Notes under the pieces: model-generated
What the model was told of the DNA's origin: nothing
Databases searched by the model: none
Seen by the model: only the letters and a program-made list of their open reading frames with translations
Program-made: the position numbers and the translations under genes
Part shown: positions 1 through 64,000 of the stretch, piece after piece
How positions within the stretch are numbered: the stretch's first letter is position 1
Layout: the number at the start of each line of letters is the position of its first letter
Source of the DNA: a virus
Lineage: Duplodnaviria > Heunggongvirae > Uroviricota > Caudoviricetes
Length of the DNA stretch: 64,000 nt
Reading direction: 5' to 3' (one strand)
Virus record (IMG/VR): IMGVR_UViG_3300028048_000076

Positions 1-21
1 AAAAATACTGAAATCCTCACA

Positions 22-441
22 ATGAGTTCATTGCAGAGCGCAAAAGCTGATAGTGAAAAACCAAGTATTGTTATTGATTATTATTGGACACCTGAAAGCT
101 GTCGTTGGGAAGATATTCCAACAACAATGATAATCAGACCTTATATAGACATTCCAACAACATTTGAAGTAGTAAATCCACAAATTGACGACCTCCCAAC
201 AACATTAACTGTTGCTAAGAGTGGCGAAGATGTAAGAGAATTTAAAGTAACAATTGATGTAGTACAAGACCATGTATTTGAAAACTTGCCAACGACTCTT
301 GAAGTAATTGGTTATCCATGCGATGAAAAAGGATTCAAGATTTACATTGGAATACCTCGTCAAGTCAAGGTAGAAGAATTGCCAATAGAAGTATTTGTAG
401 TTCGTCATCCTGACAAAGAAGCATATGTCTATGTAATGTAA
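22..441 (+). CDS. hypothetical protein with repeated (I/L)PTT motifs
   Basis: 139-aa ORF with ATG start. The tetrapeptide I/LPTT recurs four times at regular spacing. A hairpin terminator follows. Confidence 0.5.
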   Translation: MSSLQSAKADSEKPSIVIDYYWTPESCRWEDIPTTMIIRPYIDIPTTFEVVNPQIDDLPTTLTVAKSGEDVREFKVTIDVVQDHVFENLPTTLEVIGYPCDEKGFKIYIGIPRQVKVEELPIEVFVVRHPDKEAYVYVM

Positions 442-445
442 AAAA

Positions 446-478
446 AAGACTATGGATTAATTTCCATAGTCTTTTTTA
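446..478 (+). terminator. rho-independent terminator
   Basis: Inverted repeat agactatgga/tccatagtct followed by a T-run, immediately after the stop codon at 441. Confidence 0.7.
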
Positions 479-565
479 TCACCAAATTTGTACAATATCT
501 TGGCAAAATAATATGATAATAGTAAATAGAATTTATATTTTTTATATAAAAGGATGTGATGTGTT

Positions 566-946
566 TTGAAACGTAGGTTGATTAAAAAGACAGCAAAACC
601 TCGCCGTGGCAGAAAATCAATTATTTTGACAATGAAATATGTACTTGATGTACATGAAGATAATGACGAAGAAGCAAAAAGAATTGGCAAAATGTTCGTA
701 TCTTGGATGCGTGACCATTTTTCGGATTGGGACGATGCTATTCTTCAGAGATTTCTTTACGATAATAATATTCAACAGAATGCAGAGGATGACAGAATGG
801 AATTAGAGGGTCATTTGGATAAAATCATTAAAGATGACTGTATGCATTCAGAAGAACGTGAAATTGAAGAAATGAATTTGGAAGGTCACAACAAAGATAC
901 TTCTTCAAGCGAATCTACTACGGAAGCAATATACAAAGAAAATTAA
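566..946 (+). CDS. hypothetical acidic protein
   Basis: 126-aa ORF. The start is uncertain: TTG at 566 or an internal ATG at 632. A stem-loop (953..1008) follows. Confidence 0.4.
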   Translation: MKRRLIKKTAKPRRGRKSIILTMKYVLDVHEDNDEEAKRIGKMFVSWMRDHFSDWDDAILQRFLYDNNIQQNAEDDRMELEGHLDKIIKDDCMHSEEREIEEMNLEGHNKDTSSSESTTEAIYKEN

Positions 947-1009
947 AGATACAAAAATCACCAATTTCTATTATTTTTTTAGAAATAATTTAAAAGTTGG
1001 TGATTTTTT

Positions 1010-3262
1010 GTGAAAGAAAATGATGTACTCTCTTTAAGAGAACTATTTAATAAATTAAACCAACAGCAGACAGTATATGGCGAGAAAATGGAACGCTTGT
1101 ATGATATATTTGGAGGAATTAAACAGTTTCCATCCAATGTTTCGAATTCAAATGATTCACCAGGTCTATGGCCTGATACAGGTGTAAATGTTTATGCAAT
1201 TCTCCCTGAATATACTTTGGCTGTTAAATTCTGTACTACAGGTGTATTATTTAATATTGGTCAAGGTAGGAGTAAATATCAGTTTATGCTCGTTCAATCA
1301 GATGAATTGAACCCTCGTAAGAACGGCAAGCTTTATTATCGTTATGCAAAAGTCGGTGATAATGATTGGAGTAAATGGATTCGTTTCTTGTATCAATATG
1401 AATTGACAGGTGGTAAAGATAAAGACGGAAATCCAATCCTTGACGATTTTGGCTTACCAACTACTGATACAGAAGATATGAGTCCTGAAAACAATTCTCA
1501 TAATTTTGATGATTTAGGAAAAAAATGGTTATCTATTTTTGTAGATGCAGCAAAAGAAGCAAATAGGTTAGCAGATGCACGTAAGATTGAATTGACAGGT
1601 CTTGTACAAGGTTCAGCTATGTTTGATGGTTCAAAAGATATTCAAATTAATACAAGTGCAGGACAGTTCTATGTTCCTTTGAATGTAAATTTGACAGCAG
1701 GTTATCGTAGTAATGATGAATATCATTTATTGGCAACTTTGCCTGCAAGTTCAGGAACTACATATGATTATGTAATTGTAACAGGTCATATTGGCGGTTA
1801 TGAAAATACACAAGGTAAGTGTTGGTTTACAGCTTGCATATCTAACCGTTCAGGCGAAATGGCTAATGGTTTTTATGTTGGTTCTTTAGGAACAAATAAC
1901 CTTGTTGTTTACAAAACTTCTTTAAATGAATTAAAAGTTTATTTGTTATTGAGAGGTTGGAATGACGATTGTAAAATTTCTGTATATGGTAGTAATCAGG
2001 TAGAAATTAAACATGAAGTCCAATCTTTGACTGCTACAAACAAAGTGTGGAATTTGCAGGATTGTCCTCATGTTTTTGAAAATAATGTGTATGGTACATT
2101 CCGTGGCAATGCCGATACTGCTACAATGGCAGATAATGTAAAACAAATTCCGATGAATAATCGTGCAAGTTATTCAGGTGATTTGTATGCTGTTGGTGCA
2201 AAGAACGAATCAGGTAATCAAGTTCTTCTAACAGAAAAAAGCATAAAATTTAAATCAAATGGGTATATTGAAGCAAAAGGTTTCAGTGGTGCATTGAGTG
2301 GTACAGCAGATAAGAGTAAGGTTGCAGAAAATGCAAATAATGTAAAAGTTAAAATGAATGCAACTACAAAATGTTTCTTGCTTGGTGCATCTGCGGCAGT
2401 AGGTTCTAATTATAATGGTGTTGATACAATGCCATTCTACGATACAAATGTCTATTTAACAACAACATCAGGTGAATTATATAGTAGGTTATTTAAGAAC
2501 TACAAGATGGAATCTGATAATGCAGACATTAAAGATTTGCACGTTGTTAATAAATTCCAAATTGGTAAAAAAGCAGATGGTGTAACGGATGCTGAAATGT
2601 ATTGCTTATCTGACAAGCAATATTTCCAAACAATTCGTATGGGTAATGGTACAAACGTAAATGCGTCAGTATCAGCGAAGTTGTATATGGAAAAAGCTCA
2701 GTTGATTTTTGGTACATCAGATAAACCAAGAGTAATTTTCAACTCGCCAACAAATGCCGCAGGCGGTTATGTGGGCGTTTATCCTGATAGTAAATATCCA
2801 AGTCAGGGCTGTTTGGAAATTCAAGGCTGTTTAAGTCCTACTCGTGTATATCATGCAGTATATAATGATATAGCAGAGTTGTTCCCTTGTAAAATTGAAG
2901 CTGAAGTTGGTGATGTATTGATGCTTGACCCAAATTCAGATGAAGAATTATATATTAAAAGTTCGGAAGGTGCTAAGTGCGTAGCAGGTGTAATTTCCGA
3001 TACATATGGATGTTTGCTCGGTGGTGACAAAAATATGTCGCCTGAAGAACTAAATAAAAATTATAAACCTATCGGTCTTGCAGGTCGTGTAAAAGTTAAT
3101 GTCGTTGGCAAGATTGAAAAAGGCGATAAATTAGTGGCAACTGATAATGGTTGCGCAAGAGCATATAATTCTGAAAAAGATAGTTTAGATGACGTTATTG
3201 GTTATGCTATAATTGCAGATGATAAAACAGAGAAACGTCAATTAAAAATGAAAATTAAATAA
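1010..3262 (+). CDS. large virion-associated protein, possible tail fibre / receptor-binding protein
   Basis: 750-aa ORF with GTG start. Composition is rich in Gly, Asn and Thr, typical of phage fibre proteins. No catalytic motif recognised. A terminator follows. Confidence 0.45.
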   Translation: MKENDVLSLRELFNKLNQQQTVYGEKMERLYDIFGGIKQFPSNVSNSNDSPGLWPDTGVNVYAILPEYTLAVKFCTTGVLFNIGQGRSKYQFMLVQSDELNPRKNGKLYYRYAKVGDNDWSKWIRFLYQYELTGGKDKDGNPILDDFGLPTTDTEDMSPENNSHNFDDLGKKWLSIFVDAAKEANRLADARKIELTGLVQGSAMFDGSKDIQINTSAGQFYVPLNVNLTAGYRSNDEYHLLATLPASSGTTYDYVIVTGHIGGYENTQGKCWFTACISNRSGEMANGFYVGSLGTNNLVVYKTSLNELKVYLLLRGWNDDCKISVYGSNQVEIKHEVQSLTATNKVWNLQDCPHVFENNVYGTFRGNADTATMADNVKQIPMNNRASYSGDLYAVGAKNESGNQVLLTEKSIKFKSNGYIEAKGFSGALSGTADKSKVAENANNVKVKMNATTKCFLLGASAAVGSNYNGVDTMPFYDTNVYLTTTSGELYSRLFKNYKMESDNADIKDLHVVNKFQIGKKADGVTDAEMYCLSDKQYFQTIRMGNGTNVNASVSAKLYMEKAQLIFGTSDKPRVIFNSPTNAAGGYVGVYPDSKYPSQGCLEIQGCLSPTRVYHAVYNDIAELFPCKIEAEVGDVLMLDPNSDEELYIKSSEGAKCVAGVISDTYGCLLGGDKNMSPEELNKNYKPIGLAGRVKVNVVGKIEKGDKLVATDNGCARAYNSEKDSLDDVIGYAIIADDKTEKRQLKMKIK

Positions 3263-3266
3263 TACG

Positions 3267-3296
3267 AAAGCACTGCAAATGCAGTGCTTTTTGTTT
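3267..3296 (+). terminator. rho-independent terminator
   Basis: Inverted repeat aagcactgca/tgcagtgctt followed by a T-run. Confidence 0.7.
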
Positions 3297-3412
3297 CTGA
3301 AAATAATCTGAATAACAATTTCTTACTCCCCCAATAGTAGAATTAGTATGTTGGACAACGGTATTATTTTTGGTTGCGGTTTTTCTATTCAATTTATAGA
3401 GGTGATGATAAT

Positions 3413-4099
3413 ATGTCAGATATTTCAAAAATTACTTCGGTTGCTAAACGATATGAATCCTCAGGAGATTGTTCAACAGTTTCTGATGCTTGTGGCGGTG
3501 GAGACTTGGGTGGCATTTCTTATGGTTCTTATCAATTGGCTAGTAATGCAGGTTCAGTGGATGGTTTTCTTGATTTTGCAAGAAATTATCAGAATGATGC
3601 TTTGGCTAACTATGCTAGAGTTTTGTCACAGTATACAGTAAATTCAGATGAATTTATTGATACTTGGAGACAAATTGGTTATGCTGACCCTGAAGGTTTT
3701 AGTGAATTGCAAGATGCTTATGCAATGGAAAGGTATTACAATCCTGCCTGCAATTATCTTGCAAATAATTATTATGACGTAGAATCAAAAAGTTTGGCAA
3801 TTAAGGCTTGTGTATTTAGCCGAGCTATTCAATATGGTTCAGGTAATATTGTTGAATTATTCACAGAAGCATGTAAAAAGATGGGCTATCCTAATTTATC
3901 ATATGTGAATGATTCCGACTATGATTATGATTTAATCTGTGCTATCTATGATTTCTTAATTGAGGAATGTGATGAAGCAGAATATAATGGTAGTTATTAT
4001 CATAGTCCAAAAGATTGGTGTAATGGTAGCGAGGGAGTAATCTACGGATTGCGAAATCGTTTTGTCCATGAAAAACAAGATTTGTTAGAAATGCTTTAA
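3413..4099 (+). CDS. hypothetical protein
   Basis: ATG at 3413 is preferred over the upstream ORF-track start because of the GAGGTG ribosome-binding site at the correct spacing. 228 aa. No confident family assignment. Confidence 0.5.
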   Translation: MSDISKITSVAKRYESSGDCSTVSDACGGGDLGGISYGSYQLASNAGSVDGFLDFARNYQNDALANYARVLSQYTVNSDEFIDTWRQIGYADPEGFSELQDAYAMERYYNPACNYLANNYYDVESKSLAIKACVFSRAIQYGSGNIVELFTEACKKMGYPNLSYVNDSDYDYDLICAIYDFLIEECDEAEYNGSYYHSPKDWCNGSEGVIYGLRNRFVHEKQDLLEML

Positions 4100-4104
4100 T
4101 AGAA

Positions 4105-4152
4105 AAGGCATTGCTGATGACTGTTTTAAGCCATACAGCAATGCCTTTTGTG
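4105..4152 (+). terminator. rho-independent terminator
   Basis: Inverted repeat aaggcattgctg/cagcaatgcctt followed by a T-run. Confidence 0.7.
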
Positions 4153-4272
4153 CATAATTTGACAAGGTAAAAATCTTGTGTTATCGTAAGATAAGACCAC
4201 CACTTCTAAACCAAGAGGTTAGCCGTTAGGCTAATCTGAATGGCGAAAATGGTGGATAACCAACGCCAATTC

Positions 4273-4301
4273 TTGACATTTTTCACAAATAGTGATACAA
4301 T
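4273..4301 (+). promoter_or_regulatory. sigma70-like promoter for tnpB
   Basis: TTGACA (4273..4278), 17-nt spacer, TACAAT (4296..4301). A strong AGGAGGTG ribosome-binding site lies before ATG 4325. Confidence 0.6.
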
Positions 4302-4324
4302 TAAATCAAAGGAGGTGAAACAAA

Positions 4325-5437
4325 ATGCTGAAAGCATACAAATTTAGATTATATCCTAATGAAGAACAGAAACAATTTTTTGACCAAAATATTGGAAATT
4401 GTAGATTTGTTTATAATCATTGTTTAGGTCTTAGAAAAGACCTTTGGAAAAATGAACAAAAAACTCTTTCTATGAAAGAATTGTCAAAACACATCACTGA
4501 TTTGAAGAAATATCAAGAATACGAATGGCTGAAAAAGAGCGATTCCATCGCTTTACAACAGTCACTCCGTGACCTCGATTCATCTTTTCAACGCTATTTC
4601 AAGAAAAAAGCTAAATATCCAAGATTTCATAATAAGCATAAGAAAAATTCTTACAGAACACTAAACCAGAATAATAAAATACGTTTTGAAAATGGCAAGC
4701 TACGCTTGCCTAAACTCAAAACTCTTGTAAAAGTTAGACAAAGCAAATTTTTCAATGGAATAATCAAAAATGCTACGGTGTCAAGGACACCATCAAATAA
4801 GTATTTTGTTTCACTTCTTGTGGAAGAACAAGATGTTTTTAGAACATCACAAACCAACGAAGTTGGCATTGATTTGGGTATTAAAGATTTTGCCATTACA
4901 TCAAATGGTATCAAATATCATTTGAACACTAAGCATATTAAAAAACTTGAAAAGAAGTTAAAAAGACTTCAAAAACAATTTTCAAGAACAATGCCTAAAT
5001 CTCAAAACCACGAAAAACGAAGAATTAAATTAGCTATTCAATATGAAAAAATTACCAATTTTAAAAATGATTTCTTTCATAAACTTTCAAGAAAGATAGT
5101 AGACGAAAACCAAGTCATAGCTATTGAAAGTTTAAAAATCAAAAATATGGTAAAAAATCATAAATTGGCTAAATCTATTCAAGATTGTTCGTGGAACAAA
5201 TTCATAACTATGCTTGAATACAAAGCAAAATGGCAATGTAATTGCCAAGTAGTGAGGGTGGACACCTTCTTTGCTAGTTCTCAAATTTGCAGTTCTTGTG
5301 GATATAAGAGTCCAAAAGTAAAAGACTTGTCAATCAGAGAATGGGAATGTCCGAAATGTCATGCTACGCATGACCGTGACATAAATGCAAGCATAAATAT
5401 CTTAAAAGAAGGTAAAAGGCTACTTTCAGTAGCCTAA
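4325..5437 (+). CDS. tnpB: TnpB (OrfB_IS605) RNA-guided endonuclease
   Basis: 370 aa. RuvC-like motifs are present: IDLGI, AIESL and [12 protein letters not shown]-terminal CxxC...CxxC zinc ribbon is present. Confidence 0.9.
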
Positions 5438-5605
5438 ACCATATAAAAAACTGTACCGCAGGGCTTGCGGAATCAGTATAAAACTAAGCCTATGGAGATT
5501 GTGTAAGACGTAAAAAAAGCATGGAGTAGCCATGCTCTATGTGATGAAATCACATACGTTACGGTCTAAGAAATAGGAATCCCCCACCTGTAGAGGTGGG
5601 GGAGG
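5400..5605 (+). ncRNA. putative TnpB omega-RNA (reRNA) scaffold
   Basis: The structured region overlaps the 3' end of tnpB and extends downstream. It contains hairpins such as cccccacctgtagaggtggggg. Boundaries are inferred from the known TnpB/omega-RNA architecture. Confidence 0.4.
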
Positions 5606-5706
5606 ATGTCAAAATACATATAGATTATGACGAAGGAAGTGATGTTTATGCTTGTAGTCAGGTGTCTGACGAAAAGCCGTGTTTTACTAGATTAAGGAGG
5701 ACGAGA

Positions 5707-6243
5707 ATGACAAGAAGATTAAATAAAAAAGCAAAAGCGTTGATGTTGGGTTTAGGTATGACGATGGCTGTAGGTGCAGCAAATCATGTATTTGCTCAAC
5801 AAGAAGTTCAAATGCAAGATGGACAGAGAAATGAAATTCAAAATGTAAGCGAAATTCGTAAAATTCCTGACGAAATTTCCCGTTTTGATAAGGAACAACA
5901 AGCCGAAATTGAAAGACAAATCAAAGAACAAAAGGCAAGAGAAGAAGAAGAAAAACGCCAAAAAACAAAATATATGAATGTAGAAATTACTTTCTATACA
6001 GCCGCTGCTGATGAAGGTAGCGGAACAGGTATCACTGCAAGTGGCACATATGCTACAGCAGGTCGTACAGTGGCTATGAACGGTGTCCCTTTTGGAACAA
6101 GGGTTATCATAGATGGAGAAGAGTATATTGTCGAAGACCGAGGTGCGATGGGCTACGGAGTAATTGATGTATTTGTAAACTCCAAATCAGAAGCTTATGC
6201 TCGTGGTAGACAATATAAAACTGTACAAGTAATTTTACCATAA
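5707..6243 (+). CDS. 3D-domain protein (YuiC/MltA-like cell-wall lytic domain) with signal peptide
   Basis: AGGAGG ribosome-binding site before ATG 5707. N-terminal signal peptide MTRRLNKKAKALMLGLGMTMAVGAANHVFA. The C-terminal region has conserved Asp residues typical of the 3D domain. The ORF-track extension upstream to 5596 overlaps the IS end. Confidence 0.7.
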   Translation: MTRRLNKKAKALMLGLGMTMAVGAANHVFAQQEVQMQDGQRNEIQNVSEIRKIPDEISRFDKEQQAEIERQIKEQKAREEEEKRQKTKYMNVEITFYTAAADEGSGTGITASGTYATAGRTVAMNGVPFGTRVIIDGEEYIVEDRGAMGYGVIDVFVNSKSEAYARGRQYKTVQVILP

Positions 6244-6246
6244 CAG

Positions 6247-6278
6247 AAAAAGAGAGGAAATTCCTCTCTTTTTTTCTA
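6247..6278 (+). terminator. rho-independent terminator
   Basis: Inverted repeat aaagagaggaa/ttcctctcttt followed by a T-run. Confidence 0.7.
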
Positions 6279-6291
6279 TAATATATAAGAG

Positions 6292-7083
6292 GTGATGAAA
6301 ATGAAAAACATTGAAAATGGTTTTCAGAATATTGTAAACGAATTAAATAATTGTAAAAACAATCAGGAAAAATTTAAATTAATGGAAGAAACGGAAAAAA
6401 AAGCATATAAATTGATTGATTCTATATCACATAATCGTATATATTCATCACGAGAAGAATTGACTAATTTTTTCAAAAAATATCCTAAATATAATGCGGA
6501 AATTTATGTGTGGCAAGAAAGTTCTGATAGATATGTTGTTTCTGCATTTGGTGTGAAATTATTTACTATGGAAATATTGAGTCGAAAAGTAAAAAGCTGT
6601 GACCTTGATGGCTATAAAACTAAAATTAGAGAAACAAAAACTGAATTACAAAAAGATATTGATATTAATAAAAAATATATTGACAAATATAAAAAGATGA
6701 TAAAAATGAATTATTTTCAAAGTGTTTGTCATGATTTGACTGCATTTGAATTTTTATCTCCGTCTACTTATAGAAAAGCAAAAGACGTTTTGTGTGATAG
6801 ACTTCAAGGATTGGTAGAATTAAATTTCTCAAAAGAAATGAAATTGCAAACCATTGAAACAAGTTCATGTCGTTTACTTGAAGCAATAATGGTTATTCAA
6901 AAATATTTTAAAGAATGTTTCGAAGAGGAAGATTTTCGATATATTGAGGATGGACATTCGGAGTTTTTTACTGTGATTGAATCAATAAATATGCTAAATA
7001 AACAAAAAATTGAAAATAGAGAATTACCTGAATTTCATTTTGATGAAAGTTGGGTATCAAAGCCAACGATAAAGATTGACTAA
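6292..7083 (+). CDS. hypothetical protein
   Basis: 263-aa ORF with a ribosome-binding site. No recognisable domain. Confidence 0.5.
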   Translation: MMKMKNIENGFQNIVNELNNCKNNQEKFKLMEETEKKAYKLIDSISHNRIYSSREELTNFFKKYPKYNAEIYVWQESSDRYVVSAFGVKLFTMEILSRKVKSCDLDGYKTKIRETKTELQKDIDINKKYIDKYKKMIKMNYFQSVCHDLTAFEFLSPSTYRKAKDVLCDRLQGLVELNFSKEMKLQTIETSSCRLLEAIMVIQKYFKECFEEEDFRYIEDGHSEFFTVIESINMLNKQKIENRELPEFHFDESWVSKPTIKID

Positions 7084-7118
7084 AGAAAGAGTGGTAGAAA
7101 AATCTACCACTCTTTCTT
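7084..7118. terminator. bidirectional terminator between convergent genes
   Basis: Inverted repeat aagaaagagtggtag/ctaccactctttctt with A/T runs on both sides. Confidence 0.65.
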
Positions 7119-7389
7119 AATGTTCTACAAAAATAATTTTACCTTGTGCTACACCAAGATTGGATTTTTCCTGCATGATGTAAGTCTCAGGTGCTTCATT
7201 GGTACGGCGAGGACGATAAGTGTACCAAAGATTATCATCCTTGTCCCATTCTGCTTCAATGAATGTCATCCCTTGAGGAAGGTCAATGGTTTCAGTGCCA
7301 CCAACGTTACGTGTTATGGTGTTATCTGTACAACCGATAACCGACAATGAAATTGCAACTAAAAGAATTCCCAATACAAATCGTTTCAT
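7117..7389 (-). CDS. small lipoprotein
   Basis: 90 aa. Signal peptide followed by a lipobox-like LSVIGC. Confidence 0.6.
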   Translation of the reverse strand: MKRFVLGILLVAISLSVIGCTDNTITRNVGGTETIDLPQGMTFIEAEWDKDDNLWYTYRPRRTNEAPETYIMQEKSNLGVAQGKIIFVEH

Positions 7390-7457
7390 AAAAATCCTCC
7401 TTTAATTCAAAATGATTATATCATATTTGTTTTATGAAGTCAAGTTCAAAATGATTG

Positions 7458-7486
7458 TTGACAAAATCTGAGCAAAATCGTATAAT
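7458..7486 (+). promoter_or_regulatory. sigma70 consensus promoter of the dnaE N-fragment
   Basis: TTGACA (7458..7463), 17-nt spacer, TATAAT (7481..7486). An AGGAGA ribosome-binding site lies before ATG 7520. Confidence 0.7.
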
Positions 7487-7519
7487 AAAATCAAGAAATC
7501 AGGAGAAAGAAGGTAAAAA

Positions 7520-9643
7520 ATGTCAGACGGATTTGTAAATCTTCATGTTCATACAGATAGAAGTTTGCTTGATGGAATGATTAAAACCGATGATTTGGTT
7601 TCAACTACATTGGAATATGGACAAATTGCATCAGTAATTACAGACCACGGAAATATGTATAGTACAGTTGACCATTTTAAAGAAGCAAAGAAAAAAGGGC
7701 AACATGCAATTGCAGGCGTTGAACTTTATATGGTTAATAATATGACCGTTAAAGGCGGTTCTGAAGGTGAGTCTGAAAATGGTAGCCAACGGAATCACTT
7801 TTTGCTACTTGCGAAAAATAAGGCAGGTTATCAAAAGATGTGCCGTATTGTGTCTAAAGGCTATACAGATGGTTATTATTATCGTCCTCGTGTAGATAAT
7901 AATGTATTTGAAGAGTTTCTTGATAAAAATGAAAACGATTTAATTGCTTCCTCTGCTTGTTTCCTTGCAGGAACAAAAGTTATTCTCGCAGATGGTACAT
8001 TGAAAAACATTGAAGAATGTGTGAAGGGTGATAAGGTAATCACACATTTGGGTACAGTAGAAACTGTAAAAGCCCCTACTAAACGTTATTTTAAAGGGCA
8101 GATTTTTAAATTAAAGATTAAAGACAAGCCTGATATTCGTTGTACATCAGACCACAAATTCTTTATTCAGAGATTTAAGAATTCTGTACGTTCTGAAAAT
8201 GGCAAAGTAGAAATGAAATGTGTATGGGCAGAAGCAAAAACCTTAAAACGTAAGGATTATTTGCTTGAACCTGTAGCAAATAAGGAAGATTCTGACATTG
8301 AGTGGGAAGGTGTTTATTATAAGAGACATACATTCCTTCATTATGAACGTAAGTATTACAAAGAAATTCCTGTACATTGCCTTGCTGTAGAGAATACGCA
8401 TTCTTTCCTTGTAGAGGGTGGTATTTCTGCACACAATTGTCTTGCAGGTAAAATCCCACAACATATTCTTCGTGGTGAAATTGCCGAAGCAGAAAAGGTT
8501 GCAAAATATTATCAGCAACTTTTTGGTGGTAATTTTTGGCTTGAAATTCAGCCAATGGAGGGATATGAACAGTACATTGTAAATAAAGAACTTATCGCAA
8601 TGTCTAAACGTTTGAGCATTCCTCTTATTGCTACTACAGATGCTCATTATCTGAAAAAAGAAGATAAAAAGACACATGATATTTTGTTATGTTTGCAGAG
8701 TGGTAGCTTAATTACAGACCCAAATCGTTGGAGCTTTCCAGGTAATTCTTATTATATTATGAAGAAAAATGAAATTCTTGATTTCTTCACTAAAGGTTTT
8801 GATTATAAATTAATCAAAAAAGAAAATAAGAAGAAAAAAGCAGTGGAACAATTTAAATATGAATACGTTCATAATTATGATGGAGCAAAATTTGCTGACC
8901 CTGAACGTGTTATTGATGGATTCGTTTCTGTTGAAGACCAAGGACATTTTTCATATGCAGATTTAGACCAAAATGCTATTGCAGAAGCTGTTGCAGAAAC
9001 AGAACGAGTAGCAGAAATGTGTAATTTTGAGATTGAACTTGGTAAACATTATTTGCCTAAAATCAATATTCCTGTTGACAATCCTGAATATCAGAAGTGG
9101 ATTGATAACAAAAAGAAAAGGAATTTGCCGTTAGGGAAGGATAATGAGAATTATCTTAAATTCTTGTGTCAAACAGGTCTTCAGAAACTTGGGCTGAAAC
9201 CTACAAAAGAAATCCGTGAACGATTGGACTATGAATTAAATATCATTAATAATATGGGATTTCCTGATTACTTCCTAATTTATTATGATATTGCAAATTT
9301 CTGTCATGAAAAAAATATTCCATTCGGACCAGGTCGCGGTTGTTTTGTAAAAGATTCTATGGTTACTACTGAGAATTCTACAACACCTATTCAAAATATT
9401 CAGTTGGGCGATAATGTATATTGTCATGACGAAAATTTACATCCTGTTCTTGCCAAACATGAATATGATATAGATGAAGATATTACCGATATTCAATGCG
9501 GTGATAAAAAAATTGATGGTGTTACACTTGACCATAAGATTTTTGCGATTAAGCAAAAAGATTATGAAAATGGTAGTCGGCAACCCCAATGGTATTCTGC
9601 TAAAGAATTAACAGTGGGAGATTATATAGTTGAATTAAATTAA
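7520..9643 (+). CDS. dnaE: DNA polymerase III alpha (DnaE) N-terminal fragment with mini-intein, ending in the split-intein N-half
   Basis: The PHP-domain N-terminus MSDGFVNLHVHTDRSLLDG matches the DnaE HxH motif. The extein ends at GPGRG and is followed by C-FVKDSMVTT (intein block A). The ORF stops after 100 intein residues. Confidence 0.9.
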   Translation: MSDGFVNLHVHTDRSLLDGMIKTDDLVSTTLEYGQIASVITDHGNMYSTVDHFKEAKKKGQHAIAGVELYMVNNMTVKGGSEGESENGSQRNHFLLLAKNKAGYQKMCRIVSKGYTDGYYYRPRVDNNVFEEFLDKNENDLIASSACFLAGTKVILADGTLKNIEECVKGDKVITHLGTVETVKAPTKRYFKGQIFKLKIKDKPDIRCTSDHKFFIQRFKNSVRSENGKVEMKCVWAEAKTLKRKDYLLEPVANKEDSDIEWEGVYYKRHTFLHYERKYYKEIPVHCLAVENTHSFLVEGGISAHNCLAGKIPQHILRGEIAEAEKVAKYYQQLFGGNFWLEIQPMEGYEQYIVNKELIAMSKRLSIPLIATTDAHYLKKEDKKTHDILLCLQSGSLITDPNRWSFPGNSYYIMKKNEILDFFTKGFDYKLIKKENKKKKAVEQFKYEYVHNYDGAKFADPERVIDGFVSVEDQGHFSYADLDQNAIAEAVAETERVAEMCNFEIELGKHYLPKINIPVDNPEYQKWIDNKKKRNLPLGKDNENYLKFLCQTGLQKLGLKPTKEIRERLDYELNIINNMGFPDYFLIYYDIANFCHEKNIPFGPGRGCFVKDSMVTTENSTTPIQNIQLGDNVYCHDENLHPVLAKHEYDIDEDITDIQCGDKKIDGVTLDHKIFAIKQKDYENGSRQPQWYSAKELTVGDYIVELN
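7958..8437 (+). other. mini-intein (160 aa, no endonuclease domain) in the DnaE PHP region
   Basis: Begins Cys-FLAGTKVILADGT (block A). Ends HSFLVEGGISAHN and is followed by a +1 Cys. It is in frame within the dnaE N-fragment. Confidence 0.8.
9341..9640 (+). other. split-intein N-fragment (IntN, 100 aa) fused to the DnaE N-extein
   Basis: The extein motif GPGRG is followed by CFVKDSMVTTENSTTPIQNIQLGDNVY... and a stop codon. Its size is comparable to known DnaE IntN halves. Confidence 0.8.
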
Positions 9644-9656
9644 AGGAGGATTTTTA

Positions 9657-18156: not shown

Positions 18157-18645
18157 GGTAGAGTAATCGCTTAATGCCCCTGCAAAGTGTGGAAATTGCT
18201 GGAAAGTCCTAAAGTTTGCTATGCTACAACGTATTTTTAAACAGAATAGCGTGAATGCTTAAAAAATAGCAAAATGAGTCATTATGCTCTTAACGGAAAC
18301 CACATAATGATGATGAAATGGATAATCAGCCGCTAAAACCTCGTCAATGTAAAAATTGAAGGGGGATGTTCAACGAGTAAGTAGGGAACACACCCTCGCT
18401 CACACTAGCTTAAATGTATTCAAACACTTGGCGTTAAAGTGGCATTTGAGTGAAAGATATGCTCTAATCTTTATGGAAACATAAAGAAAAGGAGGAATGT
18501 GTTAAATCCTCCTTGGTTATAAATTGTTTTGTTTTGTTAAATTGTTATATTGTTTTGTTTTAAAATATTTTTTAGATTTTTTGTTGACAACTCCTTAACT
18601 TCATTATATAATATATTATATAACAAAACAAACAAAATATAACTG
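18157..18645 (+). other. group I intron 2 in the dnaE C-fragment (~490 nt, no ORF)
   Basis: Required to join ...NVELVG to LVKLDILKLSNMEAL..., which aligns without a gap to E. coli DVEYAGLVKFDFLGLRTL. The 5' end (taatgcccctgca...tcctaaag...aaacag) resembles intron 1. Boundaries are approximate. Confidence 0.55.
18584..18612 (+). promoter_or_regulatory. perfect sigma70 consensus promoter inside intron 2
   Basis: TTGACA (18584..18589), 17-nt spacer, TATAAT (18607..18612). It is flanked by the inverted repeats ttgttttgtttt (18551..) and aacaaaacaaacaa (18622..). Confidence 0.5.
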
Positions 18646-20469
18646 CTGGTTAAGTTAGATATTCTTAAACTCTCTAATATGGAAGCACTTTATGAGCAAA
18701 TTGATTTGCTTGAAAGTGAATACGGAATTAAAATGACATTGCAAGACATTCCTCTTGATGATAAAAACGCATGGGATTTAATTTGCAAATGTGATACAAT
18801 GGGTGTCTTTCAGATGGAAGGTGACATTGGTAAAAATATCATTAGACAGATTAAACCACGCAATATAGAAGAATTGTCAGCAGTAAACGCATTTGTGCGA
18901 CCAGGTACTTCAGGTCTTGAAAATTATTGTGCAGCTAAAGAAGACCATTCTTTAATTCCGAAGTATGACCCAAAAATTGATAAATGGTTAGCACCTACTT
19001 ATGGAGCAATCGTTTATCAGGAAGAAATTCTTGGTATGATTTCGGAAATGATGGGCGTATCTTTTGGTCGTGCAGATATTTATCGTAGAGCATTGGAAAA
19101 ACCAAACAAGAAGGGTAACAAGGAATTATTTGAAGACTTCTTGAACAATGGCGTTGCTAATGCTGTAAAAAATGGCATTAATGAAGATGGAGCAAAGCGA
19201 ATTCAAAAGGCGATAATTGATAATGCAGGCTACCTCTTTAATAAGAGTCATTCGATTGCCTACTCAATTATCAGTTATTGGTGTGCGTGGGTAAAGGCAA
19301 ATTATCCACTAATTTTCTATCTTTCTTTGATTAATACTGAGCCTGTTTCTAAACTTCAGAACTGTATTACAGAAGCAAGAAAACATGGTATTACAATTTT
19401 ACCGCCTGATATTTCTAAGTCTAAATTCAAAACAACAATCGAAGATAAAGATGCAATGACTATTCGTATGGGCTTACATTGTATTAAAGGTGTTGGCGAT
19501 AAAGCTGTTGATGAATTGATGGCGGCACAGCCATTTACTGACATTGAAGATTATTTGAATCGCGCAGGTAAAGGTGCAGGTAAGGGCGTTGTGATGGCTG
19601 CTATCAAAATTGGTGCTTTGGAAAATCTTCCTTTAAAAATCAACAAAGATTTCATTAAAGAGGAAGATGAAAAACGGTTCAAAGACATTAAAAAAGCCAT
19701 AGAGATGGAGGATTATGTACCATCTGCTGATTTTAGAGAAATGGTTGATGAAGTTACAAATGTAGAATTTGTATATATGAATCGTTTACAACAGGAAATT
19801 TGGTATAACACATATTTGGAAAACAAAACATTAAAATCTGTTAAAAATTATGCGTTGCCACAAGATATTATCCGTGGTCAATATTTAGATAATATTGATA
19901 TGGATGAAGTAACAGTGGAAAAAGACGATACCATTGTTATTCCTGCTGATATGCTTCAGTTGGTTGGCTATACAGAAGAAGATGTTGAGAAATTTAAATC
20001 TCGTAAAAAGCCTAAAGGATTTTTCTTGAAAGAAAATGAATTGAAAAAGCTCACCCCTGTTGAACGTGGATTCAAGGTCGCTTATGATAATTTGGTTCGT
20101 GTTAAGTACAGTGAATTAAATTGTTATCTTGAAGATATGAAAAACTTTGAGATTTCATTTATTCAACATCCTTTAGAAAACATTGCAAATATTATTTGTA
20201 AGATTGCTGAATGTTCTGATGGTAAGAGGGTTCGCAGTGCAGGTATTATTACCAATATTGTCAAAAGACAAACAAAAACAGGCAAACCTTTCTATAATAT
20301 TTTCTTACAAACGCCATCTGAGAACCAAAGGTTGACAGTATGGAACAATATTTTTGTGGAAAATCAAAGCATTCTTACTGTAAATCACATTATTAAAATC
20401 ACAGGAAAAGTGGGATTCGGTGGTATTACAGTAGATACTATTGAAGACGCAAAAGCTAACTACAAATAA
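18646..20469 (+). CDS. dnaE: DnaE C-fragment exon 3 (fingers/thumb, GVFQ and RPG motifs, FNKSHS motif, OB fold)
   Basis: Contains GVFQMEG, NAFVRPGTSG and AGYLFNKSHSIAYS (the intact equivalent of the cyanobacterial split site). The ORF-track 18679..20469 is this exon starting from an internal Met. Confidence 0.8.
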   Translation: MVKLDILKLSNMEALYEQIDLLESEYGIKMTLQDIPLDDKNAWDLICKCDTMGVFQMEGDIGKNIIRQIKPRNIEELSAVNAFVRPGTSGLENYCAAKEDHSLIPKYDPKIDKWLAPTYGAIVYQEEILGMISEMMGVSFGRADIYRRALEKPNKKGNKELFEDFLNNGVANAVKNGINEDGAKRIQKAIIDNAGYLFNKSHSIAYSIISYWCAWVKANYPLIFYLSLINTEPVSKLQNCITEARKHGITILPPDISKSKFKTTIEDKDAMTIRMGLHCIKGVGDKAVDELMAAQPFTDIEDYLNRAGKGAGKGVVMAAIKIGALENLPLKINKDFIKEEDEKRFKDIKKAIEMEDYVPSADFREMVDEVTNVEFVYMNRLQQEIWYNTYLENKTLKSVKNYALPQDIIRGQYLDNIDMDEVTVEKDDTIVIPADMLQLVGYTEEDVEKFKSRKKPKGFFLKENELKKLTPVERGFKVAYDNLVRVKYSELNCYLEDMKNFEISFIQHPLENIANIICKIAECSDGKRVRSAGIITNIVKRQTKTGKPFYNIFLQTPSENQRLTVWNNIFVENQSILTVNHIIKITGKVGFGGITVDTIEDAKANYK

Positions 20470-20471
20470 AA

Positions 20472-20505
20472 AAAAGGGAAGTCTAAAAAGACTTCCCTTT
20501 TTTTA
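20472..20505 (+). terminator. rho-independent terminator after dnaE
   Basis: Inverted repeat aagggaagtc/gacttccctt followed by a T-run. Confidence 0.7.
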
Positions 20506-20604
20506 TGCACAAGTAATAGCAAATACAAAAAATTGTTGTAAATATTGAGTATATGAAATAAGAAAATTTAATAACTCATATAAACAATGATTTGAGGTGA
20601 GAAT

Positions 20605-23586
20605 ATGAACAAACCTATTAAAGGTGACGCATTTCGCCGTGGGCAGTATGCACAGGTGATGTTTCAGGCGCAAGCTTCTGCTGTTCCTGATATGCGTATC
20701 AATATTAATGAAGGTTCATTTTGGGTAAACAATAATACCCTCGTAGAGTACGGTGGTGGTCAATCTCCTGTTATTGAAGCTCCATCTACAGGTGCAAAAT
20801 GGGTACTTGTTGCAATTAACAAACTTGGTAAAGTTATTCTTTACAACGGCGTTCCTGTTGCCAACAATCCTGAAGCTCCAAAGGTTGACAAAAATGTTCT
20901 TCCAATTGCTTTTGTTTATGTAAAATCTTCTTCTACTGTTATTACAAATGACATGATTTATGATGCTCGTCCTTTGTATGCAGCAGGTGGTTATCCTGAA
21001 GAACATAATATGCTTGCAGGTCGTGATGCTGAAAACAGTCATCCAATGCAGGCTATTACAGGTTTGAAAGAAGCTCTTGAAGATAAACTTTCTTTGAATG
21101 ATGCACAGGAAGAATTTAATCGTAAAGCTGATGTTGATGGTACAAATTCTGCAACATTCATGCTTAATAAAGACGATTCAGGTACACCTGTTGAATATTG
21201 TGGCATTGAAGTAAACCGTGGCGCACAGCCAAAAGTAGGACTTCGCTTTAATGAAGATGAAGACCAATGGCAGTATACAAACGATGGTACTAATTGGCAT
21301 CCAATCGGTAATGACGTTGATTTGAATGACCTTGCTAATTATTATGATGCAGGTATTACTCAGCTTTCTTGTCAGCCTGAAGACCCAAAACATCCAATTG
21401 CTGTTGGTGATAATGACCCTCGTTTGAAGGAAATTGAAAAGAAATTGGGCAAAGCTGAAGCAGACCTTCGCTATGTTACCAAATCTGATTTGGCAGACGA
21501 ATTAGCTAAGAAAATTGATGCTGATAAAGTTTTCGTAAAAGAAGATGCAGAAGAAATTTTCTTAACAAAAGCTGAGTTCCGTACTTCAGGTGGTTATACA
21601 AAAGACCAACTCAATGAGTTCTTCAATGCAAAAGCAAATGCTTCTGCTGTATATACTCGTAAGGAAGTTGAGGATAAACTTGCTCTTGTTTATACAAAAG
21701 ATGAAGTTGATAAATTACTTGCTGATTTCAAACCTTCCGCAGGTTCAGGCGGTAGTTGCTCAGTTGATTTTTCAAAATATGTAACTACTGAACAGGTTGC
21801 TGAAATTGTTAAAAATCTTGAAAGCAAGATGACTTCTTCTGATGTTTTAACTGTTAAATTTGACAATATTAAGGCTTCCATTTCTGCATTGCAGGATTTG
21901 GTTGCAACAAAAGCTGACAAATCTGACGTTTATACAAAAGCTGAAGTAGACGCTAAAATTTCTGCCGTAGGTACAGGTAGTGGTTCAGGTTCAGCTCCTG
22001 CTGTTGATATGACCAACTATTACACCAAAGCAGATATTAATTTGCTCAATTCTGATAAAGCCGATGTAAATCATGGTCATACTGCTAATCAGATTTCTCA
22101 GGATTCTACTCACCGTATGGTAACAGATGACCAAATTACTGCTTGGAACAACAAAGCTGAAAAACTTGGTTATACTGCTGAAGACGTAGCAAAGAAAGGC
22201 GTAGCAGGTGGTTATGCTCCTATTGGTGATGACGGTAAAGTTCCTTCTGAATTCTTGCCAACTATGCCATCAGGTGTAGGTTCTGAGGGTATTGTTGTTG
22301 TAAACACCTATGGTCAGTTGCTTAATATTACTGAGCCAAATCCAAAATGTTTCTATTTCGTTGTAGATGCTAGTGATGATGCAACTGTAGAAAAAGGATG
22401 GGGTGAATATATTAACAATAATGGCGTTTGGATTAAAACAGGCGAACGTGAATCCCTTGATATTGAATTAGATTACAACGAATTAAAAAATAAACCACAG
22501 TATTTCCCTGTAGACCCTGCTGTATTAACACCATTCGGTAAGGTTGGTACAAACGGTAACGTTTATACAAAGACTGAAACTGATAATTTGCTTCAGAATA
22601 AAGCTGATGCAAATCACAACCATGATGGTGACTATGTAACTCCAAGCGGATTAAATGCTAAACTTGCAGATTATGCTCGTACAGATAGTCCTTTAATTCA
22701 TGATAAATCTCAGTTGGGTAGTTATATTGTATCTGAAACAGGTATTGCTGATGGCTCTGTATTAACATTCAATGCTGAACAGAATCGTCTTGAATATCGT
22801 GCTGTTAGCGCAGGTGGCGGTACTGTTGTTTCAGGTGATGACTTCAAGCTTGGTAATTATCGTGTAAACGAACCAACATCTTTGGAAGATGGAATGGTAC
22901 TTACTTATGAAGATAATGCAGGTACAGGTCGTTTGACATATAAGAAATTTACTTCAGGTGCAGCTAATAAAATTGGTAGTCTTGATGTAGATGAAAGCGA
23001 TGTTGCTGAAGGTTCAATGCTTGTTGTTAAAAACAGCAAACTTGTATATCAGGCAACTCCTGTAGTTCCACAGAACTTACTTGACATTGATAATTCCAAT
23101 ATTGGCACAGGTCGTGTACTTGCTTTGCAGGCTAATGGCAAACTTGGTTACGTTGATATGGCAAGTGGTAGTAATTCAGGCACAGGTTCAGCAGGCGGTC
23201 AGAAAGTTTACGAACTCGCAAGTTCTGATGGTGTCATTAAAGGTACTTTCCGTGCTGATAATGCAAATGCTGTTAAACTTGAATACAGCGGTGATGAATA
23301 TACATTAACCCTTGATGATGACGCAAATATTACTATGATTCAGTTTGTAACTCAGAATATGATTCAGAAAGTTTTGAGAATTCATACTCGTTTCAAGAGT
23401 GGTAAACGTTGGGATTGGGACACCGATTATCATAATCTTCCACTCCCATTGATTGCTTATATTCAGGTTAATGGTAATCAGCAGCAGAAAACAACAAGCG
23501 GTTCTTACGAAGTTGTTGAAGCTGATGATTTCAAGATTACAGCCTTGAATGTAGGTTATCCTGTATTTGTTAAGATGTTGTACTAA
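20605..23586 (+). CDS. tail fibre protein
   Basis: 993 aa. Repeated coiled KADKSDVYTKAEVD-type segments. HxH motifs NHGHTANQIS and NHNHDGDYV typical of fibre proteins. Higher GC. Confidence 0.65.
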   Translation: MNKPIKGDAFRRGQYAQVMFQAQASAVPDMRININEGSFWVNNNTLVEYGGGQSPVIEAPSTGAKWVLVAINKLGKVILYNGVPVANNPEAPKVDKNVLPIAFVYVKSSSTVITNDMIYDARPLYAAGGYPEEHNMLAGRDAENSHPMQAITGLKEALEDKLSLNDAQEEFNRKADVDGTNSATFMLNKDDSGTPVEYCGIEVNRGAQPKVGLRFNEDEDQWQYTNDGTNWHPIGNDVDLNDLANYYDAGITQLSCQPEDPKHPIAVGDNDPRLKEIEKKLGKAEADLRYVTKSDLADELAKKIDADKVFVKEDAEEIFLTKAEFRTSGGYTKDQLNEFFNAKANASAVYTRKEVEDKLALVYTKDEVDKLLADFKPSAGSGGSCSVDFSKYVTTEQVAEIVKNLESKMTSSDVLTVKFDNIKASISALQDLVATKADKSDVYTKAEVDAKISAVGTGSGSGSAPAVDMTNYYTKADINLLNSDKADVNHGHTANQISQDSTHRMVTDDQITAWNNKAEKLGYTAEDVAKKGVAGGYAPIGDDGKVPSEFLPTMPSGVGSEGIVVVNTYGQLLNITEPNPKCFYFVVDASDDATVEKGWGEYINNNGVWIKTGERESLDIELDYNELKNKPQYFPVDPAVLTPFGKVGTNGNVYTKTETDNLLQNKADANHNHDGDYVTPSGLNAKLADYARTDSPLIHDKSQLGSYIVSETGIADGSVLTFNAEQNRLEYRAVSAGGGTVVSGDDFKLGNYRVNEPTSLEDGMVLTYEDNAGTGRLTYKKFTSGAANKIGSLDVDESDVAEGSMLVVKNSKLVYQATPVVPQNLLDIDNSNIGTGRVLALQANGKLGYVDMASGSNSGTGSAGGQKVYELASSDGVIKGTFRADNANAVKLEYSGDEYTLTLDDDANITMIQFVTQNMIQKVLRIHTRFKSGKRWDWDTDYHNLPLPLIAYIQVNGNQQQKTTSGSYEVVEADDFKITALNVGYPVFVKMLY

Positions 23587-23592
23587 TGAGGT

Positions 23593-25875
23593 GTGAGCAT
23601 GAAACTATTTAATGGTGTTATTACAATAGTTTCAACTCCTGAAGAAGTCGCAGGTGCGGCTTCTTCTTGGAGTTTTGAAGCTAAATTTCAGAGCAGTGAC
23701 GGATTCCTCGCTGCAGATGCAAAAAAAGGCGATATGGTCTTCTTGAAAGGCTATAATAATGATACTGATGAAAGTCAGTTCTGTAGTTATATTGTTGAAT
23801 CTGTTTCTCCTGTTGGGTCAGGTAGATTGCAGTTAACAGTTAAATATAATGAACCTGATAATGATGCAGTATTTGCACCTTCTGATAATGACGAAAATGT
23901 ACTTGGTTTGATTTCAAGAAAAACATCAGCAGTTGGACATGCGTTTTTGCCAACAGCAGCAGACGGTGTTGAAGAAGCTACTCTTGAAAAAGCTCGTAAC
24001 GTTGATTTAAAAACTCGTGATGAACTTTTAAATGCACACATTGCCGAAATGGTTAAAAATGTTGATGCAGGTTCAGGCAATGGTGGTTCTGCAACTGATG
24101 ATTCTAAATTGCCAATTGCAGGTGGTACAATTACAGGTGATTTGACTGTTAATAATAAAACCACTTTGAATGAAGTAGCTGTTGAAGCACAAGACGTAAA
24201 AATTGCTCTTGATGGACAAGGCGTTGATGTTGCCATTTCCTCAAATACTGTGGTTGATAAGAAAACTGTTTCTTCTCCAAATACAATTAATGCTACAGTA
24301 TCTCGTGTTTCTGAAGATTCAGCTAATTTAACTGATTCTTTAAGCGGTGCAAGTGCTCAGAGACAGGAAATTACTCGTGCAACAAACGCAGTTACTTCTA
24401 CTGAGGAAGTTACTTCTAATGATGCAAGTGCGAAAAAAATTGTCAATGTAACAGGTGCAATCACCAATATTCAGCTTAACTCTATGGGTTCAACTTCTTC
24501 TTCTGTTGAAGTTTCTGCTAGTGGAGATGCAGGTCATATTGATTTAAATGCAAATAAAATTAATGTTGCAGGTAATCTAAATATTACAGGTGGCGAAACT
24601 GTTTCAGGTGATGTTACTGCTCCAAAATTCTTCAGCACAACAGATGATACAGAAGTTGCTGATAATCAGGTCATTACAAAAAGTAATATGACTAATTACG
24701 TTACAACCTTTGTTGAAGGAAAATTAGCAAACTATTCAACAGGCGGTGTAACTCAGGCTGATGTAGAAACATTGCTTGGTCTTTACCTCAAACAGAGTGA
24801 CTTTGAATTGAGATTGCAGAATGCAATGGCACAGATTGAGCCTTCAAATATTCTTCAGAATTCAACACATCACTTTGTAACAGATGAACAGATTGCAACT
24901 TGGAATGCTAAACAAGAGCCAATTGATGTAAATGCATTCCAAAAGATTAGTGATAAAGGTCAGCCTGCTGGGTATGTTCCTTTGGATGGCAGAGGAAAAA
25001 TTGATGAAAAATATCTTGATTTGTCAGCATTTACAACTGCTTCTAAAGCAATTAACTTGTATACTGAATCAGAATTCCAAGCATCATTGGCAAAAAACAG
25101 TGTAAAAGGTTCTCTTGTTATCACTATTCCTGATTCACTTATATCAAATGGTACAGATTCAGTTACTAAAGTTGACGGATGGGAATTGTGGCGTATTAGT
25201 GTTGCAGAACAGTCTGATATTGATGCAGGTCGTGCAACAACAATTGGTCAGCAGATTGCATTCCCTATGGGTACATACAAAACCTCAATGAAAATTGCTG
25301 ATTGGTCAGGCATTAGCAATATTCCTTCCTCACTTGTTTATAAGAATTCAACAACTAACACAATTAATGAAGGAGATTTACCAACTGTATTTACAGAAAA
25401 TCAGAAATTCGGTGGCGTTGAAGTCGATAAATTTGGTCGTGTAATTGGTGGTTCAGGTCAGAACGTAAGTGGTTCATTGGGATGGTATACTTTGGGCGAA
25501 GATGCTAATGGTAATATTCAGGCACGTTATCATGGTACTCCAGGTATTACAATTTCTATTACATCTACAGGTGCAACAGTAAATGTTCCACAGGGCGGTT
25601 ATTTTGACTACCTCTTGTTCTATGTAGATGAAAAGACCTTCACAAAAACCCAATATAAGATTTGTTATGATAAAAACAACGCATTCACTGTTGGTAATGG
25701 CGAATTGTTTAAATTGTCACCTATGCCATTAGTTCGTCTTTTTGATGATGCTGCAACAGAATTCCGTAATTTCACTTCTATTTTCAACCAAGATGATAAT
25801 GGTGGTAATTTTGTTATGTTGTCAGGAGCAGATATTAAAGCTAATCAGCCACACTATTTCTCGCTTCAGTTTTAA
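23593..25875 (+). CDS. tail fibre-like protein (paralogous segment with the upstream fibre)
   Basis: 760 aa. Shares STHHFVTDEQIATWNAKQE with STHRMVTDDQITAWNNKAE in the preceding gene. Confidence 0.55.
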   Translation: MSMKLFNGVITIVSTPEEVAGAASSWSFEAKFQSSDGFLAADAKKGDMVFLKGYNNDTDESQFCSYIVESVSPVGSGRLQLTVKYNEPDNDAVFAPSDNDENVLGLISRKTSAVGHAFLPTAADGVEEATLEKARNVDLKTRDELLNAHIAEMVKNVDAGSGNGGSATDDSKLPIAGGTITGDLTVNNKTTLNEVAVEAQDVKIALDGQGVDVAISSNTVVDKKTVSSPNTINATVSRVSEDSANLTDSLSGASAQRQEITRATNAVTSTEEVTSNDASAKKIVNVTGAITNIQLNSMGSTSSSVEVSASGDAGHIDLNANKINVAGNLNITGGETVSGDVTAPKFFSTTDDTEVADNQVITKSNMTNYVTTFVEGKLANYSTGGVTQADVETLLGLYLKQSDFELRLQNAMAQIEPSNILQNSTHHFVTDEQIATWNAKQEPIDVNAFQKISDKGQPAGYVPLDGRGKIDEKYLDLSAFTTASKAINLYTESEFQASLAKNSVKGSLVITIPDSLISNGTDSVTKVDGWELWRISVAEQSDIDAGRATTIGQQIAFPMGTYKTSMKIADWSGISNIPSSLVYKNSTTNTINEGDLPTVFTENQKFGGVEVDKFGRVIGGSGQNVSGSLGWYTLGEDANGNIQARYHGTPGITISITSTGATVNVPQGGYFDYLLFYVDEKTFTKTQYKICYDKNNAFTVGNGELFKLSPMPLVRLFDDAATEFRNFTSIFNQDDNGGNFVMLSGADIKANQPHYFSLQF

Positions 25876-25886
25876 TTGAATCGGAG

Positions 25887-26609
25887 GTGATTCTTTTGAA
25901 TTTCTCCATAACAGGTTCTAGTGCTTTTGAACATATTGATGAAAATACAATTTCTTATAGAGGAGTTAAATTTTCTGATAAAGTTGATACAAAAATGTCT
26001 CAAATAGATATTGTTAATAAAATCAATGAATCTACATCCGTAGAAAAAGATTTTATTCTGTTTGGTTTTTGTACAAACAATTCAGGGTTAAATAACTTTG
26101 CGATATATAAGTTGAAATCTATGGTAAAAAAAGGTCGTTCATATAATATGACTTTACAACGTATAAATGAGCATGATGATGACAACAATGAGTTGAATTT
26201 TGATGCAGGGAATTTCATTTGTACGATTGAAGACTATGTTTATGATATTCCTAGTGGTGATTCCATAGGGTCTGTAAATATTTTATCTGCAAAAGCAAGT
26301 GTGTATGCACAAAAACATCAGCCGAAATATTTTGTAGATACAATTCAGACAAAAGACATTATTACGGATGAAAGTGCCACAGAGCAAAATAAAAAACATT
26401 ATTTTGAGTTGAAACATACTCCGATTGTTGATGAAATGACTTATATGGAAGTTAATGGTGTGAACTATTATGAATCCGCAGATGACATTATCATTGATAG
26501 AGAAAATAATCGTATTTATTTTGACACAGAGGAAGATGACTTTACTTTTGAAAATTTAAAGGAATCGGCTGAAACTGTAAGGGTATTTTATAAATATATC
26601 CCTGAATAA
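25887..26609 (+). CDS. hypothetical protein (possible fibre accessory protein)
   Basis: 240-aa ORF directly downstream of the fibre genes. Confidence 0.4.
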   Translation: MILLNFSITGSSAFEHIDENTISYRGVKFSDKVDTKMSQIDIVNKINESTSVEKDFILFGFCTNNSGLNNFAIYKLKSMVKKGRSYNMTLQRINEHDDDNNELNFDAGNFICTIEDYVYDIPSGDSIGSVNILSAKASVYAQKHQPKYFVDTIQTKDIITDESATEQNKKHYFELKHTPIVDEMTYMEVNGVNYYESADDIIIDRENNRIYFDTEEDDFTFENLKESAETVRVFYKYIPE

Positions 26610-26622
26610 TCAGAAAAATGTT

Positions 26623-26654
26623 AAAACCGCCAAACAAATTTGGCGGTTTTTTCT
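26623..26654 (+). terminator. rho-independent terminator
   Basis: Inverted repeat aaccgccaaa/tttggcggtt followed by a T-run. Confidence 0.7.
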
Positions 26655-26676
26655 ATAATATAATTGGTGATTAAAA

Positions 26677-27246
26677 ATGTTAATGGATGGTTTAATTATT
26701 TTAGGTTTAGATATTTCAACTAAGAATACAGGTTGGAGTATTGTAAAGTATTCAGAAGAAAAATCTGAATTATTGGCATATGGTGATGTTCCACGATTCA
26801 AAATGTCTATGGATGAAGTTCTTGTTAATTTCGAAAAGGAAATGTACAAAATTATTGAAGAATGGAATCCTGATGTTATTTCGGCTGAAGCACCTTTTGT
26901 TGGTAGCAATCGTCAGACTATTGAAAAATTGTGCTTCGTACATGGTGTAGCACAATTGATTGCTAAAAAAGAAAAAATTCCTATAACGTATTATTCTGTA
27001 ATGACTTTGAAATCAAAAGTTCTTGGTGGTATTAAAGCCAAGAAAGAAGATGGAACAAAGAAAACAGGCGCAGAAATGAAACAAGAAGTTCAGGATAAAG
27101 TCATTGAAATTTTTGGTGAGGAAAATTTTACCAAAGAATATAATGATGATATTACTGATAGTATTTCTGCAGCGTACACTTATATTGTCATGGATGGACA
27201 ACCTGTAGAAAAGAAGAAAAAAACTCGAAAAAAATCAAAAAAATAA
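26677..27246 (+). CDS. ruvC: RuvC-like Holliday junction resolvase
   Basis: ILGLDISTKNTGWSIV matches the RuvC N-terminal motif. A later acidic motif is DDITDSISAAYTY. Lys-rich C-terminus. Confidence 0.6.
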   Translation: MLMDGLIILGLDISTKNTGWSIVKYSEEKSELLAYGDVPRFKMSMDEVLVNFEKEMYKIIEEWNPDVISAEAPFVGSNRQTIEKLCFVHGVAQLIAKKEKIPITYYSVMTLKSKVLGGIKAKKEDGTKKTGAEMKQEVQDKVIEIFGEENFTKEYNDDITDSISAAYTYIVMDGQPVEKKKKTRKKSKK

Positions 27247-27247
27247 A

Positions 27248-27279
27248 AAAAAGCAGTGAATTTTTCACTGCTTTTTTCG
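27248..27279 (+). terminator. rho-independent terminator
   Basis: Inverted repeat aaagcagtgaa/ttcactgcttt followed by a T-run. Confidence 0.7.
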
Positions 27280-27326
27280 TATACTAATAATATGTTGATT
27301 AAAAGTTAAAATGAAAAGGACTGATT

Positions 27327-27665
27327 TTGATGATGACTTATTCCAATGAAGAAATTTTGGAAATTTCTCTTGAAGACCTCAATAATGATGGTGAAATGTT
27401 GTTTCATCATCAGATGAACGAATTAAATACGGAAATTGAAGGGTTCTGTCGTGGGTGTAAAGATTTTTGTTTTAATGGACAAGATATTTGCGGAGAAAAT
27501 ATTAAATTGTCTATTGAGCATGATTCTCTTGATGATATGAACTTTGTCATTGTTAGTGAACGTGATGGATATGAAATGCCACAAGTAGATTTCATTCCTA
27601 TTGATATAAAGACGAAATTTGAAGTACGTAGACGTAACGACAATAGAATTAATGTTGTAATGTAA
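27327..27665 (+). CDS. hypothetical protein
   Basis: 112-aa ORF. A hairpin terminator follows (27670..27695). Confidence 0.45.
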   Translation: MMMTYSNEEILEISLEDLNNDGEMLFHHQMNELNTEIEGFCRGCKDFCFNGQDICGENIKLSIEHDSLDDMNFVIVSERDGYEMPQVDFIPIDIKTKFEVRRRNDNRINVVM

Positions 27666-27721
27666 TTAATTGGGTGGAGTTATCCACCCCTTTTGTACGG
27701 TTTAAGAAAAGAGGAAAATAT

Positions 27722-29587
27722 ATGAATGTTTACAGTTCGGAAGGAAAAGTTTATAAAACAGCAAAAGTTGTAGATGAAGCATTTGGACTAAAGGCTAAAG
27801 GTAAAAATACAGTTAAAGAACAAAGAAATAAGATTATTGAAGAAAAAATCCCTGATATTAATGGGGTTGTATATTTCTACGATAAAGTAGAATGGCAGAA
27901 GTATATGATGGGAAATGGGATAAAAAGCGATGTTTTACCCACAACACTGACAGTTGCTAACAATAAAATTAAAGAATATGAAAAAATTTGCAAATTTTAT
28001 CAGAAATTTATTGATAATGTAAGCAATGTATCTCAAAAAATTATTGATGAACAGCTTAGATGGCAGGACTTGTGGTTAGAAGAAGCAAAAAAGATTTATG
28101 TATTCCCTACAGAAAATGAGAAAGCTGAACAACCAACAGTTGAAATGCCTGTTACTGAACCTAAACAAGAAATTATTGAACTGCCACAAGTGGAATCTGT
28201 AGAAAAGTCAAAAAAGACTTTGAATGAAGCAGAACAATATTTTTATGATGTTATTTCTAAAGAGGGCGATAAATTTCTAAATGATGATTTTATGAAAAAA
28301 ATCGGTGGCGAAAATTATGAATTGTATGCTCAACTTACCAAAGAACAAAAATTAAAGCTTATGTTTAACGTCAAAAGCAAACAGTTGTTTTCTGATTATG
28401 AAAACAATGAAGACTGGGATGAAACAAAAGATATTAATGAATTTGACGAAGAACAATGGAAAATTGACCATGCAAAGAAATTGGCAGAGTTTCAAAAAAA
28501 ACAAGAAGCTAAAAAGATTGCTGAAGAACAAAAAAAGAAAGAAGAGCCACAAGAATTGCCTATACCTGAATTATCAGTAGAAGCATATCGTTTGGAAATT
28601 GAAATTTGTCGAGACACAAAACGATTGAAACAAATTGCAGAAATTTGTGATGGTGTTCTTGCAAAATGTACGCACAATCGTAAAATTCGAGAAAAGAATT
28701 ATCAAGGAACTGAAGATTTACGAGTTGTAGAATATGATGCAAGAGAAATTCAGCAGATGGCAATGAAACAGTTGGATAATTTGCAGAATCCGCAGATTGA
28801 AGAACCACAGCAGATTGAATTTCATTGGAGTGCTTCGGATAAATTTGTAAATGAAATGTGGTTGAAAGAAATTTCGTCTTATGATGAAATGATGTGTCGT
28901 ATGGCAAAAGAAGCTCACGAAAAGGATTTACAGCGTTATAATGAAGCATTGGAACAGGGTACAAATCGTGAAACTGAATTTAAAGCAAAAAAAGCTTTTG
29001 AAGAACAATATCTTGCAGAGCTTGCCAAACATGAAAAAAGTCTAGTTGAAAAACGGATTGAATTTAATACTGATTATGAATGCCGTAAATTTGGGTTTGA
29101 TGAATTTGAGACTCAAAAAAATAAGCTTGAACAAATTTTGAAAAATGTTCAAATGATGAAAATTGATGCGACAAATGTAGACAAAGTTAAAATCTCGATT
29201 CGTGCACATGAAAAACAAATGGAAAAAGATTTGATGGAGTATAAGGATAGTATTACTCCTGATGGAATTGTCTATAATAAATATGCTCTTGCAATGAGAT
29301 ATAGAATTGTCAATATTGCAAAAGGTAAACTTAAAGCTTATAATAGTGGTGAGGATTACGTAGAAGAAAAACCACAAGGTAAAGAATTGAAAGCTGTTTA
29401 TTCGCTTGAAGATACCTTGTTTAAACTTACACATGGTGGTACAACCGCAACAAGTGATTTGCAGTATATGAAAGATAGATTCTTGAAAAAGATTCAGGAA
29501 AAAGATTATCAGGTAAGCTATCAGTTTATCGCACTTATGTGTGTAGGTTATCGTGTGGTAATGGCACATTTGGATTCGCAGTTTTAA
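27722..29587 (+). CDS. hypothetical coiled-coil protein
   Basis: ATG 27722 with AAGAGGAAAA ribosome-binding site. The ORF-track start at 27674 lies inside the upstream terminator hairpin. About 621 aa, Lys/Glu-rich. Confidence 0.5.
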   Translation: MNVYSSEGKVYKTAKVVDEAFGLKAKGKNTVKEQRNKIIEEKIPDINGVVYFYDKVEWQKYMMGNGIKSDVLPTTLTVANNKIKEYEKICKFYQKFIDNVSNVSQKIIDEQLRWQDLWLEEAKKIYVFPTENEKAEQPTVEMPVTEPKQEIIELPQVESVEKSKKTLNEAEQYFYDVISKEGDKFLNDDFMKKIGGENYELYAQLTKEQKLKLMFNVKSKQLFSDYENNEDWDETKDINEFDEEQWKIDHAKKLAEFQKKQEAKKIAEEQKKKEEPQELPIPELSVEAYRLEIEICRDTKRLKQIAEICDGVLAKCTHNRKIREKNYQGTEDLRVVEYDAREIQQMAMKQLDNLQNPQIEEPQQIEFHWSASDKFVNEMWLKEISSYDEMMCRMAKEAHEKDLQRYNEALEQGTNRETEFKAKKAFEEQYLAELAKHEKSLVEKRIEFNTDYECRKFGFDEFETQKNKLEQILKNVQMMKIDATNVDKVKISIRAHEKQMEKDLMEYKDSITPDGIVYNKYALAMRYRIVNIAKGKLKAYNSGEDYVEEKPQGKELKAVYSLEDTLFKLTHGGTTATSDLQYMKDRFLKKIQEKDYQVSYQFIALMCVGYRVVMAHLDSQF

Positions 29588-29600
29588 ACGGAGGTAAAAA

Positions 29601-30734
29601 ATGAAAATTGTTTGCTTTGCAGATACACATGCAGGTGTAAAAAACTATGGACGAATTGATAAAGAAACAGGTATGAATGAGCGAGAAGTACAAACGCTCA
29701 AACTTCTTGATGAAACTGTAAACTATGCAATTAACAATAAAGCCGATTGTGTAGTTTTTGCAGGGGATATGTACCACAAAAATATGCCCTCCCCTACTCT
29801 CGTAAATGGTGTGAATGAAGTAATGGTAAAATTGTCTACAAATGGGATTCGTACATTTGTTCTTGACGGAAATCATGATGTGTCAAAAATGGAAACGTTC
29901 GATTCAGGTTTGAAACAGTTTGATACATTAAACATTCCATATTTTACACATAGTCGTTTTTATCAAGAAGAACTTTTTAATTGTAATGGTAATACATATA
30001 GATTTGTATTTTTACCTACATATCATACTAAAGATGAAATTGAAGAATATATGAATAAAGTGGATGATAAATATCCTACATTCATTATTTTTCATGGTTC
30101 TATTAAAGACGCTATGTTAAACGATTGGAATTCTATGGATGGAAAAACTTCAATTGATAAGGAAGTTTTTAATAAGCCAAACGTTTTGGCTGTAATTATG
30201 GGTCATTTCCATAAACATCAGATTCTGAATGAAAAACCACTTGTTTTTTACACAGGGTCTACAAATCGAATTGACTTTACTGAAGAAAAACAGAAAAAAG
30301 GTTTTGTGGAATTGATTGTTGATGATGCCACTTTAGAAACCAAATATAAATTCGTTGAATTGTCAAACGCACAAAAGTTCAAGACCATTCAGGTAGATTG
30401 TACTGATATGTCTACTGCTGAAGAAATTGAAAAAGTGTTGATTAAAGAAATTAACAATACTGATTTGAAAGATGCTATTCTGAGAATTCGATTAAATATG
30501 ACAGAAAATGTTATTGTTGATGAAAAGAAAATTCTTGAAACAGCATATAATAACGGTATCTATTATATGTTAAAAATTCAAAAAATCTTGCCTAATGTTG
30601 AAAGCATTGTTGAAGATGGTATTAGTAATATGCTTTCCATTCAAGATTCGTTGGAAAAATATTTTGACGGAGCAAAACGCAAAACCGAAAGAGTAGCATT
30701 AGGTATGGAGATTGTTAAAGAGGTGGACGAATAA
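29601..30734 (+). CDS. sbcD: SbcD/Mre11-family nuclease
   Basis: Calcineurin-like phosphoesterase motifs are present: FADTHAG, AGDMYH, LDGNHD and GHFHKHQ. gp47-like. Confidence 0.8.
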   Translation: MKIVCFADTHAGVKNYGRIDKETGMNEREVQTLKLLDETVNYAINNKADCVVFAGDMYHKNMPSPTLVNGVNEVMVKLSTNGIRTFVLDGNHDVSKMETFDSGLKQFDTLNIPYFTHSRFYQEELFNCNGNTYRFVFLPTYHTKDEIEEYMNKVDDKYPTFIIFHGSIKDAMLNDWNSMDGKTSIDKEVFNKPNVLAVIMGHFHKHQILNEKPLVFYTGSTNRIDFTEEKQKKGFVELIVDDATLETKYKFVELSNAQKFKTIQVDCTDMSTAEEIEKVLIKEINNTDLKDAILRIRLNMTENVIVDEKKILETAYNNGIYYMLKIQKILPNVESIVEDGISNMLSIQDSLEKYFDGAKRKTERVALGMEIVKEVDE

Positions 30735-31135
30735 TGTATGTGAAACCTGTACAATGCTCTTTGTACACGTATTACGGCACATTGACTCATGCAGGAGAAA
30801 TTGCCAACATTCTTAGAAATAAGAAAATGACGAAGGATGATTTTTATGCTTATGTTAGCAAAGCAGGATTAACATATCGCAATATTGCGGATGAAGACCG
30901 TTCAAAGGAAATCATCATTGGTAAAATGTTGGATTATTATCCTGATTTTGTGGCAATGAAAATCAAACATACTGCTGATGGAATTAAAATGTCACATTTA
31001 AACAAAGCTCCTGTTAAAATGAAATTAACACAAGAAGAAGAATTGAAGGTCAATCAGGCGTTGCTTGGATTAGGGTTTTTCCCTGACTGTGGATATTATA
31101 TGTTCCATAGCTATTCTTCAAAAATTATCAAGTAA
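30734..31135 (+). CDS. hypothetical protein
   Basis: 133 aa. Start overlaps the sbcD stop codon (taATG). Confidence 0.45.
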   Translation: MYVKPVQCSLYTYYGTLTHAGEIANILRNKKMTKDDFYAYVSKAGLTYRNIADEDRSKEIIIGKMLDYYPDFVAMKIKHTADGIKMSHLNKAPVKMKLTQEEELKVNQALLGLGFFPDCGYYMFHSYSSKIIK

Positions 31136-31149
31136 GGACTAATCATTAA

Positions 31150-31452
31150 GCATCAAAAAATATACGCAAGTATTCTTAAACATACTTAAAAAGTGGACAT
31201 TTATCTTTTTGGTATGGCTTGATGATTGGTTTCAAGCTTTAGTGACTACGGCTGACGAAAGTCAGACCGTAGGATGAACTGTGTTAGATGGATAAGGTAA
31301 AAACTCACCTTCGGATGTACTTTCAGTCTGTCGCTCTGAGAACTCCAATCAAGAAACATTGCTAATGTCCTGCAATGATAACAGAGAAAAGTATGACCTC
31401 CCATTTGACTTTGGCAAGAAGGAAAATTCCGTAGAAATACGAGGTAACAGAA
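31150..31452 (+). ncRNA. putative IscB omega-RNA
   Basis: GC-richer, ORF-free region ending at the iscB ribosome-binding site. Contains multiple stems, for example ctacggctgac-gaaa-gtcagaccgtag. Its position 5' of iscB matches known OMEGA architecture. Confidence 0.5.
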
Positions 31453-32685
31453 ATGTTAAAAGAATATTCATTTGTTTTGGATGAAAAAGGTCAGAAATTA
31501 GACCCAACAATTATTCAAAACGCTTGGCGATTAATTCGCCAAAAGAAAGCAAAATTAATTTCCAAATTTCCAATGGTAATACAATTAAATAAGGTTGTTG
31601 AAAATCCTAATAAAGATGAAATTTATTTAGGAATTGATGATGGTGCTGTTCATGTTGGTATTGCTCTTGTTCAAAAATGTTTAACGAAAAACAAAGTCCT
31701 TTTTAAAGGTGTAATTGAACAACGAAAAGATGTTCATAAACTCATGGAACAAAGGAGAAATTATCGTAGATACCATCGGTATCATAAATGGTATAGACCT
31801 CAGAGATTTAATAATCGTTCTTCATCTAAAAGAAAAGGACGGTTAGCACCGTCAATTCTACAGAAGAAACAAGCTATTGTTAGAGTTGTTGACAGGTTGT
31901 TGCAATGGATAAAAATCAATCAAATCCATTTAGAGGATGTAAAAATTGATATTAGAGCATTAACAGATGGATATAAGCCATACAAATGGCAATATCAAAA
32001 ATCTAATCGTTTAGATGAAAATCTTAGAGTCGCAACAATTCTTCGTGACGGATGTTGTATGGAATGTGGTAAATCAAATACCAATTTTGAAGTACATCAC
32101 ATCACACCAAGAAAAAATGGTGGCAGTGATACATTGAGTAATTTGATTACTCTTTGTCCAAAATGTCATCAAAAAACTTTTGGTAGAGAAGAACAGTTTT
32201 CTGATAAATATTATTCTTTGATTGATGGTAAGAATTTACGAGAATTAAAATATGCTCAACATGTCATGCAAGGTAAAACATGGTTACATAATGAATTATC
32301 TAAACGTAGTGATTTAATTTTAACTACAGGTTGTGATACTGCAAACAAGAGAATTGATTGGGATATTGAAAAATCTCATTCTAACGATGCTGTTTGCATA
32401 ACTGATTTAAAACCTGAAAATGTTGATATTTTGGAATATACAATTAAACCAATGCGTAGACAAAGCAAAGCAAAAACGGATAATGTTTTAGGTATCAAAC
32501 ATAGGGACTTGGTTTGTTATACATATCGTAATGGTGAAAAACATACAGGATATGTAACAGCTTTGTATTCAGAATTAAATGCGATTAATTTTCAAAGTCC
32601 AACAAAACATTGTAAAAAAATTAATGCGAAAAAATGTAAGTTGCTTTGGAGATTTAATAAGGTATATTGGTTAAAATGTGTATGA
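31453..32685 (+). CDS. iscB: IscB (OMEGA RNA-guided nuclease; PLMP-RuvC-I-bridge helix-RuvC-II-HNH-RuvC-III)
   Basis: PLMP-like N-terminus [16 protein letters not shown]...PMVIQL. RuvC-I is [15 protein letters not shown]. The Arg-rich bridge helix is [22 protein letters not shown]...LAPS. HNH is [32 protein letters not shown]. RuvC-III is HSNDAVCI. Confidence 0.85.
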
Positions 32686-32734
32686 AATGTACTTTTGTAC
32701 ACATTTATCTATGTTTTAGTAAGGAGGAAATGTC

Positions 32735-34798
32735 TTGTTACCTAAGTATCTTAAAGTAAAAGGGTTTCGTAGTTATATAGATACAGAAATTAATTTTTCT
32801 GATTTTGGACAGATGTTCAGTGTGATGGGGCAGAATGGTGCAGGTAAGAGTTCCATTATTGAAATGATTACTACTGCGTTATATTGGTGCAATTCTTGTA
32901 CTGATTCCAAAGGTGCAGGGATGGATGAATGTATCAATATGGATTGTGACCATTTTGAAATTGAATTCTGTTTCGTTATGAATGGGATTGAATATATCAT
33001 TATAACCAAAAAGTATCGTGGTGAAAGTCGAGAACTTGAATTTTATATTGATGGTGTCAATCAATCCGAAAAAGTAACAGAAACACAGGAAAAGATAAAT
33101 TCTGTTTTAAAAATGGATTATAATACATTCCTTGATACAGTTTGTATTGGACAGGGTAAGTCTAGCCGTTTTATGTCTAAAAAACCTGCTGAACGTAAGC
33201 AGACGTTAATGCAGATTCTTGATGTTCAGAAATATGAACAGTATGAAAAAATGGCAAAAGAACAGAAGAAATCTGTCAAAGAACAGATGGAAGCCATTGA
33301 GTATAAAATTAATCTGCTTGATTCGGAAGAAATTAACGAAGAATTGATTAATGCAGACGTTCAACGAAATGAAAATCAAATTGAAACTTATAAAAAAGAA
33401 CTTTCTGAATTAAATACAGCTCTTGAAAAAGAATTGGAAGAAAAGGCAAAATACAAGTCTATTATTGATTTGAACAATAACACAAAGACTTTAAAAACAA
33501 CGGCAAATAGAAATTACGAAAGTTCACTAGAACGCATTAAACAGGCAGAATCGAAAAAGAAAAAAATCAGTGAGCAACCCATGCCCAATGAAGATGCTTA
33601 CAAAAAAGAAGCAATTGAATTAAAAAAACAATATGAAGAAAATGATTCAAAACTTAATGAATTGAAAGAAGAAATTCATAAGGTAAAAACACAAGCAACG
33701 ATTCATCAGAATTATATCAATGATTACCGTAAACAGTTTGAGGATTTTAAATCTTATAATAAGGCTGTATGTGAATTGTGTGGTAATGAGATTACTGAGG
33801 AACATAAAGAATCTCATTTGAAAAAGATTATGGCACAAGCAAAAGAACACAGTGTCAAGAAAAAATCATTTTTAGCAACAGCAGAGACTTTGACAGAAAA
33901 AGCGACTGAATTAAGTGCTAAAAATCGTGAGATTCGTGAAAGAATTGATTTTTGCAAAGAACAAATTCATTTAGCAAGGTTGCAAAAAAGTCAATATGAT
34001 GATATAATAAGAATGGTAGAATCGCTCAATGAAATGTTTGAAGAAGCAAAAAAACAGAAAGAGCAAGCTGACAAAATGGAAATTTTAAATGTAGAAGAAA
34101 AAGATTTCTGTGATGGTCAGATTAAAATGCAGATTTCTGAGAAAGAATCTCAAATTATGGATTTGACAACGGAAAATGTTCGTTTGCAAGAAAAGGTTAG
34201 TAATTACGCAAAGAACAAAATTCAGTTGGAAGAATTGCAAAAACAGTATGTTGAACTAAAACAGAAGCATACAGATTTGACAGCGGTTGCTACAGCATTT
34301 GGTAAATCAGGCATCCCTGCATCAATTATTGCCCATGATATTCCTGAAATGGAATCAGAAACGAATAAGATTCTGAAAGTTATTTCTAATGATTCTATGT
34401 CAATTCAGTTTATTACATCAAAGAAAACAGCAAACGGAAAACGTTCTGTAGATACTTTGGAAATTGTAGTAAATGATATGAATGGTACAAGACCTTATGA
34501 AACCTATTCAGGTGGTGAAAAGTTTAGAATTGATTTTGCTTGCCATATTGGTATGGCAAAATTCCTTACTAAACGTGCAGGAGCAAGTATTGACTTCCTT
34601 ATTATTGATGAAGGTTTGGGAAGTCAGGACGATTTTGCAAAACAGAAGTTTATTGAGAGCATTAATTCTTTGAAAGGTCTGTTTAAGCAAATTATGGTTA
34701 TTACACATATTCAAGATTTGCAGAATGCATTTGAAAATCGTGTGCTTGTTGAAAAAGACCAATTGAGTGGTTCAAAGGTTGAATTGATGGAGGTATAA
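32735..34798 (+). CDS. sbcC: SbcC/Rad50-family ATPase
   Basis: TTG start with AGGAGG ribosome-binding site. Walker A is GQNGAGKSS. Long coiled-coil region. Signature motif YSGGEKF, Walker B FLIIDEG and H-loop VITHIQ are present. Confidence 0.85.
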   Translation: MLPKYLKVKGFRSYIDTEINFSDFGQMFSVMGQNGAGKSSIIEMITTALYWCNSCTDSKGAGMDECINMDCDHFEIEFCFVMNGIEYIIITKKYRGESRELEFYIDGVNQSEKVTETQEKINSVLKMDYNTFLDTVCIGQGKSSRFMSKKPAERKQTLMQILDVQKYEQYEKMAKEQKKSVKEQMEAIEYKINLLDSEEINEELINADVQRNENQIETYKKELSELNTALEKELEEKAKYKSIIDLNNNTKTLKTTANRNYESSLERIKQAESKKKKISEQPMPNEDAYKKEAIELKKQYEENDSKLNELKEEIHKVKTQATIHQNYINDYRKQFEDFKSYNKAVCELCGNEITEEHKESHLKKIMAQAKEHSVKKKSFLATAETLTEKATELSAKNREIRERIDFCKEQIHLARLQKSQYDDIIRMVESLNEMFEEAKKQKEQADKMEILNVEEKDFCDGQIKMQISEKESQIMDLTTENVRLQEKVSNYAKNKIQLEELQKQYVELKQKHTDLTAVATAFGKSGIPASIIAHDIPEMESETNKILKVISNDSMSIQFITSKKTANGKRSVDTLEIVVNDMNGTRPYETYSGGEKFRIDFACHIGMAKFLTKRAGASIDFLIIDEGLGSQDDFAKQKFIESINSLKGLFKQIMVITHIQDLQNAFENRVLVEKDQLSGSKVELMEV

Positions 34799-34800
34799 AA

Positions 34801-35019
34801 ATGAAATTTGCTAAATATTATCAATATGTTTGTTTGCTTTTGACTTTTGTAAGTATGTTTCATGTCTTGTATGACCTTATTTTTTATGACATTGAAACAA
34901 TAACAGTTGTGGCTGTATTTTGTACCAATGCTCTCAATTTGATGGTTGCAAATTGTTTGGTTCAGAATGAACGCCATAAAGAAATCATGCTTGTATTGAA
35001 GTCAGAGGGAAAAGAATGA
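34801..35019 (+). CDS. small membrane protein
   Basis: 72-aa hydrophobic ORF. An adjacent 51-aa hydrophobic ORF at 35016..35171 is also plausible. Confidence 0.35.
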   Translation: MKFAKYYQYVCLLLTFVSMFHVLYDLIFYDIETITVVAVFCTNALNLMVANCLVQNERHKEIMLVLKSEGKE

Positions 35020-35199
35020 CATATTTTCAAAGATTCCTTGTTAATGCATTTCCTTTAATTTTGTTTTTTTTCATGTGTATGGTTTCTGCATTTACAGGTT
35101 ATGAATTTTTTAGTGGTATTTGGGGAGTATTTTCCATGTTATCCATCATATATTGGTACGAGATAAATTAAATGTTATATTTTAAAAGGAGATTTAATT

Positions 35200-35868
35200 A
35201 TGCAGATTGAAGAATCTTGGGATGAAATTGATGTAAAACCGACTAAGACTAAAAAGAAAGAACAGTCTTATGACCGAGTTGTAGATGAACTTGACGAAGA
35301 ATACAAAGACAAAAATTGTTCTTTTGCAGATGTAGAAATCATTGCTCGTTCTGCATTGAAAGCTCTTCCGAAATTGGATTTTAATCGACTTCGTGTAGAA
35401 ATGGATAATATGGACGTTGCAGTTTATGAAAATCCAACTACTTTTCAGCTTACGGAATCAATGGCAAAAGTACAAGGGTACAAAAACCGTTTGGCAGAAA
35501 TTTCCTCTCTTGTTGAACATGAGTATATTACACGTAAACGTGTAAATGATATTTTGTTTGATGCAAATCAGGCAATCTCTAAGCAGAGTTCCGCAGATAA
35601 GCGTAAGGGCGAAGCAACTCTTCGTTATCCTACCCTTTTGCTTAAATTGAGTTCGATTGAATCATTCCGTTTGGAAGTCAACAATACCATAAATAATATG
35701 CGGTCTATTGGAGAAACGCTTTCTCGACAGACAACAATTATGCAGATGCAGATTTCTCTTGGCGAATATCGCAAGAAATTGCCTGAGGAATTTAAAAAGC
35801 GTGGCGAAGGTGAAGACCAACTTGATTATAAATCAGGTGCTCCTGATTTAAATTGGATGGATGCTTAA
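35200..35868 (+). CDS. hypothetical protein
   Basis: 222-aa ORF with a ribosome-binding site. Confidence 0.5.
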   Translation: MQIEESWDEIDVKPTKTKKKEQSYDRVVDELDEEYKDKNCSFADVEIIARSALKALPKLDFNRLRVEMDNMDVAVYENPTTFQLTESMAKVQGYKNRLAEISSLVEHEYITRKRVNDILFDANQAISKQSSADKRKGEATLRYPTLLLKLSSIESFRLEVNNTINNMRSIGETLSRQTTIMQMQISLGEYRKKLPEEFKKRGEGEDQLDYKSGAPDLNWMDA

Positions 35869-35975
35869 CAGGAAATTCGTTATAATTCTTGTTTTGACTG
35901 TATAGAATAATATATCTCTTGTTAAAATTGTTTAACAAGAGATATATTTGTATTGTAAAATGTGAGGTGTGATAT

Positions 35976-36197
35976 ATGCTAAAATGGAAATTAAAAAATG
36001 TAATTTTGGTTTCATTGTTTTACATTTTTCTTTTTAAATGCATTATAGGATTATCTACTGTAATAGGTATTGCTCTTGCGTGGTCTTTGTCAATGATTGC
36101 AACAATAATAATAGATTATGTATTTGAGTTTGAGTTGTTCTTTGATGAAGAAGAAAACAGTTCGGATGAATATGATAGAGGGCCATTTTACATATGA
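35976..36197 (+). CDS. small membrane protein
   Basis: 73 aa with two predicted transmembrane segments and an acidic tail. Confidence 0.4.
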   Translation: MLKWKLKNVILVSLFYIFLFKCIIGLSTVIGIALAWSLSMIATIIIDYVFEFELFFDEEENSSDEYDRGPFYI

Positions 36198-36232
36198 ATG
36201 TTTGTTTTTTTAATTTTAGGAGCGTGATTTAA

Positions 36233-36793
36233 TTGATTTCTTTACCACAAACAATTAAGCAGATGATGAATAGTTTATCGCAAAAAGCAACACAATCTGC
36301 TTTAAAACTTGTAGAAACAAATTTAACGCAGACTATTCAAAAACAACAATTAACAATTGATAATTTGACAAGTGAATTGAAAGATTTAAAAAATCAGCTA
36401 TCTGATTTAAAAACAAATAATGCAACAACATCATCAATTTTAAATAAAATTGCAGATGAAAATGGTATGATAACTAACTCTGCTAAATTTGGTGATACAT
36501 TTGTACCTGCACATTGGGTTATTGGAAATGATTCTTTTGGGATTCATTTGGGTGACACAGGTAGTGACAAAGGATATGCAGATTTATTTACAACTGACAA
36601 TGGTGATGAACCGATATATGTATCGCAATATATAGGAGGTATGTGTGGAAATCCTATAGAAACTGTTGGGGACTCAAAGTATTTGTGCCATCGTATTACT
36701 CTAATGGATGGGGCAGGAAATCAGCATCTTAATTCTGTGTATGTCTCGCAAATTATTTTCCCTGATGGGACTGTAATGAAAACTGCACGATGA
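36233..36793 (+). CDS. hypothetical protein
   Basis: 186 aa. TTG start at 36233, or ATG at 36263. Confidence 0.45.
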   Translation: MISLPQTIKQMMNSLSQKATQSALKLVETNLTQTIQKQQLTIDNLTSELKDLKNQLSDLKTNNATTSSILNKIADENGMITNSAKFGDTFVPAHWVIGNDSFGIHLGDTGSDKGYADLFTTDNGDEPIYVSQYIGGMCGNPIETVGDSKYLCHRITLMDGAGNQHLNSVYVSQIIFPDGTVMKTAR

Positions 36794-36826
36794 TTAAAAA
36801 AAGGAGAATATTTTGTGAATTTTTTT

Positions 36827-36857
36827 GAGGAAGAGGTAATCACCTCTTCCCTTTTTA
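36827..36857 (+). terminator. rho-independent terminator
   Basis: Inverted repeat ggaagaggt/acctcttcc followed by a T-run. Confidence 0.65.
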
Positions 36858-36896
36858 GGTGAAATGTGTTATAATATGTAGGAGGTGGTGGGGAAA

Positions 36897-37958
36897 ATGA
36901 AGGTAACAAAACCTAGCGAAAAAGAAGTTACACGATTTTTTGAAGCAAGAATTGCAAAAGATGCAATTAGCAAAACGTTAGATAAAGCCAAATCGTTACA
37001 TTTGACAGAATCTGAATGTCAACCAATTATCATTAAACGATTTCAATTGGAAAAAGAATTTTTTGATTTAAAACAAGATTTGATTGCAAAATCAATAATC
37101 AATTCTAATTTGATTGATTTTCAAAACGGTTGGTATGGAATTATTGCACGGAATAAAGATAAAACGGAATTGTTAGTGTCTCCATTAACAAATATTAACG
37201 TTGATGATTTTATTTGCGATTTGAATGTTGGTGCGGTTAAACCAAAACAAGAGTATTTAGATTTGATGGTAGGGAAAATTGACAGCAATGCCCTTGCTGA
37301 TTATAAAACCCTCGTTTTTCGCAAACAAGATGAATATTTAAAGGAATTTTTTGATTGTGAGAACAAAATCATAAAAGATGATGAACAATTTCTTCTTACC
37401 TCACATTGTATTAGACGTTGGAAAGAACGGATTGTGAAAAATTCTGATTCTATGACTATGGATTTACGAAAACAATTTGTAGAAGAAATTTCACAATCAT
37501 TTAAAAATGCAAAATTTACATATCTTGGTAGCGGTGGAGATAAATACTTTCTTGATGAAGACAATATGGCATTTTTTGTGGTCACAACAGATAATGTAAT
37601 TGCTACATTGTGGCGTAACACCTATCAATTCCCAACAATGGAAATTGATAAAGTATGTACGCTTATGATTTTGTCTCATTTGCAAAAGAAAAAAGCTGAA
37701 TTTGAAGAATTTCAAAAAAAAGAAGCTGAAAAAATTGATAATATTTGCATTACAATAAAAAATCAGCAAGAAGTAATTGATGATATTGATAAACAGATTT
37801 CTGATTTGTGGGCAAAAAAATCTGATTGTGTAAAAAAGCAAGAAGAATTGAAACAACAAATTAAAGAATATCAAGACGAAATCAACAATGTTCGTAATGA
37901 CTTGCGAAAAGAAGAATCATTATTATTTAAACCGCATAAGGTGGTATTAGATGAATAA
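36897..37958 (+). CDS. hypothetical protein with C-terminal coiled coil
   Basis: ATG 36897 with GGAGGTGGTG ribosome-binding site. This is preferred over the ORF-track GTG start at 36885. Confidence 0.5.
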   Translation: MKVTKPSEKEVTRFFEARIAKDAISKTLDKAKSLHLTESECQPIIIKRFQLEKEFFDLKQDLIAKSIINSNLIDFQNGWYGIIARNKDKTELLVSPLTNINVDDFICDLNVGAVKPKQEYLDLMVGKIDSNALADYKTLVFRKQDEYLKEFFDCENKIIKDDEQFLLTSHCIRRWKERIVKNSDSMTMDLRKQFVEEISQSFKNAKFTYLGSGGDKYFLDEDNMAFFVVTTDNVIATLWRNTYQFPTMEIDKVCTLMILSHLQKKKAEFEEFQKKEAEKIDNICITIKNQQEVIDDIDKQISDLWAKKSDCVKKQEELKQQIKEYQDEINNVRNDLRKEESLLFKPHKVVLDE

Positions 37959-38565
37959 AACTTTTAAGGAAAAATTATATTATCGACAGCAACGAGCATA
38001 TCTTGGTTTAATGGTGAGTTTATATCATGACTATCCTCGTGAAATGAGTGTTGTAAAAAGACTCGGTGATTACAGTTTGGTGTTTTCTGCACTTGACAAA
38101 GATATTATTAAGAAAATTTGTGCTGTAGGTGTAAGGGCGGTTGTAAATTGCCCAAGACATATTCTTGAAACGCAAACTAAAGTTGTGTATGATACTTATT
38201 TTATTTCACATCTAGCGTTGAAATTTTTAAATGTATATGATTTAGTTAATTTGTTCCCTATTCATAAAGATTATAACGGTGAAAGGGACGGAGTTAAAGA
38301 TTATTTCTACGCTGTAAAATCAATTGAAAAATACAAAGACTATGAAGATTTTCTTGATATGGATGAAGAAGATTTTGAAATTCTTTTGAGCGATTTGCAT
38401 TCAAACATATTGTTTTCATATTTGTGTAAGCAATATGCTTTATCAAATATGTATGATAAAGTGATACAATCTATGTGTAGGGATTATTTTGAATCACATT
38501 TAAAAGAAAAATTCGCTACATTTAAAGTAATTCGAAAGGCAGGTGGAAACCGTGGCAGAAATTAA
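37951..38565 (+). CDS. hypothetical protein
   Basis: 204-aa ORF overlapping the previous gene by 8 nt. Confidence 0.45.
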   Translation: MNKTFKEKLYYRQQRAYLGLMVSLYHDYPREMSVVKRLGDYSLVFSALDKDIIKKICAVGVRAVVNCPRHILETQTKVVYDTYFISHLALKFLNVYDLVNLFPIHKDYNGERDGVKDYFYAVKSIEKYKDYEDFLDMDEEDFEILLSDLHSNILFSYLCKQYALSNMYDKVIQSMCRDYFESHLKEKFATFKVIRKAGGNRGRN

Positions 38566-39124
38566 ATCATTTGAACCACAATTTGATGAAAATGGTACAA
38601 TAATTCCTAAACAGAAATTTTGTGCTAGTTGCAAAAAACGTATGACTTGTGACAAGTTATATGAGAAACAGAAAGAAAATCATTCTACTAATGAATATGC
38701 AGAAATTGCATTAGCTCTCTATTATACTTGTGATGAAGTAGAGCCTGTCTATATTGAATTTCCTATTTTGGTAAATGGAATTTCTAGCGATTTGGCATAT
38801 AATAGAGATGCGAATGAATTTCGTGTAGGTGATTGGTGCATTGTATCTGTTAATGCAGAAGGATATGATGAAGATTTTCATATTGGTATGTATTTGGGTA
38901 TGTTACCAATTTCTATACTCTCTATGTATGATAAAAAGACCACAAAAATCATTAACAAGTTTAATCCAAGCCCTGCAATTTATATACCACATTTTAAAAA
39001 AATCTTTTATGGTATGAATATGCGGTGGCAGTTTATTGATAAACCTGATGATATTGAAGGTCTATTTGCGAATGAACCACAAGAGTATTTAGATGTAGTA
39101 AAAAAATATTTACAAAAAAAATAA
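38543..39124 (+). CDS. hypothetical protein
   Basis: 193-aa ORF. Confidence 0.45.
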   Translation: METVAEIKSFEPQFDENGTIIPKQKFCASCKKRMTCDKLYEKQKENHSTNEYAEIALALYYTCDEVEPVYIEFPILVNGISSDLAYNRDANEFRVGDWCIVSVNAEGYDEDFHIGMYLGMLPISILSMYDKKTTKIINKFNPSPAIYIPHFKKIFYGMNMRWQFIDKPDDIEGLFANEPQEYLDVVKKYLQKK

Positions 39125-39132
39125 AAAAGTGG

Positions 39133-39161
39133 TTGACAAAATCGTAAACGTAGATTATAAT
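39133..39161 (+). promoter_or_regulatory. sigma70 consensus promoter
   Basis: TTGACA (39133..39138), 17-nt spacer, TATAAT (39156..39161). Followed by an AAGGAGG ribosome-binding site and ATG 39275. Confidence 0.65.
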
Positions 39162-39274
39162 AAGAGAGTAATAAACATTCAAAACCTTATTTGTGAGTTG
39201 CCAAACATATGCACGAAATGCTCTAGTAGCAAACAAGCAAATAGGTACAAATTAAATTAAGGAGGTACTTTTTT

Positions 39275-39925
39275 ATGAGTACAAAATTTGACATGTCTTG
39301 GGATGATATTAACACTGATAGCGGTAGCAAGGTTGATTACCTGAGTTTGAAGGATGGTGACAATCGTGTTCGTGTTGTTTCCAATCCATCTGAGCTTGTT
39401 GTTCATTGGGAACGCAATAACGAAGGTAAGGCAAAACGTGTGATTTGCACAGGCAATGCTGATTGCATTCTCTGCGAACATGGTTCTAAGACTCAGACAC
39501 GTTATCAGTTGCTCGTAATTGACAAGTCCAATTGGGATGCAAAGACCAAGGAGTATCATGGTGGCGTAAAGGTAAAGGTTCTTGAGGTCGGTAAATCTGT
39601 TATTAAGCAGATTAAGCTTCTTGCACAGGACGTTGAATACGGCAATCCTTCTCACTATGACATTCGTATTACAAAGACAGGTAGCGGTAAGGACACTTCC
39701 TACAATGTAACTCCGTCCCCCAACAAGATTCCTCTTACGGACGAAGAGAAGGAAGCAATTAAGAACGCTCCAAAAATTGCTGATGTAAACAAGATTGCAA
39801 GCCGTGAAGATATTATCGGCATGGGTCTTACTATCCTCAGTGATGTGGATGAAGAGTTTGAAGGTGCTTCTACGAATGGTGGAAGTGAAGATTCTGCCGA
39901 TGATGAAAATTGGGATAACTTCTAA
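39275..39925 (+). CDS. putative ssDNA-binding protein (gp32-like zinc motif)
   Basis: H-x13-C-x5-C-x2-C arrangement (HWERNNEGKAKRVICTGNADCILCEH). Acidic C-terminal tail (DDENWDNF). Higher GC. This is a low-confidence functional guess. Confidence 0.35.
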   Translation: MSTKFDMSWDDINTDSGSKVDYLSLKDGDNRVRVVSNPSELVVHWERNNEGKAKRVICTGNADCILCEHGSKTQTRYQLLVIDKSNWDAKTKEYHGGVKVKVLEVGKSVIKQIKLLAQDVEYGNPSHYDIRITKTGSGKDTSYNVTPSPNKIPLTDEEKEAIKNAPKIADVNKIASREDIIGMGLTILSDVDEEFEGASTNGGSEDSADDENWDNF

Positions 39926-39997
39926 GATTCATTAGGCAAAAGGAAAACAGGGAATATTGTATTCCCTGTTTTTTTGTGAAAAGAAGAGGAATATATA

Positions 39998-40699
39998 ATG
40001 AAAGTTACATTAATTAATCATACACCTATGCCTGAAAAAATGATTGTTGGTGCGGCAAGAGTTTGCTATTCAGGAGCAAAAGACCTTGATACTTTGCTTG
40101 ATTCCATTACTGAAGAGAAAATTGTAGAATTTCTTGGGAAGAGTGCATTGGCTAATCATGGAAGTGTTTGGGAACATGCAACATTTACATTTGGTCTTGA
40201 AGGTGTATCTCGTGCGCTTACGCATCAGCTTGTAAGACATAGAATTGCTTCTTATGACCAACAATCTCAGCGTTATGTTTCAGCGAAACAGTTTGAGTAT
40301 GTAGTGCCACCTAAGATTGCTAAAAATCCTGAAGCAAAGGAATTATTTGATAAAACAATGGGTGATTTGCAGAATACATATGACCGTCTTGTTGAACTCG
40401 GAATTCCAAAAGAGGATTCTCGATATGTTTTACCAAATGCATGTGCTTCTCGTTTGATTTGCACTATGAATGTTCGTTCTCTTATGCATTTCTTTGGATT
40501 GCGTTGTTGTACTCGTGCGCAATGGGAGATTAGAGATATGGCAAATCAGATGTTGAAAATTTGTCAGGAAATTGCTCCAAAAGTATTTGTCGCAGGTGCT
40601 AATTGCGAACAGCTTGGATATTGCCCTGAGGGTGATATGTGTTGTGGCAGAGCACCGACTATGGCTAAACTTTTGGAAACATACAAAGGAAGTAAATAA
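39998..40699 (+). CDS. thyX: FAD-dependent thymidylate synthase ThyX
   Basis: ThyX signature RHRIASYDQQSQRY (RHRxxxxxxxS.RY) is present. Length 233 aa. Confidence 0.9.
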   Translation: MKVTLINHTPMPEKMIVGAARVCYSGAKDLDTLLDSITEEKIVEFLGKSALANHGSVWEHATFTFGLEGVSRALTHQLVRHRIASYDQQSQRYVSAKQFEYVVPPKIAKNPEAKELFDKTMGDLQNTYDRLVELGIPKEDSRYVLPNACASRLICTMNVRSLMHFFGLRCCTRAQWEIRDMANQMLKICQEIAPKVFVAGANCEQLGYCPEGDMCCGRAPTMAKLLETYKGSK

Positions 40700-40858
40700 A
40701 TGTTTGAATTTGCAATGGAACATTGGTTCATCACGTTATTGATTTGTATGTTTATTTGTGATGTGATAAGGTCATTTTTCAAATATCTTGCAATCATGGT
40801 TCGTGGTTGGCCTAAAAATTACAATTCTCAAGAAAACAATAAATCGGAGGAATAAGCA

Positions 40859-41257
40859 ATGATTGAGTTTGAAGTACATAATAAAGACGGTAAGCAGATT
40901 ACAGTAGCAAAATTTGTGAATGAGAATCACAGTTCTGTATATAATATTTGGGAAGAGTCTCTTCTGCGCCACATTGATAAAATTACTGCTGATATGAAAT
41001 TCCTTGAGGTATATTATCCAAAGCAGCTACGTATTGTTAAGGATGCCCTGTCAGGTCGTAAACTTGTTGGAACAGCCAAAGTATCAGATGGCGATACTTA
41101 TGATGAAAAGACAGGTCGTGAAATTGCTCGAAAAGACCTTATTGAACGTTATAAAAGAGCAGAATCGTATGTAGAGCGTCAGGTTCTTGAAAAGGCATAT
41201 CATGATATTGCCACAATCAAAACTTATCTTGAAAAGAAGTATAAGATTGAAAAATAA
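40859..41257 (+). CDS. hypothetical protein
   Basis: 132-aa ORF. A terminator hairpin follows at 41264..41300. Confidence 0.45.
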   Translation: MIEFEVHNKDGKQITVAKFVNENHSSVYNIWEESLLRHIDKITADMKFLEVYYPKQLRIVKDALSGRKLVGTAKVSDGDTYDEKTGREIARKDLIERYKRAESYVERQVLEKAYHDIATIKTYLEKKYKIEK

Positions 41258-41340
41258 TTAAAAAGTAGCCACAAGAAATTATGTTTCTTGTGGCTATTAT
41301 TATTACTATTGTAGAATAGAAAACAAAGGAAGGAAAAGAT

Positions 41341-44300
41341 ATGGCTAATATTTCAAGATATGTTTTTTCTTCACTAATTACTTCTAATGGTACAGAACCA
41401 TATATTTACAAGAATAAAAACAATGTGATTTTTTCTGCATTTGCTATGTCAGATGGAGAAAACCAATGGTTAGATTTGTTTTATTCTGAAGATGATGGTG
41501 ATAATTGGACTTTAGATAAAAATCTCCCAATTAGTGAAGATGTTGTTTTAAGAAATCCACGAATTGTTCAGTGTGGAGATATTTTATATGTAATTGCTAG
41601 TGGAATTGACCCTAAAACAACTAGAGAATCAACATATATTATTCGAAAATATTTTAATGTAATAGATGATGATGGCTCAGTTCTTGAACCTTTTTGGGAC
41701 ACAGAATGGACACAAATTATTTATGATAATCGCTATCATTGTCGATTAACAGATGTTGCAGTTGATTCAAATGGTTTTTATATGTTCTTGGCGTATGATA
41801 AAATGACCACTTATGGAACATATGAAGAAAGATTGTGTGTATTCTCATTAGGTGATTTTGAAGTAAAAATTGATACTTCTGCAAGTGGACAAGGTACACA
41901 AAATCATCATGGCGGTAAATTAGCGTTAATTAATGATACTACAATTGCTTTGACTTGGCAAAGGCAAAATGCAAGTGTATATAATTCAAAAAATTATCAA
42001 ATCTTGTATCAAGAATATGATTTATTGATGCAAGAATGGGGTGGAATTTTACTTGTTAGTAATGATGACAAATTTAACAACTTCCATCCTAGCATTACCG
42101 TAGATTCTGCTCAAAATGTTTATGTTTCTTGGTTACATACTGAGAATACAAACGTTGATGGTTCTGTAAAATACTATGAAGAAAGTAGTATTTTCTTGGC
42201 AACTATTCAGCAGGGAGAATGTGCAGGGCTTGAAATTATTTCCCAAGATGTTGGGAAAAATGAATATCCATACTTAGTTTGTGATGAATATGATAATCTT
42301 TACGTTATGTTTAATGGTAAAGATTATGTAAATTACCTTACAAGAAAAGTAGGAATGGCAAATTGGACTATTGTAACAAATATTCAAGAAACAAATTGGA
42401 AAATTCTTGTCGGTTTTTGCTATGATGGCAATTTGTATACAGTCTCTCAAAAAGATGATTTGTGCTATATGCTCAGAATTGATACACTTTTGGCTGAAGA
42501 TTTTTCCGCAGTAAAAGATTTTCAGGTTGTTGATGTAGATTCTGATGTTATTAAATTCGCTTGGACTTCTCCACGAAATGCCGAAGATGTTAAATTACAA
42601 GGTATGAATGGTGATTTAAATTCTTGGACATGGGAAAAACCAAAAACCACTGAGGTAATCAACGTATCAACTGATACAGTATATTGTGTTGGACTAGAAG
42701 CAGATACAATATATGCGTTTAAATTAGTATATAAAACAACAGATAAAAAAACGCATACACTTTTTTATCCTCGTAGATATATTTCTCAGCATGACCATGA
42801 TGAAAATTATAAGTTTTCATGGACAATTCCACAAAATATTGTAGAACAGACTTTGTTCGTTGCAAAAGAAGCATGGTCTGATATAATGGATGTGCCAAAT
42901 ACCGCTGACACATTATCATATCAGTATGGTGAAGAAGCAACTGTATTTCGTTTGAGCGTAACAGGTGGTATGGCAGATGGATATTCAAACGAAGTATCTC
43001 CACTTTTAATTGAATTAGATGATTCTAACAACTATAAATTAAGTTGGAGTGCATTTAAATTCGCTGATTATGTTGAAGTACAACAGAGTATTGACCGTAT
43101 ACATTATTATCCTGCAAAGAATGTTAATATTAATCCTCAATCTGAAATTTATATCGTAAACAAATTAAATGATGTAACGTACAGTTATCGTTTGCTTTAT
43201 GGTAATAAGAATATTGGTTATCATTATACAAATGTTGTGTCTTTGGTAAATAATTTAAAACCATTAGATATTACCTATAATTCTGTTACAGTTCAATGGA
43301 ATGATGTTGTTGAAAACGAGAAAATTCAATTCCAATATTCCATAGATGAAGGTAATAATTGGACAACTAGAAGTTACCCAATAACATCTTCAACTTCAAC
43401 AATTAAAGGGTTGGAATGCAATAAAGATTATTGGGTGAGAATGTATTTCCCTAACCGTTTTACAGGCAAATATTCAAATGTTGTTAAATTTAAAACAAAA
43501 AAACATCCTGTGGAAAATTTTGAAATTGAAAATGTACAAAATGAAATCGTTGATTTTAGTTTTGTTACAACAAATCAATGCTCACAATATGATATTCTTG
43601 TTGAAGATGCAATTTCAGGAAACAAACAAACTTTTAGTGAAGATTTGGGAACTGTTGCTTCAACAAAAACTGCATATACAGCTATAACAGATAAGTATTC
43701 TGCGACTATATGGGATTTGAAAAAAGGAACACCTTATTTAATCCAGGTGGTTTGTCGAAATTGTGATTGGGAATATTCAAATGTATTATCCATTCAGACT
43801 TACGGAGATGCCCCACAAGGGCTTAAATGTACAACTACAGGTAAACATACCGCTACCCTAAAATGGGATGCCTTAGACCGCATTACAAACGATAATATTG
43901 AAGGTCGTGTAACAGTTGAATATAGCTTAGATGAAAATGTTTGGGAAAAAGTACAAGTCAAAACAATTTCACAGCCATATACACTTGAAGGATTAATGCA
44001 AGATACCACCTATTATGTTCGTTTAAAATGTACATATGGAGACAATAAAGGAACTTCCAAGGTTATTACATTAAAAACAAAAGCAGACGCATTTGCTCCT
44101 GTATATGGTCATAGAAATCACGATGAAACGTGTTTTTGTGTAAAAGGCGATATTGCTTATATCTTTGATTTGGGAAAATTATATAAGTATGACTTGATAA
44201 CAAAATCACAAGAATTAATTCATGATTTTGGTATATCGGCAAATCATATTTATGGTGATATTGAAATGGATAAAAATGATTGCATTCATTTGGTATTCAC

Positions 44301-45474
44301 TTATGGTAAAGGTGTTTATTATGCCACAAATTGCAAAACAAAATCAGGCAATAAATTAATTACAAATGTAACAACAGTTGAAAAAAATAATATTGTTAAC
44401 GAATATTTATATCCAAATATAGCTATTGATGATGAAACTAATGTTGTATATATTGTTTGGCAGGAAAACTACGGATATTATTCCAATGTATCATTAATGC
44501 AGTACAAAAATGGTGAACCGTTACTTGATGAAAGTATGACTATTTTTAATACAGGTTTACATAATAATTTGCCTATAATTCGATTGGATGGGCAAGGTGG
44601 ATTTATTGTCTCTGCATTGGATGAAGCGTATCGACTTCAAATGATGATTGTAACAAGAGATAATGATTATACGTCTGCCACATATCAGGATTATGATTTT
44701 GATATGCAAACAATAGAATTAAACAATCCGTATGATTTAGAACTTACCAATTATGATATATGGATTGATAATATGGGTATTGTTCGTATCTTCCATGATT
44801 CAAAGGATGCTGATGGAAATAAAACATCAACCTATTTAACATATCAAGACGGTGAATTTGAAGAACAATGTATTTTTAATAACAATATGTCAGATGTAAG
44901 TGTATTTGCTATAAACGATTTTGTTGTTGTCGCAAGGAATGATGAACAAATTTACACCTCCTCTTATTTGCAAGATAGAGAGACTTTTAGCGACATTAAA
45001 ACAGAAGATTTAACCATCAACTCAGAAATTCCATTAATTGCATATAGTACAGTTGATAAAATTTACTTGCTTAGTTTTAAACAAGGTATGTTTGAAATCA
45101 ATTCATTGAACGCTGATGAAATTGTTCAAGATAACCAATATGTATCTGATGTTTGGATTGATAATAAGTTTGAATTATCTAATGAAGATTTGGAAGTAAA
45201 TGTTGAAATTTGGACGAACGGTAATCCAAAAGAATATCCGCAGCTATTCATGAAAGTAAATCATCGTATTATAGAAATTACACCGACAGATGAATTTGGT
45301 GATAGAAAATTCGAAACAATTATGGTAAGTAATTTTGAAGAAGTTACAACGACCACAGATTTGATGAAAGTAAAAATCACTTTTAATGGTGGAGTAATTG
45401 AGAAAGAGTTAACAAAGCAGTTATGTTATTCTTGGGATAAAAACAAAACCATTGTTAACAAAGACGAAAATTAG
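41341..45474 (+). CDS. giant virion-associated protein with BNR/Asp-box and FN3-like repeats
   Basis: 1377 aa. Asp-box motifs YSEDDGDNWT, SIDEGNNWTT and SLDENVWEK. Repeated approximately 90-aa beta-rich modules. Confidence 0.55.
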   Translation: MANISRYVFSSLITSNGTEPYIYKNKNNVIFSAFAMSDGENQWLDLFYSEDDGDNWTLDKNLPISEDVVLRNPRIVQCGDILYVIASGIDPKTTRESTYIIRKYFNVIDDDGSVLEPFWDTEWTQIIYDNRYHCRLTDVAVDSNGFYMFLAYDKMTTYGTYEERLCVFSLGDFEVKIDTSASGQGTQNHHGGKLALINDTTIALTWQRQNASVYNSKNYQILYQEYDLLMQEWGGILLVSNDDKFNNFHPSITVDSAQNVYVSWLHTENTNVDGSVKYYEESSIFLATIQQGECAGLEIISQDVGKNEYPYLVCDEYDNLYVMFNGKDYVNYLTRKVGMANWTIVTNIQETNWKILVGFCYDGNLYTVSQKDDLCYMLRIDTLLAEDFSAVKDFQVVDVDSDVIKFAWTSPRNAEDVKLQGMNGDLNSWTWEKPKTTEVINVSTDTVYCVGLEADTIYAFKLVYKTTDKKTHTLFYPRRYISQHDHDENYKFSWTIPQNIVEQTLFVAKEAWSDIMDVPNTADTLSYQYGEEATVFRLSVTGGMADGYSNEVSPLLIELDDSNNYKLSWSAFKFADYVEVQQSIDRIHYYPAKNVNINPQSEIYIVNKLNDVTYSYRLLYGNKNIGYHYTNVVSLVNNLKPLDITYNSVTVQWNDVVENEKIQFQYSIDEGNNWTTRSYPITSSTSTIKGLECNKDYWVRMYFPNRFTGKYSNVVKFKTKKHPVENFEIENVQNEIVDFSFVTTNQCSQYDILVEDAISGNKQTFSEDLGTVASTKTAYTAITDKYSATIWDLKKGTPYLIQVVCRNCDWEYSNVLSIQTYGDAPQGLKCTTTGKHTATLKWDALDRITNDNIEGRVTVEYSLDENVWEKVQVKTISQPYTLEGLMQDTTYYVRLKCTYGDNKGTSKVITLKTKADAFAPVYGHRNHDETCFCVKGDIAYIFDLGKLYKYDLITKSQELIHDFGISANHIYGDIEMDKNDCIHLVFTYGKGVYYATNCKTKSGNKLITNVTTVEKNNIVNEYLYPNIAIDDETNVVYIVWQENYGYYSNVSLMQYKNGEPLLDESMTIFNTGLHNNLPIIRLDGQGGFIVSALDEAYRLQMMIVTRDNDYTSATYQDYDFDMQTIELNNPYDLELTNYDIWIDNMGIVRIFHDSKDADGNKTSTYLTYQDGEFEEQCIFNNNMSDVSVFAINDFVVVARNDEQIYTSSYLQDRETFSDIKTEDLTINSEIPLIAYSTVDKIYLLSFKQGMFEINSLNADEIVQDNQYVSDVWIDNKFELSNEDLEVNVEIWTNGNPKEYPQLFMKVNHRIIEITPTDEFGDRKFETIMVSNFEEVTTTTDLMKVKITFNGGVIEKELTKQLCYSWDKNKTIVNKDEN

Positions 45475-45494
45475 TCCTATAATATGTGTAAGAG

Positions 45495-45758
45495 GTGAAT
45501 AATGTGGGAGATTTAGAAATAAAACTTCAAGAAATTCTTGATAAACTAAATGAAACTTTTGATGTTAGCATTGAAGACCAAGGTGAAGATGAAATCGTAA
45601 CGAAAGTGGTTTTGTCCAACCTTAAAAATGATGGTTCTGAGTTCTTAGAGAAATTCATTGGTTTATTCTCACCGTTGGTTGAACAATTAACTGATGGTCA
45701 AAAAGAAGTCGTTTATGAAGAAGGTACAGGATTAACAATTCGCCGTATTGATGACTAA
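45495..45758 (+). CDS. hypothetical small acidic protein
   Basis: 87 aa with GTG start. Confidence 0.4.
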   Translation: MNNVGDLEIKLQEILDKLNETFDVSIEDQGEDEIVTKVVLSNLKNDGSEFLEKFIGLFSPLVEQLTDGQKEVVYEEGTGLTIRRIDD

Positions 45759-45790
45759 AAAAAAGCCTACTCAATTGAGTAGGCTTTTTT
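45759..45790. terminator. bidirectional terminator
   Basis: Inverted repeat aaaaagcctactcaa/ttgagtaggcttttt between convergent genes. Confidence 0.7.
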
Positions 45791-46228
45791 TTAATCTAAC
45801 AAACCTTCATACAAAAATAAAGGAGAAGTACCACCGTCTAAATCATCAAAGTACCCATCATATTTGTAGATAACTTTGCCATTTTTGTCATAACATTCAA
45901 AGTCGGTTTCGATATATAATCCTTTAACATTTTCAGGCTGATACCAATTACCTCGGAAACGGACAACTGTATACTTGATGTAATCAACCTTTGCTTTTAC
46001 TTTGTCGTTAAATTTCAGTTTGCGTTGCATTTTATCTAAATATCTAGGGTCACATTCAACGAGATAAAAATCAATTGAATTACATTCTTGCGTGAATTCT
46101 GCTGAATCCTTATCGTACATAAATGTTCTCCAATCATCTTCAGCTACGACCACCATATTCGTAGCTTCTGTCTTGATGGGGATGCACATTAACATGAGAA
46201 TAGTTAGAAAAGTTAGGAATTTTTTCAT
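45791..46228 (-). CDS. secreted hypothetical protein
   Basis: Start trimmed to MKKFLTFLTILMLMCIPIKTEA, a signal peptide. Confidence 0.5.
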   Translation of the reverse strand: MKKFLTFLTILMLMCIPIKTEATNMVVVAEDDWRTFMYDKDSAEFTQECNSIDFYLVECDPRYLDKMQRKLKFNDKVKAKVDYIKYTVVRFRGNWYQPENVKGLYIETDFECYDKNGKVIYKYDGYFDDLDGGTSPLFLYEGLLD

Positions 46229-46283
46229 TTTAAACCCTTCTTTCAAAATCCCCCTATCTTTTGATAGGGGGATTTTTATTATT

Positions 46284-47117
46284 TTAGAATACAAATACTA
46301 CATTGGTGTTTTCAAGGAAATGAGTTACTTCATTTTCTGCAAGCAATTTTGCAGCATCAGCATTAGAAATCATAGGGCTACAATTCCCTTTTACTCCAAT
46401 TGCTTTGATTGTCAATGGATTACTACCTGCACGAGAACAATTAACAAGTGTTTTGGAATAACCAACCATACCATTAGCTACAACGTAATCGTAATCAAGA
46501 TTCTTATAACCATAGATAGGTTCATTTGTTTCATCCACAACAGTTGGAGACATGGCTTTGCTAATATTCAATCCGCGGCAATCAATGATGACACCTGTAT
46601 AGTTGCCATTTGTAGCGAGATTAATATTACCATGCTTAGAAAGGGTACGAGTCTGTGCATAGTTCTCACCTGACATGATGGGCTGTTTTTCTGCTTTTGG
46701 CATAGTCGCAGAAGCAACAGAATTTGTCGCACCGTAGATGGGCATCCGTAGAGTTACTGTATAAATGCATTCGTCAGGATTCCATTCCTCTTTGACGATT
46801 TTTGCTCCACGTACAGCACCACTCAGACGAGACTGAGCCATACTACTTGCGAAACCTTCATCTTCATTTGCCTGACTTGCTTCTACTGCAATTGATTTGG
46901 CTTCTGCAAGCAAAGCAACGTAACCGTTGAGAATCGCAGCTTTACGAGCGTGAACCTTTTTCTGTCCAATCTGCGTATCAGACTTTTTCGGCAATCCCAT
47001 TTCTGTAACTTCAATATAGTTGTTGTCGAAGTTTACATCCGTGTTTACCACTTCAGCAAATGCTGTTGTAGCAAACATCATACAAAACATTGTTACTAGC
47101 AGAATTAATCGTTTCAT
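46284..47117 (-). CDS. secreted hypothetical protein
   Basis: Start at MKRLILLVTMFCMMFATTAFA, a signal peptide. 277 aa. Confidence 0.5.
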   Translation of the reverse strand: MKRLILLVTMFCMMFATTAFAEVVNTDVNFDNNYIEVTEMGLPKKSDTQIGQKKVHARKAAILNGYVALLAEAKSIAVEASQANEDEGFASSMAQSRLSGAVRGAKIVKEEWNPDECIYTVTLRMPIYGATNSVASATMPKAEKQPIMSGENYAQTRTLSKHGNINLATNGNYTGVIIDCRGLNISKAMSPTVVDETNEPIYGYKNLDYDYVVANGMVGYSKTLVNCSRAGSNPLTIKAIGVKGNCSPMISNADAAKLLAENEVTHFLENTNVVFVF

Positions 47118-47137
47118 TTTGAATTCCTCCATTTTTC

Positions 47138-47788
47138 TTAAAACATTTCTTTATCATTATTTGAAGTGAAAATTTTCAGCCCTTCTTCTGTATTTTCACA
47201 TGCCAACCAATCTTTCCCAAAAAATTCTTTCTTCTTATAGTGCATATAAAGTGCTTCCGCATAAGACCTATCGCGCAATTCGCGTTCAGTCAATTGGGAT
47301 TTTGGCACATCTGTGTAAGTATACCATTTAATGTCCCACTCTATATGCGTTCCTTTGCTTTTATTGTATTTATTAGGTCTGTCAACAATAACGGCATATC
47401 CAAATTTTCTTTTGGTTATGTCTTCATTTTCAATATAAAAAATATCTCTCATAGAACCTGTATTGCTTTTGGTAATACAACCATTTTTGTATTCTTGCAT
47501 ATAGCCACCTTCAGCGGCAATCATTAAATCTGCACCAAATTTTCGTTTTTCGGTATAACTACGTAAATCAGTTGGTTCCCAGGTTTTGCGAACCTCAATT
47601 CCGTATGGGGCGTGAAAACAATCAGGGTCATTTAAATACTTAGGGTCAGCATTTTTATCATGTTCTTCATAAGCCTGCAAATACTCTTTAGGTATAGGCC
47701 AATAATTAATACTTCTCGTTCCAAACATATTTGCAAAGCATGTAGAAGTATATAAACACAACATGCCTACTAAAAGCAAAATTCTCAT
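47138..47788 (-). CDS. secreted hypothetical protein
   Basis: Signal peptide MRILLLVGMLCLYTSTCFA. 216 aa. Confidence 0.5.
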   Translation of the reverse strand: MRILLLVGMLCLYTSTCFANMFGTRSINYWPIPKEYLQAYEEHDKNADPKYLNDPDCFHAPYGIEVRKTWEPTDLRSYTEKRKFGADLMIAAEGGYMQEYKNGCITKSNTGSMRDIFYIENEDITKRKFGYAVIVDRPNKYNKSKGTHIEWDIKWYTYTDVPKSQLTERELRDRSYAEALYMHYKKKEFFGKDWLACENTEEGLKIFTSNNDKEMF

Positions 47789-49092
47789 AATTTTTCTTCT
47801 CCTGTAACAAATTTAATACAATTTGGATATTGTTTAACATACTGATTATTTAACAACTGAAGAATATCTTTTGAAATTACTTGATATTCATATTCCTCAG
47901 GGTATTGTTTTGTGATAGCGTATGCAATGCGATAATGTTTTAAAGCTCCATCAACAGATTTATCACACAATCCTTGAAATAGATGTACTAAGGATTGATT
48001 GTAAAATGAATCGAATTGTTGTAATCGGATTCTTTTTCTTATATTTTCATCATTTAAATTGTAATGTAATTTTGTGAAATAAAATATAAATGATTTATCG
48101 TTGATAGTGCCATCTGTCTTTTTCTGAGAAAGCCAACTCGTAATGGATTGGATATTTAAATCTCGTTCCTTGTTGCCTGTATAAAAAGGTGTTGCAGTAG
48201 CTAATTTAATTGCTTCCTCATAATTACCTCCAACAATATAGGAACGACAAGCGTTAAAATAAATCTCTTCGATTGTTACCAAAGGAAATTTTGATTTATC
48301 TTTTCCAACAAATTGTTGTAAAGCTCTTAATGAATATTCTTGTGCTGAAACTGCATTGTCCAAAGATATATTGCTTAACTGTTGAGCGTGGAGTGCATAT
48401 ACAGAATATGGGTCTACCTTTAGAACTCTATCTGCAATAGCCATAGCTTCATAGAAGTTGCCAATTTTAGCATTGGCTAGTGCAAGGTATGCCATTGCTG
48501 TGGTATGCATTCTCGTGTCACCTGCGTACAAAGAAGCATTTTCTGCTTGTTGTGCGAATTGAATGCAGTGACTATAACGCTTTTGTAAAAAAGCTTGCTT
48601 GGCTTGTTTCATCAAATTGATGTAATCTTTATCTTGAATTGACGTAGGATTGACAGATTGAGCTTTGTAGGCATCTTTCTCCCTTTCATTCTGATTCGCC
48701 ATTTCATGATACAATTCCTTCTGCGCTGTAACTTTTGCTTTGTCTAAGGCTTGCTTTAATTTCTCTTCATCTACTTCAGCCTTGATGTGGCAAGCAACAG
48801 CGTTATCCTTGTAGATGTAATTTTTTTCAAGAATTTTCTGAACTGTAGCTGTTACTTTTACAGCTATACTACTATGATAAGCGTCATCTTCATTCTTTTG
48901 AATGAATTCGGTTGCAATGTCGAAATGTTCTGCAATCTTTTCTAACACGTTTTCATATGCTCTTTTCTCAGCAGTAGCATAGTCATTCTGAATTTCAACG
49001 AAATCGGAAGTTTCATCAACGACAAACGTCTTGGCATAGCTATGTGGTGAAAAGCATACTAATGCAACGATAAAAATAATGAATTCCCTCAT
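47785..49092 (-). CDS. secreted TPR-repeat protein
   Basis: Start at MREFIIFIVALVCFSPHSYA with AAGGGAAGG ribosome-binding site. TPR-like helical repeats are present (AMAYLALANAKIGNFYEAMAIADRVLKVDP). Confidence 0.5.
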   Translation of the reverse strand: MREFIIFIVALVCFSPHSYAKTFVVDETSDFVEIQNDYATAEKRAYENVLEKIAEHFDIATEFIQKNEDDAYHSSIAVKVTATVQKILEKNYIYKDNAVACHIKAEVDEEKLKQALDKAKVTAQKELYHEMANQNEREKDAYKAQSVNPTSIQDKDYINLMKQAKQAFLQKRYSHCIQFAQQAENASLYAGDTRMHTTAMAYLALANAKIGNFYEAMAIADRVLKVDPYSVYALHAQQLSNISLDNAVSAQEYSLRALQQFVGKDKSKFPLVTIEEIYFNACRSYIVGGNYEEAIKLATATPFYTGNKERDLNIQSITSWLSQKKTDGTINDKSFIFYFTKLHYNLNDENIRKRIRLQQFDSFYNQSLVHLFQGLCDKSVDGALKHYRIAYAITKQYPEEYEYQVISKDILQLLNNQYVKQYPNCIKFVTGEEKL

Positions 49093-49169
49093 ATACATAC
49101 CTTCCCTTTTATTCCTTAAAAATATGAACAAAAATCAATTTAATTTTTATTCAATCATCTTTTGATTCA

Positions 49170-49198
49170 ATTATAGCATTGTATTCTAAAATTGTCAA
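49170..49198 (-). promoter_or_regulatory. sigma70 consensus promoter (minus strand) for the secreted-protein operon
   Basis: On the minus strand: TTGACA (reverse complement of 49193..49198), 17-nt spacer, TATAAT (reverse complement of 49170..49175). Confidence 0.6.
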
Positions 49199-49276
49199 CT
49201 ATTTTTTTTAAAAAGACCCACCCCCCTCTAAATTTGTGACAACTTTTTTCTAAAATTTTGATGCCGTAAAAATAGA

Positions 49277-49314
49277 GTGTAAAAAATTCCCTACCTATAT
49301 TAGTAGGGAATTAG
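49277..49314 (-). terminator. rho-independent terminator of the helicase gene (minus strand)
   Basis: Inverted repeat ttccctac/gtagggaa with an A-run on the plus strand, which gives a U-run on the minus-strand transcript. Confidence 0.65.
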
Positions 49315-49316
49315 TT

Positions 49317-50717
49317 TTAAAAATCAACTACTTGCATGTTCTTTTTCCATTCAGGTTCAGTTTCATACAATGCTTTCCTGTAGAGAAAATGCTTATAGAA
49401 TGTGGGATTTTTATCCATGAAATCATACACATAAGCTTGATTGCGACCCTCATATAATCTCAGTACACGACCTACACGCTGAAATGCACGAGTAGAAGAC
49501 TTACCACTAGCAGTAAGGATAAGCACCTTCAGTGCAGGGCAATCCAACCCTTCATCAGCAATAGTAGAACCAAGAAGAATTTTTACTTTTTCTTGTCTAG
49601 CACCTTCAAGAATTGCATTACGCATTTCCATATCAGTTTCTCCACTAATAAGTTCTACAGTATGTAAATGATAAATTTTATTTTTATATTTTACATCAAC
49701 AGGTTTAGAGCCAAATTGTTTTTCAATAATGGATTTTAGGTGCAAGCCGTGATGAATACGACCAAATAGAACAAGAATAGAACCATAGTTATTTTTAATA
49801 GAGTGGTCAATGATTTTTAAAACTTTATCATTTCTTTCCTTATTATTAACAATGGCGGTGTCATATGTTTTTTCGTAATTTCCTAACCAACCACAAACAT
49901 CTTCCTGTGGAACAAAATTGATTTTGCAAGGAGTTAATTTCCCTTTCCTAATTAAAGTAGATGCATTAATGTTAGATTTTGGATTACGAACATTGATTGC
50001 TCCCTCGATTAAAAGGTCATCATTGCCATCACGCCAAGGCGTAGCAGATACCGCACAACGGTAATATGCATTTCTTGCCCCTTTTGCTACATCAAATAGG
50101 GTTTTTGCTCCAAGGAATTGGCATTCATCAACCAAGAGTGCTTTTGCTTCTCCAAGAAGTTCGGATTTTAATACAGTTTGTGGAGTTACAACTGTAATAT
50201 CTTGAATGTCAGTTTCTAATCCTGTCATGACCCCAACTTTCACTCCAAGAAATTTGGAAATTTCATCACGTAACTGATAGGCAAGAGTGGCTTTGGGAGA
50301 TAATACAATAACAGGTTTAACGTTGAATTTTGCAATAGCACTAGCCATCATGACAGTTTTGCCTGCCCCGGTTGCAGCTTGAACAATAGTACGAGTATTA
50401 AGGTTATCATATACATTCTGCTGATAATCTCTCAATTCAACCCATTCTTCCATATCGAAGCCTGCGTTTGATACAGGTTTGATACGTTTGTCTATAATTT
50501 CAACCTGTAATCCTGCTTTTTTGCATTCATTAACAACATAAGGGATAAGTCCTGTGTAAGTCATGCAAGTTTTTGGATTAAATAAAACTTTCAATTGTTT
50601 CGGTGCACCAAAACCACCAATAGTATAGGAAAGCTTATTTGCTATTTTGTATTTTAACATTTCATCTTCAATGCCATATGCTTTACATAAAACATTTCCA
50701 TACTCAATTCTTACCAT
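49317..50717 (-). CDS. SF2 helicase (DEAD/DEAH-box, ResIII-like)
   Basis: Walker A ATGAGKT, DECQ box, SATPW, and motif VI QRVGRVLR. Length 466 aa. Confidence 0.8.
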   Translation of the reverse strand: MVRIEYGNVLCKAYGIEDEMLKYKIANKLSYTIGGFGAPKQLKVLFNPKTCMTYTGLIPYVVNECKKAGLQVEIIDKRIKPVSNAGFDMEEWVELRDYQQNVYDNLNTRTIVQAATGAGKTVMMASAIAKFNVKPVIVLSPKATLAYQLRDEISKFLGVKVGVMTGLETDIQDITVVTPQTVLKSELLGEAKALLVDECQFLGAKTLFDVAKGARNAYYRCAVSATPWRDGNDDLLIEGAINVRNPKSNINASTLIRKGKLTPCKINFVPQEDVCGWLGNYEKTYDTAIVNNKERNDKVLKIIDHSIKNNYGSILVLFGRIHHGLHLKSIIEKQFGSKPVDVKYKNKIYHLHTVELISGETDMEMRNAILEGARQEKVKILLGSTIADEGLDCPALKVLILTASGKSSTRAFQRVGRVLRLYEGRNQAYVYDFMDKNPTFYKHFLYRKALYETEPEWKKNMQVVDF

Positions 50718-50907
50718 TGTAATTACTTCCTTTCATGTAATCCCTCAACTTTATATTTATTATAACTTATTTAACTATTTTTGTCAACACTTTTTTAAAA
50801 TTTTACAAAAAAGTTACTTGTGTGCTATAATATATTAAACTCTCGCATTGAAAATATTTAGTATGTAGAACTTATTAAACGATTACAACCAAAGGAAGTG
50901 ATTTTAC

Positions 50908-51447
50908 ATGAGAATTGGTATTGATATTGATGGTACTATTAACAATTTTACGGATGTTGCTGTAAAGTATGTAGAAAAAGATTACGGAATTAAATGGAAT
51001 GGTGTAGATTATAACATTTACCCAAATATGAATTTAAAAGAAATCCATGCTTTTATGGACAAATATCGTGAAGAATTTGTACAGGAAGTACAGCCGTTGG
51101 AAAATGCAAAAGAAGTTATTGATGAATTGCTCAATGCCAAGAATCAAATCTTCTTCATTACGGCTCGTGATTATCTTGTAGCTGATGATACGTTACGTTG
51201 GCTTCGAATGAACGGTTTTAGTTATACGGATATTTTATTCAATTGTGGTAATAAAGTGGATGCTTGCAAGTTCAAGCAAGTGGATTTTATGATTGATGAT
51301 TCTCCACATAATTTGATGGCTTTAAATAAAGGGAATGTTCCTTATATTGTTTTTGACCAACCATATAATCAGGATATTTATGGAGAAGAGTTTAGAGCAA
51401 AAAATTGGAACGATTTGTATAATTTTTTTGGATTTTTTAGTATGTAA
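50908..51447 (+). CDS. HAD-superfamily hydrolase (putative 5'(3')-deoxyribonucleotidase)
   Basis: HAD motif I GIDIDGT, motif II FITAR, motif III Lys, and motif IV MIDDSPHN. Confidence 0.55.
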   Translation: MRIGIDIDGTINNFTDVAVKYVEKDYGIKWNGVDYNIYPNMNLKEIHAFMDKYREEFVQEVQPLENAKEVIDELLNAKNQIFFITARDYLVADDTLRWLRMNGFSYTDILFNCGNKVDACKFKQVDFMIDDSPHNLMALNKGNVPYIVFDQPYNQDIYGEEFRAKNWNDLYNFFGFFSM

Positions 51448-51459
51448 GGAAATGATATT

Positions 51460-51696
51460 ATGGACTTTATGATAACATTTTTCTTTGGTGTACTGATAGG
51501 AATTGGAATATGGTTCTTATTTTTTAAACACAATTCAGGACAAGAGCAAATTCAACAAACTTGGACAGAAGTGAAAAATGGTAAAAAAGAAACTCATACC
51601 TTGACACAGATTAAGGTCAATGGTATAATCGTATCGTCAAATGAAACAATTGTGACAAGTGATGGACGAACAACTCAAATTCAGAAAGGATATTGA
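51460..51696 (+). CDS. small membrane protein
   Basis: 78 aa with an N-terminal transmembrane segment. Confidence 0.35.
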   Translation: MDFMITFFFGVLIGIGIWFLFFKHNSGQEQIQQTWTEVKNGKKETHTLTQIKVNGIIVSSNETIVTSDGRTTQIQKGY

Positions 51697-52086
51697 ATGA
51701 ATTTAGATAAACTTACGAAAGTATGTTTTGCAATGGTATTTTCTTTTTGTATAATTTCTTTGTGCGTAATAGGAATAGCATCTTGCATTTTACAAGAAAA
51801 AGATGGTTATCAACCACCGCCAATCACAGAAAAACAATCTGAACCTGTATGGAAATGGAAAACTATCACTGCTGAATATAAAGGTATTGACTGTGGGAGA
51901 GTTATTGTATATGATACAGAAGATGATATGACTTTTAAATATAGTGCACAAGATTTGGGATTAGGAATGTATTTAAAAATGAAAAATTCGCCTGTTGGTA
52001 CAAAAGTTAAAATTGAAGTTGATTCATTGGTTGATGAATCAACAGGAGAAGTCTTAGAAAGGCAATCATATAAACTTTGGCTATAA
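51697..52086 (+). CDS. membrane-anchored hypothetical protein
   Basis: 129 aa with an N-terminal transmembrane segment. A terminator follows at 52090..52120. Confidence 0.4.
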   Translation: MNLDKLTKVCFAMVFSFCIISLCVIGIASCILQEKDGYQPPPITEKQSEPVWKWKTITAEYKGIDCGRVIVYDTEDDMTFKYSAQDLGLGMYLKMKNSPVGTKVKIEVDSLVDESTGEVLERQSYKLWL

Positions 52087-52202
52087 TTTTGAAACCACTC
52101 TTAATTGAGTGGTTTTTTTGTTAGTTATGGTAGTAGAACATAAAGAAAAACGAAAAAACTATTGTTTTAGTGAATAAAATTTTTAAGGTGGTGAAAAACT
52201 TC

Positions 52203-53366
52203 ATGGATAAGAATGAATTATCACTACAATCTTTGTATGATTTGATTCAGAAGAAAGCTGATAATAATCACACACATACATTTATTGGTTCTATTGAAAG
52301 TGCTTTATCTTTACAAGGAATCAGTTATGAAAATTTTGCTAGAAAAGATTTAAAAGATGAAGAAGTCAAAGCATATTATGATGAAGTTACAAGGGCTATT
52401 TCTTCTAAAAATACAACAATTACGTTAAAGGCGCAAGATAATCGTGCAAAGATTGAGATTAATAACAAAAATTTAAGTACCCATAATTTAGCAATCACAG
52501 GTAATAAAAATGAAGATGTGGTTGTAAATGTTAAAGGTAGAATGCTTATTAATGAATCACCTGTACTAACAATGGATGATTCAGGTAAAATTACAGGTGT
52601 AAATTTTGATGATTTGGATGTTTCAGGACAAGGCATTATCGTTGATGAAGGTGAACCTACAAAAACAAAAGACCATACTATTTGGGGTAGGGTAGAATCA
52701 GAAGATAATGTGGCTGATACAACTCCGATTGCAAATAATACTATGTATACCGTTCCTGTTGGAACAATCATTAGACATTTATCCACAAGTGTTCCCAATG
52801 GGTTTCTTCGTGCAAATGGGCAGGTTGTTTCTCGCGTAGCATATCGTGGATTATGGGAATTTGCAAAAGCTCGTGCCCCACTTGTTACTGATGCAGATTG
52901 GCAGGCATTGTATAAAAACTCCACAACCAAAATTTTGAAATATAGCTATGGTAATGGCACTGATACATTCCGTTTGCCTAATATTCCAACAGGTGATGAT
53001 ACCATTTATATGGTTAAAGCCTTTGATGAATTATCAACAAGACAACAATTGAATCTTGCAACGATTGAAGCAAATGTAAAAGAATTACAGAACAACAAAG
53101 TAGTTACAGGTGTTGGATTTATGAAATTTGCAGATGGTGGGTTAATTCAGTATGGCATTTCTTATGGTAATACTTGCTATTACACTTTGCCATTTATTGA
53201 TAACACATATACAATTCTTCCTAACTATGAAGGTTCTGCAAAAGGTGTTGATATTTCGATTGTAAATAAAGGTGCAACAACTGCAACTTTTGCGGTCACA
53301 AACGCAACAGGGGTTACTTTAACAAGTGCAAAGATTAACTTTTTGGCTATTGGTAGGTGGAAATAA
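52203..53366 (+). CDS. tail fibre protein with phage tail-collar domain
   Basis: GGTGGTG ribosome-binding site before ATG 52203. The collar-domain pattern is VGTIIRHLSTSVPNGFLRANGQVVSRVAYRGLWEF...GNGTDTFRLPNI. Confidence 0.6.
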   Translation: MDKNELSLQSLYDLIQKKADNNHTHTFIGSIESALSLQGISYENFARKDLKDEEVKAYYDEVTRAISSKNTTITLKAQDNRAKIEINNKNLSTHNLAITGNKNEDVVVNVKGRMLINESPVLTMDDSGKITGVNFDDLDVSGQGIIVDEGEPTKTKDHTIWGRVESEDNVADTTPIANNTMYTVPVGTIIRHLSTSVPNGFLRANGQVVSRVAYRGLWEFAKARAPLVTDADWQALYKNSTTKILKYSYGNGTDTFRLPNIPTGDDTIYMVKAFDELSTRQQLNLATIEANVKELQNNKVVTGVGFMKFADGGLIQYGISYGNTCYYTLPFIDNTYTILPNYEGSAKGVDISIVNKGATTATFAVTNATGVTLTSAKINFLAIGRWK

Positions 53367-53812
53367 TGAGATATTTTGCTGAATTTGCTATAACAGGAGA
53401 ACGTTTGTATACTTATGTTGCAGATGGTATGCCTTATACGGCAGAAGATATTATGCTGAAATATCCACAGGCGGTTGAAATTACTGAAGAAGAACAGGCT
53501 TTATATTTGCAAGGATATATTCGTGGAGAAAATGGAAAGCCTGTTTTAAAAGAAGTCGAAGCTGATGCTGAGTCTAATATTGAAAAAGTTCGTGAAGCAA
53601 AAGTAGAAGAAATTCAATACTTAGCCAAGCAGAAACTTGTGGACACAGACCATGAAATTGTGGAATATTTAGAATTGCATAATTTAAGTGATGAAGAATA
53701 TGAAATGCTAAAGAGTAGAAGACAATCAATTCGTGATTTACGAGACTCTTTGATTGATATGGTATTTCAATTAGATGATATTGAAGCAATTGAAGCAGTT
53801 AATTTTAAATAA
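53357..53812 (+). CDS. hypothetical acidic protein
   Basis: 151-aa ORF overlapping the previous gene by 10 nt. Confidence 0.45.
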   Translation: MEIMRYFAEFAITGERLYTYVADGMPYTAEDIMLKYPQAVEITEEEQALYLQGYIRGENGKPVLKEVEADAESNIEKVREAKVEEIQYLAKQKLVDTDHEIVEYLELHNLSDEEYEMLKSRRQSIRDLRDSLIDMVFQLDDIEAIEAVNFK

Positions 53813-53890
53813 TTATTGACAAAATGCATATATTATGATACTATGGTGTTGGAAAAACACCGTAGTATTTTTTTTCAGGAGGGATTTAAA

Positions 53891-54568
53891 ATGAAATTGA
53901 ATGAGTACAAAAGAGTATTTGCAATTGGAGATATTCATGGTCAGTATGATAAACTTGTAGACCTGTGGAATAAAATTAATTTTAATGATAAGGAAGATTT
54001 CGCAATTTTTCTTGGTGATTATATTGACCGTGGAAAAAAATCTGTAGATTGCTTGAAATTCATTAAGAATCTTGTTGAAACAAATAAAAACATTGTCGCC
54101 CTGAAAGGCAATCATGAAGACTTTATGATGAATTATTTTACTAAGTTTTCTATTAAAGATAACGTTAATGATATTTGGCTTCTACATAATAATGGCGGTG
54201 ACGTTACTGTTGGACAGTTAAAACAGATGGACGAAAAGGAAGTATCTGATTTAATTCGATTTGTTGAAGAACTGCCTGTGTATTTTGATAAAATGGAAGG
54301 GTATTTCTTTGTTCATGCAGGAATTAATCCACAATTTGATGTGTATAATCAGGCGTATGAAAACTATTTGTGGATTCGTGAAGAATTTCTTGATGTGTAT
54401 GAAGGAGATTTGACTTTTGTTGTGGGGCATACACCTGTTCAGTATTATGGGGAAAATACGCCCATAAAATTAGAGAACAATATTATTATGATGGACACAG
54501 GTGCAGCATTAGGAATGAAAATTTCTGCAATTGATTTAAATGCAATGAAAGTAATTCAGAGTTGTTAA
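53891..54568 (+). CDS. Ser/Thr protein phosphatase (PPP family, lambda-phosphatase-like)
   Basis: AGGAGGG ribosome-binding site before ATG 53891. PPP motifs GDIHGQ, GDYIDRG and GNHE are present. Confidence 0.8.
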   Translation: MKLNEYKRVFAIGDIHGQYDKLVDLWNKINFNDKEDFAIFLGDYIDRGKKSVDCLKFIKNLVETNKNIVALKGNHEDFMMNYFTKFSIKDNVNDIWLLHNNGGDVTVGQLKQMDEKEVSDLIRFVEELPVYFDKMEGYFFVHAGINPQFDVYNQAYENYLWIREEFLDVYEGDLTFVVGHTPVQYYGENTPIKLENNIIMMDTGAALGMKISAIDLNAMKVIQSC

Positions 54569-54570
54569 TA

Positions 54571-55674
54571 ATGGTGACGAGGGGAAAAGAATTGCAAAAT
54601 CAGCGAATAAAAAAGGATTTAACGGGTAAACGATTTGGAAAATGGACTGTCATAGAATATTATGGTCGTGATAGTGCTAGGCATAGTTTGTGGAAATGTA
54701 AATGTGACTGTGGTAATGAAGGTGTTCGAAAAACGTCTGCATTGTTAAGTGGGTGTTCAAAACAATGTATAAAATGTGCAAATAAACAAGGGCAGTTAAA
54801 ACGAAAGCTTAATCATACCAAACCTGTGTTGGAAAGCACAAGAATCAATTTGATTTTTCATGAGCCGATAAAAAAAACAATCAATAATTATGAGTCTATA
54901 AAAACAGCGTTGGTCGGAAAAACATTTGGCAAATATACAATTCTTGATTGCTTAAAGCCTAAAAAAGACATTAAAGTTGTTTTTAAATGCAACAAATGCG
55001 GATATATTGGAAATATAACCAAACATAATTTTTTTCGCAACAAAACACATCACTGTAATTGTCATACTAACGGTCAAACCGAAGAGTTGATTGGAAAACG
55101 TTTTGGTAAATTAACTGTTACTAAAATTGTTGGCAAAAAAAGATATTTTGACAAAGCAAAAAGTAATTATAAAGTAGCTATAAGACTGTTGTGCAAATGT
55201 GATTGTGGAAAAGATTATGAAGTATATCTATCCAATTTGACGAGTGGTGCAATAACATCTTGTTTGGCTTGTGCAAAAATTCAAAAACAAGAACAGACAG
55301 GTTTTGTGGGTCAGAAATTTGGTACATTGACAGTTGTAAAATATAGTTATGAAAATCGCAAATGGCTTTTGCGGTGCGATTGCGGAAATGAAGTATATCG
55401 AACAATGTCGAGTTTGAAAAATGTTGTACATAAAGATTTACTGACTTGTGGTGACTATACCAAGCATTTAAAAAAAACATATCGCAAAAAATTGGAAGGT
55501 AAACGTTTTGGTAAATTAACTGTTTTGGCTTATGTCAAACGAAACAATCAAAATGTATATAAATGCCAATGTGATTGTGGGGCAATTTCGTACAGGGCAA
55601 GTAATTGTCTCGTAGAAGGTAAAGAATTATGTTGTCAAAAATGTTTTAAAGAACGGTATAAGAAAACGTCTTAA
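54571..55674 (+). CDS. five-fold tandem zinc-ribbon repeat protein
   Basis: A module of about 75 aa recurs five times: GKRFGKLTV..Y...(x n)..KC.CDCG.E...(x n)..CxxC. Start uncertain. No nuclease domain seen. Confidence 0.45.
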   Translation: MVTRGKELQNQRIKKDLTGKRFGKWTVIEYYGRDSARHSLWKCKCDCGNEGVRKTSALLSGCSKQCIKCANKQGQLKRKLNHTKPVLESTRINLIFHEPIKKTINNYESIKTALVGKTFGKYTILDCLKPKKDIKVVFKCNKCGYIGNITKHNFFRNKTHHCNCHTNGQTEELIGKRFGKLTVTKIVGKKRYFDKAKSNYKVAIRLLCKCDCGKDYEVYLSNLTSGAITSCLACAKIQKQEQTGFVGQKFGTLTVVKYSYENRKWLLRCDCGNEVYRTMSSLKNVVHKDLLTCGDYTKHLKKTYRKKLEGKRFGKLTVLAYVKRNNQNVYKCQCDCGAISYRASNCLVEGKELCCQKCFKERYKKTS

Positions 55675-55683
55675 ATATTTTTA

Positions 55684-55712
55684 AAGAGAAGATTACGTTC
55701 TTCTCTTTTTTT
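55684..55712 (+). terminator. rho-independent terminator
   Basis: Inverted repeat gagaag/cttctc followed by a T-run. Confidence 0.6.
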
Positions 55713-55765
55713 TATATAATAAAGGAGTGATAAACGCATTAAATGTTTTTAGGAGGAATTTCTTT

Positions 55766-56968
55766 ATGAACCCAATTAGTTCAGCAGACAAAAAGAAAAA
55801 ACTTGCCGCACTTAAAAAAGTAATGGGTGGTTTGCAAAAGAAAACAGGTGATGGCAACATCATTCAGATTCTTGGTCAAAAACCAATGGATGACAAAGAA
55901 CGTTTTCAAACAGGGTTTTTGACTCTCGACTATGCAACAGGTGGCGGTATTCGCCGTGGTACAATCGGTGAGTTGTTTGGGCCTGAATCGTCAGGTAAAT
56001 CTCTTGTTTGTCAGAAAATTATTGCTTCTGCACAGAAAATTGGTGCTGTGTGTGCATATGTAGATATGGAGCAGACATTTGACCCTATTTTTGCACGAAA
56101 ACTTGGTGTTAATGTAGATGAACTTATTTTGTCTCAGCCACGTTCTTTGCAACAGGCATTTGAAGTAATTGATGGTCTTGTTGATGCAGGAATTGATATT
56201 ATTGTTCTTGACTCTGTAGCAACACTTGTACCTGAAGAGGAACTTGAGGGAGAAATTGGCAAACAGACAATCGGTTTGGTTGCTCGTTATATGTCACAGT
56301 TCCTTCGCCGTTTGAATGTTAAGATTGCTGATTCTCAAAGTTCTGTACTCTTCGTAAACCAGGTAAGGGATAAGGTGGGAGTTTTATATGGCAATCCTGA
56401 GGAAACTCCTGGAGGTAAGGCCCTAAAATTCTATTGTTCCCTTCGTATGCGTGTATCTAAATCTGCGGAAGGTATGATTAAACCAAAAGCAGATGCAGAA
56501 CCTATCGGTCAGGGAATTCGTGTAAAATGTGTTAAAAATAAAACTGCACCTCCATTCCGTCAGGCAGAATTCAAAGTTTACTTTGATGGTCGTGAGACTT
56601 CTGAAGTTGATGAAATTGCCGATATTGCACTTGCAAAAGGTTTGATTCCAAAGTACAATGCCGCAGGAGAATTGACCCCTACAGGTAGACAGTATCGTTG
56701 GGCAGATGAACCTGAATTCCTTGCTAAATCAAAAGCAGAAGTTCCTGTACAGCTTAAAAAATTCCCAAAAGTTGCAGAAGCTTTGAAGGAAATTATTGTT
56801 AGCGGCAAATTCGATGAAAACGCTGTTGATTATGATGGTAATTCGGCTGAAAATATGGATTCTGATTATGAAGATGAAGATTTTGAAACCCTGATGAAAG
56901 AAGAAGCTAATGCCATTGAAAATGGCAGTGAAGCAGAGGAAATTGAATCTTCATTTGATGGTATGTAA
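55766..56968 (+). CDS. recA: RecA-family recombinase
   Basis: AGGAGG ribosome-binding site before ATG 55766. Walker A is GPESSGKS. Also present are VDMEQTFDP, the L2-like KALKFYCSLRMRV, and an acidic C-terminal tail. Confidence 0.85.
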   Translation: MNPISSADKKKKLAALKKVMGGLQKKTGDGNIIQILGQKPMDDKERFQTGFLTLDYATGGGIRRGTIGELFGPESSGKSLVCQKIIASAQKIGAVCAYVDMEQTFDPIFARKLGVNVDELILSQPRSLQQAFEVIDGLVDAGIDIIVLDSVATLVPEEELEGEIGKQTIGLVARYMSQFLRRLNVKIADSQSSVLFVNQVRDKVGVLYGNPEETPGGKALKFYCSLRMRVSKSAEGMIKPKADAEPIGQGIRVKCVKNKTAPPFRQAEFKVYFDGRETSEVDEIADIALAKGLIPKYNAAGELTPTGRQYRWADEPEFLAKSKAEVPVQLKKFPKVAEALKEIIVSGKFDENAVDYDGNSAENMDSDYEDEDFETLMKEEANAIENGSEAEEIESSFDGM

Positions 56969-56970
56969 TA

Positions 56971-57003
56971 AATAAAAAGGGAGGCTTAAAACCTCCTTTT
57001 TTA
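56971..57003 (+). terminator. rho-independent terminator
   Basis: aaaaagggaggctt/aaaacctccttttt. Confidence 0.65.
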
Positions 57004-57015
57004 AATTTAAAAATG

Positions 57016-57044
57016 TTGACAAAACATGACAAATATAATATAAT
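57016..57044 (+). promoter_or_regulatory. sigma70 consensus promoter
   Basis: TTGACA (57016..57021), 17-nt spacer, TATAAT (57039..57044). Confidence 0.6.
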
Positions 57045-57075
57045 AATTTTATTATAAGAGAAAGGACTGATTAAT

Positions 57076-57675
57076 TTGTCAACTATAGCAATTTTGTTAT
57101 TGGTTGTTTTGAACTTTGGCATTTCTTGGTGGAACGCTAAAGTGACAGGTCAGATTTGGCTTGAAAGTAAAGCGATTGGTGGAATGAGTCGTGTGATGGC
57201 GTGGGTTGGAGCTATCATGGCTGCAATTGGTTTTACTTATAGTTTTGCAATTATTGTATCTTTTGGATTGATGGCATTTGGATATGGATATATTGCACAG
57301 TATGTATTTGCATTGACTTATTTGTTAATTATCTTCCCTGCTATTGGTACAGGTATTATTGTAATGATTGAATCTTGGATTAGATTCTTCCGTGAACGTA
57401 ATTTAGCTAATCTTGGCGTTGCAGGTTGGAATACATTTGCTAATGCGTTTAATATTTACAATGCAGTTGACGGTATTCCACAATCTGTTTCAATCCTTGG
57501 TGGTCTGTTTGATGATGTAGATTTGGATGAAGATAATTTACCACTTATTGTTATTGGTATTGTTGCATTTTGCTTGATTGGTGGTATTCTTCTTACAAGA
57601 TATATCATTGAAACAAATAAAGGAACTTTGGGCGTATCTCAAGAAGTTAGAGATTCCCACGCTCCAATTCGTTAA
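57076..57675 (+). CDS. integral membrane protein
   Basis: 199 aa with at least 5 transmembrane segments. TTG start. A terminator follows at 57677..57724. Confidence 0.5.
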   Translation: MSTIAILLLVVLNFGISWWNAKVTGQIWLESKAIGGMSRVMAWVGAIMAAIGFTYSFAIIVSFGLMAFGYGYIAQYVFALTYLLIIFPAIGTGIIVMIESWIRFFRERNLANLGVAGWNTFANAFNIYNAVDGIPQSVSILGGLFDDVDLDEDNLPLIVIGIVAFCLIGGILLTRYIIETNKGTLGVSQEVRDSHAPIR

Positions 57676-57847
57676 TAAAAAAACATGCTGTTTGTGTTCT
57701 TAACATAAACAGCATGTTTTTTTTGTGAGACAAACTGTATAGAAATTTTCTTTGAATAATTTTTAAAAAAACTATTGACAAGTTGTTCAAAATAGGTTAA
57801 AATATAATCAAACAAAACAACAAGTGGTTGATAGGAGGAAAAAGAAA

Positions 57848-58105
57848 ATGATTGAAAAAGTTGGATATGGTTCGATTGATTTAGACAAGGCAAAACGGAA
57901 ATATGAAGTTTGTGGTGACGAAATTCGACACAGCTTTGGTGGGTTCGCTTGTCAGTGGCAGGGAGATTCACTTTTTGATGGTTATGGAATGCGTTGCCTT
58001 GGCAATTACGATAGTGGTTACTTGAATCTGTCTAATGGTAATCGCTATTGCGGTGGAAGTAAAAACGAGCTTGCGCTTGTGGCTGCATATGATTGTGATT
58101 GGTAA
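57848..58105 (+). CDS. small Cys-rich hypothetical protein
   Basis: ATAGGAGGAAAAAG ribosome-binding site before ATG 57848. The promoter TTGACA (57775..), 17-nt spacer, TAAAAT lies upstream. Confidence 0.4.
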   Translation: MIEKVGYGSIDLDKAKRKYEVCGDEIRHSFGGFACQWQGDSLFDGYGMRCLGNYDSGYLNLSNGNRYCGGSKNELALVAAYDCDW

Positions 58106-58111
58106 AAAAAG

Positions 58112-58150
58112 TAAAAAAGTATGGTAGAAAATTTCTACCATACTTTTTTT
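58112..58150 (+). terminator. rho-independent terminator
   Basis: Inverted repeat aaaaaagtatggtagaaa/tttctaccatactttttt. Confidence 0.7.
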
Positions 58151-59575
58151 TACGCATTTTTTCGACTGCTGAAAAATATTAAGTTAGTGGGAGGGAAAAC
58201 GAAATATGTTAAAAACTTTTAAAATTGAAGTCAAATTAAATGCAACACAAATTGAAAAAGTTCATGAAAGTATGGGAATTTGCAGATTTTTATACAATCA
58301 ATTTATTGCATATAACAAAAAATTATACAAAATGTATCAACGAGGATTTTTGGATGACAACCAAAAACATTTTTGTAGCGGATATGATTTTGATAAATAT
58401 GTGAATAACAAATTAGCACAGCAATTCCCTTGGATTAAGAATTGTCCTAGCAAAGCTAGGAAACAAATTATTATGAATGCAGATTTAGCATTCAGGAATT
58501 TTTTCACCAATCAAACGAATTTTCCAAGATTTAAGAAGAAAAAGCAAAATAATGTGTCTTTATATTTCCCCAAAAACGGTAAAACTCGATTTATTCTTTT
58601 TGAAAGGCATAAAATTAAAATACCTAAAATAGGTTGGGTATTCCTTAAAGAGTATGGTTATTTACCAAAAGATTGTGTTATAAATTCAATTACTTTGTCA
58701 ACTAAAGCAAATAAATATTTTATTTCCATTCTTACAGAAATTGCAAATAATGATAACCAAATTGTTTTTCATTCTGAAGGAATTGGGATTGATTTGGGTA
58801 TAAAAGAATTAATGACACTATCCAACGGTAAACAAATTAAAAATATTAATAAAAATAACAAAATAAGAAAAATAAACAAAAAAATAAAACGTTTGCAACG
58901 TAGTTTGTCGAGAAAACAACTTGTAAAAAGGAAGGAGTTGAAAAATACTGTTACAAGTTCTCGGAATATAGGTAAAAACATATTAAAAATTCAAAAACAA
59001 TATCTGAAGCTCTCTAATATTAAAGAAGATTATATCAATAAAAATATATCTGATATTGTAAAATTACATCCAAAATATATAGTTTTAGAAGATTTGAATG
59101 TTAAAGGAATGATGAAAAATCGTCATTTATCTAAAGCTATAGCAAAATGTAGTTTTTATAGCATACGACAAAAATTACATTCCAAATGTAATCAATATGG
59201 TATAGAGTTAAGAATTGTGGATAAATTTTATCCTTCTTCTAAAATGTGTAGTTGCTGTGGTTCTATAAAAAAAGATTTAAAACTGAAAGATAGAACTTAT
59301 ATTTGTACAACCTGCGGATTGATAGAAGATAGAGATATAAATGCAAGCATTAATTTAATGCAAGCAAAAGAATATAAAGTTTTATGATTTGGTAAATAGA
59401 GAAAACTTTATATATGTACCGATGGTTAGTCGGGAATTTACGACTATGGAGAATTATACCAAATGTTATTACTTTTTTTAGGAAAGCAGATTCAATGAAA
59501 TAGTAAGATAAAACTGTGAAGTTTATCCAAAACATCAATATATATTTGACTATATATTTTGTAACAGGAAAGATT
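58151..59575 (+). mobile_element. second IS200/IS605-family element with tnpB only (different lineage from the first)
   Basis: tnpB plus a structured downstream segment. Boundaries are approximate. Confidence 0.5.
58206..59387 (+). CDS. tnpB: TnpB (OrfB_IS605) RNA-guided endonuclease
   Basis: 393 aa. Motifs IGIDLGI, VLEDLN, a CSCCG...CTTCG zinc ribbon, and [10 protein letters not shown]. Confidence 0.85.
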   Translation: MLKTFKIEVKLNATQIEKVHESMGICRFLYNQFIAYNKKLYKMYQRGFLDDNQKHFCSGYDFDKYVNNKLAQQFPWIKNCPSKARKQIIMNADLAFRNFFTNQTNFPRFKKKKQNNVSLYFPKNGKTRFILFERHKIKIPKIGWVFLKEYGYLPKDCVINSITLSTKANKYFISILTEIANNDNQIVFHSEGIGIDLGIKELMTLSNGKQIKNINKNNKIRKINKKIKRLQRSLSRKQLVKRKELKNTVTSSRNIGKNILKIQKQYLKLSNIKEDYINKNISDIVKLHPKYIVLEDLNVKGMMKNRHLSKAIAKCSFYSIRQKLHSKCNQYGIELRIVDKFYPSSKMCSCCGSIKKDLKLKDRTYICTTCGLIEDRDINASINLMQAKEYKVL

Positions 59576-59576
59576 A

Positions 59577-64000: not shown

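Follow-up and report, generated by a model that had tools for sequence, protein, structure and literature searches.

The segment 4185..5612 of the window, the 64,000-nt stretch of phage DNA that was analysed, is with a probability of about 0.8 a complete, non-autonomous IS200/IS605 element of the IS1341 type, which would be moved by TnpA in trans and would bring RNA-guided cutting with it. The label “phage” is based on PHROG matches, gene content and IMG/VR relatives. The element consists of a hairpin left end (LE), an internal promoter, tnpB, an ωRNA and a hairpin right end (RE), and tnpA is absent. It has inserted within the −10 box of the downstream gene's promoter, a perfect consensus match (TTGACA-17-TATAAT). 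The features of the locus, and of two further nuclease genes in the window, are as follows.

4159..4184, + strand: left remnant of the split phage promoter, with the −35 box TTGACA at 4159..4164, a 17-nt spacer and TAT at 4182..4184
4180..4184, + strand: target/TAM motif GTTAT, directly 5' of the left end and the same in the empty allele of contig L069
4185..4324, + strand: left end, up to the tnpB start codon, alignable in 13 copies
4197..4255, + strand: branched subterminal LE hairpin, with outer stem CCACCACTT/AAATGGTGG and inner stem TTAGCCgttaGGCTAA at 4219..4234
4273..4301, + strand: internal promoter TTGACA-17-TACAAT, its −10 box extended by TG, top match in the region (11/12)
4310..4315, + strand: ribosome-binding site (RBS) AGGAGG of tnpB
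4325..5437, + strand: tnpB, 370 aa, IS200/IS605-type, predicted RNA-guided endonuclease (Pfam, NCBIfam and alignment with ISDra2)
5409..5612, + strand: ωRNA scaffold with an approximate 5' end, overlapping the last ~30 nt of tnpB, its 3' limit being the right end
5577..5612, + strand: right end, with GAAT at 5577..5580, hairpin CCCCCACCtgtagaGGTGGGGG at 5581..5602 and cleavage motif TCAA at 5609..5612
5613..5632, + strand: predicted ωRNA guide and former target AATACATATAGATTATGACG, placed by the IS605/TnpB rule with the junction taken from L069
5707..6243, + strand: downstream phage gene, 178 aa, called in L069 and L175, with its RBS at 5695..5700
31453..32685: IscB, passing NCBIfam guided_IscB
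58206..59387: second TnpB, 32% identical to the first

The bounds of the 1,428-bp element were obtained from a gap against the near-identical contig L069, in which exactly 4185..5612 is missing and the flanks are 97% and 93% identical to those of the window. In the pairwise comparison, positions 1..2635 of L069 aligned with 1550..4184 of the window and the alignment broke directly after. The empty allele reads …GTGTTAT/AATGCAT… (the slash marks the junction), and the occupied one …GTGTTAT, the 1,428 bp and AATACAT…. The comparison with insertion-free relatives proposed in a preliminary description of this DNA was thereby made and gave both the element ends and the 5' motif, and the bounds of 4153 and 5605 given there were replaced by 4185 and 5612. 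The insertion lies 3' of GTTAT, has neither target duplication nor terminal inverted repeats, and ends with TCAA at its 3' tip. The site is polymorphic, being empty in L069 and occupied in the window, L068, L070 and L175. L068 equals the window up to 5079 and continues with an L004-like copy and flank, and L175 matches the window from 5336 on. The two contigs of the sample ERZ27252073 are broken within the element, and because of these breaks the exact TnpB protein is missing from the gene-position index. The syntenic phage L061, which has no tnpB here, was too diverged (~75% identity) for defining the junction, and the empty-site sequence had no match in IMG/VR.

Both ends of the element carry subterminal hairpins that share the stem foot CCCCCAC. 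A consensus fold of 13 left ends gave 20 pairs in the LE hairpin, 4 of them with compensatory changes, and the AAGA before it stands where IS608-type left ends have their guide tetranucleotide. The RE hairpin folds as DNA with z = −4.4; the GAAT and TCAA on either side of it are also the sequences of the right guide and right cleavage site in IS608 (PMC5934647). The left junction motif could be read in 11 copies and was TTTAT in 9/11, GTTAT in the window and TTTAA in L004, giving the consensus TTTAT. At the 3' end all copies terminate with (G/T)TCAA, beyond which the sequences diverge.

The internal TTGACA-17-TACAAT promoter, which had been described as the element's own, is retained in 11/13 left ends (the exceptions being L003 with a divergent −10 and L090 with a spacer deletion) and is also kept in miniature copies. 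The 370-aa protein has Pfam matches above cutoff to HTH_OrfB_IS605, OrfB_IS605 and Cas12f1-like_TNB, scores 461 bits with NCBIfam IS200_TnpB, whose cutoff is 425, and gives an end-to-end alignment with ISDra2 TnpB (8EXA/8BF8; E = 4e-83). The catalytic residues D183/E269/D352 align with D191/E278/D361 of ISDra2, leaving the triad intact, and the zinc ribbon CxxC…CxxC is intact as well (C322, C325, C342 and C345), in agreement with the complete RuvC and zinc-ribbon motifs reported earlier. The dN/dS of tnpB in 10 copies ranged from 0.11 to 0.29, about 0.15, which means purifying selection. Judged from its sequence, the TnpB nuclease looks active. Very improbable is a reading of the gene as a relic that is immobile and decaying, or as a TldR-like, nuclease-dead regulator recruited by the phage. 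The absence of tnpA and the missing left end of some relatives would fit such a reading, and phage-encoded regulators derived from TnpB are already known; however, the open reading frame is of full length with triad and zinc ribbon intact, dN/dS is about 0.15, the window copy has both ends intact, the insertion is polymorphic, and the guide adjoins the right end, the arrangement found in mobile elements. On the same grounds, namely intact catalytic residues and zinc ribbon and a guide that is the mere RE flank, membership among TldR-type regulators was rejected.

The region 3' of tnpB, for which structure prediction over 5380..5605 had been advised, was found to encode a structured RNA with covariation in 16 copies and a minimum free energy z of −7.3. 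Eight helices make up the ωRNA, and one of them is a long-range stem (AGCCUAUGGAGAUUGUGU … ACGGUCU…AUAGG) around two hairpins. Over the 16 copies 48 pairs were 97.9% paired, 11 of them with compensatory changes; these values were reached by 0/500 shuffles, and slid controls gave 33–40% pairing. The 16-copy profile had 5409..5612 as its sole match in the window, and conservation ended at TCAA. No Rfam family matched the 3' RNA of the first TnpB at gathering score, and matches to CRISPR-DR9 and similar families concerned the hairpin alone.

In IS605/TnpB systems the guide is the flank adjoining the RE. The guide at 5613..5632 and the TAM TTTAT/GTTAT were thus predicted solely from the element geometry, and the −10 box that the element split has its second half in the first 3 nt of this guide. 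The sole other 17/20 match to the guide in the window lies at 38915..38934 on the minus strand, where TTAT is kept along with three guide mismatches. In the one sampled empty allele, that of L069, positions 4 and 15 of the predicted guide are mismatched, and therefore this allele might escape cutting by this copy. Escape mutations were considered as the origin of these differences and are not claimed: two mismatches in 20 nt gave p ≈ 0.01 against a 1.2-kb tract with 0.8% divergence, whereas with intergenic DNA as the reference (5 mismatches in 179 nt) the excess was not significant, at about 0.1.

The second TnpB, with its 32% identity, belongs to another lineage as had been stated, and the structure check near 59330..59575 returned a match to RAGATH-18 (RF03064) at 59443..59506 with 60 bits, above the gathering score of 44.9. 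This gene is missing in the near-identical contig L177, and IscB is missing from L191–L194 and probably also from the shorter contigs L195–L197, so both are insertion polymorphisms. Three OMEGA nucleases without tnpA are thus present in 64 kb, as noted before, and the search for Y1 TnpA with jackhmmer found none in any frame of the window. The contrary case, that these genes are fixed, non-mobile paralogues with degenerate flanking RNAs, failed on the polymorphism of all three, on the covarying RNA of the first TnpB and on the 16 or more sites at which its element family lies.

Jackhmmer likewise found no Y1 TnpA beside the close copies of the element, the transposase being adjacent only in relatives of 43–61% identity, and in a TnpA scan of IMG/VR the element-carrying contigs were not among the best 80 of 244 matches. 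With no tnpA in the window or beside close copies, the element is classed as a non-autonomous OMEGA element of the IS1341 type that must have been moved in trans. The GTDB genomes contained no close copy, full-length matches reaching at most 50% amino acid identity and partial ones 61% in L048 (best segment) and 63–78% in short contig-end fragments, for example of Kandleria; neither a cognate tnpA nor a bacterial source emerged from them. Megablast of 3300..6400 against GenBank phages gave no match, and distant blastn gave just short tnpB-internal matches of 67–75%.

The right flanks of the element family define at least 16 distinct sites in related large phage contigs from gut and rumen, with several copies per contig, and there are many close TnpB protein clusters (≥79% identity). 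Miniature derivatives without tnpB fall into three or more kinds, retaining 5395/5405..5612 (5445..5612 in the shortest); one deletion junction recurs at four loci and another at two. Such recurrence of a junction points to classical transposition, probably by a trans-acting TnpA. Possible, and distinctly less probable than the IS1341-type reading, is a spread that dispenses with TnpA and proceeds mainly by RNA-guided homing, in which the empty allele would be cut during co-infection and the element copied in, transposition being rare; the concept of non-restorative homing is described in a review (PMC13565253). The absence of tnpA from the window and all close copies, the occurrence of occupied and empty alleles side by side in near-identical phages, the RecA and SbcCD-like recombination genes encoded by the phage, and LE-less copies persisting at fixed loci in many samples agree with such homing. 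But homing makes no new insertion sites and 16 or more were found, the same miniature junction occurs at four loci, conservation with compensatory changes is seen at both TnpA-type ends, and the sampled empty allele carries two guide mismatches. Many relatives without a left end (L002, L071, L179, L189 and L088) lie directly behind an external promoter, and this part of the family can therefore no longer serve as a substrate for TnpA. Of the earlier suggestion that homing or retention elements have colonised this phage, the mobility was borne out by the 16 or more sites and the presence/absence polymorphism, homing or retention is a probable function, and transposition in trans had not been considered.

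The empty site in L069, TTGACAaggtaaaattcttgtgtTAT/AATgc, is a 12/12 promoter, and removal of the element from the window restores such a promoter. By the insertion the downstream gene lost its native promoter, and a promoter scan found the left junction to be now a hybrid TTGACA-17-TATCGT with TG upstream. The downstream gene starts at ATG 5707 as called in L069; GTG 5596 was rejected as its start since it is inside the element. With the RBS at 5695..5700, the element ends 83 nt short of it, and the earlier statement that the 3' flank runs into this site was wrong. The naming of the neighbour as a 3D-domain gene is doubtful (Pfam 3D, E = 0.0098, below cutoff), and its EntB/EntD C-terminal match is also weak. 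No + strand terminator was found in a scan between 5437 and 5707.

At 14/16 sites the element is co-oriented with the neighbouring genes, and in L178 a solo left end with its promoter stands upstream of a gene. Among ten reconstructed sites three have a 12/12 promoter, hit near −16, −9 and +2 by manual estimate, and a fourth, L001, read from its flanks, has the near-consensus TTGAAA-17-TATAAA (10/12). The enrichment of promoter sites over intergenic space was roughly estimated at about p = 0.02. An open complex exposing single-stranded DNA was considered an unlikely cause of the promoter insertions, because sigma holds the non-template −10 strand carrying TTAT; tolerated intergenic insertion together with a TAT-containing target motif accounts for them more simply. 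We consider it unlikely that the insertion is kept by dependence of the phage, that is, by the element's promoter replacing the destroyed native one such that precise loss is tolerated and imprecise loss is not, the nuclease being secondary. The split −10 box, the internal promoter conserved among copies, the lack of a terminator ahead of the downstream gene, the 14/16 co-directional sites, the perfect promoter in 3/10 reconstructed sites with the near-consensus one in L001, and the solo left end in L178 would all suit this dependence. Precise excision, however, restores a stronger promoter, so that the dependence is weak, and a promoter role alone is insufficient for the purifying selection on tnpB and the structural selection on the ωRNA. 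Equally doubtful is a phage-adapted, tnpA-less TnpB lineage that prefers the core of perfect sigma-70-type promoters and substitutes its own, RNA-guided cutting of the unoccupied promoter allele maintaining or spreading the lineage among co-infecting large phages. If that were true, the miniature promoter–ωRNA cassettes would be extra guides using TnpB in trans.

For the IS1341-type element we propose that a Y1 TnpA supplied in trans, whether by the host, by a different element or by unseen sequence of the phage itself, would move it as single-stranded DNA, recognising both subterminal hairpins and the TTAT/TCAA cleavage sites. The internal promoter would drive a tnpB–ωRNA transcript that is processed into the ωRNA, with the 16–20 nt past the right end as the guide. 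TnpB–ωRNA would then cut TTAT + AATACATATAGATTAT… sites, which exist solely where the element is missing, be it a copy that has lost it by excision or a co-infecting relative, and recombinational repair from an occupied copy would restore or spread the element. The pair thus most likely cuts empty sites and so retains or homes the element. Transcription from the internal promoter, and perhaps also from the TTGACA-17-TATCGT hybrid, would pass the right end, which has no terminator, and enter the downstream gene, and so would replace the destroyed promoter. The points against this explanation are GTTAT here against the consensus TTTAT, the guide mismatches in L069, the LE-less relatives and the lack of element-carrying contigs among the best 80 of 244 matches of the TnpA scan.

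TnpB genes are commonly annotated in phage genomes, where their role is mostly guesswork. This locus provides an occupied and an empty allele that occur naturally in near-identical phages and are delimited precisely, with TAM, guide, ωRNA and both transposon ends readable straight from the sequence, and brings RNA-guided homing or retention in phage co-infection within direct test. It also yields a compact 370-aa TnpB with the likely TAM TTTAT, and its insertion into a consensus promoter combined with an outward-reading promoter of its own indicates how such elements can inhabit tightly packed phage genomes. The element is a clear but ordinary case of an already known type, and the current understanding of TnpB elements is unchanged by it.

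Among known systems, ISDra2 TnpB–ωRNA of Deinococcus radiodurans (8EXA/8BF8/8H1J) is alike over residues 3–363 with the same D/E/D and CxxC…CxxC positions, an ωRNA that is 3'-encoded, overlaps the end of the ORF and stops at the right end, and a TAM 5' of the left end. In contrast to ISDra2, the window element has no tnpA, a predicted TAM of T(T/G)TAT instead of TTGAT, a TnpB C-terminus shorter by about 38 aa, a consensus promoter directly upstream of tnpB, and residence in a phage genome. IS608 of Helicobacter pylori, the mechanistic model for IS200/IS605 ends, resembles it in lacking inverted repeats and target duplication, in inserting 3' of a tetranucleotide and in having subterminal hairpins at both ends; the two also share TCAA as right cleavage site and GAAT on the 5' side of the right hairpin. 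They differ in the left target (TTAT/TTTAT against TTAC in IS608) and in the bases before the left hairpin (AA(N)A in this family against AAAG), and unlike IS608 the window element has a long, branched left hairpin and no tnpA.

The IS1341 group of IS200/IS605 carries tnpB only (PMC13565253), and it and its PATE/MITE-like miniatures share with this family the lone tnpB and short derivatives that keep just the ends. Unlike those miniatures, the derivatives found here retain the internal promoter and the whole ωRNA and so are promoter–ωRNA cassettes, and unlike the group at large all copies seen belonged to large, phage-like contigs of gut or rumen metagenomes. RAGATH-18 (RF03064) likewise lies 3' of IS605-type tnpB with a similar layout of outer stem, GGAG and inner stem, whereas the RNA of the first TnpB, with 17.7 bits at 5489..5579 against the gathering score of 44.9, is a non-member by the Rfam criterion. 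The Seg/Mob homing endonuclease genes of T4-like phages are similar as selfish nuclease genes between conserved phage genes, polymorphic among relatives, whose nuclease is expected to cut the element-free allele in co-infection (PMC13565253). The window element differs from Seg/Mob in predicted target recognition by an RNA guide and TAM instead of by protein, and in having defined transposon ends and transposition.

The element was delimited using L069, a near-identical phage contig lacking it, which was found by exact-protein look-up with the upstream lysozyme-like gene. The genes flanking the element are direct neighbours in L069, and the contig is 97% identical to the window in the left flank and 93% in the right, with window 1550..4184 aligning to L069 1..2635 and window 5607..8133 to L069 2630..5156. 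Read directly, the empty site in L069 is …TTGACAaggtaaaattcttgtgtTAT|AATgcatatagattgtg… and the occupied site in the window is …gtgtTAT|CGTAAG…(element)…GATGTCAA|AATacatatagattatg…. Because of these two junctions, the element is read as 4185..5612, exactly 1,428 bp, lying 3' of GTTAT with no target duplication. When the window was compared by blastn with four IMG/VR copies, similarity started at ~4154-4193 and stopped at ~5612-5614, and the flanks were unrelated. These comparisons of sequence showed that the insertion is precise and that relatives differ in having it. The divergence between the window and L069 (compared over 3384..6012) was ~0.8% in the 1.2 kb round the insertion site, and 3-5% to the left and 5-14% to the right farther out; the low value suggests that the locus has a recent common origin or was exchanged by recombination. 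A perfect TTGACA-17-TATAAT promoter is split by the insertion, the break lying midway through its -10 hexamer. Thus, the start at 4153 in the preliminary description has to be moved, as 4153..4184 is the orphaned -35 and spacer of this phage promoter, and the element does not run into the ribosome-binding site of the neighbour but stops 83 nt short of it.

Features of the element and of the downstream gene
4273..4301, + strand, promoter TTGACA-17-TACAAT with extended -10 TG (sequence and promoter scan)
4310..4315, + strand, ribosome-binding site AGGAGG of tnpB (sequence read)
4325..5437, + strand, tnpB ORF of 370 aa (ORF call)
5695..5700, + strand, ribosome-binding site of the downstream gene served by the split promoter
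5707, + strand, ATG of the same downstream gene

The 370-aa product was confirmed as a TnpB with RuvC and zinc-ribbon motifs. It matched three Pfam domains of IS605-type TnpB, scored 461 bits (cutoff 425) with the NCBIfam model "IS200/IS605 family element RNA-guided endonuclease TnpB", and aligned over residues 3-363 with ISDra2 TnpB, for which a structure is solved (E=4e-83). This alignment gave D183, E269 and D352 as the catalytic positions and C322/C325/C342/C345 as the zinc ribbon. The 370-codon ORF was kept in all ten full-length copies with pairwise dN/dS of 0.11-0.29, showing at the sequence level an intact nuclease gene under purifying selection. The promoter claimed for tnpB was also found as described, and its conservation across the family is seen in the copies.

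The 3' flank, previously only a putative omega-RNA (ωRNA), behaved as one in an alignment of 5409..5612 from 16 distinct copies. Its consensus fold comprises 8 helices with 48 pairs; 97.9% of cells are paired, and in 11 of the 48 pairs both partners have changed (for example, GUGAU/AUCAC versus GCGGU/ACCGC and CCGC…GCGG versus CCGU…ACGG). None of 500 shuffles reached the observed values, slid controls gave just 33-40% pairing, and the window's own sequence folded with z=-7.3. Whole hairpins are gained or lost among copies around an invariant long-range core, which is typical of a functional RNA. The alignment thus showed that the RNA is structured and conserved and that it stops at the right end of the element. 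Rfam has no family for this RNA: RAGATH-18 matched with 17.7 bits, and its gathering score is 44.9. Under the IS605/TnpB rule, the 16-20 nt past 5612 (AAUACAUAUAGAUUAU…) should serve as the guide and the TTAT/TTTAT of the left flank as the target-adjacent motif; at the right junction, TCAA stands in place of this motif. Elsewhere in the window, the predicted guide has a single near match, at 38915..38934 on the minus strand, with TTAT retained and three guide mismatches. The one sampled empty allele differs from the predicted guide at positions 4 and 15, and the excess of changes in this target was not significant against the intergenic background.

Further copies were collected by scanning IMG/VR and JGI metagenomes with an invariant 24-mer of the 3' region and by protein searches. 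They have at least 16 distinct right flanks; every copy terminates in (G/T)TCAA and the sequences diverge beyond it. At 11 left junctions, the motif directly 5' of the element was TTTAT in nine, GTTAT in the window and TTTAA in L004, another copy. At the right end, GAAT lies immediately 5' of the hairpin and TCAA at the tip; these tetranucleotides are identical to the right guide GAAT and right cleavage site TCAA of IS608 (PMC5934647). At the left end, AA(A/G/T)A precedes a branched hairpin of 20 pairs with compensatory changes in 4, and TTAT would be the left cleavage/target site by the IS608-type layout. The stem foot CCCCCAC is common to both hairpins. These junctions showed ends of IS608 type at many insertion sites.

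Miniature derivatives of ~330-390 bp in IMG/VR and JGI contigs have lost nearly all of tnpB and kept the left end, promoter, ribosome-binding site and whole 3' RNA, making them promoter–ωRNA cassettes. The junction 4344/4364→5395 was seen at four loci (L063, L065, L073 and L076) and 4320→5403/5405 at two (L075 and L082), and a third type occurs at L072. Since a single deletion event seen at several loci requires transposition, their sequences showed that the miniatures have transposed. The element occurs in two or three copies on several phage contigs. In addition, a solo left end with its promoter lies directly after a tRNA gene in L178. Many relatives, among them L002, L071, L179, L189 and L088, no longer have a left end, and a perfect or near-perfect external promoter stands immediately before their tnpB; a locus of this kind was met again in many gut samples. 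A deletion in the spacer has destroyed the internal promoter of L090, where an upstream TTGACA-17-TACAAT substitutes, and L088 has three tnpB genes in 5 kb.

A jackhmmer search with a phage Y1 TnpA seed, covering all stop-to-stop ORFs of the window and every locus collected by then, found no Y1 TnpA in the window or adjoining any close copy; TnpA occurred only beside tnpB genes related at 43-61% identity. The clade of close TnpB proteins is large: of at least 120 clusters listed, the great majority are at least 79% identical. All those listed are metagenomic and many lie on ~1.4 kb contigs, as expected of an assembly-breaking repeat. Relatives of 70-75% identity, on 150-kb phage-like contigs of rumen and gut data sets, are also without tnpA.

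The flanks of ten copies were joined and scanned for promoters, with positions relative to the transcription start being estimates. A perfect 12/12 TTGACA-17-TATAAT was restored in three of the ten, namely the window (insertion in the -10 box), L063 (in the spacer) and L003 (at about +2). By eye, the joined flanks of L001 form TTGAAA-17-TATAAA, which the scripted scan rejected for a -10 without the final T. Ten further perfect promoters lie in the window, where chance predicts 0.23; the spacing is 17 nt in every one.

Perfect TTGACA-N17-TATAAT promoters in the window
7458, 11976, 14133, 15658, 18584, 39133, 51601, 57016, + strand
49170, 50759, minus strand

The promoter split by the element would be the eleventh. 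The element is co-oriented with its neighbours at 14 of 16 sites. The restored promoters, the ten others and this co-orientation point, as a lead from sequence, to an element that prefers promoter cores, or survives in them, and replaces the promoter; the enrichment over intergenic space is, by a rough estimate, only ~p=0.02.

The second TnpB (58206..59387) is indeed of a different lineage, with 32% identity to the first and an intact triad, and is followed by a RAGATH-18 RNA at 59443..59506. Its insertion (58198..59557) is absent from the near-identical contig L177, where at 4861..4874 an 85-aa gene is directly followed by an ART-PolyVal gene and the junction lies within the ribosome-binding site of the latter. 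This tnpB starts ~10 nt past the left junction, too close for a normal left end with a hairpin, and seems to use the captured ribosome-binding site. The IscB ORF (31453..32685) passed NCBIfam guided_IscB, with a weak HEARO-like match directly upstream (31229..31429; 18.4 bits, gathering score 83). Its insertion of ~1,587 bp (31138..32724), with GTAAGG at both junctions, lies between a 133-aa gene and a 687-aa SbcC-like gene. IscB-less contigs came from several samples: in four (L191-L194), the 133-aa gene passes straight into the 687-aa gene (L191 3898..3904), leaving no room for IscB, and in the shorter L195-L197 a truncated downstream ORF follows at the same 12-nt distance, so that they probably also lack it. 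No recombinase domains were found in ORFs adjoining the second TnpB or IscB. The proposal that three RNA-guided (OMEGA) elements, all without tnpA, colonised this phage therefore holds; fixed, non-mobile paralogs with degenerate flanking RNAs do not agree with polymorphic insertions and a covarying ωRNA.

The PHROG tail and DNA-polymerase matches, the RecA, PhoH and primase genes, a DnaE interrupted by inteins and by a group I intron, and relatives in IMG/VR make the window look like a section of a large phage. DnaE (Pol III alpha, 7520..20469) is in at least three pieces (7520..9643, 17707..18174 and 18679..20469). In the first, an intein lies within the PHP domain and a second Hint module reaches the ORF end; an 8-kb block of about ten genes, including a SPFH/flotillin gene and a DUF7487+DUF559 endonuclease-like gene (15776..16939), separates this piece from the second. 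The group I intron lies at 18107..18486, and the layout may be a split intein or trans-splicing arrangement. RecA is intact in the window (413 aa; 55727..56968 compared with L177 1076..3707); in L177, 93-96% identical, it is in pieces of 222 and 173 aa round a 349-aa ORF with faint HTH matches, probably another mobile intervening element. Two contigs of one sample, L068 (ENA ERZ27252073 k141_561328, 241 kb) and L175 (k141_282527, 206 kb), both break within the element. L068 equals the window exactly up to 5079 and thereafter follows an L004-like copy into its flank, indicating a chimeric assembly or else recombination between copies; L175 agrees with the window from 5336 onward. The phage would be ~450 kb if both belong to one genome. 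Two genes at window 6292..7389 are absent from L061, a syntenic phage: one of 263 aa that matched no family, and one of 90 aa on the minus strand that resembles, by eye, a small lipoprotein. Between its lysozyme-like and 3D-like genes (compared interval L061 7797..7938), L061 has a 560-bp ORF-free region containing a perfect TTGACA-17-TATAAT promoter (about 6774..6802).

We propose that the element is mobilised by TnpA acting in trans and that the tnpB–ωRNA transcript is processed to direct cutting at TTAT + AATACATATAG… in element-free DNA. Recombinational repair templated by an occupied copy could follow; in this way the element would be retained when it has been excised, or would home into a co-infecting relative, as outlined previously (PMC13565253). 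No + strand terminator was found between tnpB and the downstream gene, and read-through might make up for the destroyed promoter.

The locus is an IS1341-type, TnpB-only IS200/IS605 element with its ωRNA. It is well documented and useful as a natural case for testing TnpB homing in phages, yet it is no new type of system.

Follow-up and report, generated by a model that had tools for sequence, protein, structure and literature searches.

Going by its sequence, the dnaE gene of a jumbo phage, which encodes the replicative DNA polymerase (Pol III alpha), is confirmed to be interrupted four times: by a mini-intein predicted to splice in cis, by a split intein with its two coding parts separated by 7.4 kb, and by two group I introns. 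We regard it as highly probable (about 85 %) that the polymerase gene is functional, that four self-removing elements have moved into it and that two separate polypeptides are made from it. Direct support comes from the anatomy of the sequence, from homologies and fold, from conservation together with purifying selection, and from a layout colinear with alleles that lack the elements. The locus offers a snapshot of how such genes fall apart and, in addition, a clean new natural split intein. The DNA analysed (hereafter the window) comprises 64 kb, whereas the whole genome measures at least 206 kb, and any statement on a second dnaE copy refers to these 64 kb. An initial annotation, made from the sequence alone, had already placed most of the elements in a phage setting, which is borne out; the phage carrying the window is kin of Bacillus phage G. 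All features claimed there are present in the sequence, at most 3 nt from the coordinates given; it had left out the homing endonuclease gene adjoining IntC, the fact that each half has transcription signals of its own, and the loss of an endonuclease from intron 2.

Anatomy of the locus

The features are as follows (position 1 is the first letter of the window).

7458..7486, plus strand: sigma-70 promoter, perfect consensus (12/12 match), 5′ of dnaE-N
7520..7957, plus strand: dnaE-N extein part 1 (PHP, aa 1-146, end ...DLIASSA); Pfam PHP, E 1.7e-37; with the mini-intein removed, aligns with residues 7-257 of Taq Pol III alpha
7958..8437, plus strand: mini-intein, 160 aa, predicted to be cis-splicing, without endonuclease domain; Pfam Intein_splicing (aa 154-306), TIGR01445, TIGR01443
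8438..9340, plus strand: dnaE-N extein part 2 (PHP remainder and palm start, end NIPFGPGRG); Pfam DNA_pol3_alpha positions 2-84; colinear with 2hpi
9341..9643, plus strand: IntN, 100 aa (Cys1, block B TLDH, net charge -10), and TAA stop; Pfam Hint_2 and Hint
9657..15595, both strands: nine unrelated cargo genes; Pfam and PHROG matches
11188..11225, no strand assigned: terminator-like hairpin (intrinsic type, bidirectional), end of the dnaE-N/flotillin unit; consensus scan only
12452..12478 and 15623..15640, no strand assigned: other terminator-like sites; consensus scan only
15658..15686, plus strand: sigma-70 promoter, perfect consensus, 5′ of the endonuclease and dnaE-C unit; consensus scan
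15776..16939, plus strand: free-standing homing endonuclease (DUF7487 repeats and Vsr-like DUF559 nuclease domain); PHROG, Pfam
17004..17010, plus strand: Shine-Dalgarno sequence AAGGGGG, 7 nt 5′ of the GTG start; sequence
17018..17131, plus strand: IntC, 38 aa (block F KVYDLTVEGAHSYNV, block G FIVHN; net charge +2); Pfam Intein_splicing, TIGR01443
17132..17166, plus strand: C-extein exon 1 (Ser+1, SGAGSLVNYAL, bases 1 and 2 of a Gly codon); colinear with 2hpi and the intron-less alleles L002, L001 and L007
17167..17636, plus strand: intron 1, 470 nt, ORF-less group I ribozyme, group B IStron type; Rfam RF00028, c-st IStron homology
17637..18159, plus strand: C-extein exon 2 (third base, C, of the Gly codon, VTSVNPL...PDIDSDF with catalytic aspartates...NVELVGG); Pfam DNA_pol3_alpha positions 101-251; 2hpi alignment
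18160..18648, plus strand: intron 2, 489 nt, canonical group I; Rfam RF00028, 51.5 bits versus a gathering score of 50
18584..18612, plus strand: sigma-70 promoter, perfect consensus, within intron 2; consensus scan
18649..20469, plus strand: C-extein exon 3 (VKLDIL..., fingers, HhH, C-terminal region) and stop; Pfam DNA_pol3_finger, E 6.7e-37, HHH_6
20469..20504, no strand assigned: terminator-like hairpin 3′ of dnaE-C; consensus scan

The N half is a single open reading frame (7520..9643, 707 aa) that, in agreement with the initial annotation, carries the PHP domain and the mini-intein (aa 147-306), and that has C-terminal Hint/Hint_2 matches. The mini-intein retains Cys1, a block B TSDH, the terminal SAHN and a +1 Cys, and is 89 % identical at the amino acid level to its copy in the related contig L006 (dN/dS 0.037); other relatives have larger inteins at this site or leave it empty.

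The cargo between the two halves includes a SPFH/flotillin-like gene, a polysaccharide-deacetylase-like gene, a Ham1 NTP pyrophosphatase and two paralogous gene pairs, among others, with genes also on the minus strand. The same block is found in a related phage, inverted there and lacking several genes. At other places, the window also contains two solo TnpB genes. The endonuclease gene that follows the cargo ends 78 nt upstream of IntC and matches phrog_12131 (homing endonuclease, E 7.6e-50), phrog_3339 (E 4.7e-31), DUF7487 (E 1.5e-46) and DUF559 (E 9.7e-5); at this place it is missing from L002, and L001 has other endonuclease ORFs. Exact TTGACA-N16-18-TATAAT matches number 10 in the window as compared to 0.175 expected from shuffles. 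Promoters and terminators are predicted from consensus matches only and would assign the two halves to separate transcription units.

The split intein

The coding part of IntN (9341..9640, then TAA) directly follows GPGRG, as had been described. Its counterpart begins 7374 nt beyond the IntN stop, where a separately initiated GTG ORF (17018..17173) with a strong ribosome-binding site encodes IntC, followed by Ser+1 and the continuation of the polymerase motif (SGAGSLVNYALG), again as first annotated. For 17018..17131, where the initial annotation had called for an intein block match, the match to positions 120-155 of Pfam Intein_splicing reaches 32.5 bits (E 9e-8), short of that model's gathering cut-off of 35.8, and TIGR01443 matches with E 7e-5. 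The Pho RadA mini-intein aligns with the fused IntN and IntC straight across the break, and a family profile of the fused length matches the solved inteins BIL (2.6e-10) and gp41-1 (9e-7) over positions 5-142. An AlphaFold2 model of the fusion, computed from an alignment that combined IntN and IntC rows taken from different genomes, adopts the HINT fold (pLDDT 93.7, pTM 0.87), with BIL2, BIL and gp41-1 (TM 0.85-0.88), DnaB mini-inteins and Npu DnaE as the best Foldseek matches. IntN is acidic and IntC basic, also in the family means (-8.7 and +2.4), and the window and the family rows alike retain Cys1, Thr and His of block B, the His-Asn pair at the end and Ser+1. Together with dN/dS and the conserved layout, these profile matches, the model and the charges argue for the trans-splicing arrangement proposed initially. 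The insertion site, GPGRG/S, was likewise correctly recognized as distinct from the cyanobacterial one, whose FNKSHS motif is unbroken in the fingers of exon 3.

An IntN with a stop and an IntC with its own Shine-Dalgarno sequence and GTG start also occur in three related phages, with the halves 5.5 kb (L002/L006), 4.85 kb (L007) and >9 kb (L001) apart; in L002 and L007, AGGAGG precedes the GTG at the same position as in the window. The architecture is retained at 42-80 % amino acid identity. Furthermore, 48 metagenomic protein clusters contain homologous IntC-DnaE-C fragments and about 20 contain DnaE-N proteins with a homologous C-terminal IntN. The split is conserved in relatives and common in metagenomes. 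A contiguous (cis) intein occupies the same site in P0068, P0069, P0075 and phage G gp329.

The two introns

Intron 1 scores 43.6 bits on Rfam RF00028, below the gathering score of 50 (local search E 2.4e-9), has a fold z-score of -3.35 and is 68 % identical over ~430 nt to the ribozyme of a Clostridium phage c-st IStron, where IS607-type OrfA and OrfB follow. With neither OrfA nor OrfB and a length of just 470 nt, intron 1 is accordingly classed as an ORF-less derivative or relative of group B IStrons. In these elements, the 5′ exon ends in G, the target is TGGG and the 3′ end is CGG, a rule whose 5′-exon part was demonstrated by experiment for BcISt1 only (PMC4227781). The boundaries found here (target ...TGGG/U, 3′ end ...CGG, omega-G at G17636) would accordingly place the cut after G17166 by this unusual rule, with the wobble pair U17167-G17177 offset from the splice site by one position in the 3′ direction. 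The assignment to group I made initially is upheld by RF00028 and the IStron homology, and its boundaries (17168..17637) shift to 17167..17636 with the protein unchanged. An in-frame stop lies one codon into the intron (5 nt beyond the splice site), and L002, L001 and L007 lack the intron.

Intron 2 passes the RF00028 gathering score and has a fold z-score of -3.25. Its P1 pairs 18153-59 with 18176-82 (wobble U18159-G18176), and a 6-bp P10 pairs CUUAAU (18170-75) with GUUAAG (18649-54), with omega-G at G18648; the 3′ splice site of L002 (...AAG/GTTAAG) is consistent with this end. Here too, the class stands and the boundaries, formerly 18157..18645, are revised to 18160..18648 at the same length, so that the exons meet at ELVGG/VKLDIL rather than ELVG/LVKLDIL. 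An in-frame stop occurs five codons into the intron, which is not present in L001 and L007. The L002 intron, 88 % identical, bears an ORF for a 537-aa Vsr-like endonuclease, of which the window has only relics on the minus strand (about 18516..18640); by sequence, intron 2 of the window has evidently lost its homing-endonuclease gene. The minus strand of 18584..18612 is the leader and Shine-Dalgarno sequence of this lost gene.

The predicted ligated product

With all elements removed, the predicted exon-exon joints are GCTTTGGG/CGTTACATC and GGTTGGGGGT/GTTAAGTTAG. The alignment to DnaE profiles that had been suggested gives 750 bits on TIGR00594 (cut-off 434) for the conceptual product of 1239 aa, besides Pfam PHP, DNA_pol3_alpha and DNA_pol3_finger matches, and its alignment to 2hpi (Taq Pol III alpha; E 6.5e-143) shows no gaps at the three C-side junctions. 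Neither half holds the full active site: GPGRG is on the N half, and the motif Ser and the PDIDSDF aspartates are on the C half. None of the coding pieces contains a frameshift or internal stop, and against a relative at saturated dS, dN/dS is 0.04-0.22 over all segments (IntN 0.17, IntC 0.22, mini-intein 0.037, exteins 0.085-0.19). Every piece is under purifying selection, and function is kept.

Proposed route to the polymerase and its origin

For the four splicing reactions, the transcription units and the evolutionary origin, we infer the following course. A first unit, bounded by the 7458 promoter and a terminator close to 11200, would yield DnaE-N (PHP and early palm, ...GPGRG) fused to IntN, from which the mini-intein would excise itself in cis. 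A second unit, starting with the 15658 promoter and ending at a terminator close to 20500, would carry the endonuclease gene and then dnaE-C, from whose RNA both ribozymes would self-excise, intron 1 in the IStron manner and intron 2 canonically. Translation from GTG 17018 would then produce IntC fused to a C-extein of 792 aa. Acidic IntN and basic IntC are expected to assemble into one HINT domain capable of class-1 protein trans-splicing (Cys1, TxxH, His-Asn, Ser+1), and the resulting Gly-Ser ligation within the GRGS nucleotide-binding motif would complete the 1239-aa DnaE. The ancestral intein was presumably contiguous, as in phage G, and was broken at the point of endonuclease insertion, other genes being gathered between the halves later.

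Alternative explanations

The two halves could instead associate non-covalently, with the intein halves serving as a dimerisation module without splicing. A split enzyme without splicing is reported in the endonuclease-split NrdA of phage Aeh1 (PMC3045599), and an intein-less two-gene minimal Pol III alpha has been proposed for some jumbo phages (PMC7824862). This is nevertheless quite improbable, given that all the splicing residues listed above are retained, that the break lies within the GRGS motif, where ~140 aa of unspliced intein would occupy the active site, and that the contiguous relatives must splice at the same site to yield a polymerase. We attach an equally small probability to the retention of one or both intervening RNAs, in which case exon 2, exon 3 or both would yield polypeptides of their own, for instance by way of the intron 2 promoter. 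The perfect sigma-70 consensus 37 nt 5′ of exon 3 and the sub-threshold score of intron 1 would fit such a scheme; however, the 5′ ends of exons 2 and 3 have no start preceded by a Shine-Dalgarno sequence (exon 3 has its earliest in-frame ATG at 18679, without such a sequence), the joined exons restore the conserved motifs exactly and match the intron-less alleles, and both RNAs give group I ribozyme scores and possess P1 and omega-G, intron 2 also its P10.

Four interruptions and nine foreign genes in one gene, in a window that covers only part of the genome, might also suggest a decaying pseudogene, broken by insertions, in a phage that uses another polymerase. Such decay is very hard to reconcile with intact reading frames and low dN/dS in each segment, with a layout kept down to 42 % identity and with a conserved start codon and Shine-Dalgarno sequence of the C half. 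Least probable of all is an artefact of the metagenome assembly from which the sequence comes, in which the 7.4-kb gap would join unrelated pieces: three contigs encode the N-fragment protein, one of them of 206 kb with an identical downstream gene set, and two independent related contigs have the order N half, cargo, C half with different cargo.

Comparison with known systems

The window intein resembles the cyanobacterial dnaE-n/dnaE-c pair (Synechocystis, Nostoc) in its Pol III alpha host protein, its class-1 type, an acidic IntN of ~100 aa and a basic IntC (~36 aa there) and in halves that are independently initiated genes; Npu DnaE is among its fold matches. However, it sits in the palm (GPGRG/SGAGS, +1 Ser) rather than in the fingers (FAEY/CFNKS, +1 Cys), its halves lie 7.4 kb apart on one strand of a phage rather than at separate loci (PMC2677866), and sequence similarity between the two is at family level only (E about 2e-3). 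A further related group, the fractured genes reported by Dassa et al. (2009; PMC2677866), consists of phage-like replication genes split by inteins and includes three DnaE loci and gp41-1. There, too, a free-standing and often Vsr-like endonuclease lies just 5′ of the C half, and the DnaE insertion sites differ from the cyanobacterial one. In the window, by contrast, the endonuclease does not stand alone between the halves, which are also separated by nine additional genes, encoded on either strand, and by three terminator-like sites. The distance, called unusually large in the initial annotation, is so against these fractured genes, but not against the relatives (4.9, 5.5, >9 and >10 kb) or the separate cyanobacterial loci. 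The locus matches the "uncoupling" step IV that was proposed, but not observed with the endonuclease still in place, in PMC2677866, and is intermediate between the fractured genes and cyanobacterial dnaE-n/dnaE-c.

In Bacillus phage G, the closest cultured phage (gp339 is 40 % identical to exon 3), dnaE is likewise fragmented, and an endonuclease lies between its pieces. Its gp329 (NC_023719; the intein is unannotated there) has an intein at the same point (VGPGRG/C...VHN/SAAGS), homologous to IntN (32 % identity, E 4e-12) and IntC (53 %, E 7e-16). Unlike the window intein, it is part of one polypeptide, with a ~100-aa insert exactly at the break of the window intein, and the phage G intron sites are partly different (RGKLP/, and VEALGL/ with 5 kb of genes). 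Intron 1 shares the insertion after TGGG, the initial U, the CGG end and the G of the 5′ exon with the group B IStrons BcISt1, CbISt3 and CbISt4 (phage c-st; PMC4227781) and is homologous to the c-st element over its full length, but differs in its missing OrfA/OrfB, its 470 nt and its place in an essential phage gene. The L002 counterpart of intron 2, with its Vsr-like IEYDG..H and PHROG homing-endonuclease match, recalls introns of the I-Bth0305I family (PMC3239194), whereas the window intron has no ORF and that of L002 is on the strand opposite its host gene. For Jug and crAss-like gut phages, too, jumbo phages have been described in which group I introns, endonucleases and Intein_splicing proteins break up the genes for the polymerase, terL and nrdD (PMC12880540); their predicted hosts are Bacteroides, and a split intein or trans-splicing of the polymerase is not among the features described there. 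The perfect TTGACA/TATAAT promoters, strong Shine-Dalgarno sites and phage G-like DnaE of the window rather suggest a Firmicutes-type host. The individual elements are all of known kinds, and what is new, with the three DnaE loci of Dassa et al. compared by description, is a natural split intein in this combination.

Architecture of the dnaE locus and the predicted reassembled polymerase

The interpretation put forward in the initial annotation, namely a dnaE gene fractured by a mini-intein, a naturally split intein and two group I introns, is correct for this locus, with all splicing steps being predicted from the sequence. The features are as follows (intron borders as corrected below):

7520..9643, 707-aa ORF, N half of dnaE
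aa 1-146 of this ORF, extein part 1, ending ...DLIASSA
7958..8437, mini-intein of 160 aa (CFLAGT...TSDH...SAHN, then Cys)
aa 307-607, extein part 2, ending NIPFGPGRG
9341..9640, IntN of 100 aa, starting GPGRG|CFVKD..., with a TAA stop at 9641
17018, GTG start of the C half, beginning with IntC
17132..17166, exon 1
17167..17636, intron 1 (470 nt, terminal G = G17636)
17637..18159, exon 2
18160..18648, intron 2 (terminal G = G18648)
18649..20469, exon 3

In the 707-aa ORF, Pfam detected PHP, the first 84 positions of DNA_pol3_alpha, Intein_splicing at aa 154-306 and Hint/Hint_2 at the extreme C-terminus. The N half thereby contains PHP and the nucleotide-binding motif up to GPGRG, while the C half supplies the Ser of this motif, the PDIDSDF aspartates, the fingers with an intact FNKSHS, and HhH; neither half could be a polymerase alone. 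The conceptually ligated product of 1239 aa scored 750 bits against the DnaE profile TIGR00594 (cut-off 434) and matched Taq Pol III alpha (2hpi) with E 6.5e-143, in an alignment that is free of gaps across fgpgrg-sgagslvnyalg-vtsvnpl and velvgg-vkldil. Removal of the split intein restores the nucleotide-binding motif, fgpgrg-sgagslvnyalg lying opposite vgpgrg-saagslvayavg of 2hpi, and the processed product runs in the order PHP, palm with GRGS and catalytic aspartates, fingers and HhH. Equivalog-level cut-offs of NCBIfam were not reached by this product, as expected for a divergent phage enzyme. On the RNA level, splicing would create the joints ...GCTTTGGG|CGTTACATCTG... and ...GGTTGGGGGT|GTTAAGTTAGAT....

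The mini-intein and the split intein

The mini-intein proposed for the N half was recovered both by the Intein_splicing match and by the 160-aa dissection at nt 7958..8437. Compared to its copy in L006 (which, like L002, belongs to a related metagenomic phage contig), it shows 89 % aa identity and a dN/dS of 0.037, and is thus more conserved than the flanking exteins (69-85 % identity, dN/dS 0.085-0.19). Among relatives from the metagenomic protein searches, the intein at the PHP site is larger in P0052, P0063 and P0077 and missing in P0051.

The second intein is split. Its C-terminal part starts 7374 nt downstream of the N half at GTG 17018, preceded by AAGGGGG at a spacer of 7 nt, and the resulting 51-codon ORF encodes a 38-aa IntC that ends in FIVHN, followed by SGAGSLVNYALG; both this ORF, which is easily overlooked in annotation, and its strong ribosome-binding site were confirmed as initially described. 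The same layout, with a stop after IntN and an own start and ribosome-binding site for IntC, is found in L002, L006 and L007 (another related contig). A search for intein blocks F and G in 17018..17131 was positive, with IntC matching Pfam Intein_splicing (positions 120-155, E 9e-8) and TIGR01443 (E 7e-5); the blocks read KVYDLTVEGAHSYNV...FIVHN|S, i.e., a His-Asn end with Ser at +1. On the other side of the split, Cys1 directly follows the N-extein (GPGRG|CFVKD...), a Cys after the RG motif being present in 15 of the 16 split IntN rows and in all three contiguous rows, and the block B TxxH of IntN is GVTLDHKIF, with T.DHK occurring in nearly all family rows. All class-1 splicing residues (Cys1, TLDH, His-Asn, Ser+1) are accordingly found in the split element.

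The split intein is broken where endonucleases are canonically inserted, between its N- and C-terminal splicing subdomains: when IntN and IntC are fused, the alignment with the Pho RadA mini-intein continues across the break, and the insert of the phage G intein falls at query positions 96-97. A 51-row family profile searched against solved HINT domains matched over positions 5-142, with BIL (2.6e-10) ahead of gp41-1 (9e-7) and Npu DnaE (~2e-3). AlphaFold2 modeling of the fused halves was uninformative without an alignment (pLDDT 42.9) and reached a pLDDT of 93.7 and a pTM of 0.87 with one. The best Foldseek matches of the fused-intein model in the PDB were all HINT domains, including gp41-1 (TM 0.85-0.88, rmsd 2.1-2.7), which is naturally split and comes from a 'fractured gene' (Dassa et al. 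2009, PMC2677866). Net charges are -10 for IntN and +2 for IntC (family means -8.7 and +2.4), and dN/dS values are 0.17 and 0.22, respectively, relative to a related phage with saturated synonymous sites (dS 0.9-2.4, and ~1 for IntN and IntC). Selection thus acts on every piece, which argues against a pseudogene. Taken together, the matches for both halves, the HINT model, the charges and the dN/dS values bear out the claim of a naturally split intein at GPGRG|S; the element fits class 1, with protein splicing itself predicted from sequence and modeled fold.

The two group I introns

A local Rfam search returned a group I match (RF00028) for intron 1 at 17337..17578 with 43.6 bits (E 2.4e-9), which is below the gathering score of 50; its ribozyme identity additionally rests on homologues in phages, including an IStron of Clostridium phage c-st. 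In distant BLAST searches, intron 1 was 68 % identical over 431 nt to the c-st sequence and also matched Staphylococcus and Enterococcus phage sequences whose nature is not annotated. The c-st homologue lies directly upstream of IS607-type OrfA and OrfB (CST133, CST132) and is therefore an IStron; two are listed for this phage (Tourasse et al. 2014, PMC4227781), and judged by ORF content the homologue is probably CbISt3. The 470 nt of intron 1 hold no ORF of transposase size, i.e., no counterpart of the OrfA/OrfB that are a criterion for group B IStrons, and we therefore class it as an ORF-less IStron relative rather than an IStron proper. Its MFE fold contains the P1 helix (z-score -3.35).

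For the borders of intron 1, the usual rule (5' exon ending in U, intron ending in G) gives no in-frame solution. A 5' exon ending in U17167 was rejected for want of an in-frame 3' site that ends in G, and borders at U17162 or U17163 combined with G17635 or G17636 would lose one residue compared to all homologues and lack P1. Group B IStrons follow another logic: they are inserted after AGGG, TGGG or GAGG and end in CGG, their 5' exon ends in G, and the U of the U-G pair is the first intron base, with RT-PCR proof for BcISt1 (PMC4227781). The borders ...CTTTGGG|T...GAATTCGG|C are the only in-frame solution that keeps the terminal G, and L002, lacking the intron, fixes the exon sequence at this site as ...YALG|(I/V)T.... 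Group B rules and the window sequence thus place intron 1 at 17167..17636 with the joined codon GG|C for Gly, which leaves the initially proposed protein as it was but corrects the boundaries of 17168..17637.

Intron 2 passed the Rfam gathering score of 50 (RF00028, 18107..18486, 51.5 bits), in agreement with the group I identity assigned to it, but the accompanying junction ELVG|LVKLDIL did not hold. P1 pairs 18153-59 with 18176-82, including the wobble U18159-G18176, and a 6-bp P10 is formed by CUUAAU (18170-75, just 5' of the P1 3' strand) and GUUAAG (18649-54). The 3' end of the L002 copy reads ...TTTTTAAG|GTTAAG, and intron-less alleles carry VGAVKLDVL (L007) or IGGMKYDIL (L001, a more distant contig). 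These pairings and alleles, together with the terminal G, define the junction ELVGG|VKLDIL and thus an intron at 18160..18648. With ELVG|LVKLDIL, in turn, the 5' exon would end in G without a matching rule, P10 would be disregarded, and L002 would read G|KVK.

Intron 2 is 88 % identical to its L002 copy and thereby exceeds the exons (72-77 % at the nucleotide level), a difference compatible with strong constraint on the RNA or with lateral movement in recent times. The L002 intron contains a 537-aa minus-strand endonuclease ORF that is gone in the window, where a C-terminal remnant (minus-strand ORF 18537..18635) as well as SD and leader persist as relics. A perfect sigma-70 consensus promoter is located at 18584..18612 (+) inside the intron, 37 nt before the 3' splice site (11/12 in L002); a transcript from 18584 could not splice, no SD precedes the first in-frame ATG (18679), and on the minus strand this segment served the lost endonuclease gene as its leader. 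A 35-nt match between intron 2 and 2041..2075 was treated as chance, as it falls inside an uninterrupted 750-aa ORF.

The interval between the halves and predicted expression signals

PHROG identifies the ORF at 15776..16939, which ends 78 nt before IntC, as a homing endonuclease (E 7.6e-50), and its DUF559 domain is Vsr-like. Homology to the L002 intron endonuclease was considered and rejected, with only a short IEYDG..H motif in common. The rest of the interval comprises nine genes, distributed over both strands, as well as three terminator-like sites, and contains two paralogous pairs: 11490..11996(-) with 13635..14102(-), and 12041..12451(+) with 14219..14632(+). This cargo is partly common to L002/L006, where the shared block in the 11490..14632 region is inverted, and several genes are unique to each phage.

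Consensus scans for expression signals gave the following sites:

11188-11225, 12452-78, 15623-40 and 20469-504, terminator-like hairpins
7458, 11976, 14133, 15658, 18584, 39133, 51601 and 57016, plus strand, exact sigma-70 sites
50787 and 49198, minus strand, exact sigma-70 sites

Ten exact TTGACA-N16-18-TATAAT matches in the window compare with 0.175 expected from shuffles, and three of them belong to the locus: 7458 precedes dnaE-N, 15658 precedes the endonuclease, and 18584 falls within intron 2. These promoters, the hairpins and the presence of several minus-strand genes between the halves suggest, from consensus matches only, that each half is most likely transcribed as a unit of its own, with the endonuclease probably sharing the transcript of dnaE-C; such co-transcription had been suggested for fractured genes by Dassa et al. 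In addition, ten consensus promoters and strong SD sequences suggest a host with canonical sigma-70/SD usage that is Firmicutes-like rather than Bacteroides. An assignment to the Jug phages, considered in view of relatives on 398-404 kb contigs, was not adopted, since promoter and SD usage as well as the affinity to phage G point elsewhere.

Distribution in related phages

A megablast search of the locus against GenBank phages gave no match, and only protein-level and 'distant' searches were informative. L002/L006 (IMG/VR contig 3300021431_000100; 69-85 % protein identity by segment) shares the mini-intein and the stop-terminated IntN, has its IntC gene (AGGAGG-GTG-IntC) 5.5 kb further downstream, and lacks intron 1. 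In L007, the halves are 4.85 kb apart and introns 1 and 2 are both missing; a different intron of ~360 nt is located at 6808..7165 (DLIFER|FLNP). Metagenomic fragments ending at DLIFER| are P0002, P0005 and P0019, and those ending at RGHLP| are P0001, P0003 and P0007, a site also seen in phage G. In L001 (416-kb contig, 42 % identity), IntC is fused to an uninterrupted C-extein with two endonuclease-like ORFs just upstream and no N half within 9 kb. Both inteins are constant in three close relatives, and introns occur at three different sites; turnover of the intron sites is fast, and the inteins remain fixed.

On a broader scale, IntC-DnaE-C fragments formed 48 clusters in metagenomic protein searches, their contigs being as long as 502 kb, and DnaE-N proteins with a homologous C-terminal IntN formed ~20 clusters (50 % identity). 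Contiguous mini-inteins at the GRG|S site are present in P0068, P0069 and P0075. The closest cultured phage is Bacillus phage G (40 % identity in exon 3), whose gp329 contains an unannotated contiguous intein (VGPGRG|C...VHN|SAAGS) that is homologous to both split halves and carries an insert of ~100 aa exactly at the break point of the window intein. These split and contiguous alleles argue for a GRG|S split of old age and wide distribution that presumably arose from a cis intein. Along phage G (NC_023719, 4959..15722), dnaE runs from gp329 over an endonuclease-bearing gap (gp330) to gp331, which is separated from gp339 by 5 kb with seven genes; their join, VEALGL|VKFDILGL, corresponds to the intron 2 position of the window. 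Rfam found no intron in the dnaE region of phage G.

A more extreme arrangement is found in L013 (JGI 3300013121, 185-kb contig), where DnaE is encoded at 10001..14955 in at least four pieces with at least three breaks and no N half within 10 kb upstream. The order is:

163 aa, IntC-34 aa extein-IntN
311 aa, endonuclease-like ORF
395 aa, IntC-extein-IntN
139 aa, ORF
666 aa, fingers/HhH

These pieces may represent a natural multi-intein assembly, and similar mini-fragments are P0020, P0023, P0033, P0041 and P0043. Citing the IntC-34 aa-IntN mini-fragment and the at least three breaks of L013 for a multi-piece habit, one may speculate that the GRG|S split, instead of being a frozen accident, opened a long-standing and common practice of phage G-like jumbo phages, in which DnaE would routinely be assembled from two to four or more separately encoded polypeptides via mutually orthogonal split inteins. 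The split would then be kept because the halves sit in separate transcription units under different control, making polymerase maturation a post-translational AND-gate in infection. We consider this scenario rather improbable.

Other elements of the window

Solo TnpB genes (OrfB_IS605 plus a Cas12f-like TNB domain) are located at 4325..5437 (+) and 58206..59387 (+). The second is followed after 56 nt by an Rfam RAGATH-18 RNA (59443..59506, 60 bits), which may be the guide (omega) RNA region of the TnpB element. On the plus strand at 29601..34798, ~2 kb lie between genes for an SbcD-like phosphoesterase (29601..30734) and for an SbcC-like ATPase (32735..34798). This interval, which includes a 133-aa ORF (30734..31135) and an RRXRR/HNH endonuclease that is free-standing (31453..32685), is another selfish insertion, in this case in a repair operon. 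Finally, the product of 3374..4099 (+) has a C-terminal domain resembling that of T6SS VgrG3 (E 2.3e-30); because this domain of VgrG3 is a peptidoglycan hydrolase, the product is likely a virion-associated or lysis enzyme.

Comparison with known systems

Every part of the locus belongs to a mechanistically known class. New are the uncoupled-but-linked arrangement of the halves, the IStron-type ORF-less intron and, unless GRG|S is one of the three DnaE sites of Dassa et al., the GRG|S split-intein family with its cis cousin in phage G. A limited literature search retrieved no paper describing the GRG|S site or its split-intein family. With Ser+1, a 100-aa IntN, a 38-aa IntC, many variants and contiguous cousins, this family offers raw material for protein-ligation tools and orthogonal sets. 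With the intron, the 'splice after G' ribozymes would come to include a copy that has no ORF and lies within an essential phage gene, and the locus combines different tempos, with inteins fixed and under selection in three close relatives and introns that vary. Gene callers report such polymerases as unrelated fragments.

The insertion site is indeed distinct from the cyanobacterial one, as had been claimed: the cyanobacterial DnaE split intein (point a) lies in the fingers at FAEY|CFNKSH with Cys at +1, whereas the window intein lies in the palm at GPGRG|SGAGS with Ser at +1, and FNKSHS is uninterrupted in exon 3. Among the bacterial PolIII-alpha intein sites reviewed by Novikova et al., the fingers form a hot spot (points a-d and g), further points, located in the PHP domain, appear in a figure legend, site a is the only split one, and the GRG|S palm site is absent from the text. 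In the Jug phages, group I introns are numerous and the genes for the polymerase have been described as 'split by intervening endonuclease sequences', with no trans-splicing reported (PMC12880540).

A close parallel is provided by the 'fractured genes' of Dassa et al. 2009, among them three DnaE loci whose split inteins occupy sites other than the cyanobacterial one, in which a free-standing and sometimes Vsr-like endonuclease lies between the halves; later loss and uncoupling were proposed to lead to dispersed halves as in cyanobacteria (PMC2677866). The window shares the free-standing homing endonuclease between split-intein halves. However, in a fractured gene the endonuclease is the only insert in a compact locus, whereas here nine further genes and three terminator-like sites are present between the halves. 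The locus is an intermediate in this series, with the endonuclease still beside IntC and the halves already uncoupled, and thus represents the stage that Dassa et al. proposed between the compact fractured gene and dispersed halves, at which cargo, inversion and terminators already separate the two.

Follow-up and report, generated by a model that had tools for sequence, protein, structure and literature searches.

The window analysed here is a stretch of 64,000 nucleotides from a tailed phage (Caudoviricetes; IMG/VR record IMGVR_UViG_3300028048_000076). Its plus strand contains an sbcD/Mre11-like nuclease gene (29601..30734; Pfam Metallophos 2e-11; TIGR00619 sbcd 77.2 bits), a gene for a protein of 133 aa, orf133 (30734..31135), a mobile element of 1587 bp (31138..32724) and an sbcC/Rad50-like ATPase gene with a TTG start (32735..34798; AAA_23 4e-16; TIGR00618 6e-65). 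The element, made up of an ωRNA gene, iscB and a short right end, points in the same direction as the sbcD-orf133-sbcC operon, which forms the backbone. IscB is an RNA-guided nuclease; Cas9 descends from IscB-ωRNA systems.

The original prediction had the element inserted between the adjacent genes sbcD and sbcC. The module was correctly named; the direct adjacency was not, since orf133 lies between the two and the element is found between orf133 and sbcC. The product of orf133 has no Pfam or NCBIfam match. The gene is native, being conserved at the same position in the element-free relatives L030, L031 and L035-L041, and in empty alleles sbcC starts 13 nt past its stop codon. The carrier is a large uncultured phage of a low-GC host. 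A megablast of the locus against GenBank phages yielded no match, and the backbone therefore has no close cultured relative; the best match of its SbcC is that of Bacillus phage G with 33% identity. The surroundings of the element are those of a phage recombination module (SbcCD, RecA, RuvC).

The extent of the element is derived from empty alleles. The element is missing from six metagenomic contigs of this phage species, all of which code for an identical ORF133 protein. Two of them, L036 and L040, match exactly the empty site that is reconstructed by removing the element from the window, so that the proposed search of related phages for an empty junction has been successful. It also corrects the limits: an element was expected at 31136-32700 and is indeed there, but the comparison with relatives sets its ends at 31138 and 32724. 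The boundary is ambiguous by 7 bp, with the direct repeat AGTAAGG at 31131..31137 as the left copy and at 32718..32724 as the right one.

The IscB protein

The iscB gene (31453..32685, plus strand) starts with ATG and encodes 410 aa. Its product scores 282 bits with the NCBIfam model NF040563, the curated equivalog cutoff being 175, and its residues 7-316 cover profile positions 2-313 of 314. Pfam recognises RRXRR (1e-47, residues 7-183) and HNH (3e-14). The N-terminal PLMP-type domain is present, with KLDPT in place of PLMPT, and so are the motifs FNNR and LAPS of the bridge helix. RuvC is split, as it has to be in an IscB: D62 is embedded in GIDDG, E161 in HLEDV, and H309 and D312 in SHSNDA. 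These residues align with GIDPG, LE and H..DA of OgeuIscB, and equally with HfmIscB. The HNH domain lies inside RuvC and reads CMECG...EVHHITPR...N230...CPKCH when aligned to the solved IscBs, the catalytic His and the zinc-binding Cys pairs being present. The catalytic set thus consists of D62, E161, H215/H216, N230, H239, H309 and D312, and a check for missing RuvC or HNH residues against OgeuIscB and HfmIscB revealed no gap. Identity and domain order had been predicted in this way, and all motifs then quoted, including NDAVCI, are present. Judged by its sequence, the product is an IscB of full length in which no catalytic residue of RuvC or HNH is missing.

The closest solved structure is that of HfmIscB (PDB 9k2z), which belongs to the same length class and shares 63.9% identity over 404 aligned residues (E = 3.5e-174). 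The two proteins are colinear up to residue 408, comprising the PLMP-like N-terminus, the bridge helix (FNNR, LAPS), the split RuvC, HNH and the C-terminal TAM-interacting region; a REC lobe is absent. HfmIscB is, however, a different ortholog, and its deposited chain has EVAH where the window protein has EVHH, presumably an engineered inactivation. A literature search retrieved no paper describing HfmIscB or PDB 9K2Z/9K30/9K31. OgeuIscB is more remote (only about E = 1e-22). It has 496 aa as opposed to 410, and the window protein lacks its beta-hairpin REC linker insert.

A type II CRISPR-Cas9 system is not what we see here: a Cas9d model gives the iscB product 23 bits against a cutoff of 375, and no spaced repeat (CRISPR) array occurs in 26000..38000.

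The ωRNA

The region upstream of iscB (31136..31452, 317 nt) had been described as free of ORFs and richer in GC, and both statements hold. No plus-strand ORF in it reaches 50 aa, and the antisense strand offers just two mechanical ones, of 52 and 53 aa. GC amounts to 0.37 in the region, to 0.41 in its core (31228-31452) and to 0.30-0.34 in the neighbouring genes. No σ70-like promoter was detected inside the ωRNA region. The plus strand folds with -79 kcal/mol (z = -3.55; none of 100 shuffles is as good), whereas the minus strand (z = -1.88) is not clearly better than shuffled sequence.

The HEARO-type scaffold itself measures 315 nt (31138..31452, plus strand) and is defined by covariation within the family. 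With 21 relatives aligned, RNAalifold finds 67 base pairs, of which 40 show compensatory changes. Pairing amounts to 98.1%, compared with 32-41% in slid controls, and the observed values are attained by none of 500 shuffles. A profile of the family ωRNA matches 31138-31445 in nhmmer (E = 3e-67). The helix P1 begins at the very first nucleotide of the element, 31138-31153 pairing with 31215-31230. Six of its 13 pairs are compensatory, and the Bacillus copies retain the helix with unrelated sequence. A conserved ωRNA had been predicted for this region, with missing structure or missing covariation named as the counter-evidence; structure and covariation were both found. From these alignments, the 315 nt upstream of iscB are to be regarded as a real, conserved structured RNA.

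Comparison with ωRNA covariance models, which had also been suggested, succeeds by family covariation and fails with Rfam HEARO (RF02033) alone. The latter aligns over its full length (model positions 1-211) with 31229..31429 on the plus strand, with a score of 18.4 bits (E = 0.1-0.7) that stays far below the gathering threshold of 83; the relatives, with 31-42 bits, stay below it too. Position and strand relative to the ORF are those of HEARO, and the elements follow in the same order: 5' closing stem, pseudoknot strand cAGcc, central hairpins and 3' pseudoknot partner. P1 is much longer than the HEARO stem: it has about 13-16 bp and closes a loop of some 65 nt. By its architecture the window ωRNA is best classified as a divergent HEARO subfamily, although formal Rfam membership fails.

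Two further readings of P1 were discarded. The 37-90 nt between left end and core, common to copies at different sites, were considered as an internal, fixed guide; they are P1, because they pair with the first bases of the element with compensatory changes. Similarly, the pre-core stretch and the left terminus are complementary over 11 nt, and self-targeting or autoregulation was considered as a reason. The complementarity is again P1, because the HEARO consensus has the same 5' closing stem and P1 shows compensatory changes.

Of course, one might see in the protein an ordinary HNH homing endonuclease and in the upstream region nothing but its 5' UTR. The Pfam HNH domain would suit this reading, as would the label “HNH endonuclease” that homologs from Staphylococcus phages bear in GenBank. 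Against it, the protein passes the curated IscB model, matches solved IscB-ωRNA complexes over its whole length and has a split RuvC, and the upstream RNA shows 40 compensatory pairs. IscB identity and ωRNA covariation effectively refute it.

That the element is a relic, decaying, inactive and passively carried by the phage, is very unlikely, too. The window copy of the ωRNA retains 61 of the 67 pairs. The six non-canonical ones (two of them adjacent, in helix 8) may be taken as decay, as may the very low Rfam score, the lack of any transposase found and the premature stop in at least one relative (L011). Mismatches in 2-6 ωRNA pairs, however, are also seen in other divergent but intact copies. 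The ORF is of full length with all catalytic residues, an identical IscB protein was recovered from two samples, and a pN/pS of 0.22-0.48 indicates purifying selection on iscB. The selection also supports the former assumption that IscB is probably still active.

Junctions, predicted guide and target motif

Since P1 starts at 31138, the guide must lie 5' of this position. The predicted guide-encoding flank, or target half-site, is AAATTATCAAGTAAGG (31122..31137, plus strand), i.e., the 16 nt directly 5' of the scaffold; the length of 16 nt is an assumption from other IscBs. It has this single match in the window and would be supplied by the last codons of the native orf133. The right end of the element (32686..32724, plus strand) has a hairpin beside the stop codon and terminates in TTTTAGTAAGG. 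Then comes the right flank, AGGAAATGTC (32725..32734, plus strand), with a TAM, AGG..., that is predicted from the junctions and coincides with the 3' half of the sbcC Shine-Dalgarno sequence. The insertion point hence falls inside this sequence, AAGG|AGG. As the right end supplies the AAGG half, the 5' half of the sbcC ribosome-binding site is rebuilt.

A guide from the left flank and a TAM in the right one would be the canonical OMEGA layout: the guide is taken from the flank beside the ωRNA, the TAM is found at the far end, and the donor joint equals the target (Meers et al., PMC10055086). OgeuIscB, GstIscB (ISGst5) and the OMEGA model (Altae-Tran 2021; Meers 2023, PMC10055086) likewise have an upstream ωRNA, a flank-derived guide and an opposite-junction TAM, and the catalytic residues are conserved. 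They differ in that the window element resides in a phage and has no identified TnpA family partner, and in the motif, which is the AT-rich TTCAT in ISGst5 and appears to be the Shine-Dalgarno-like AAGG|AGG here.

The relatives comply with this pattern. At least 13 independent insertions are in AAGG|AGG, 8-14 nt before a start codon. The right flank begins with AGG, GGG or GAGG in most independent insertions, again with the start codon 8-14 nt downstream. The start of the element, ACTAAT, and its end, ..AAGG, are conserved and common to over 13 independent copies, and (A)AGG closes both the left flank and the element in most of 22. The automatic right-junction caller was wrong at about 8 of the 22 loci; our statements on the logic of the junctions therefore refer to about 13 clear cases plus three pairs validated by real empty sites. 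“Repeats” of 3-11 bp at the junctions reflect junction ambiguity, not a duplication of fixed length, and terminal inverted repeats were not seen among the 22 copies. The ribosome-binding sites involved are varied and belong to other phages or to Bacillus-type chromosomes; Bacillus taeanensis has two or more copies. Every copy examined runs in the direction of its upstream gene.

The copies in Staphylococcus phages of the Herelleviridae (Golestan101-M, JDF86, VL10 and the CIFT_MFB_MRSA series) share 51-58% protein identity with the window IscB and about 74% of the ωRNA core. They, too, are inserted in ribosome-binding sites and have clean empty sites in sister phages; some of the records already annotate “HEARO”. 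They belong to a different phage family, occupy three other genomic sites and have a shorter P1, the distance from left end to core being 37 nt instead of 90 nt. The filled phage JDF86, with an element of 1.55 kb, and the empty phiSA_BS1 have flanks that are 99.8% identical and show the same junction logic, as do Golestan101 (filled) and PSU4 (empty).

Probable spread of the element

A tnpA gene had been reported as missing, and this is correct: iscB is the sole ORF in 31138..32724. Nor was a transposase domain found in the 20 other window ORFs that were scanned, a subset of those in the window, or a TnpA-sized ORF adjoining about 40 relatives. The comparison with IS200/IS605 is ambivalent. 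Insertion next to a TAM-like motif, a TEM-like motif in the opposite end and the lack of terminal inverted repeats are characteristic of such elements and are seen here too; their Y1 (HUH) TnpA was found neither in nor beside this one. IS200/IS605 elements have subterminal DNA hairpins at both ends that TnpA recognises. Several copies here have a hairpin adjoining the iscB stop, with P1 at the other end, though an assignment of either to TnpA binding would take a cognate TnpA. Non-autonomous ISC elements typically lack a TnpA (Goltsman 2022), and the present IscB-ωRNA (OMEGA, HEARO-type) element is non-autonomous as well. A GG-specific insertion like that of IS607 was also considered. It was rejected, as GG, found just before the element in about 16 of 22 copies, is not invariant (AGA, AAA and AAG also occur) and no serine recombinase domain was found in the ORFs scanned.

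How, then, does the element persist? We hold it to be quite probable that a non-autonomous IscB-ωRNA element sits in the sbcC Shine-Dalgarno sequence and homes into empty alleles by predicted RNA-guided cleavage. Read-through transcription from orf133 would yield an ωRNA whose 5' guide, AAATTATCAAGTAAGG, corresponds to the ~16 nt at the end of the left flank. IscB-ωRNA would recognise this sequence only where the right-flank TAM (AGG...) comes after it, which is the arrangement of the empty allele; in the occupied one ACT stands at the TAM position, and that allele would be spared. On co-infection by a filled and an empty phage, the empty allele would be cut, and recombination repair from the occupied genome would copy the element in. 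To reach new sites, it would need an IS200/IS605-type TnpA in trans, none being encoded in the element. RNA-guided homing into empty alleles during co-infection is most likely the role of this locus, and the earlier term “homing-type” finds support in the natural filled/empty polymorphism.

The L036 contig is perfectly identical to the window over 105 nt on each side of the junction. We rejected this as a co-conversion tract, because 100% identical blocks of 100 nt occur elsewhere in the flanks. Several empty alleles have private synonymous changes in the 16-nt target, or a change at TAM position 1; the natural variants are -15 A>G, -12 T>C, -9 C>T and +1 A>G. The apparent excess of substitutions in the target is weak and only suggestive, as 3.3% of equal-sized stretches show as many in a post hoc test.

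To our knowledge, transposon retention in bacteria is the single natural role demonstrated so far for IscB-ωRNA. By analogy, the element might be a passenger of the IS200/IS605 type, mobilised by a TnpA in trans, with an IscB that just reinstalls it after excision and does not home from phage to phage. Such a role of IscB has been demonstrated experimentally (Meers et al., PMC10055086). A transposition step is also needed to account for the many insertion sites and the multiple copies in Bacillus taeanensis, and the TAM-like and TEM-like (A)AGG at both ends fit the logic of TnpA. We nevertheless consider a purely restorative function unlikely. No TnpA is present in the element, the tested window ORFs or beside the ~40 relatives; where nothing is excised, nothing needs restoring, but iscB is under purifying selection all the same; and the filled/empty polymorphism among phages that are about 96% identical is a prediction of horizontal homing.

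IscB could also be kept for the benefit of the phage instead of that of the element, be it for marker exclusion of related phages or in a regulatory role. The free-standing homing endonucleases of T-even phages act in the former way (review PMC13565253), cleavage would proceed as in homing, and the position within the recombination module is compatible with such a function. The guide, however, is a mere adjacent flank, as in the mobile copies, the same type of element occurs at many unrelated loci, and most sampled genomes of the species (6 contigs empty versus 2 samples filled) do without it, which argues against an important host function. This alternative is quite unlikely. The T-even enzymes Seg and Mob remain instructive for RNA-guided homing: their genes are wedged among conserved genes and are present or absent in close relatives (PMC13565253), and they are expected to spread by cutting the element-free allele in co-infection, as we propose for IscB. 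Seg and Mob recognise DNA by protein contacts; the window IscB is predicted to use a flank-copied RNA guide and a short TAM.

Taken together, the observations would permit a broader reading, which we offer tentatively and which may well be wrong: the clade would use the Shine-Dalgarno consensus AAGG|AGG as insertion and TAM motif and act as a transposase-free, RNA-guided gene drive between co-infecting phages. If so, phages of low-GC hosts would offer it the ribosome-binding site of nearly every co-transcribed gene, where it could settle with expression undisturbed, and the target and TAM changes of the empty alleles would be escape mutations from a drive that is ongoing in a wild population.

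Virus-borne IscB has already been published, and the present locus adds a clear case to a known kind. What it provides is a natural pair of filled and empty alleles in one phage species, with guide, target and likely TAM readable from the junction. The cultured pair JDF86 and phiSA_BS1 makes OMEGA homing between co-infecting phages directly testable. In practical terms, the gain is a compact IscB ortholog of 410 aa with a defined ωRNA and a relative of solved structure.

The TAMs reported for IS607-type TnpBs, AGGAG and GAGGG, with insertion at GG (review PMC13565253), are Shine-Dalgarno-like as well. IS607-type TnpB belongs to a different nuclease family, has its guide at the 3' end and is associated with a serine-recombinase TnpA; no serine recombinase was found here in the ORFs scanned. 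One IS607-type TnpB with a RAGATH-18 ωRNA is encoded in the same window.

The IscB protein and its locus

The original prediction described an IscB gene at 31453..32685, and this reading is confirmed. The frame lies on the + strand, codes for 410 aa and contains every motif that had been quoted, including FNNR and LAPS of the bridge helix; KLDPT is its PLMP-like motif. The product reaches 282 bits against the NCBIfam equivalog model for IscB (NF040563, cutoff 175) and matches Pfam RRXRR (1e-47) and HNH (3e-14). Its nearest solved structure is that of a close ortholog, HfmIscB (PDB 9k2z; E = 3.5e-174), with 258 of 404 aligned residues identical (63.9%) in a colinear alignment from residue 4 to 408. 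When aligned with OgeuIscB and HfmIscB, the nuclease proves intact in both domains: D62 (RuvC-I), E161 (RuvC-II) and H309/D312 (RuvC-III) are in place, as are H215/H216, N230 and H239 of HNH. A pN/pS of 0.22-0.48 against six relatives, with synonymous sites saturated, implies that iscB is under purifying selection. A CRISPR array was not found near iscB.

The gene had been placed between adjacent sbcD and sbcC genes. The types of the flanking genes, sbcD/Mre11-like (29601..30734) and sbcC/Rad50-like (32735..34798, TTG start), were correct; their direct adjacency was not, since an ORF of 133 aa (30734..31135) had been missed. This gene is native to the phage backbone: every backbone relative (L030, L031, L035-L041) keeps it between sbcD and sbcC. 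It has no Pfam or NCBIfam match and may assist the phage's SbcCD nuclease as an accessory. The predicted guide and target of IscB coincide with its last codons.

HEARO is the ωRNA of IscB. IscB/HEARO systems, with their ωRNA and the part they play in transposon retention, are already established (PMC13565253; Meers et al., PMC10055086). More than 16% of HEARO-encoding fragments were earlier reported to be viral or prophage-derived, and some GenBank phage records annotate 'HEARO' beside these iscB genes. With its solved ortholog, the element therefore belongs to an established kind. Added here are its exact boundaries with a guide and TAM prediction, the Shine-Dalgarno target logic of this IscB clade, and natural filled/empty pairs, including cultured Staphylococcus phages that could be used to test phage-to-phage homing.

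The ωRNA and the predicted origin of its guide

The 317 nt directly before iscB hold no + strand ORF of at least 50 aa and are, as predicted, richer in GC (0.37, core 0.41) than the neighbouring genes (0.30-0.34). Alone, this region folds at -79 kcal/mol on the + strand (z = -3.55), compared with z = -1.88 on the - strand. The Rfam HEARO model aligns end to end with 31229..31429, on the correct strand; at 18.4 bits, where the gathering score is 83, this match proves nothing by itself. Relatives came from three sources: GenBank records of Staphylococcus phages (10, at 51-58% protein identity), viral contigs of IMG/VR (24, at 56-74%) and contigs of bacteria or MAGs (12). Their upstream regions align well with that of the window. 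For 21 non-redundant sequences RNAalifold predicted 67 pairs, 40 of them with compensatory double changes, as compared to at most 10 in controls with partners slid by 1-3 columns. Paired cells amounted to 98.1% in the controlled count versus 32-41% in the slid controls, and none of 500 shuffles reached any observed pairing measure. The slid controls are somewhat favoured, because the structure derives from the same alignment; the margin is nonetheless large. The upstream region thus has a conserved, covarying structure. Of the 67 consensus pairs, the window copy forms 61, and a search of the window with the family profile found this single copy (31138..31445, E = 3e-67).

The 37-90 nt between left end and core, common to copies at different sites, were considered as an internal fixed guide, and this candidate was rejected: the stretch is helix 1. 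In the larger alignment it forms base pairs with the very start of the element (columns 1-16 with 82-97), with both sides changed in 6 of 13 pairs, e.g., ATCAT/ATGAT in the window and, among the relatives, ACCGT/ACGGT in L007, ATTAT/ATAAT in L009 and CTGTT/AACAG in L025. Chromosomal copies from Bacillus and Virgibacillus isolates (L047-L050, 53-55% identity) have an unrelated left end, and keep the same closing helix directly before TTTCAAGCC. In the HEARO consensus, too, the first feature is a closing stem that encloses small hairpins and sits directly 5' of the cAGcc pseudoknot strand. This puts the first base of the scaffold at 31138, so that only the flank, at about 31122..31137 (AAATTATCAAGTAAGG), can supply the guide. 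Experiments on IscB have shown this layout: an ωRNA upstream of the nuclease gene, a guide taken from the flank next to it, a TAM at the far junction and, as target, the joint lacking the element (Meers et al., PMC10055086). No other credible match of the 16-mer was seen within the window. No σ70-like promoter was found inside the ωRNA region, and every copy examined points the same way as the gene upstream of it; both observations fit read-through transcription.

Element ends, empty alleles and the target site

The ends became evident from phages with and without the element. JDF86 is filled (L002, 3727..5275), phiSA_BS1 lacks about 1.55 kb at the matching point (L004, ~1330), and their flanks are 99.8% identical; Golestan101-M and PSU4 form a second pair at another site. 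The junctions read ..TAAAGG|ACTTAC....AAGGAGG|AGAAAAG and ..GTAAGG|ACTTAC....AAAAAGG|GGATAC, and both insertions fall within the ribosome-binding site of the gene that follows. In cultured Staphylococcus Herelleviridae phages such elements occupy three different ribosome-binding sites, with sister phages cleanly empty; in the filled ones iscB is labelled just 'HNH endonuclease' or 'hypothetical protein'. The window junctions show the same pattern, ..ATCAAGTAAGG|ACTAATC....TTTTAGTAAGG|AGGAAATGTCTTG, and the 7-bp sequence AGTAAGG is repeated there, at 31131-31137 and at 32718-32724. An insertion at this locus had been rightly predicted; by empty-site comparison, its extent changes from 31136-32700 to 31138..32724 (1587 bp).

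An exact-protein look-up matched the window to a 206-kb contig (ENA ERZ27252073) and found the filled allele in a second sample. In six contigs from other samples the 133-aa protein is identical, and sbcC begins 13 nt past the stop codon of its gene. Two of these, L036 and L040, equal the reconstructed empty site over ~105 nt on each side, in genomes ~96% identical overall. The insertion is thus a presence/absence polymorphism within one phage species. The more distant backbones L030 and L031 (SbcC 77% and 56% identical) have sbcD, a 133/136-aa gene, 14-18 nt and sbcC, with no IscB in between.

About 13 copies with unambiguous junctions, together with the three pairs that empty sites validate, show a common pattern: (A)AGG closes both the left flank and the element itself, AGG, less often GGG, GAGG or AGA, opens the right flank, and a co-oriented gene begins 8-14 nt beyond the junction. 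The site is therefore a Shine-Dalgarno consensus that the right end of the element restores; in the window, sbcC retains AGTAAGGAGG before its TTG start with or without the element. We found no description of this target logic in the literature searched. In the filled allele ACT, not AGG, comes after the guide-matching sequence, a difference that would provide a simple distinction of self from target.

Mobility and neighbouring elements

As predicted, tnpA is missing: iscB is the sole ORF of the element, no transposase domain was detected in 20 other window ORFs scanned, and no TnpA-sized neighbour adjoins any relative examined, in agreement with published surveys (Goltsman et al., PMC9755519). 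Minor corrections aside, the original interpretation is supported. The account with the best support is that of a non-autonomous OMEGA element with predicted transcription, TAM, cleavage and homing: on co-infection, IscB-ωRNA would cut related phages at their empty orf133|sbcC junction, repair by recombination would copy the element into the cut genome, and moves to new ribosome-binding sites would need TnpA in trans. Besides SbcCD, the phage has a RuvC-like resolvase (26677..27246) and RecA (55727..56968; PF00154, 1e-83), and thus brings along the recombination machinery on which homing repair would draw.

Private synonymous changes occur in four of the six empty alleles (L035, L037, L038, L041; three independent lineages). 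Relative to the junction 31137|32725, they fall at -15, -12 and -9 in the predicted 16-nt target or at +1, the first base of the predicted TAM, while the ~100 nt to each side hardly vary. Of the 17-nt windows taken across 3.6 kb of flank, only 3.3% contain as many polymorphic sites, and a Fisher test on third codon positions gave p = 0.015. Both tests are post hoc, and the signal is therefore only suggestive; the substitutions could be escape variants.

Among the relatives, Bacillus taeanensis (L049, L050, two contigs) carries two copies or more, a sign of real transposition; no TnpA adjoins the chromosomal copies L047-L050. In L011 (IMGVR_UViG_7000000553_000025, 2986..3453) the IscB frame stops after 155 aa and homologous sequence runs on, reflecting either a decayed copy or an assembly error. 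Two MAG contigs, L043 (Gemella sp., 208 kb) and L052 (Veillonella sp.), have an ωRNA left end resembling IMG/VR phage copies such as L009. Both contigs may represent phage genomes that binning placed in MAGs, a hint that this phage group has Firmicutes of the mouth or gut as hosts.

The window holds a second OMEGA-type element (58206..59506). Its TnpB gene (58206..59387; Pfam OrfB_IS605, Cas12f1-like_TNB, HTH_OrfB_IS605) has GGGAGGG just upstream of its start codon and is followed after 56 nt by a RAGATH-18 RNA (59443..59506; 60 bits, gathering score 44.9), a family tied to guide RNAs of IS607-type TnpB (2026 review, PMC13565253). The ORF upstream of TnpB (57076..57675) shows no recombinase domain. 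Finally, a group I intron (Rfam RF00028, 18107..18486, 51.5 bits) splits a DNA polymerase III alpha-like gene (17707..20469) into 17707..18174 (DNA_pol3_alpha domain) and 18679..20469 (finger and HHH_6 domains).
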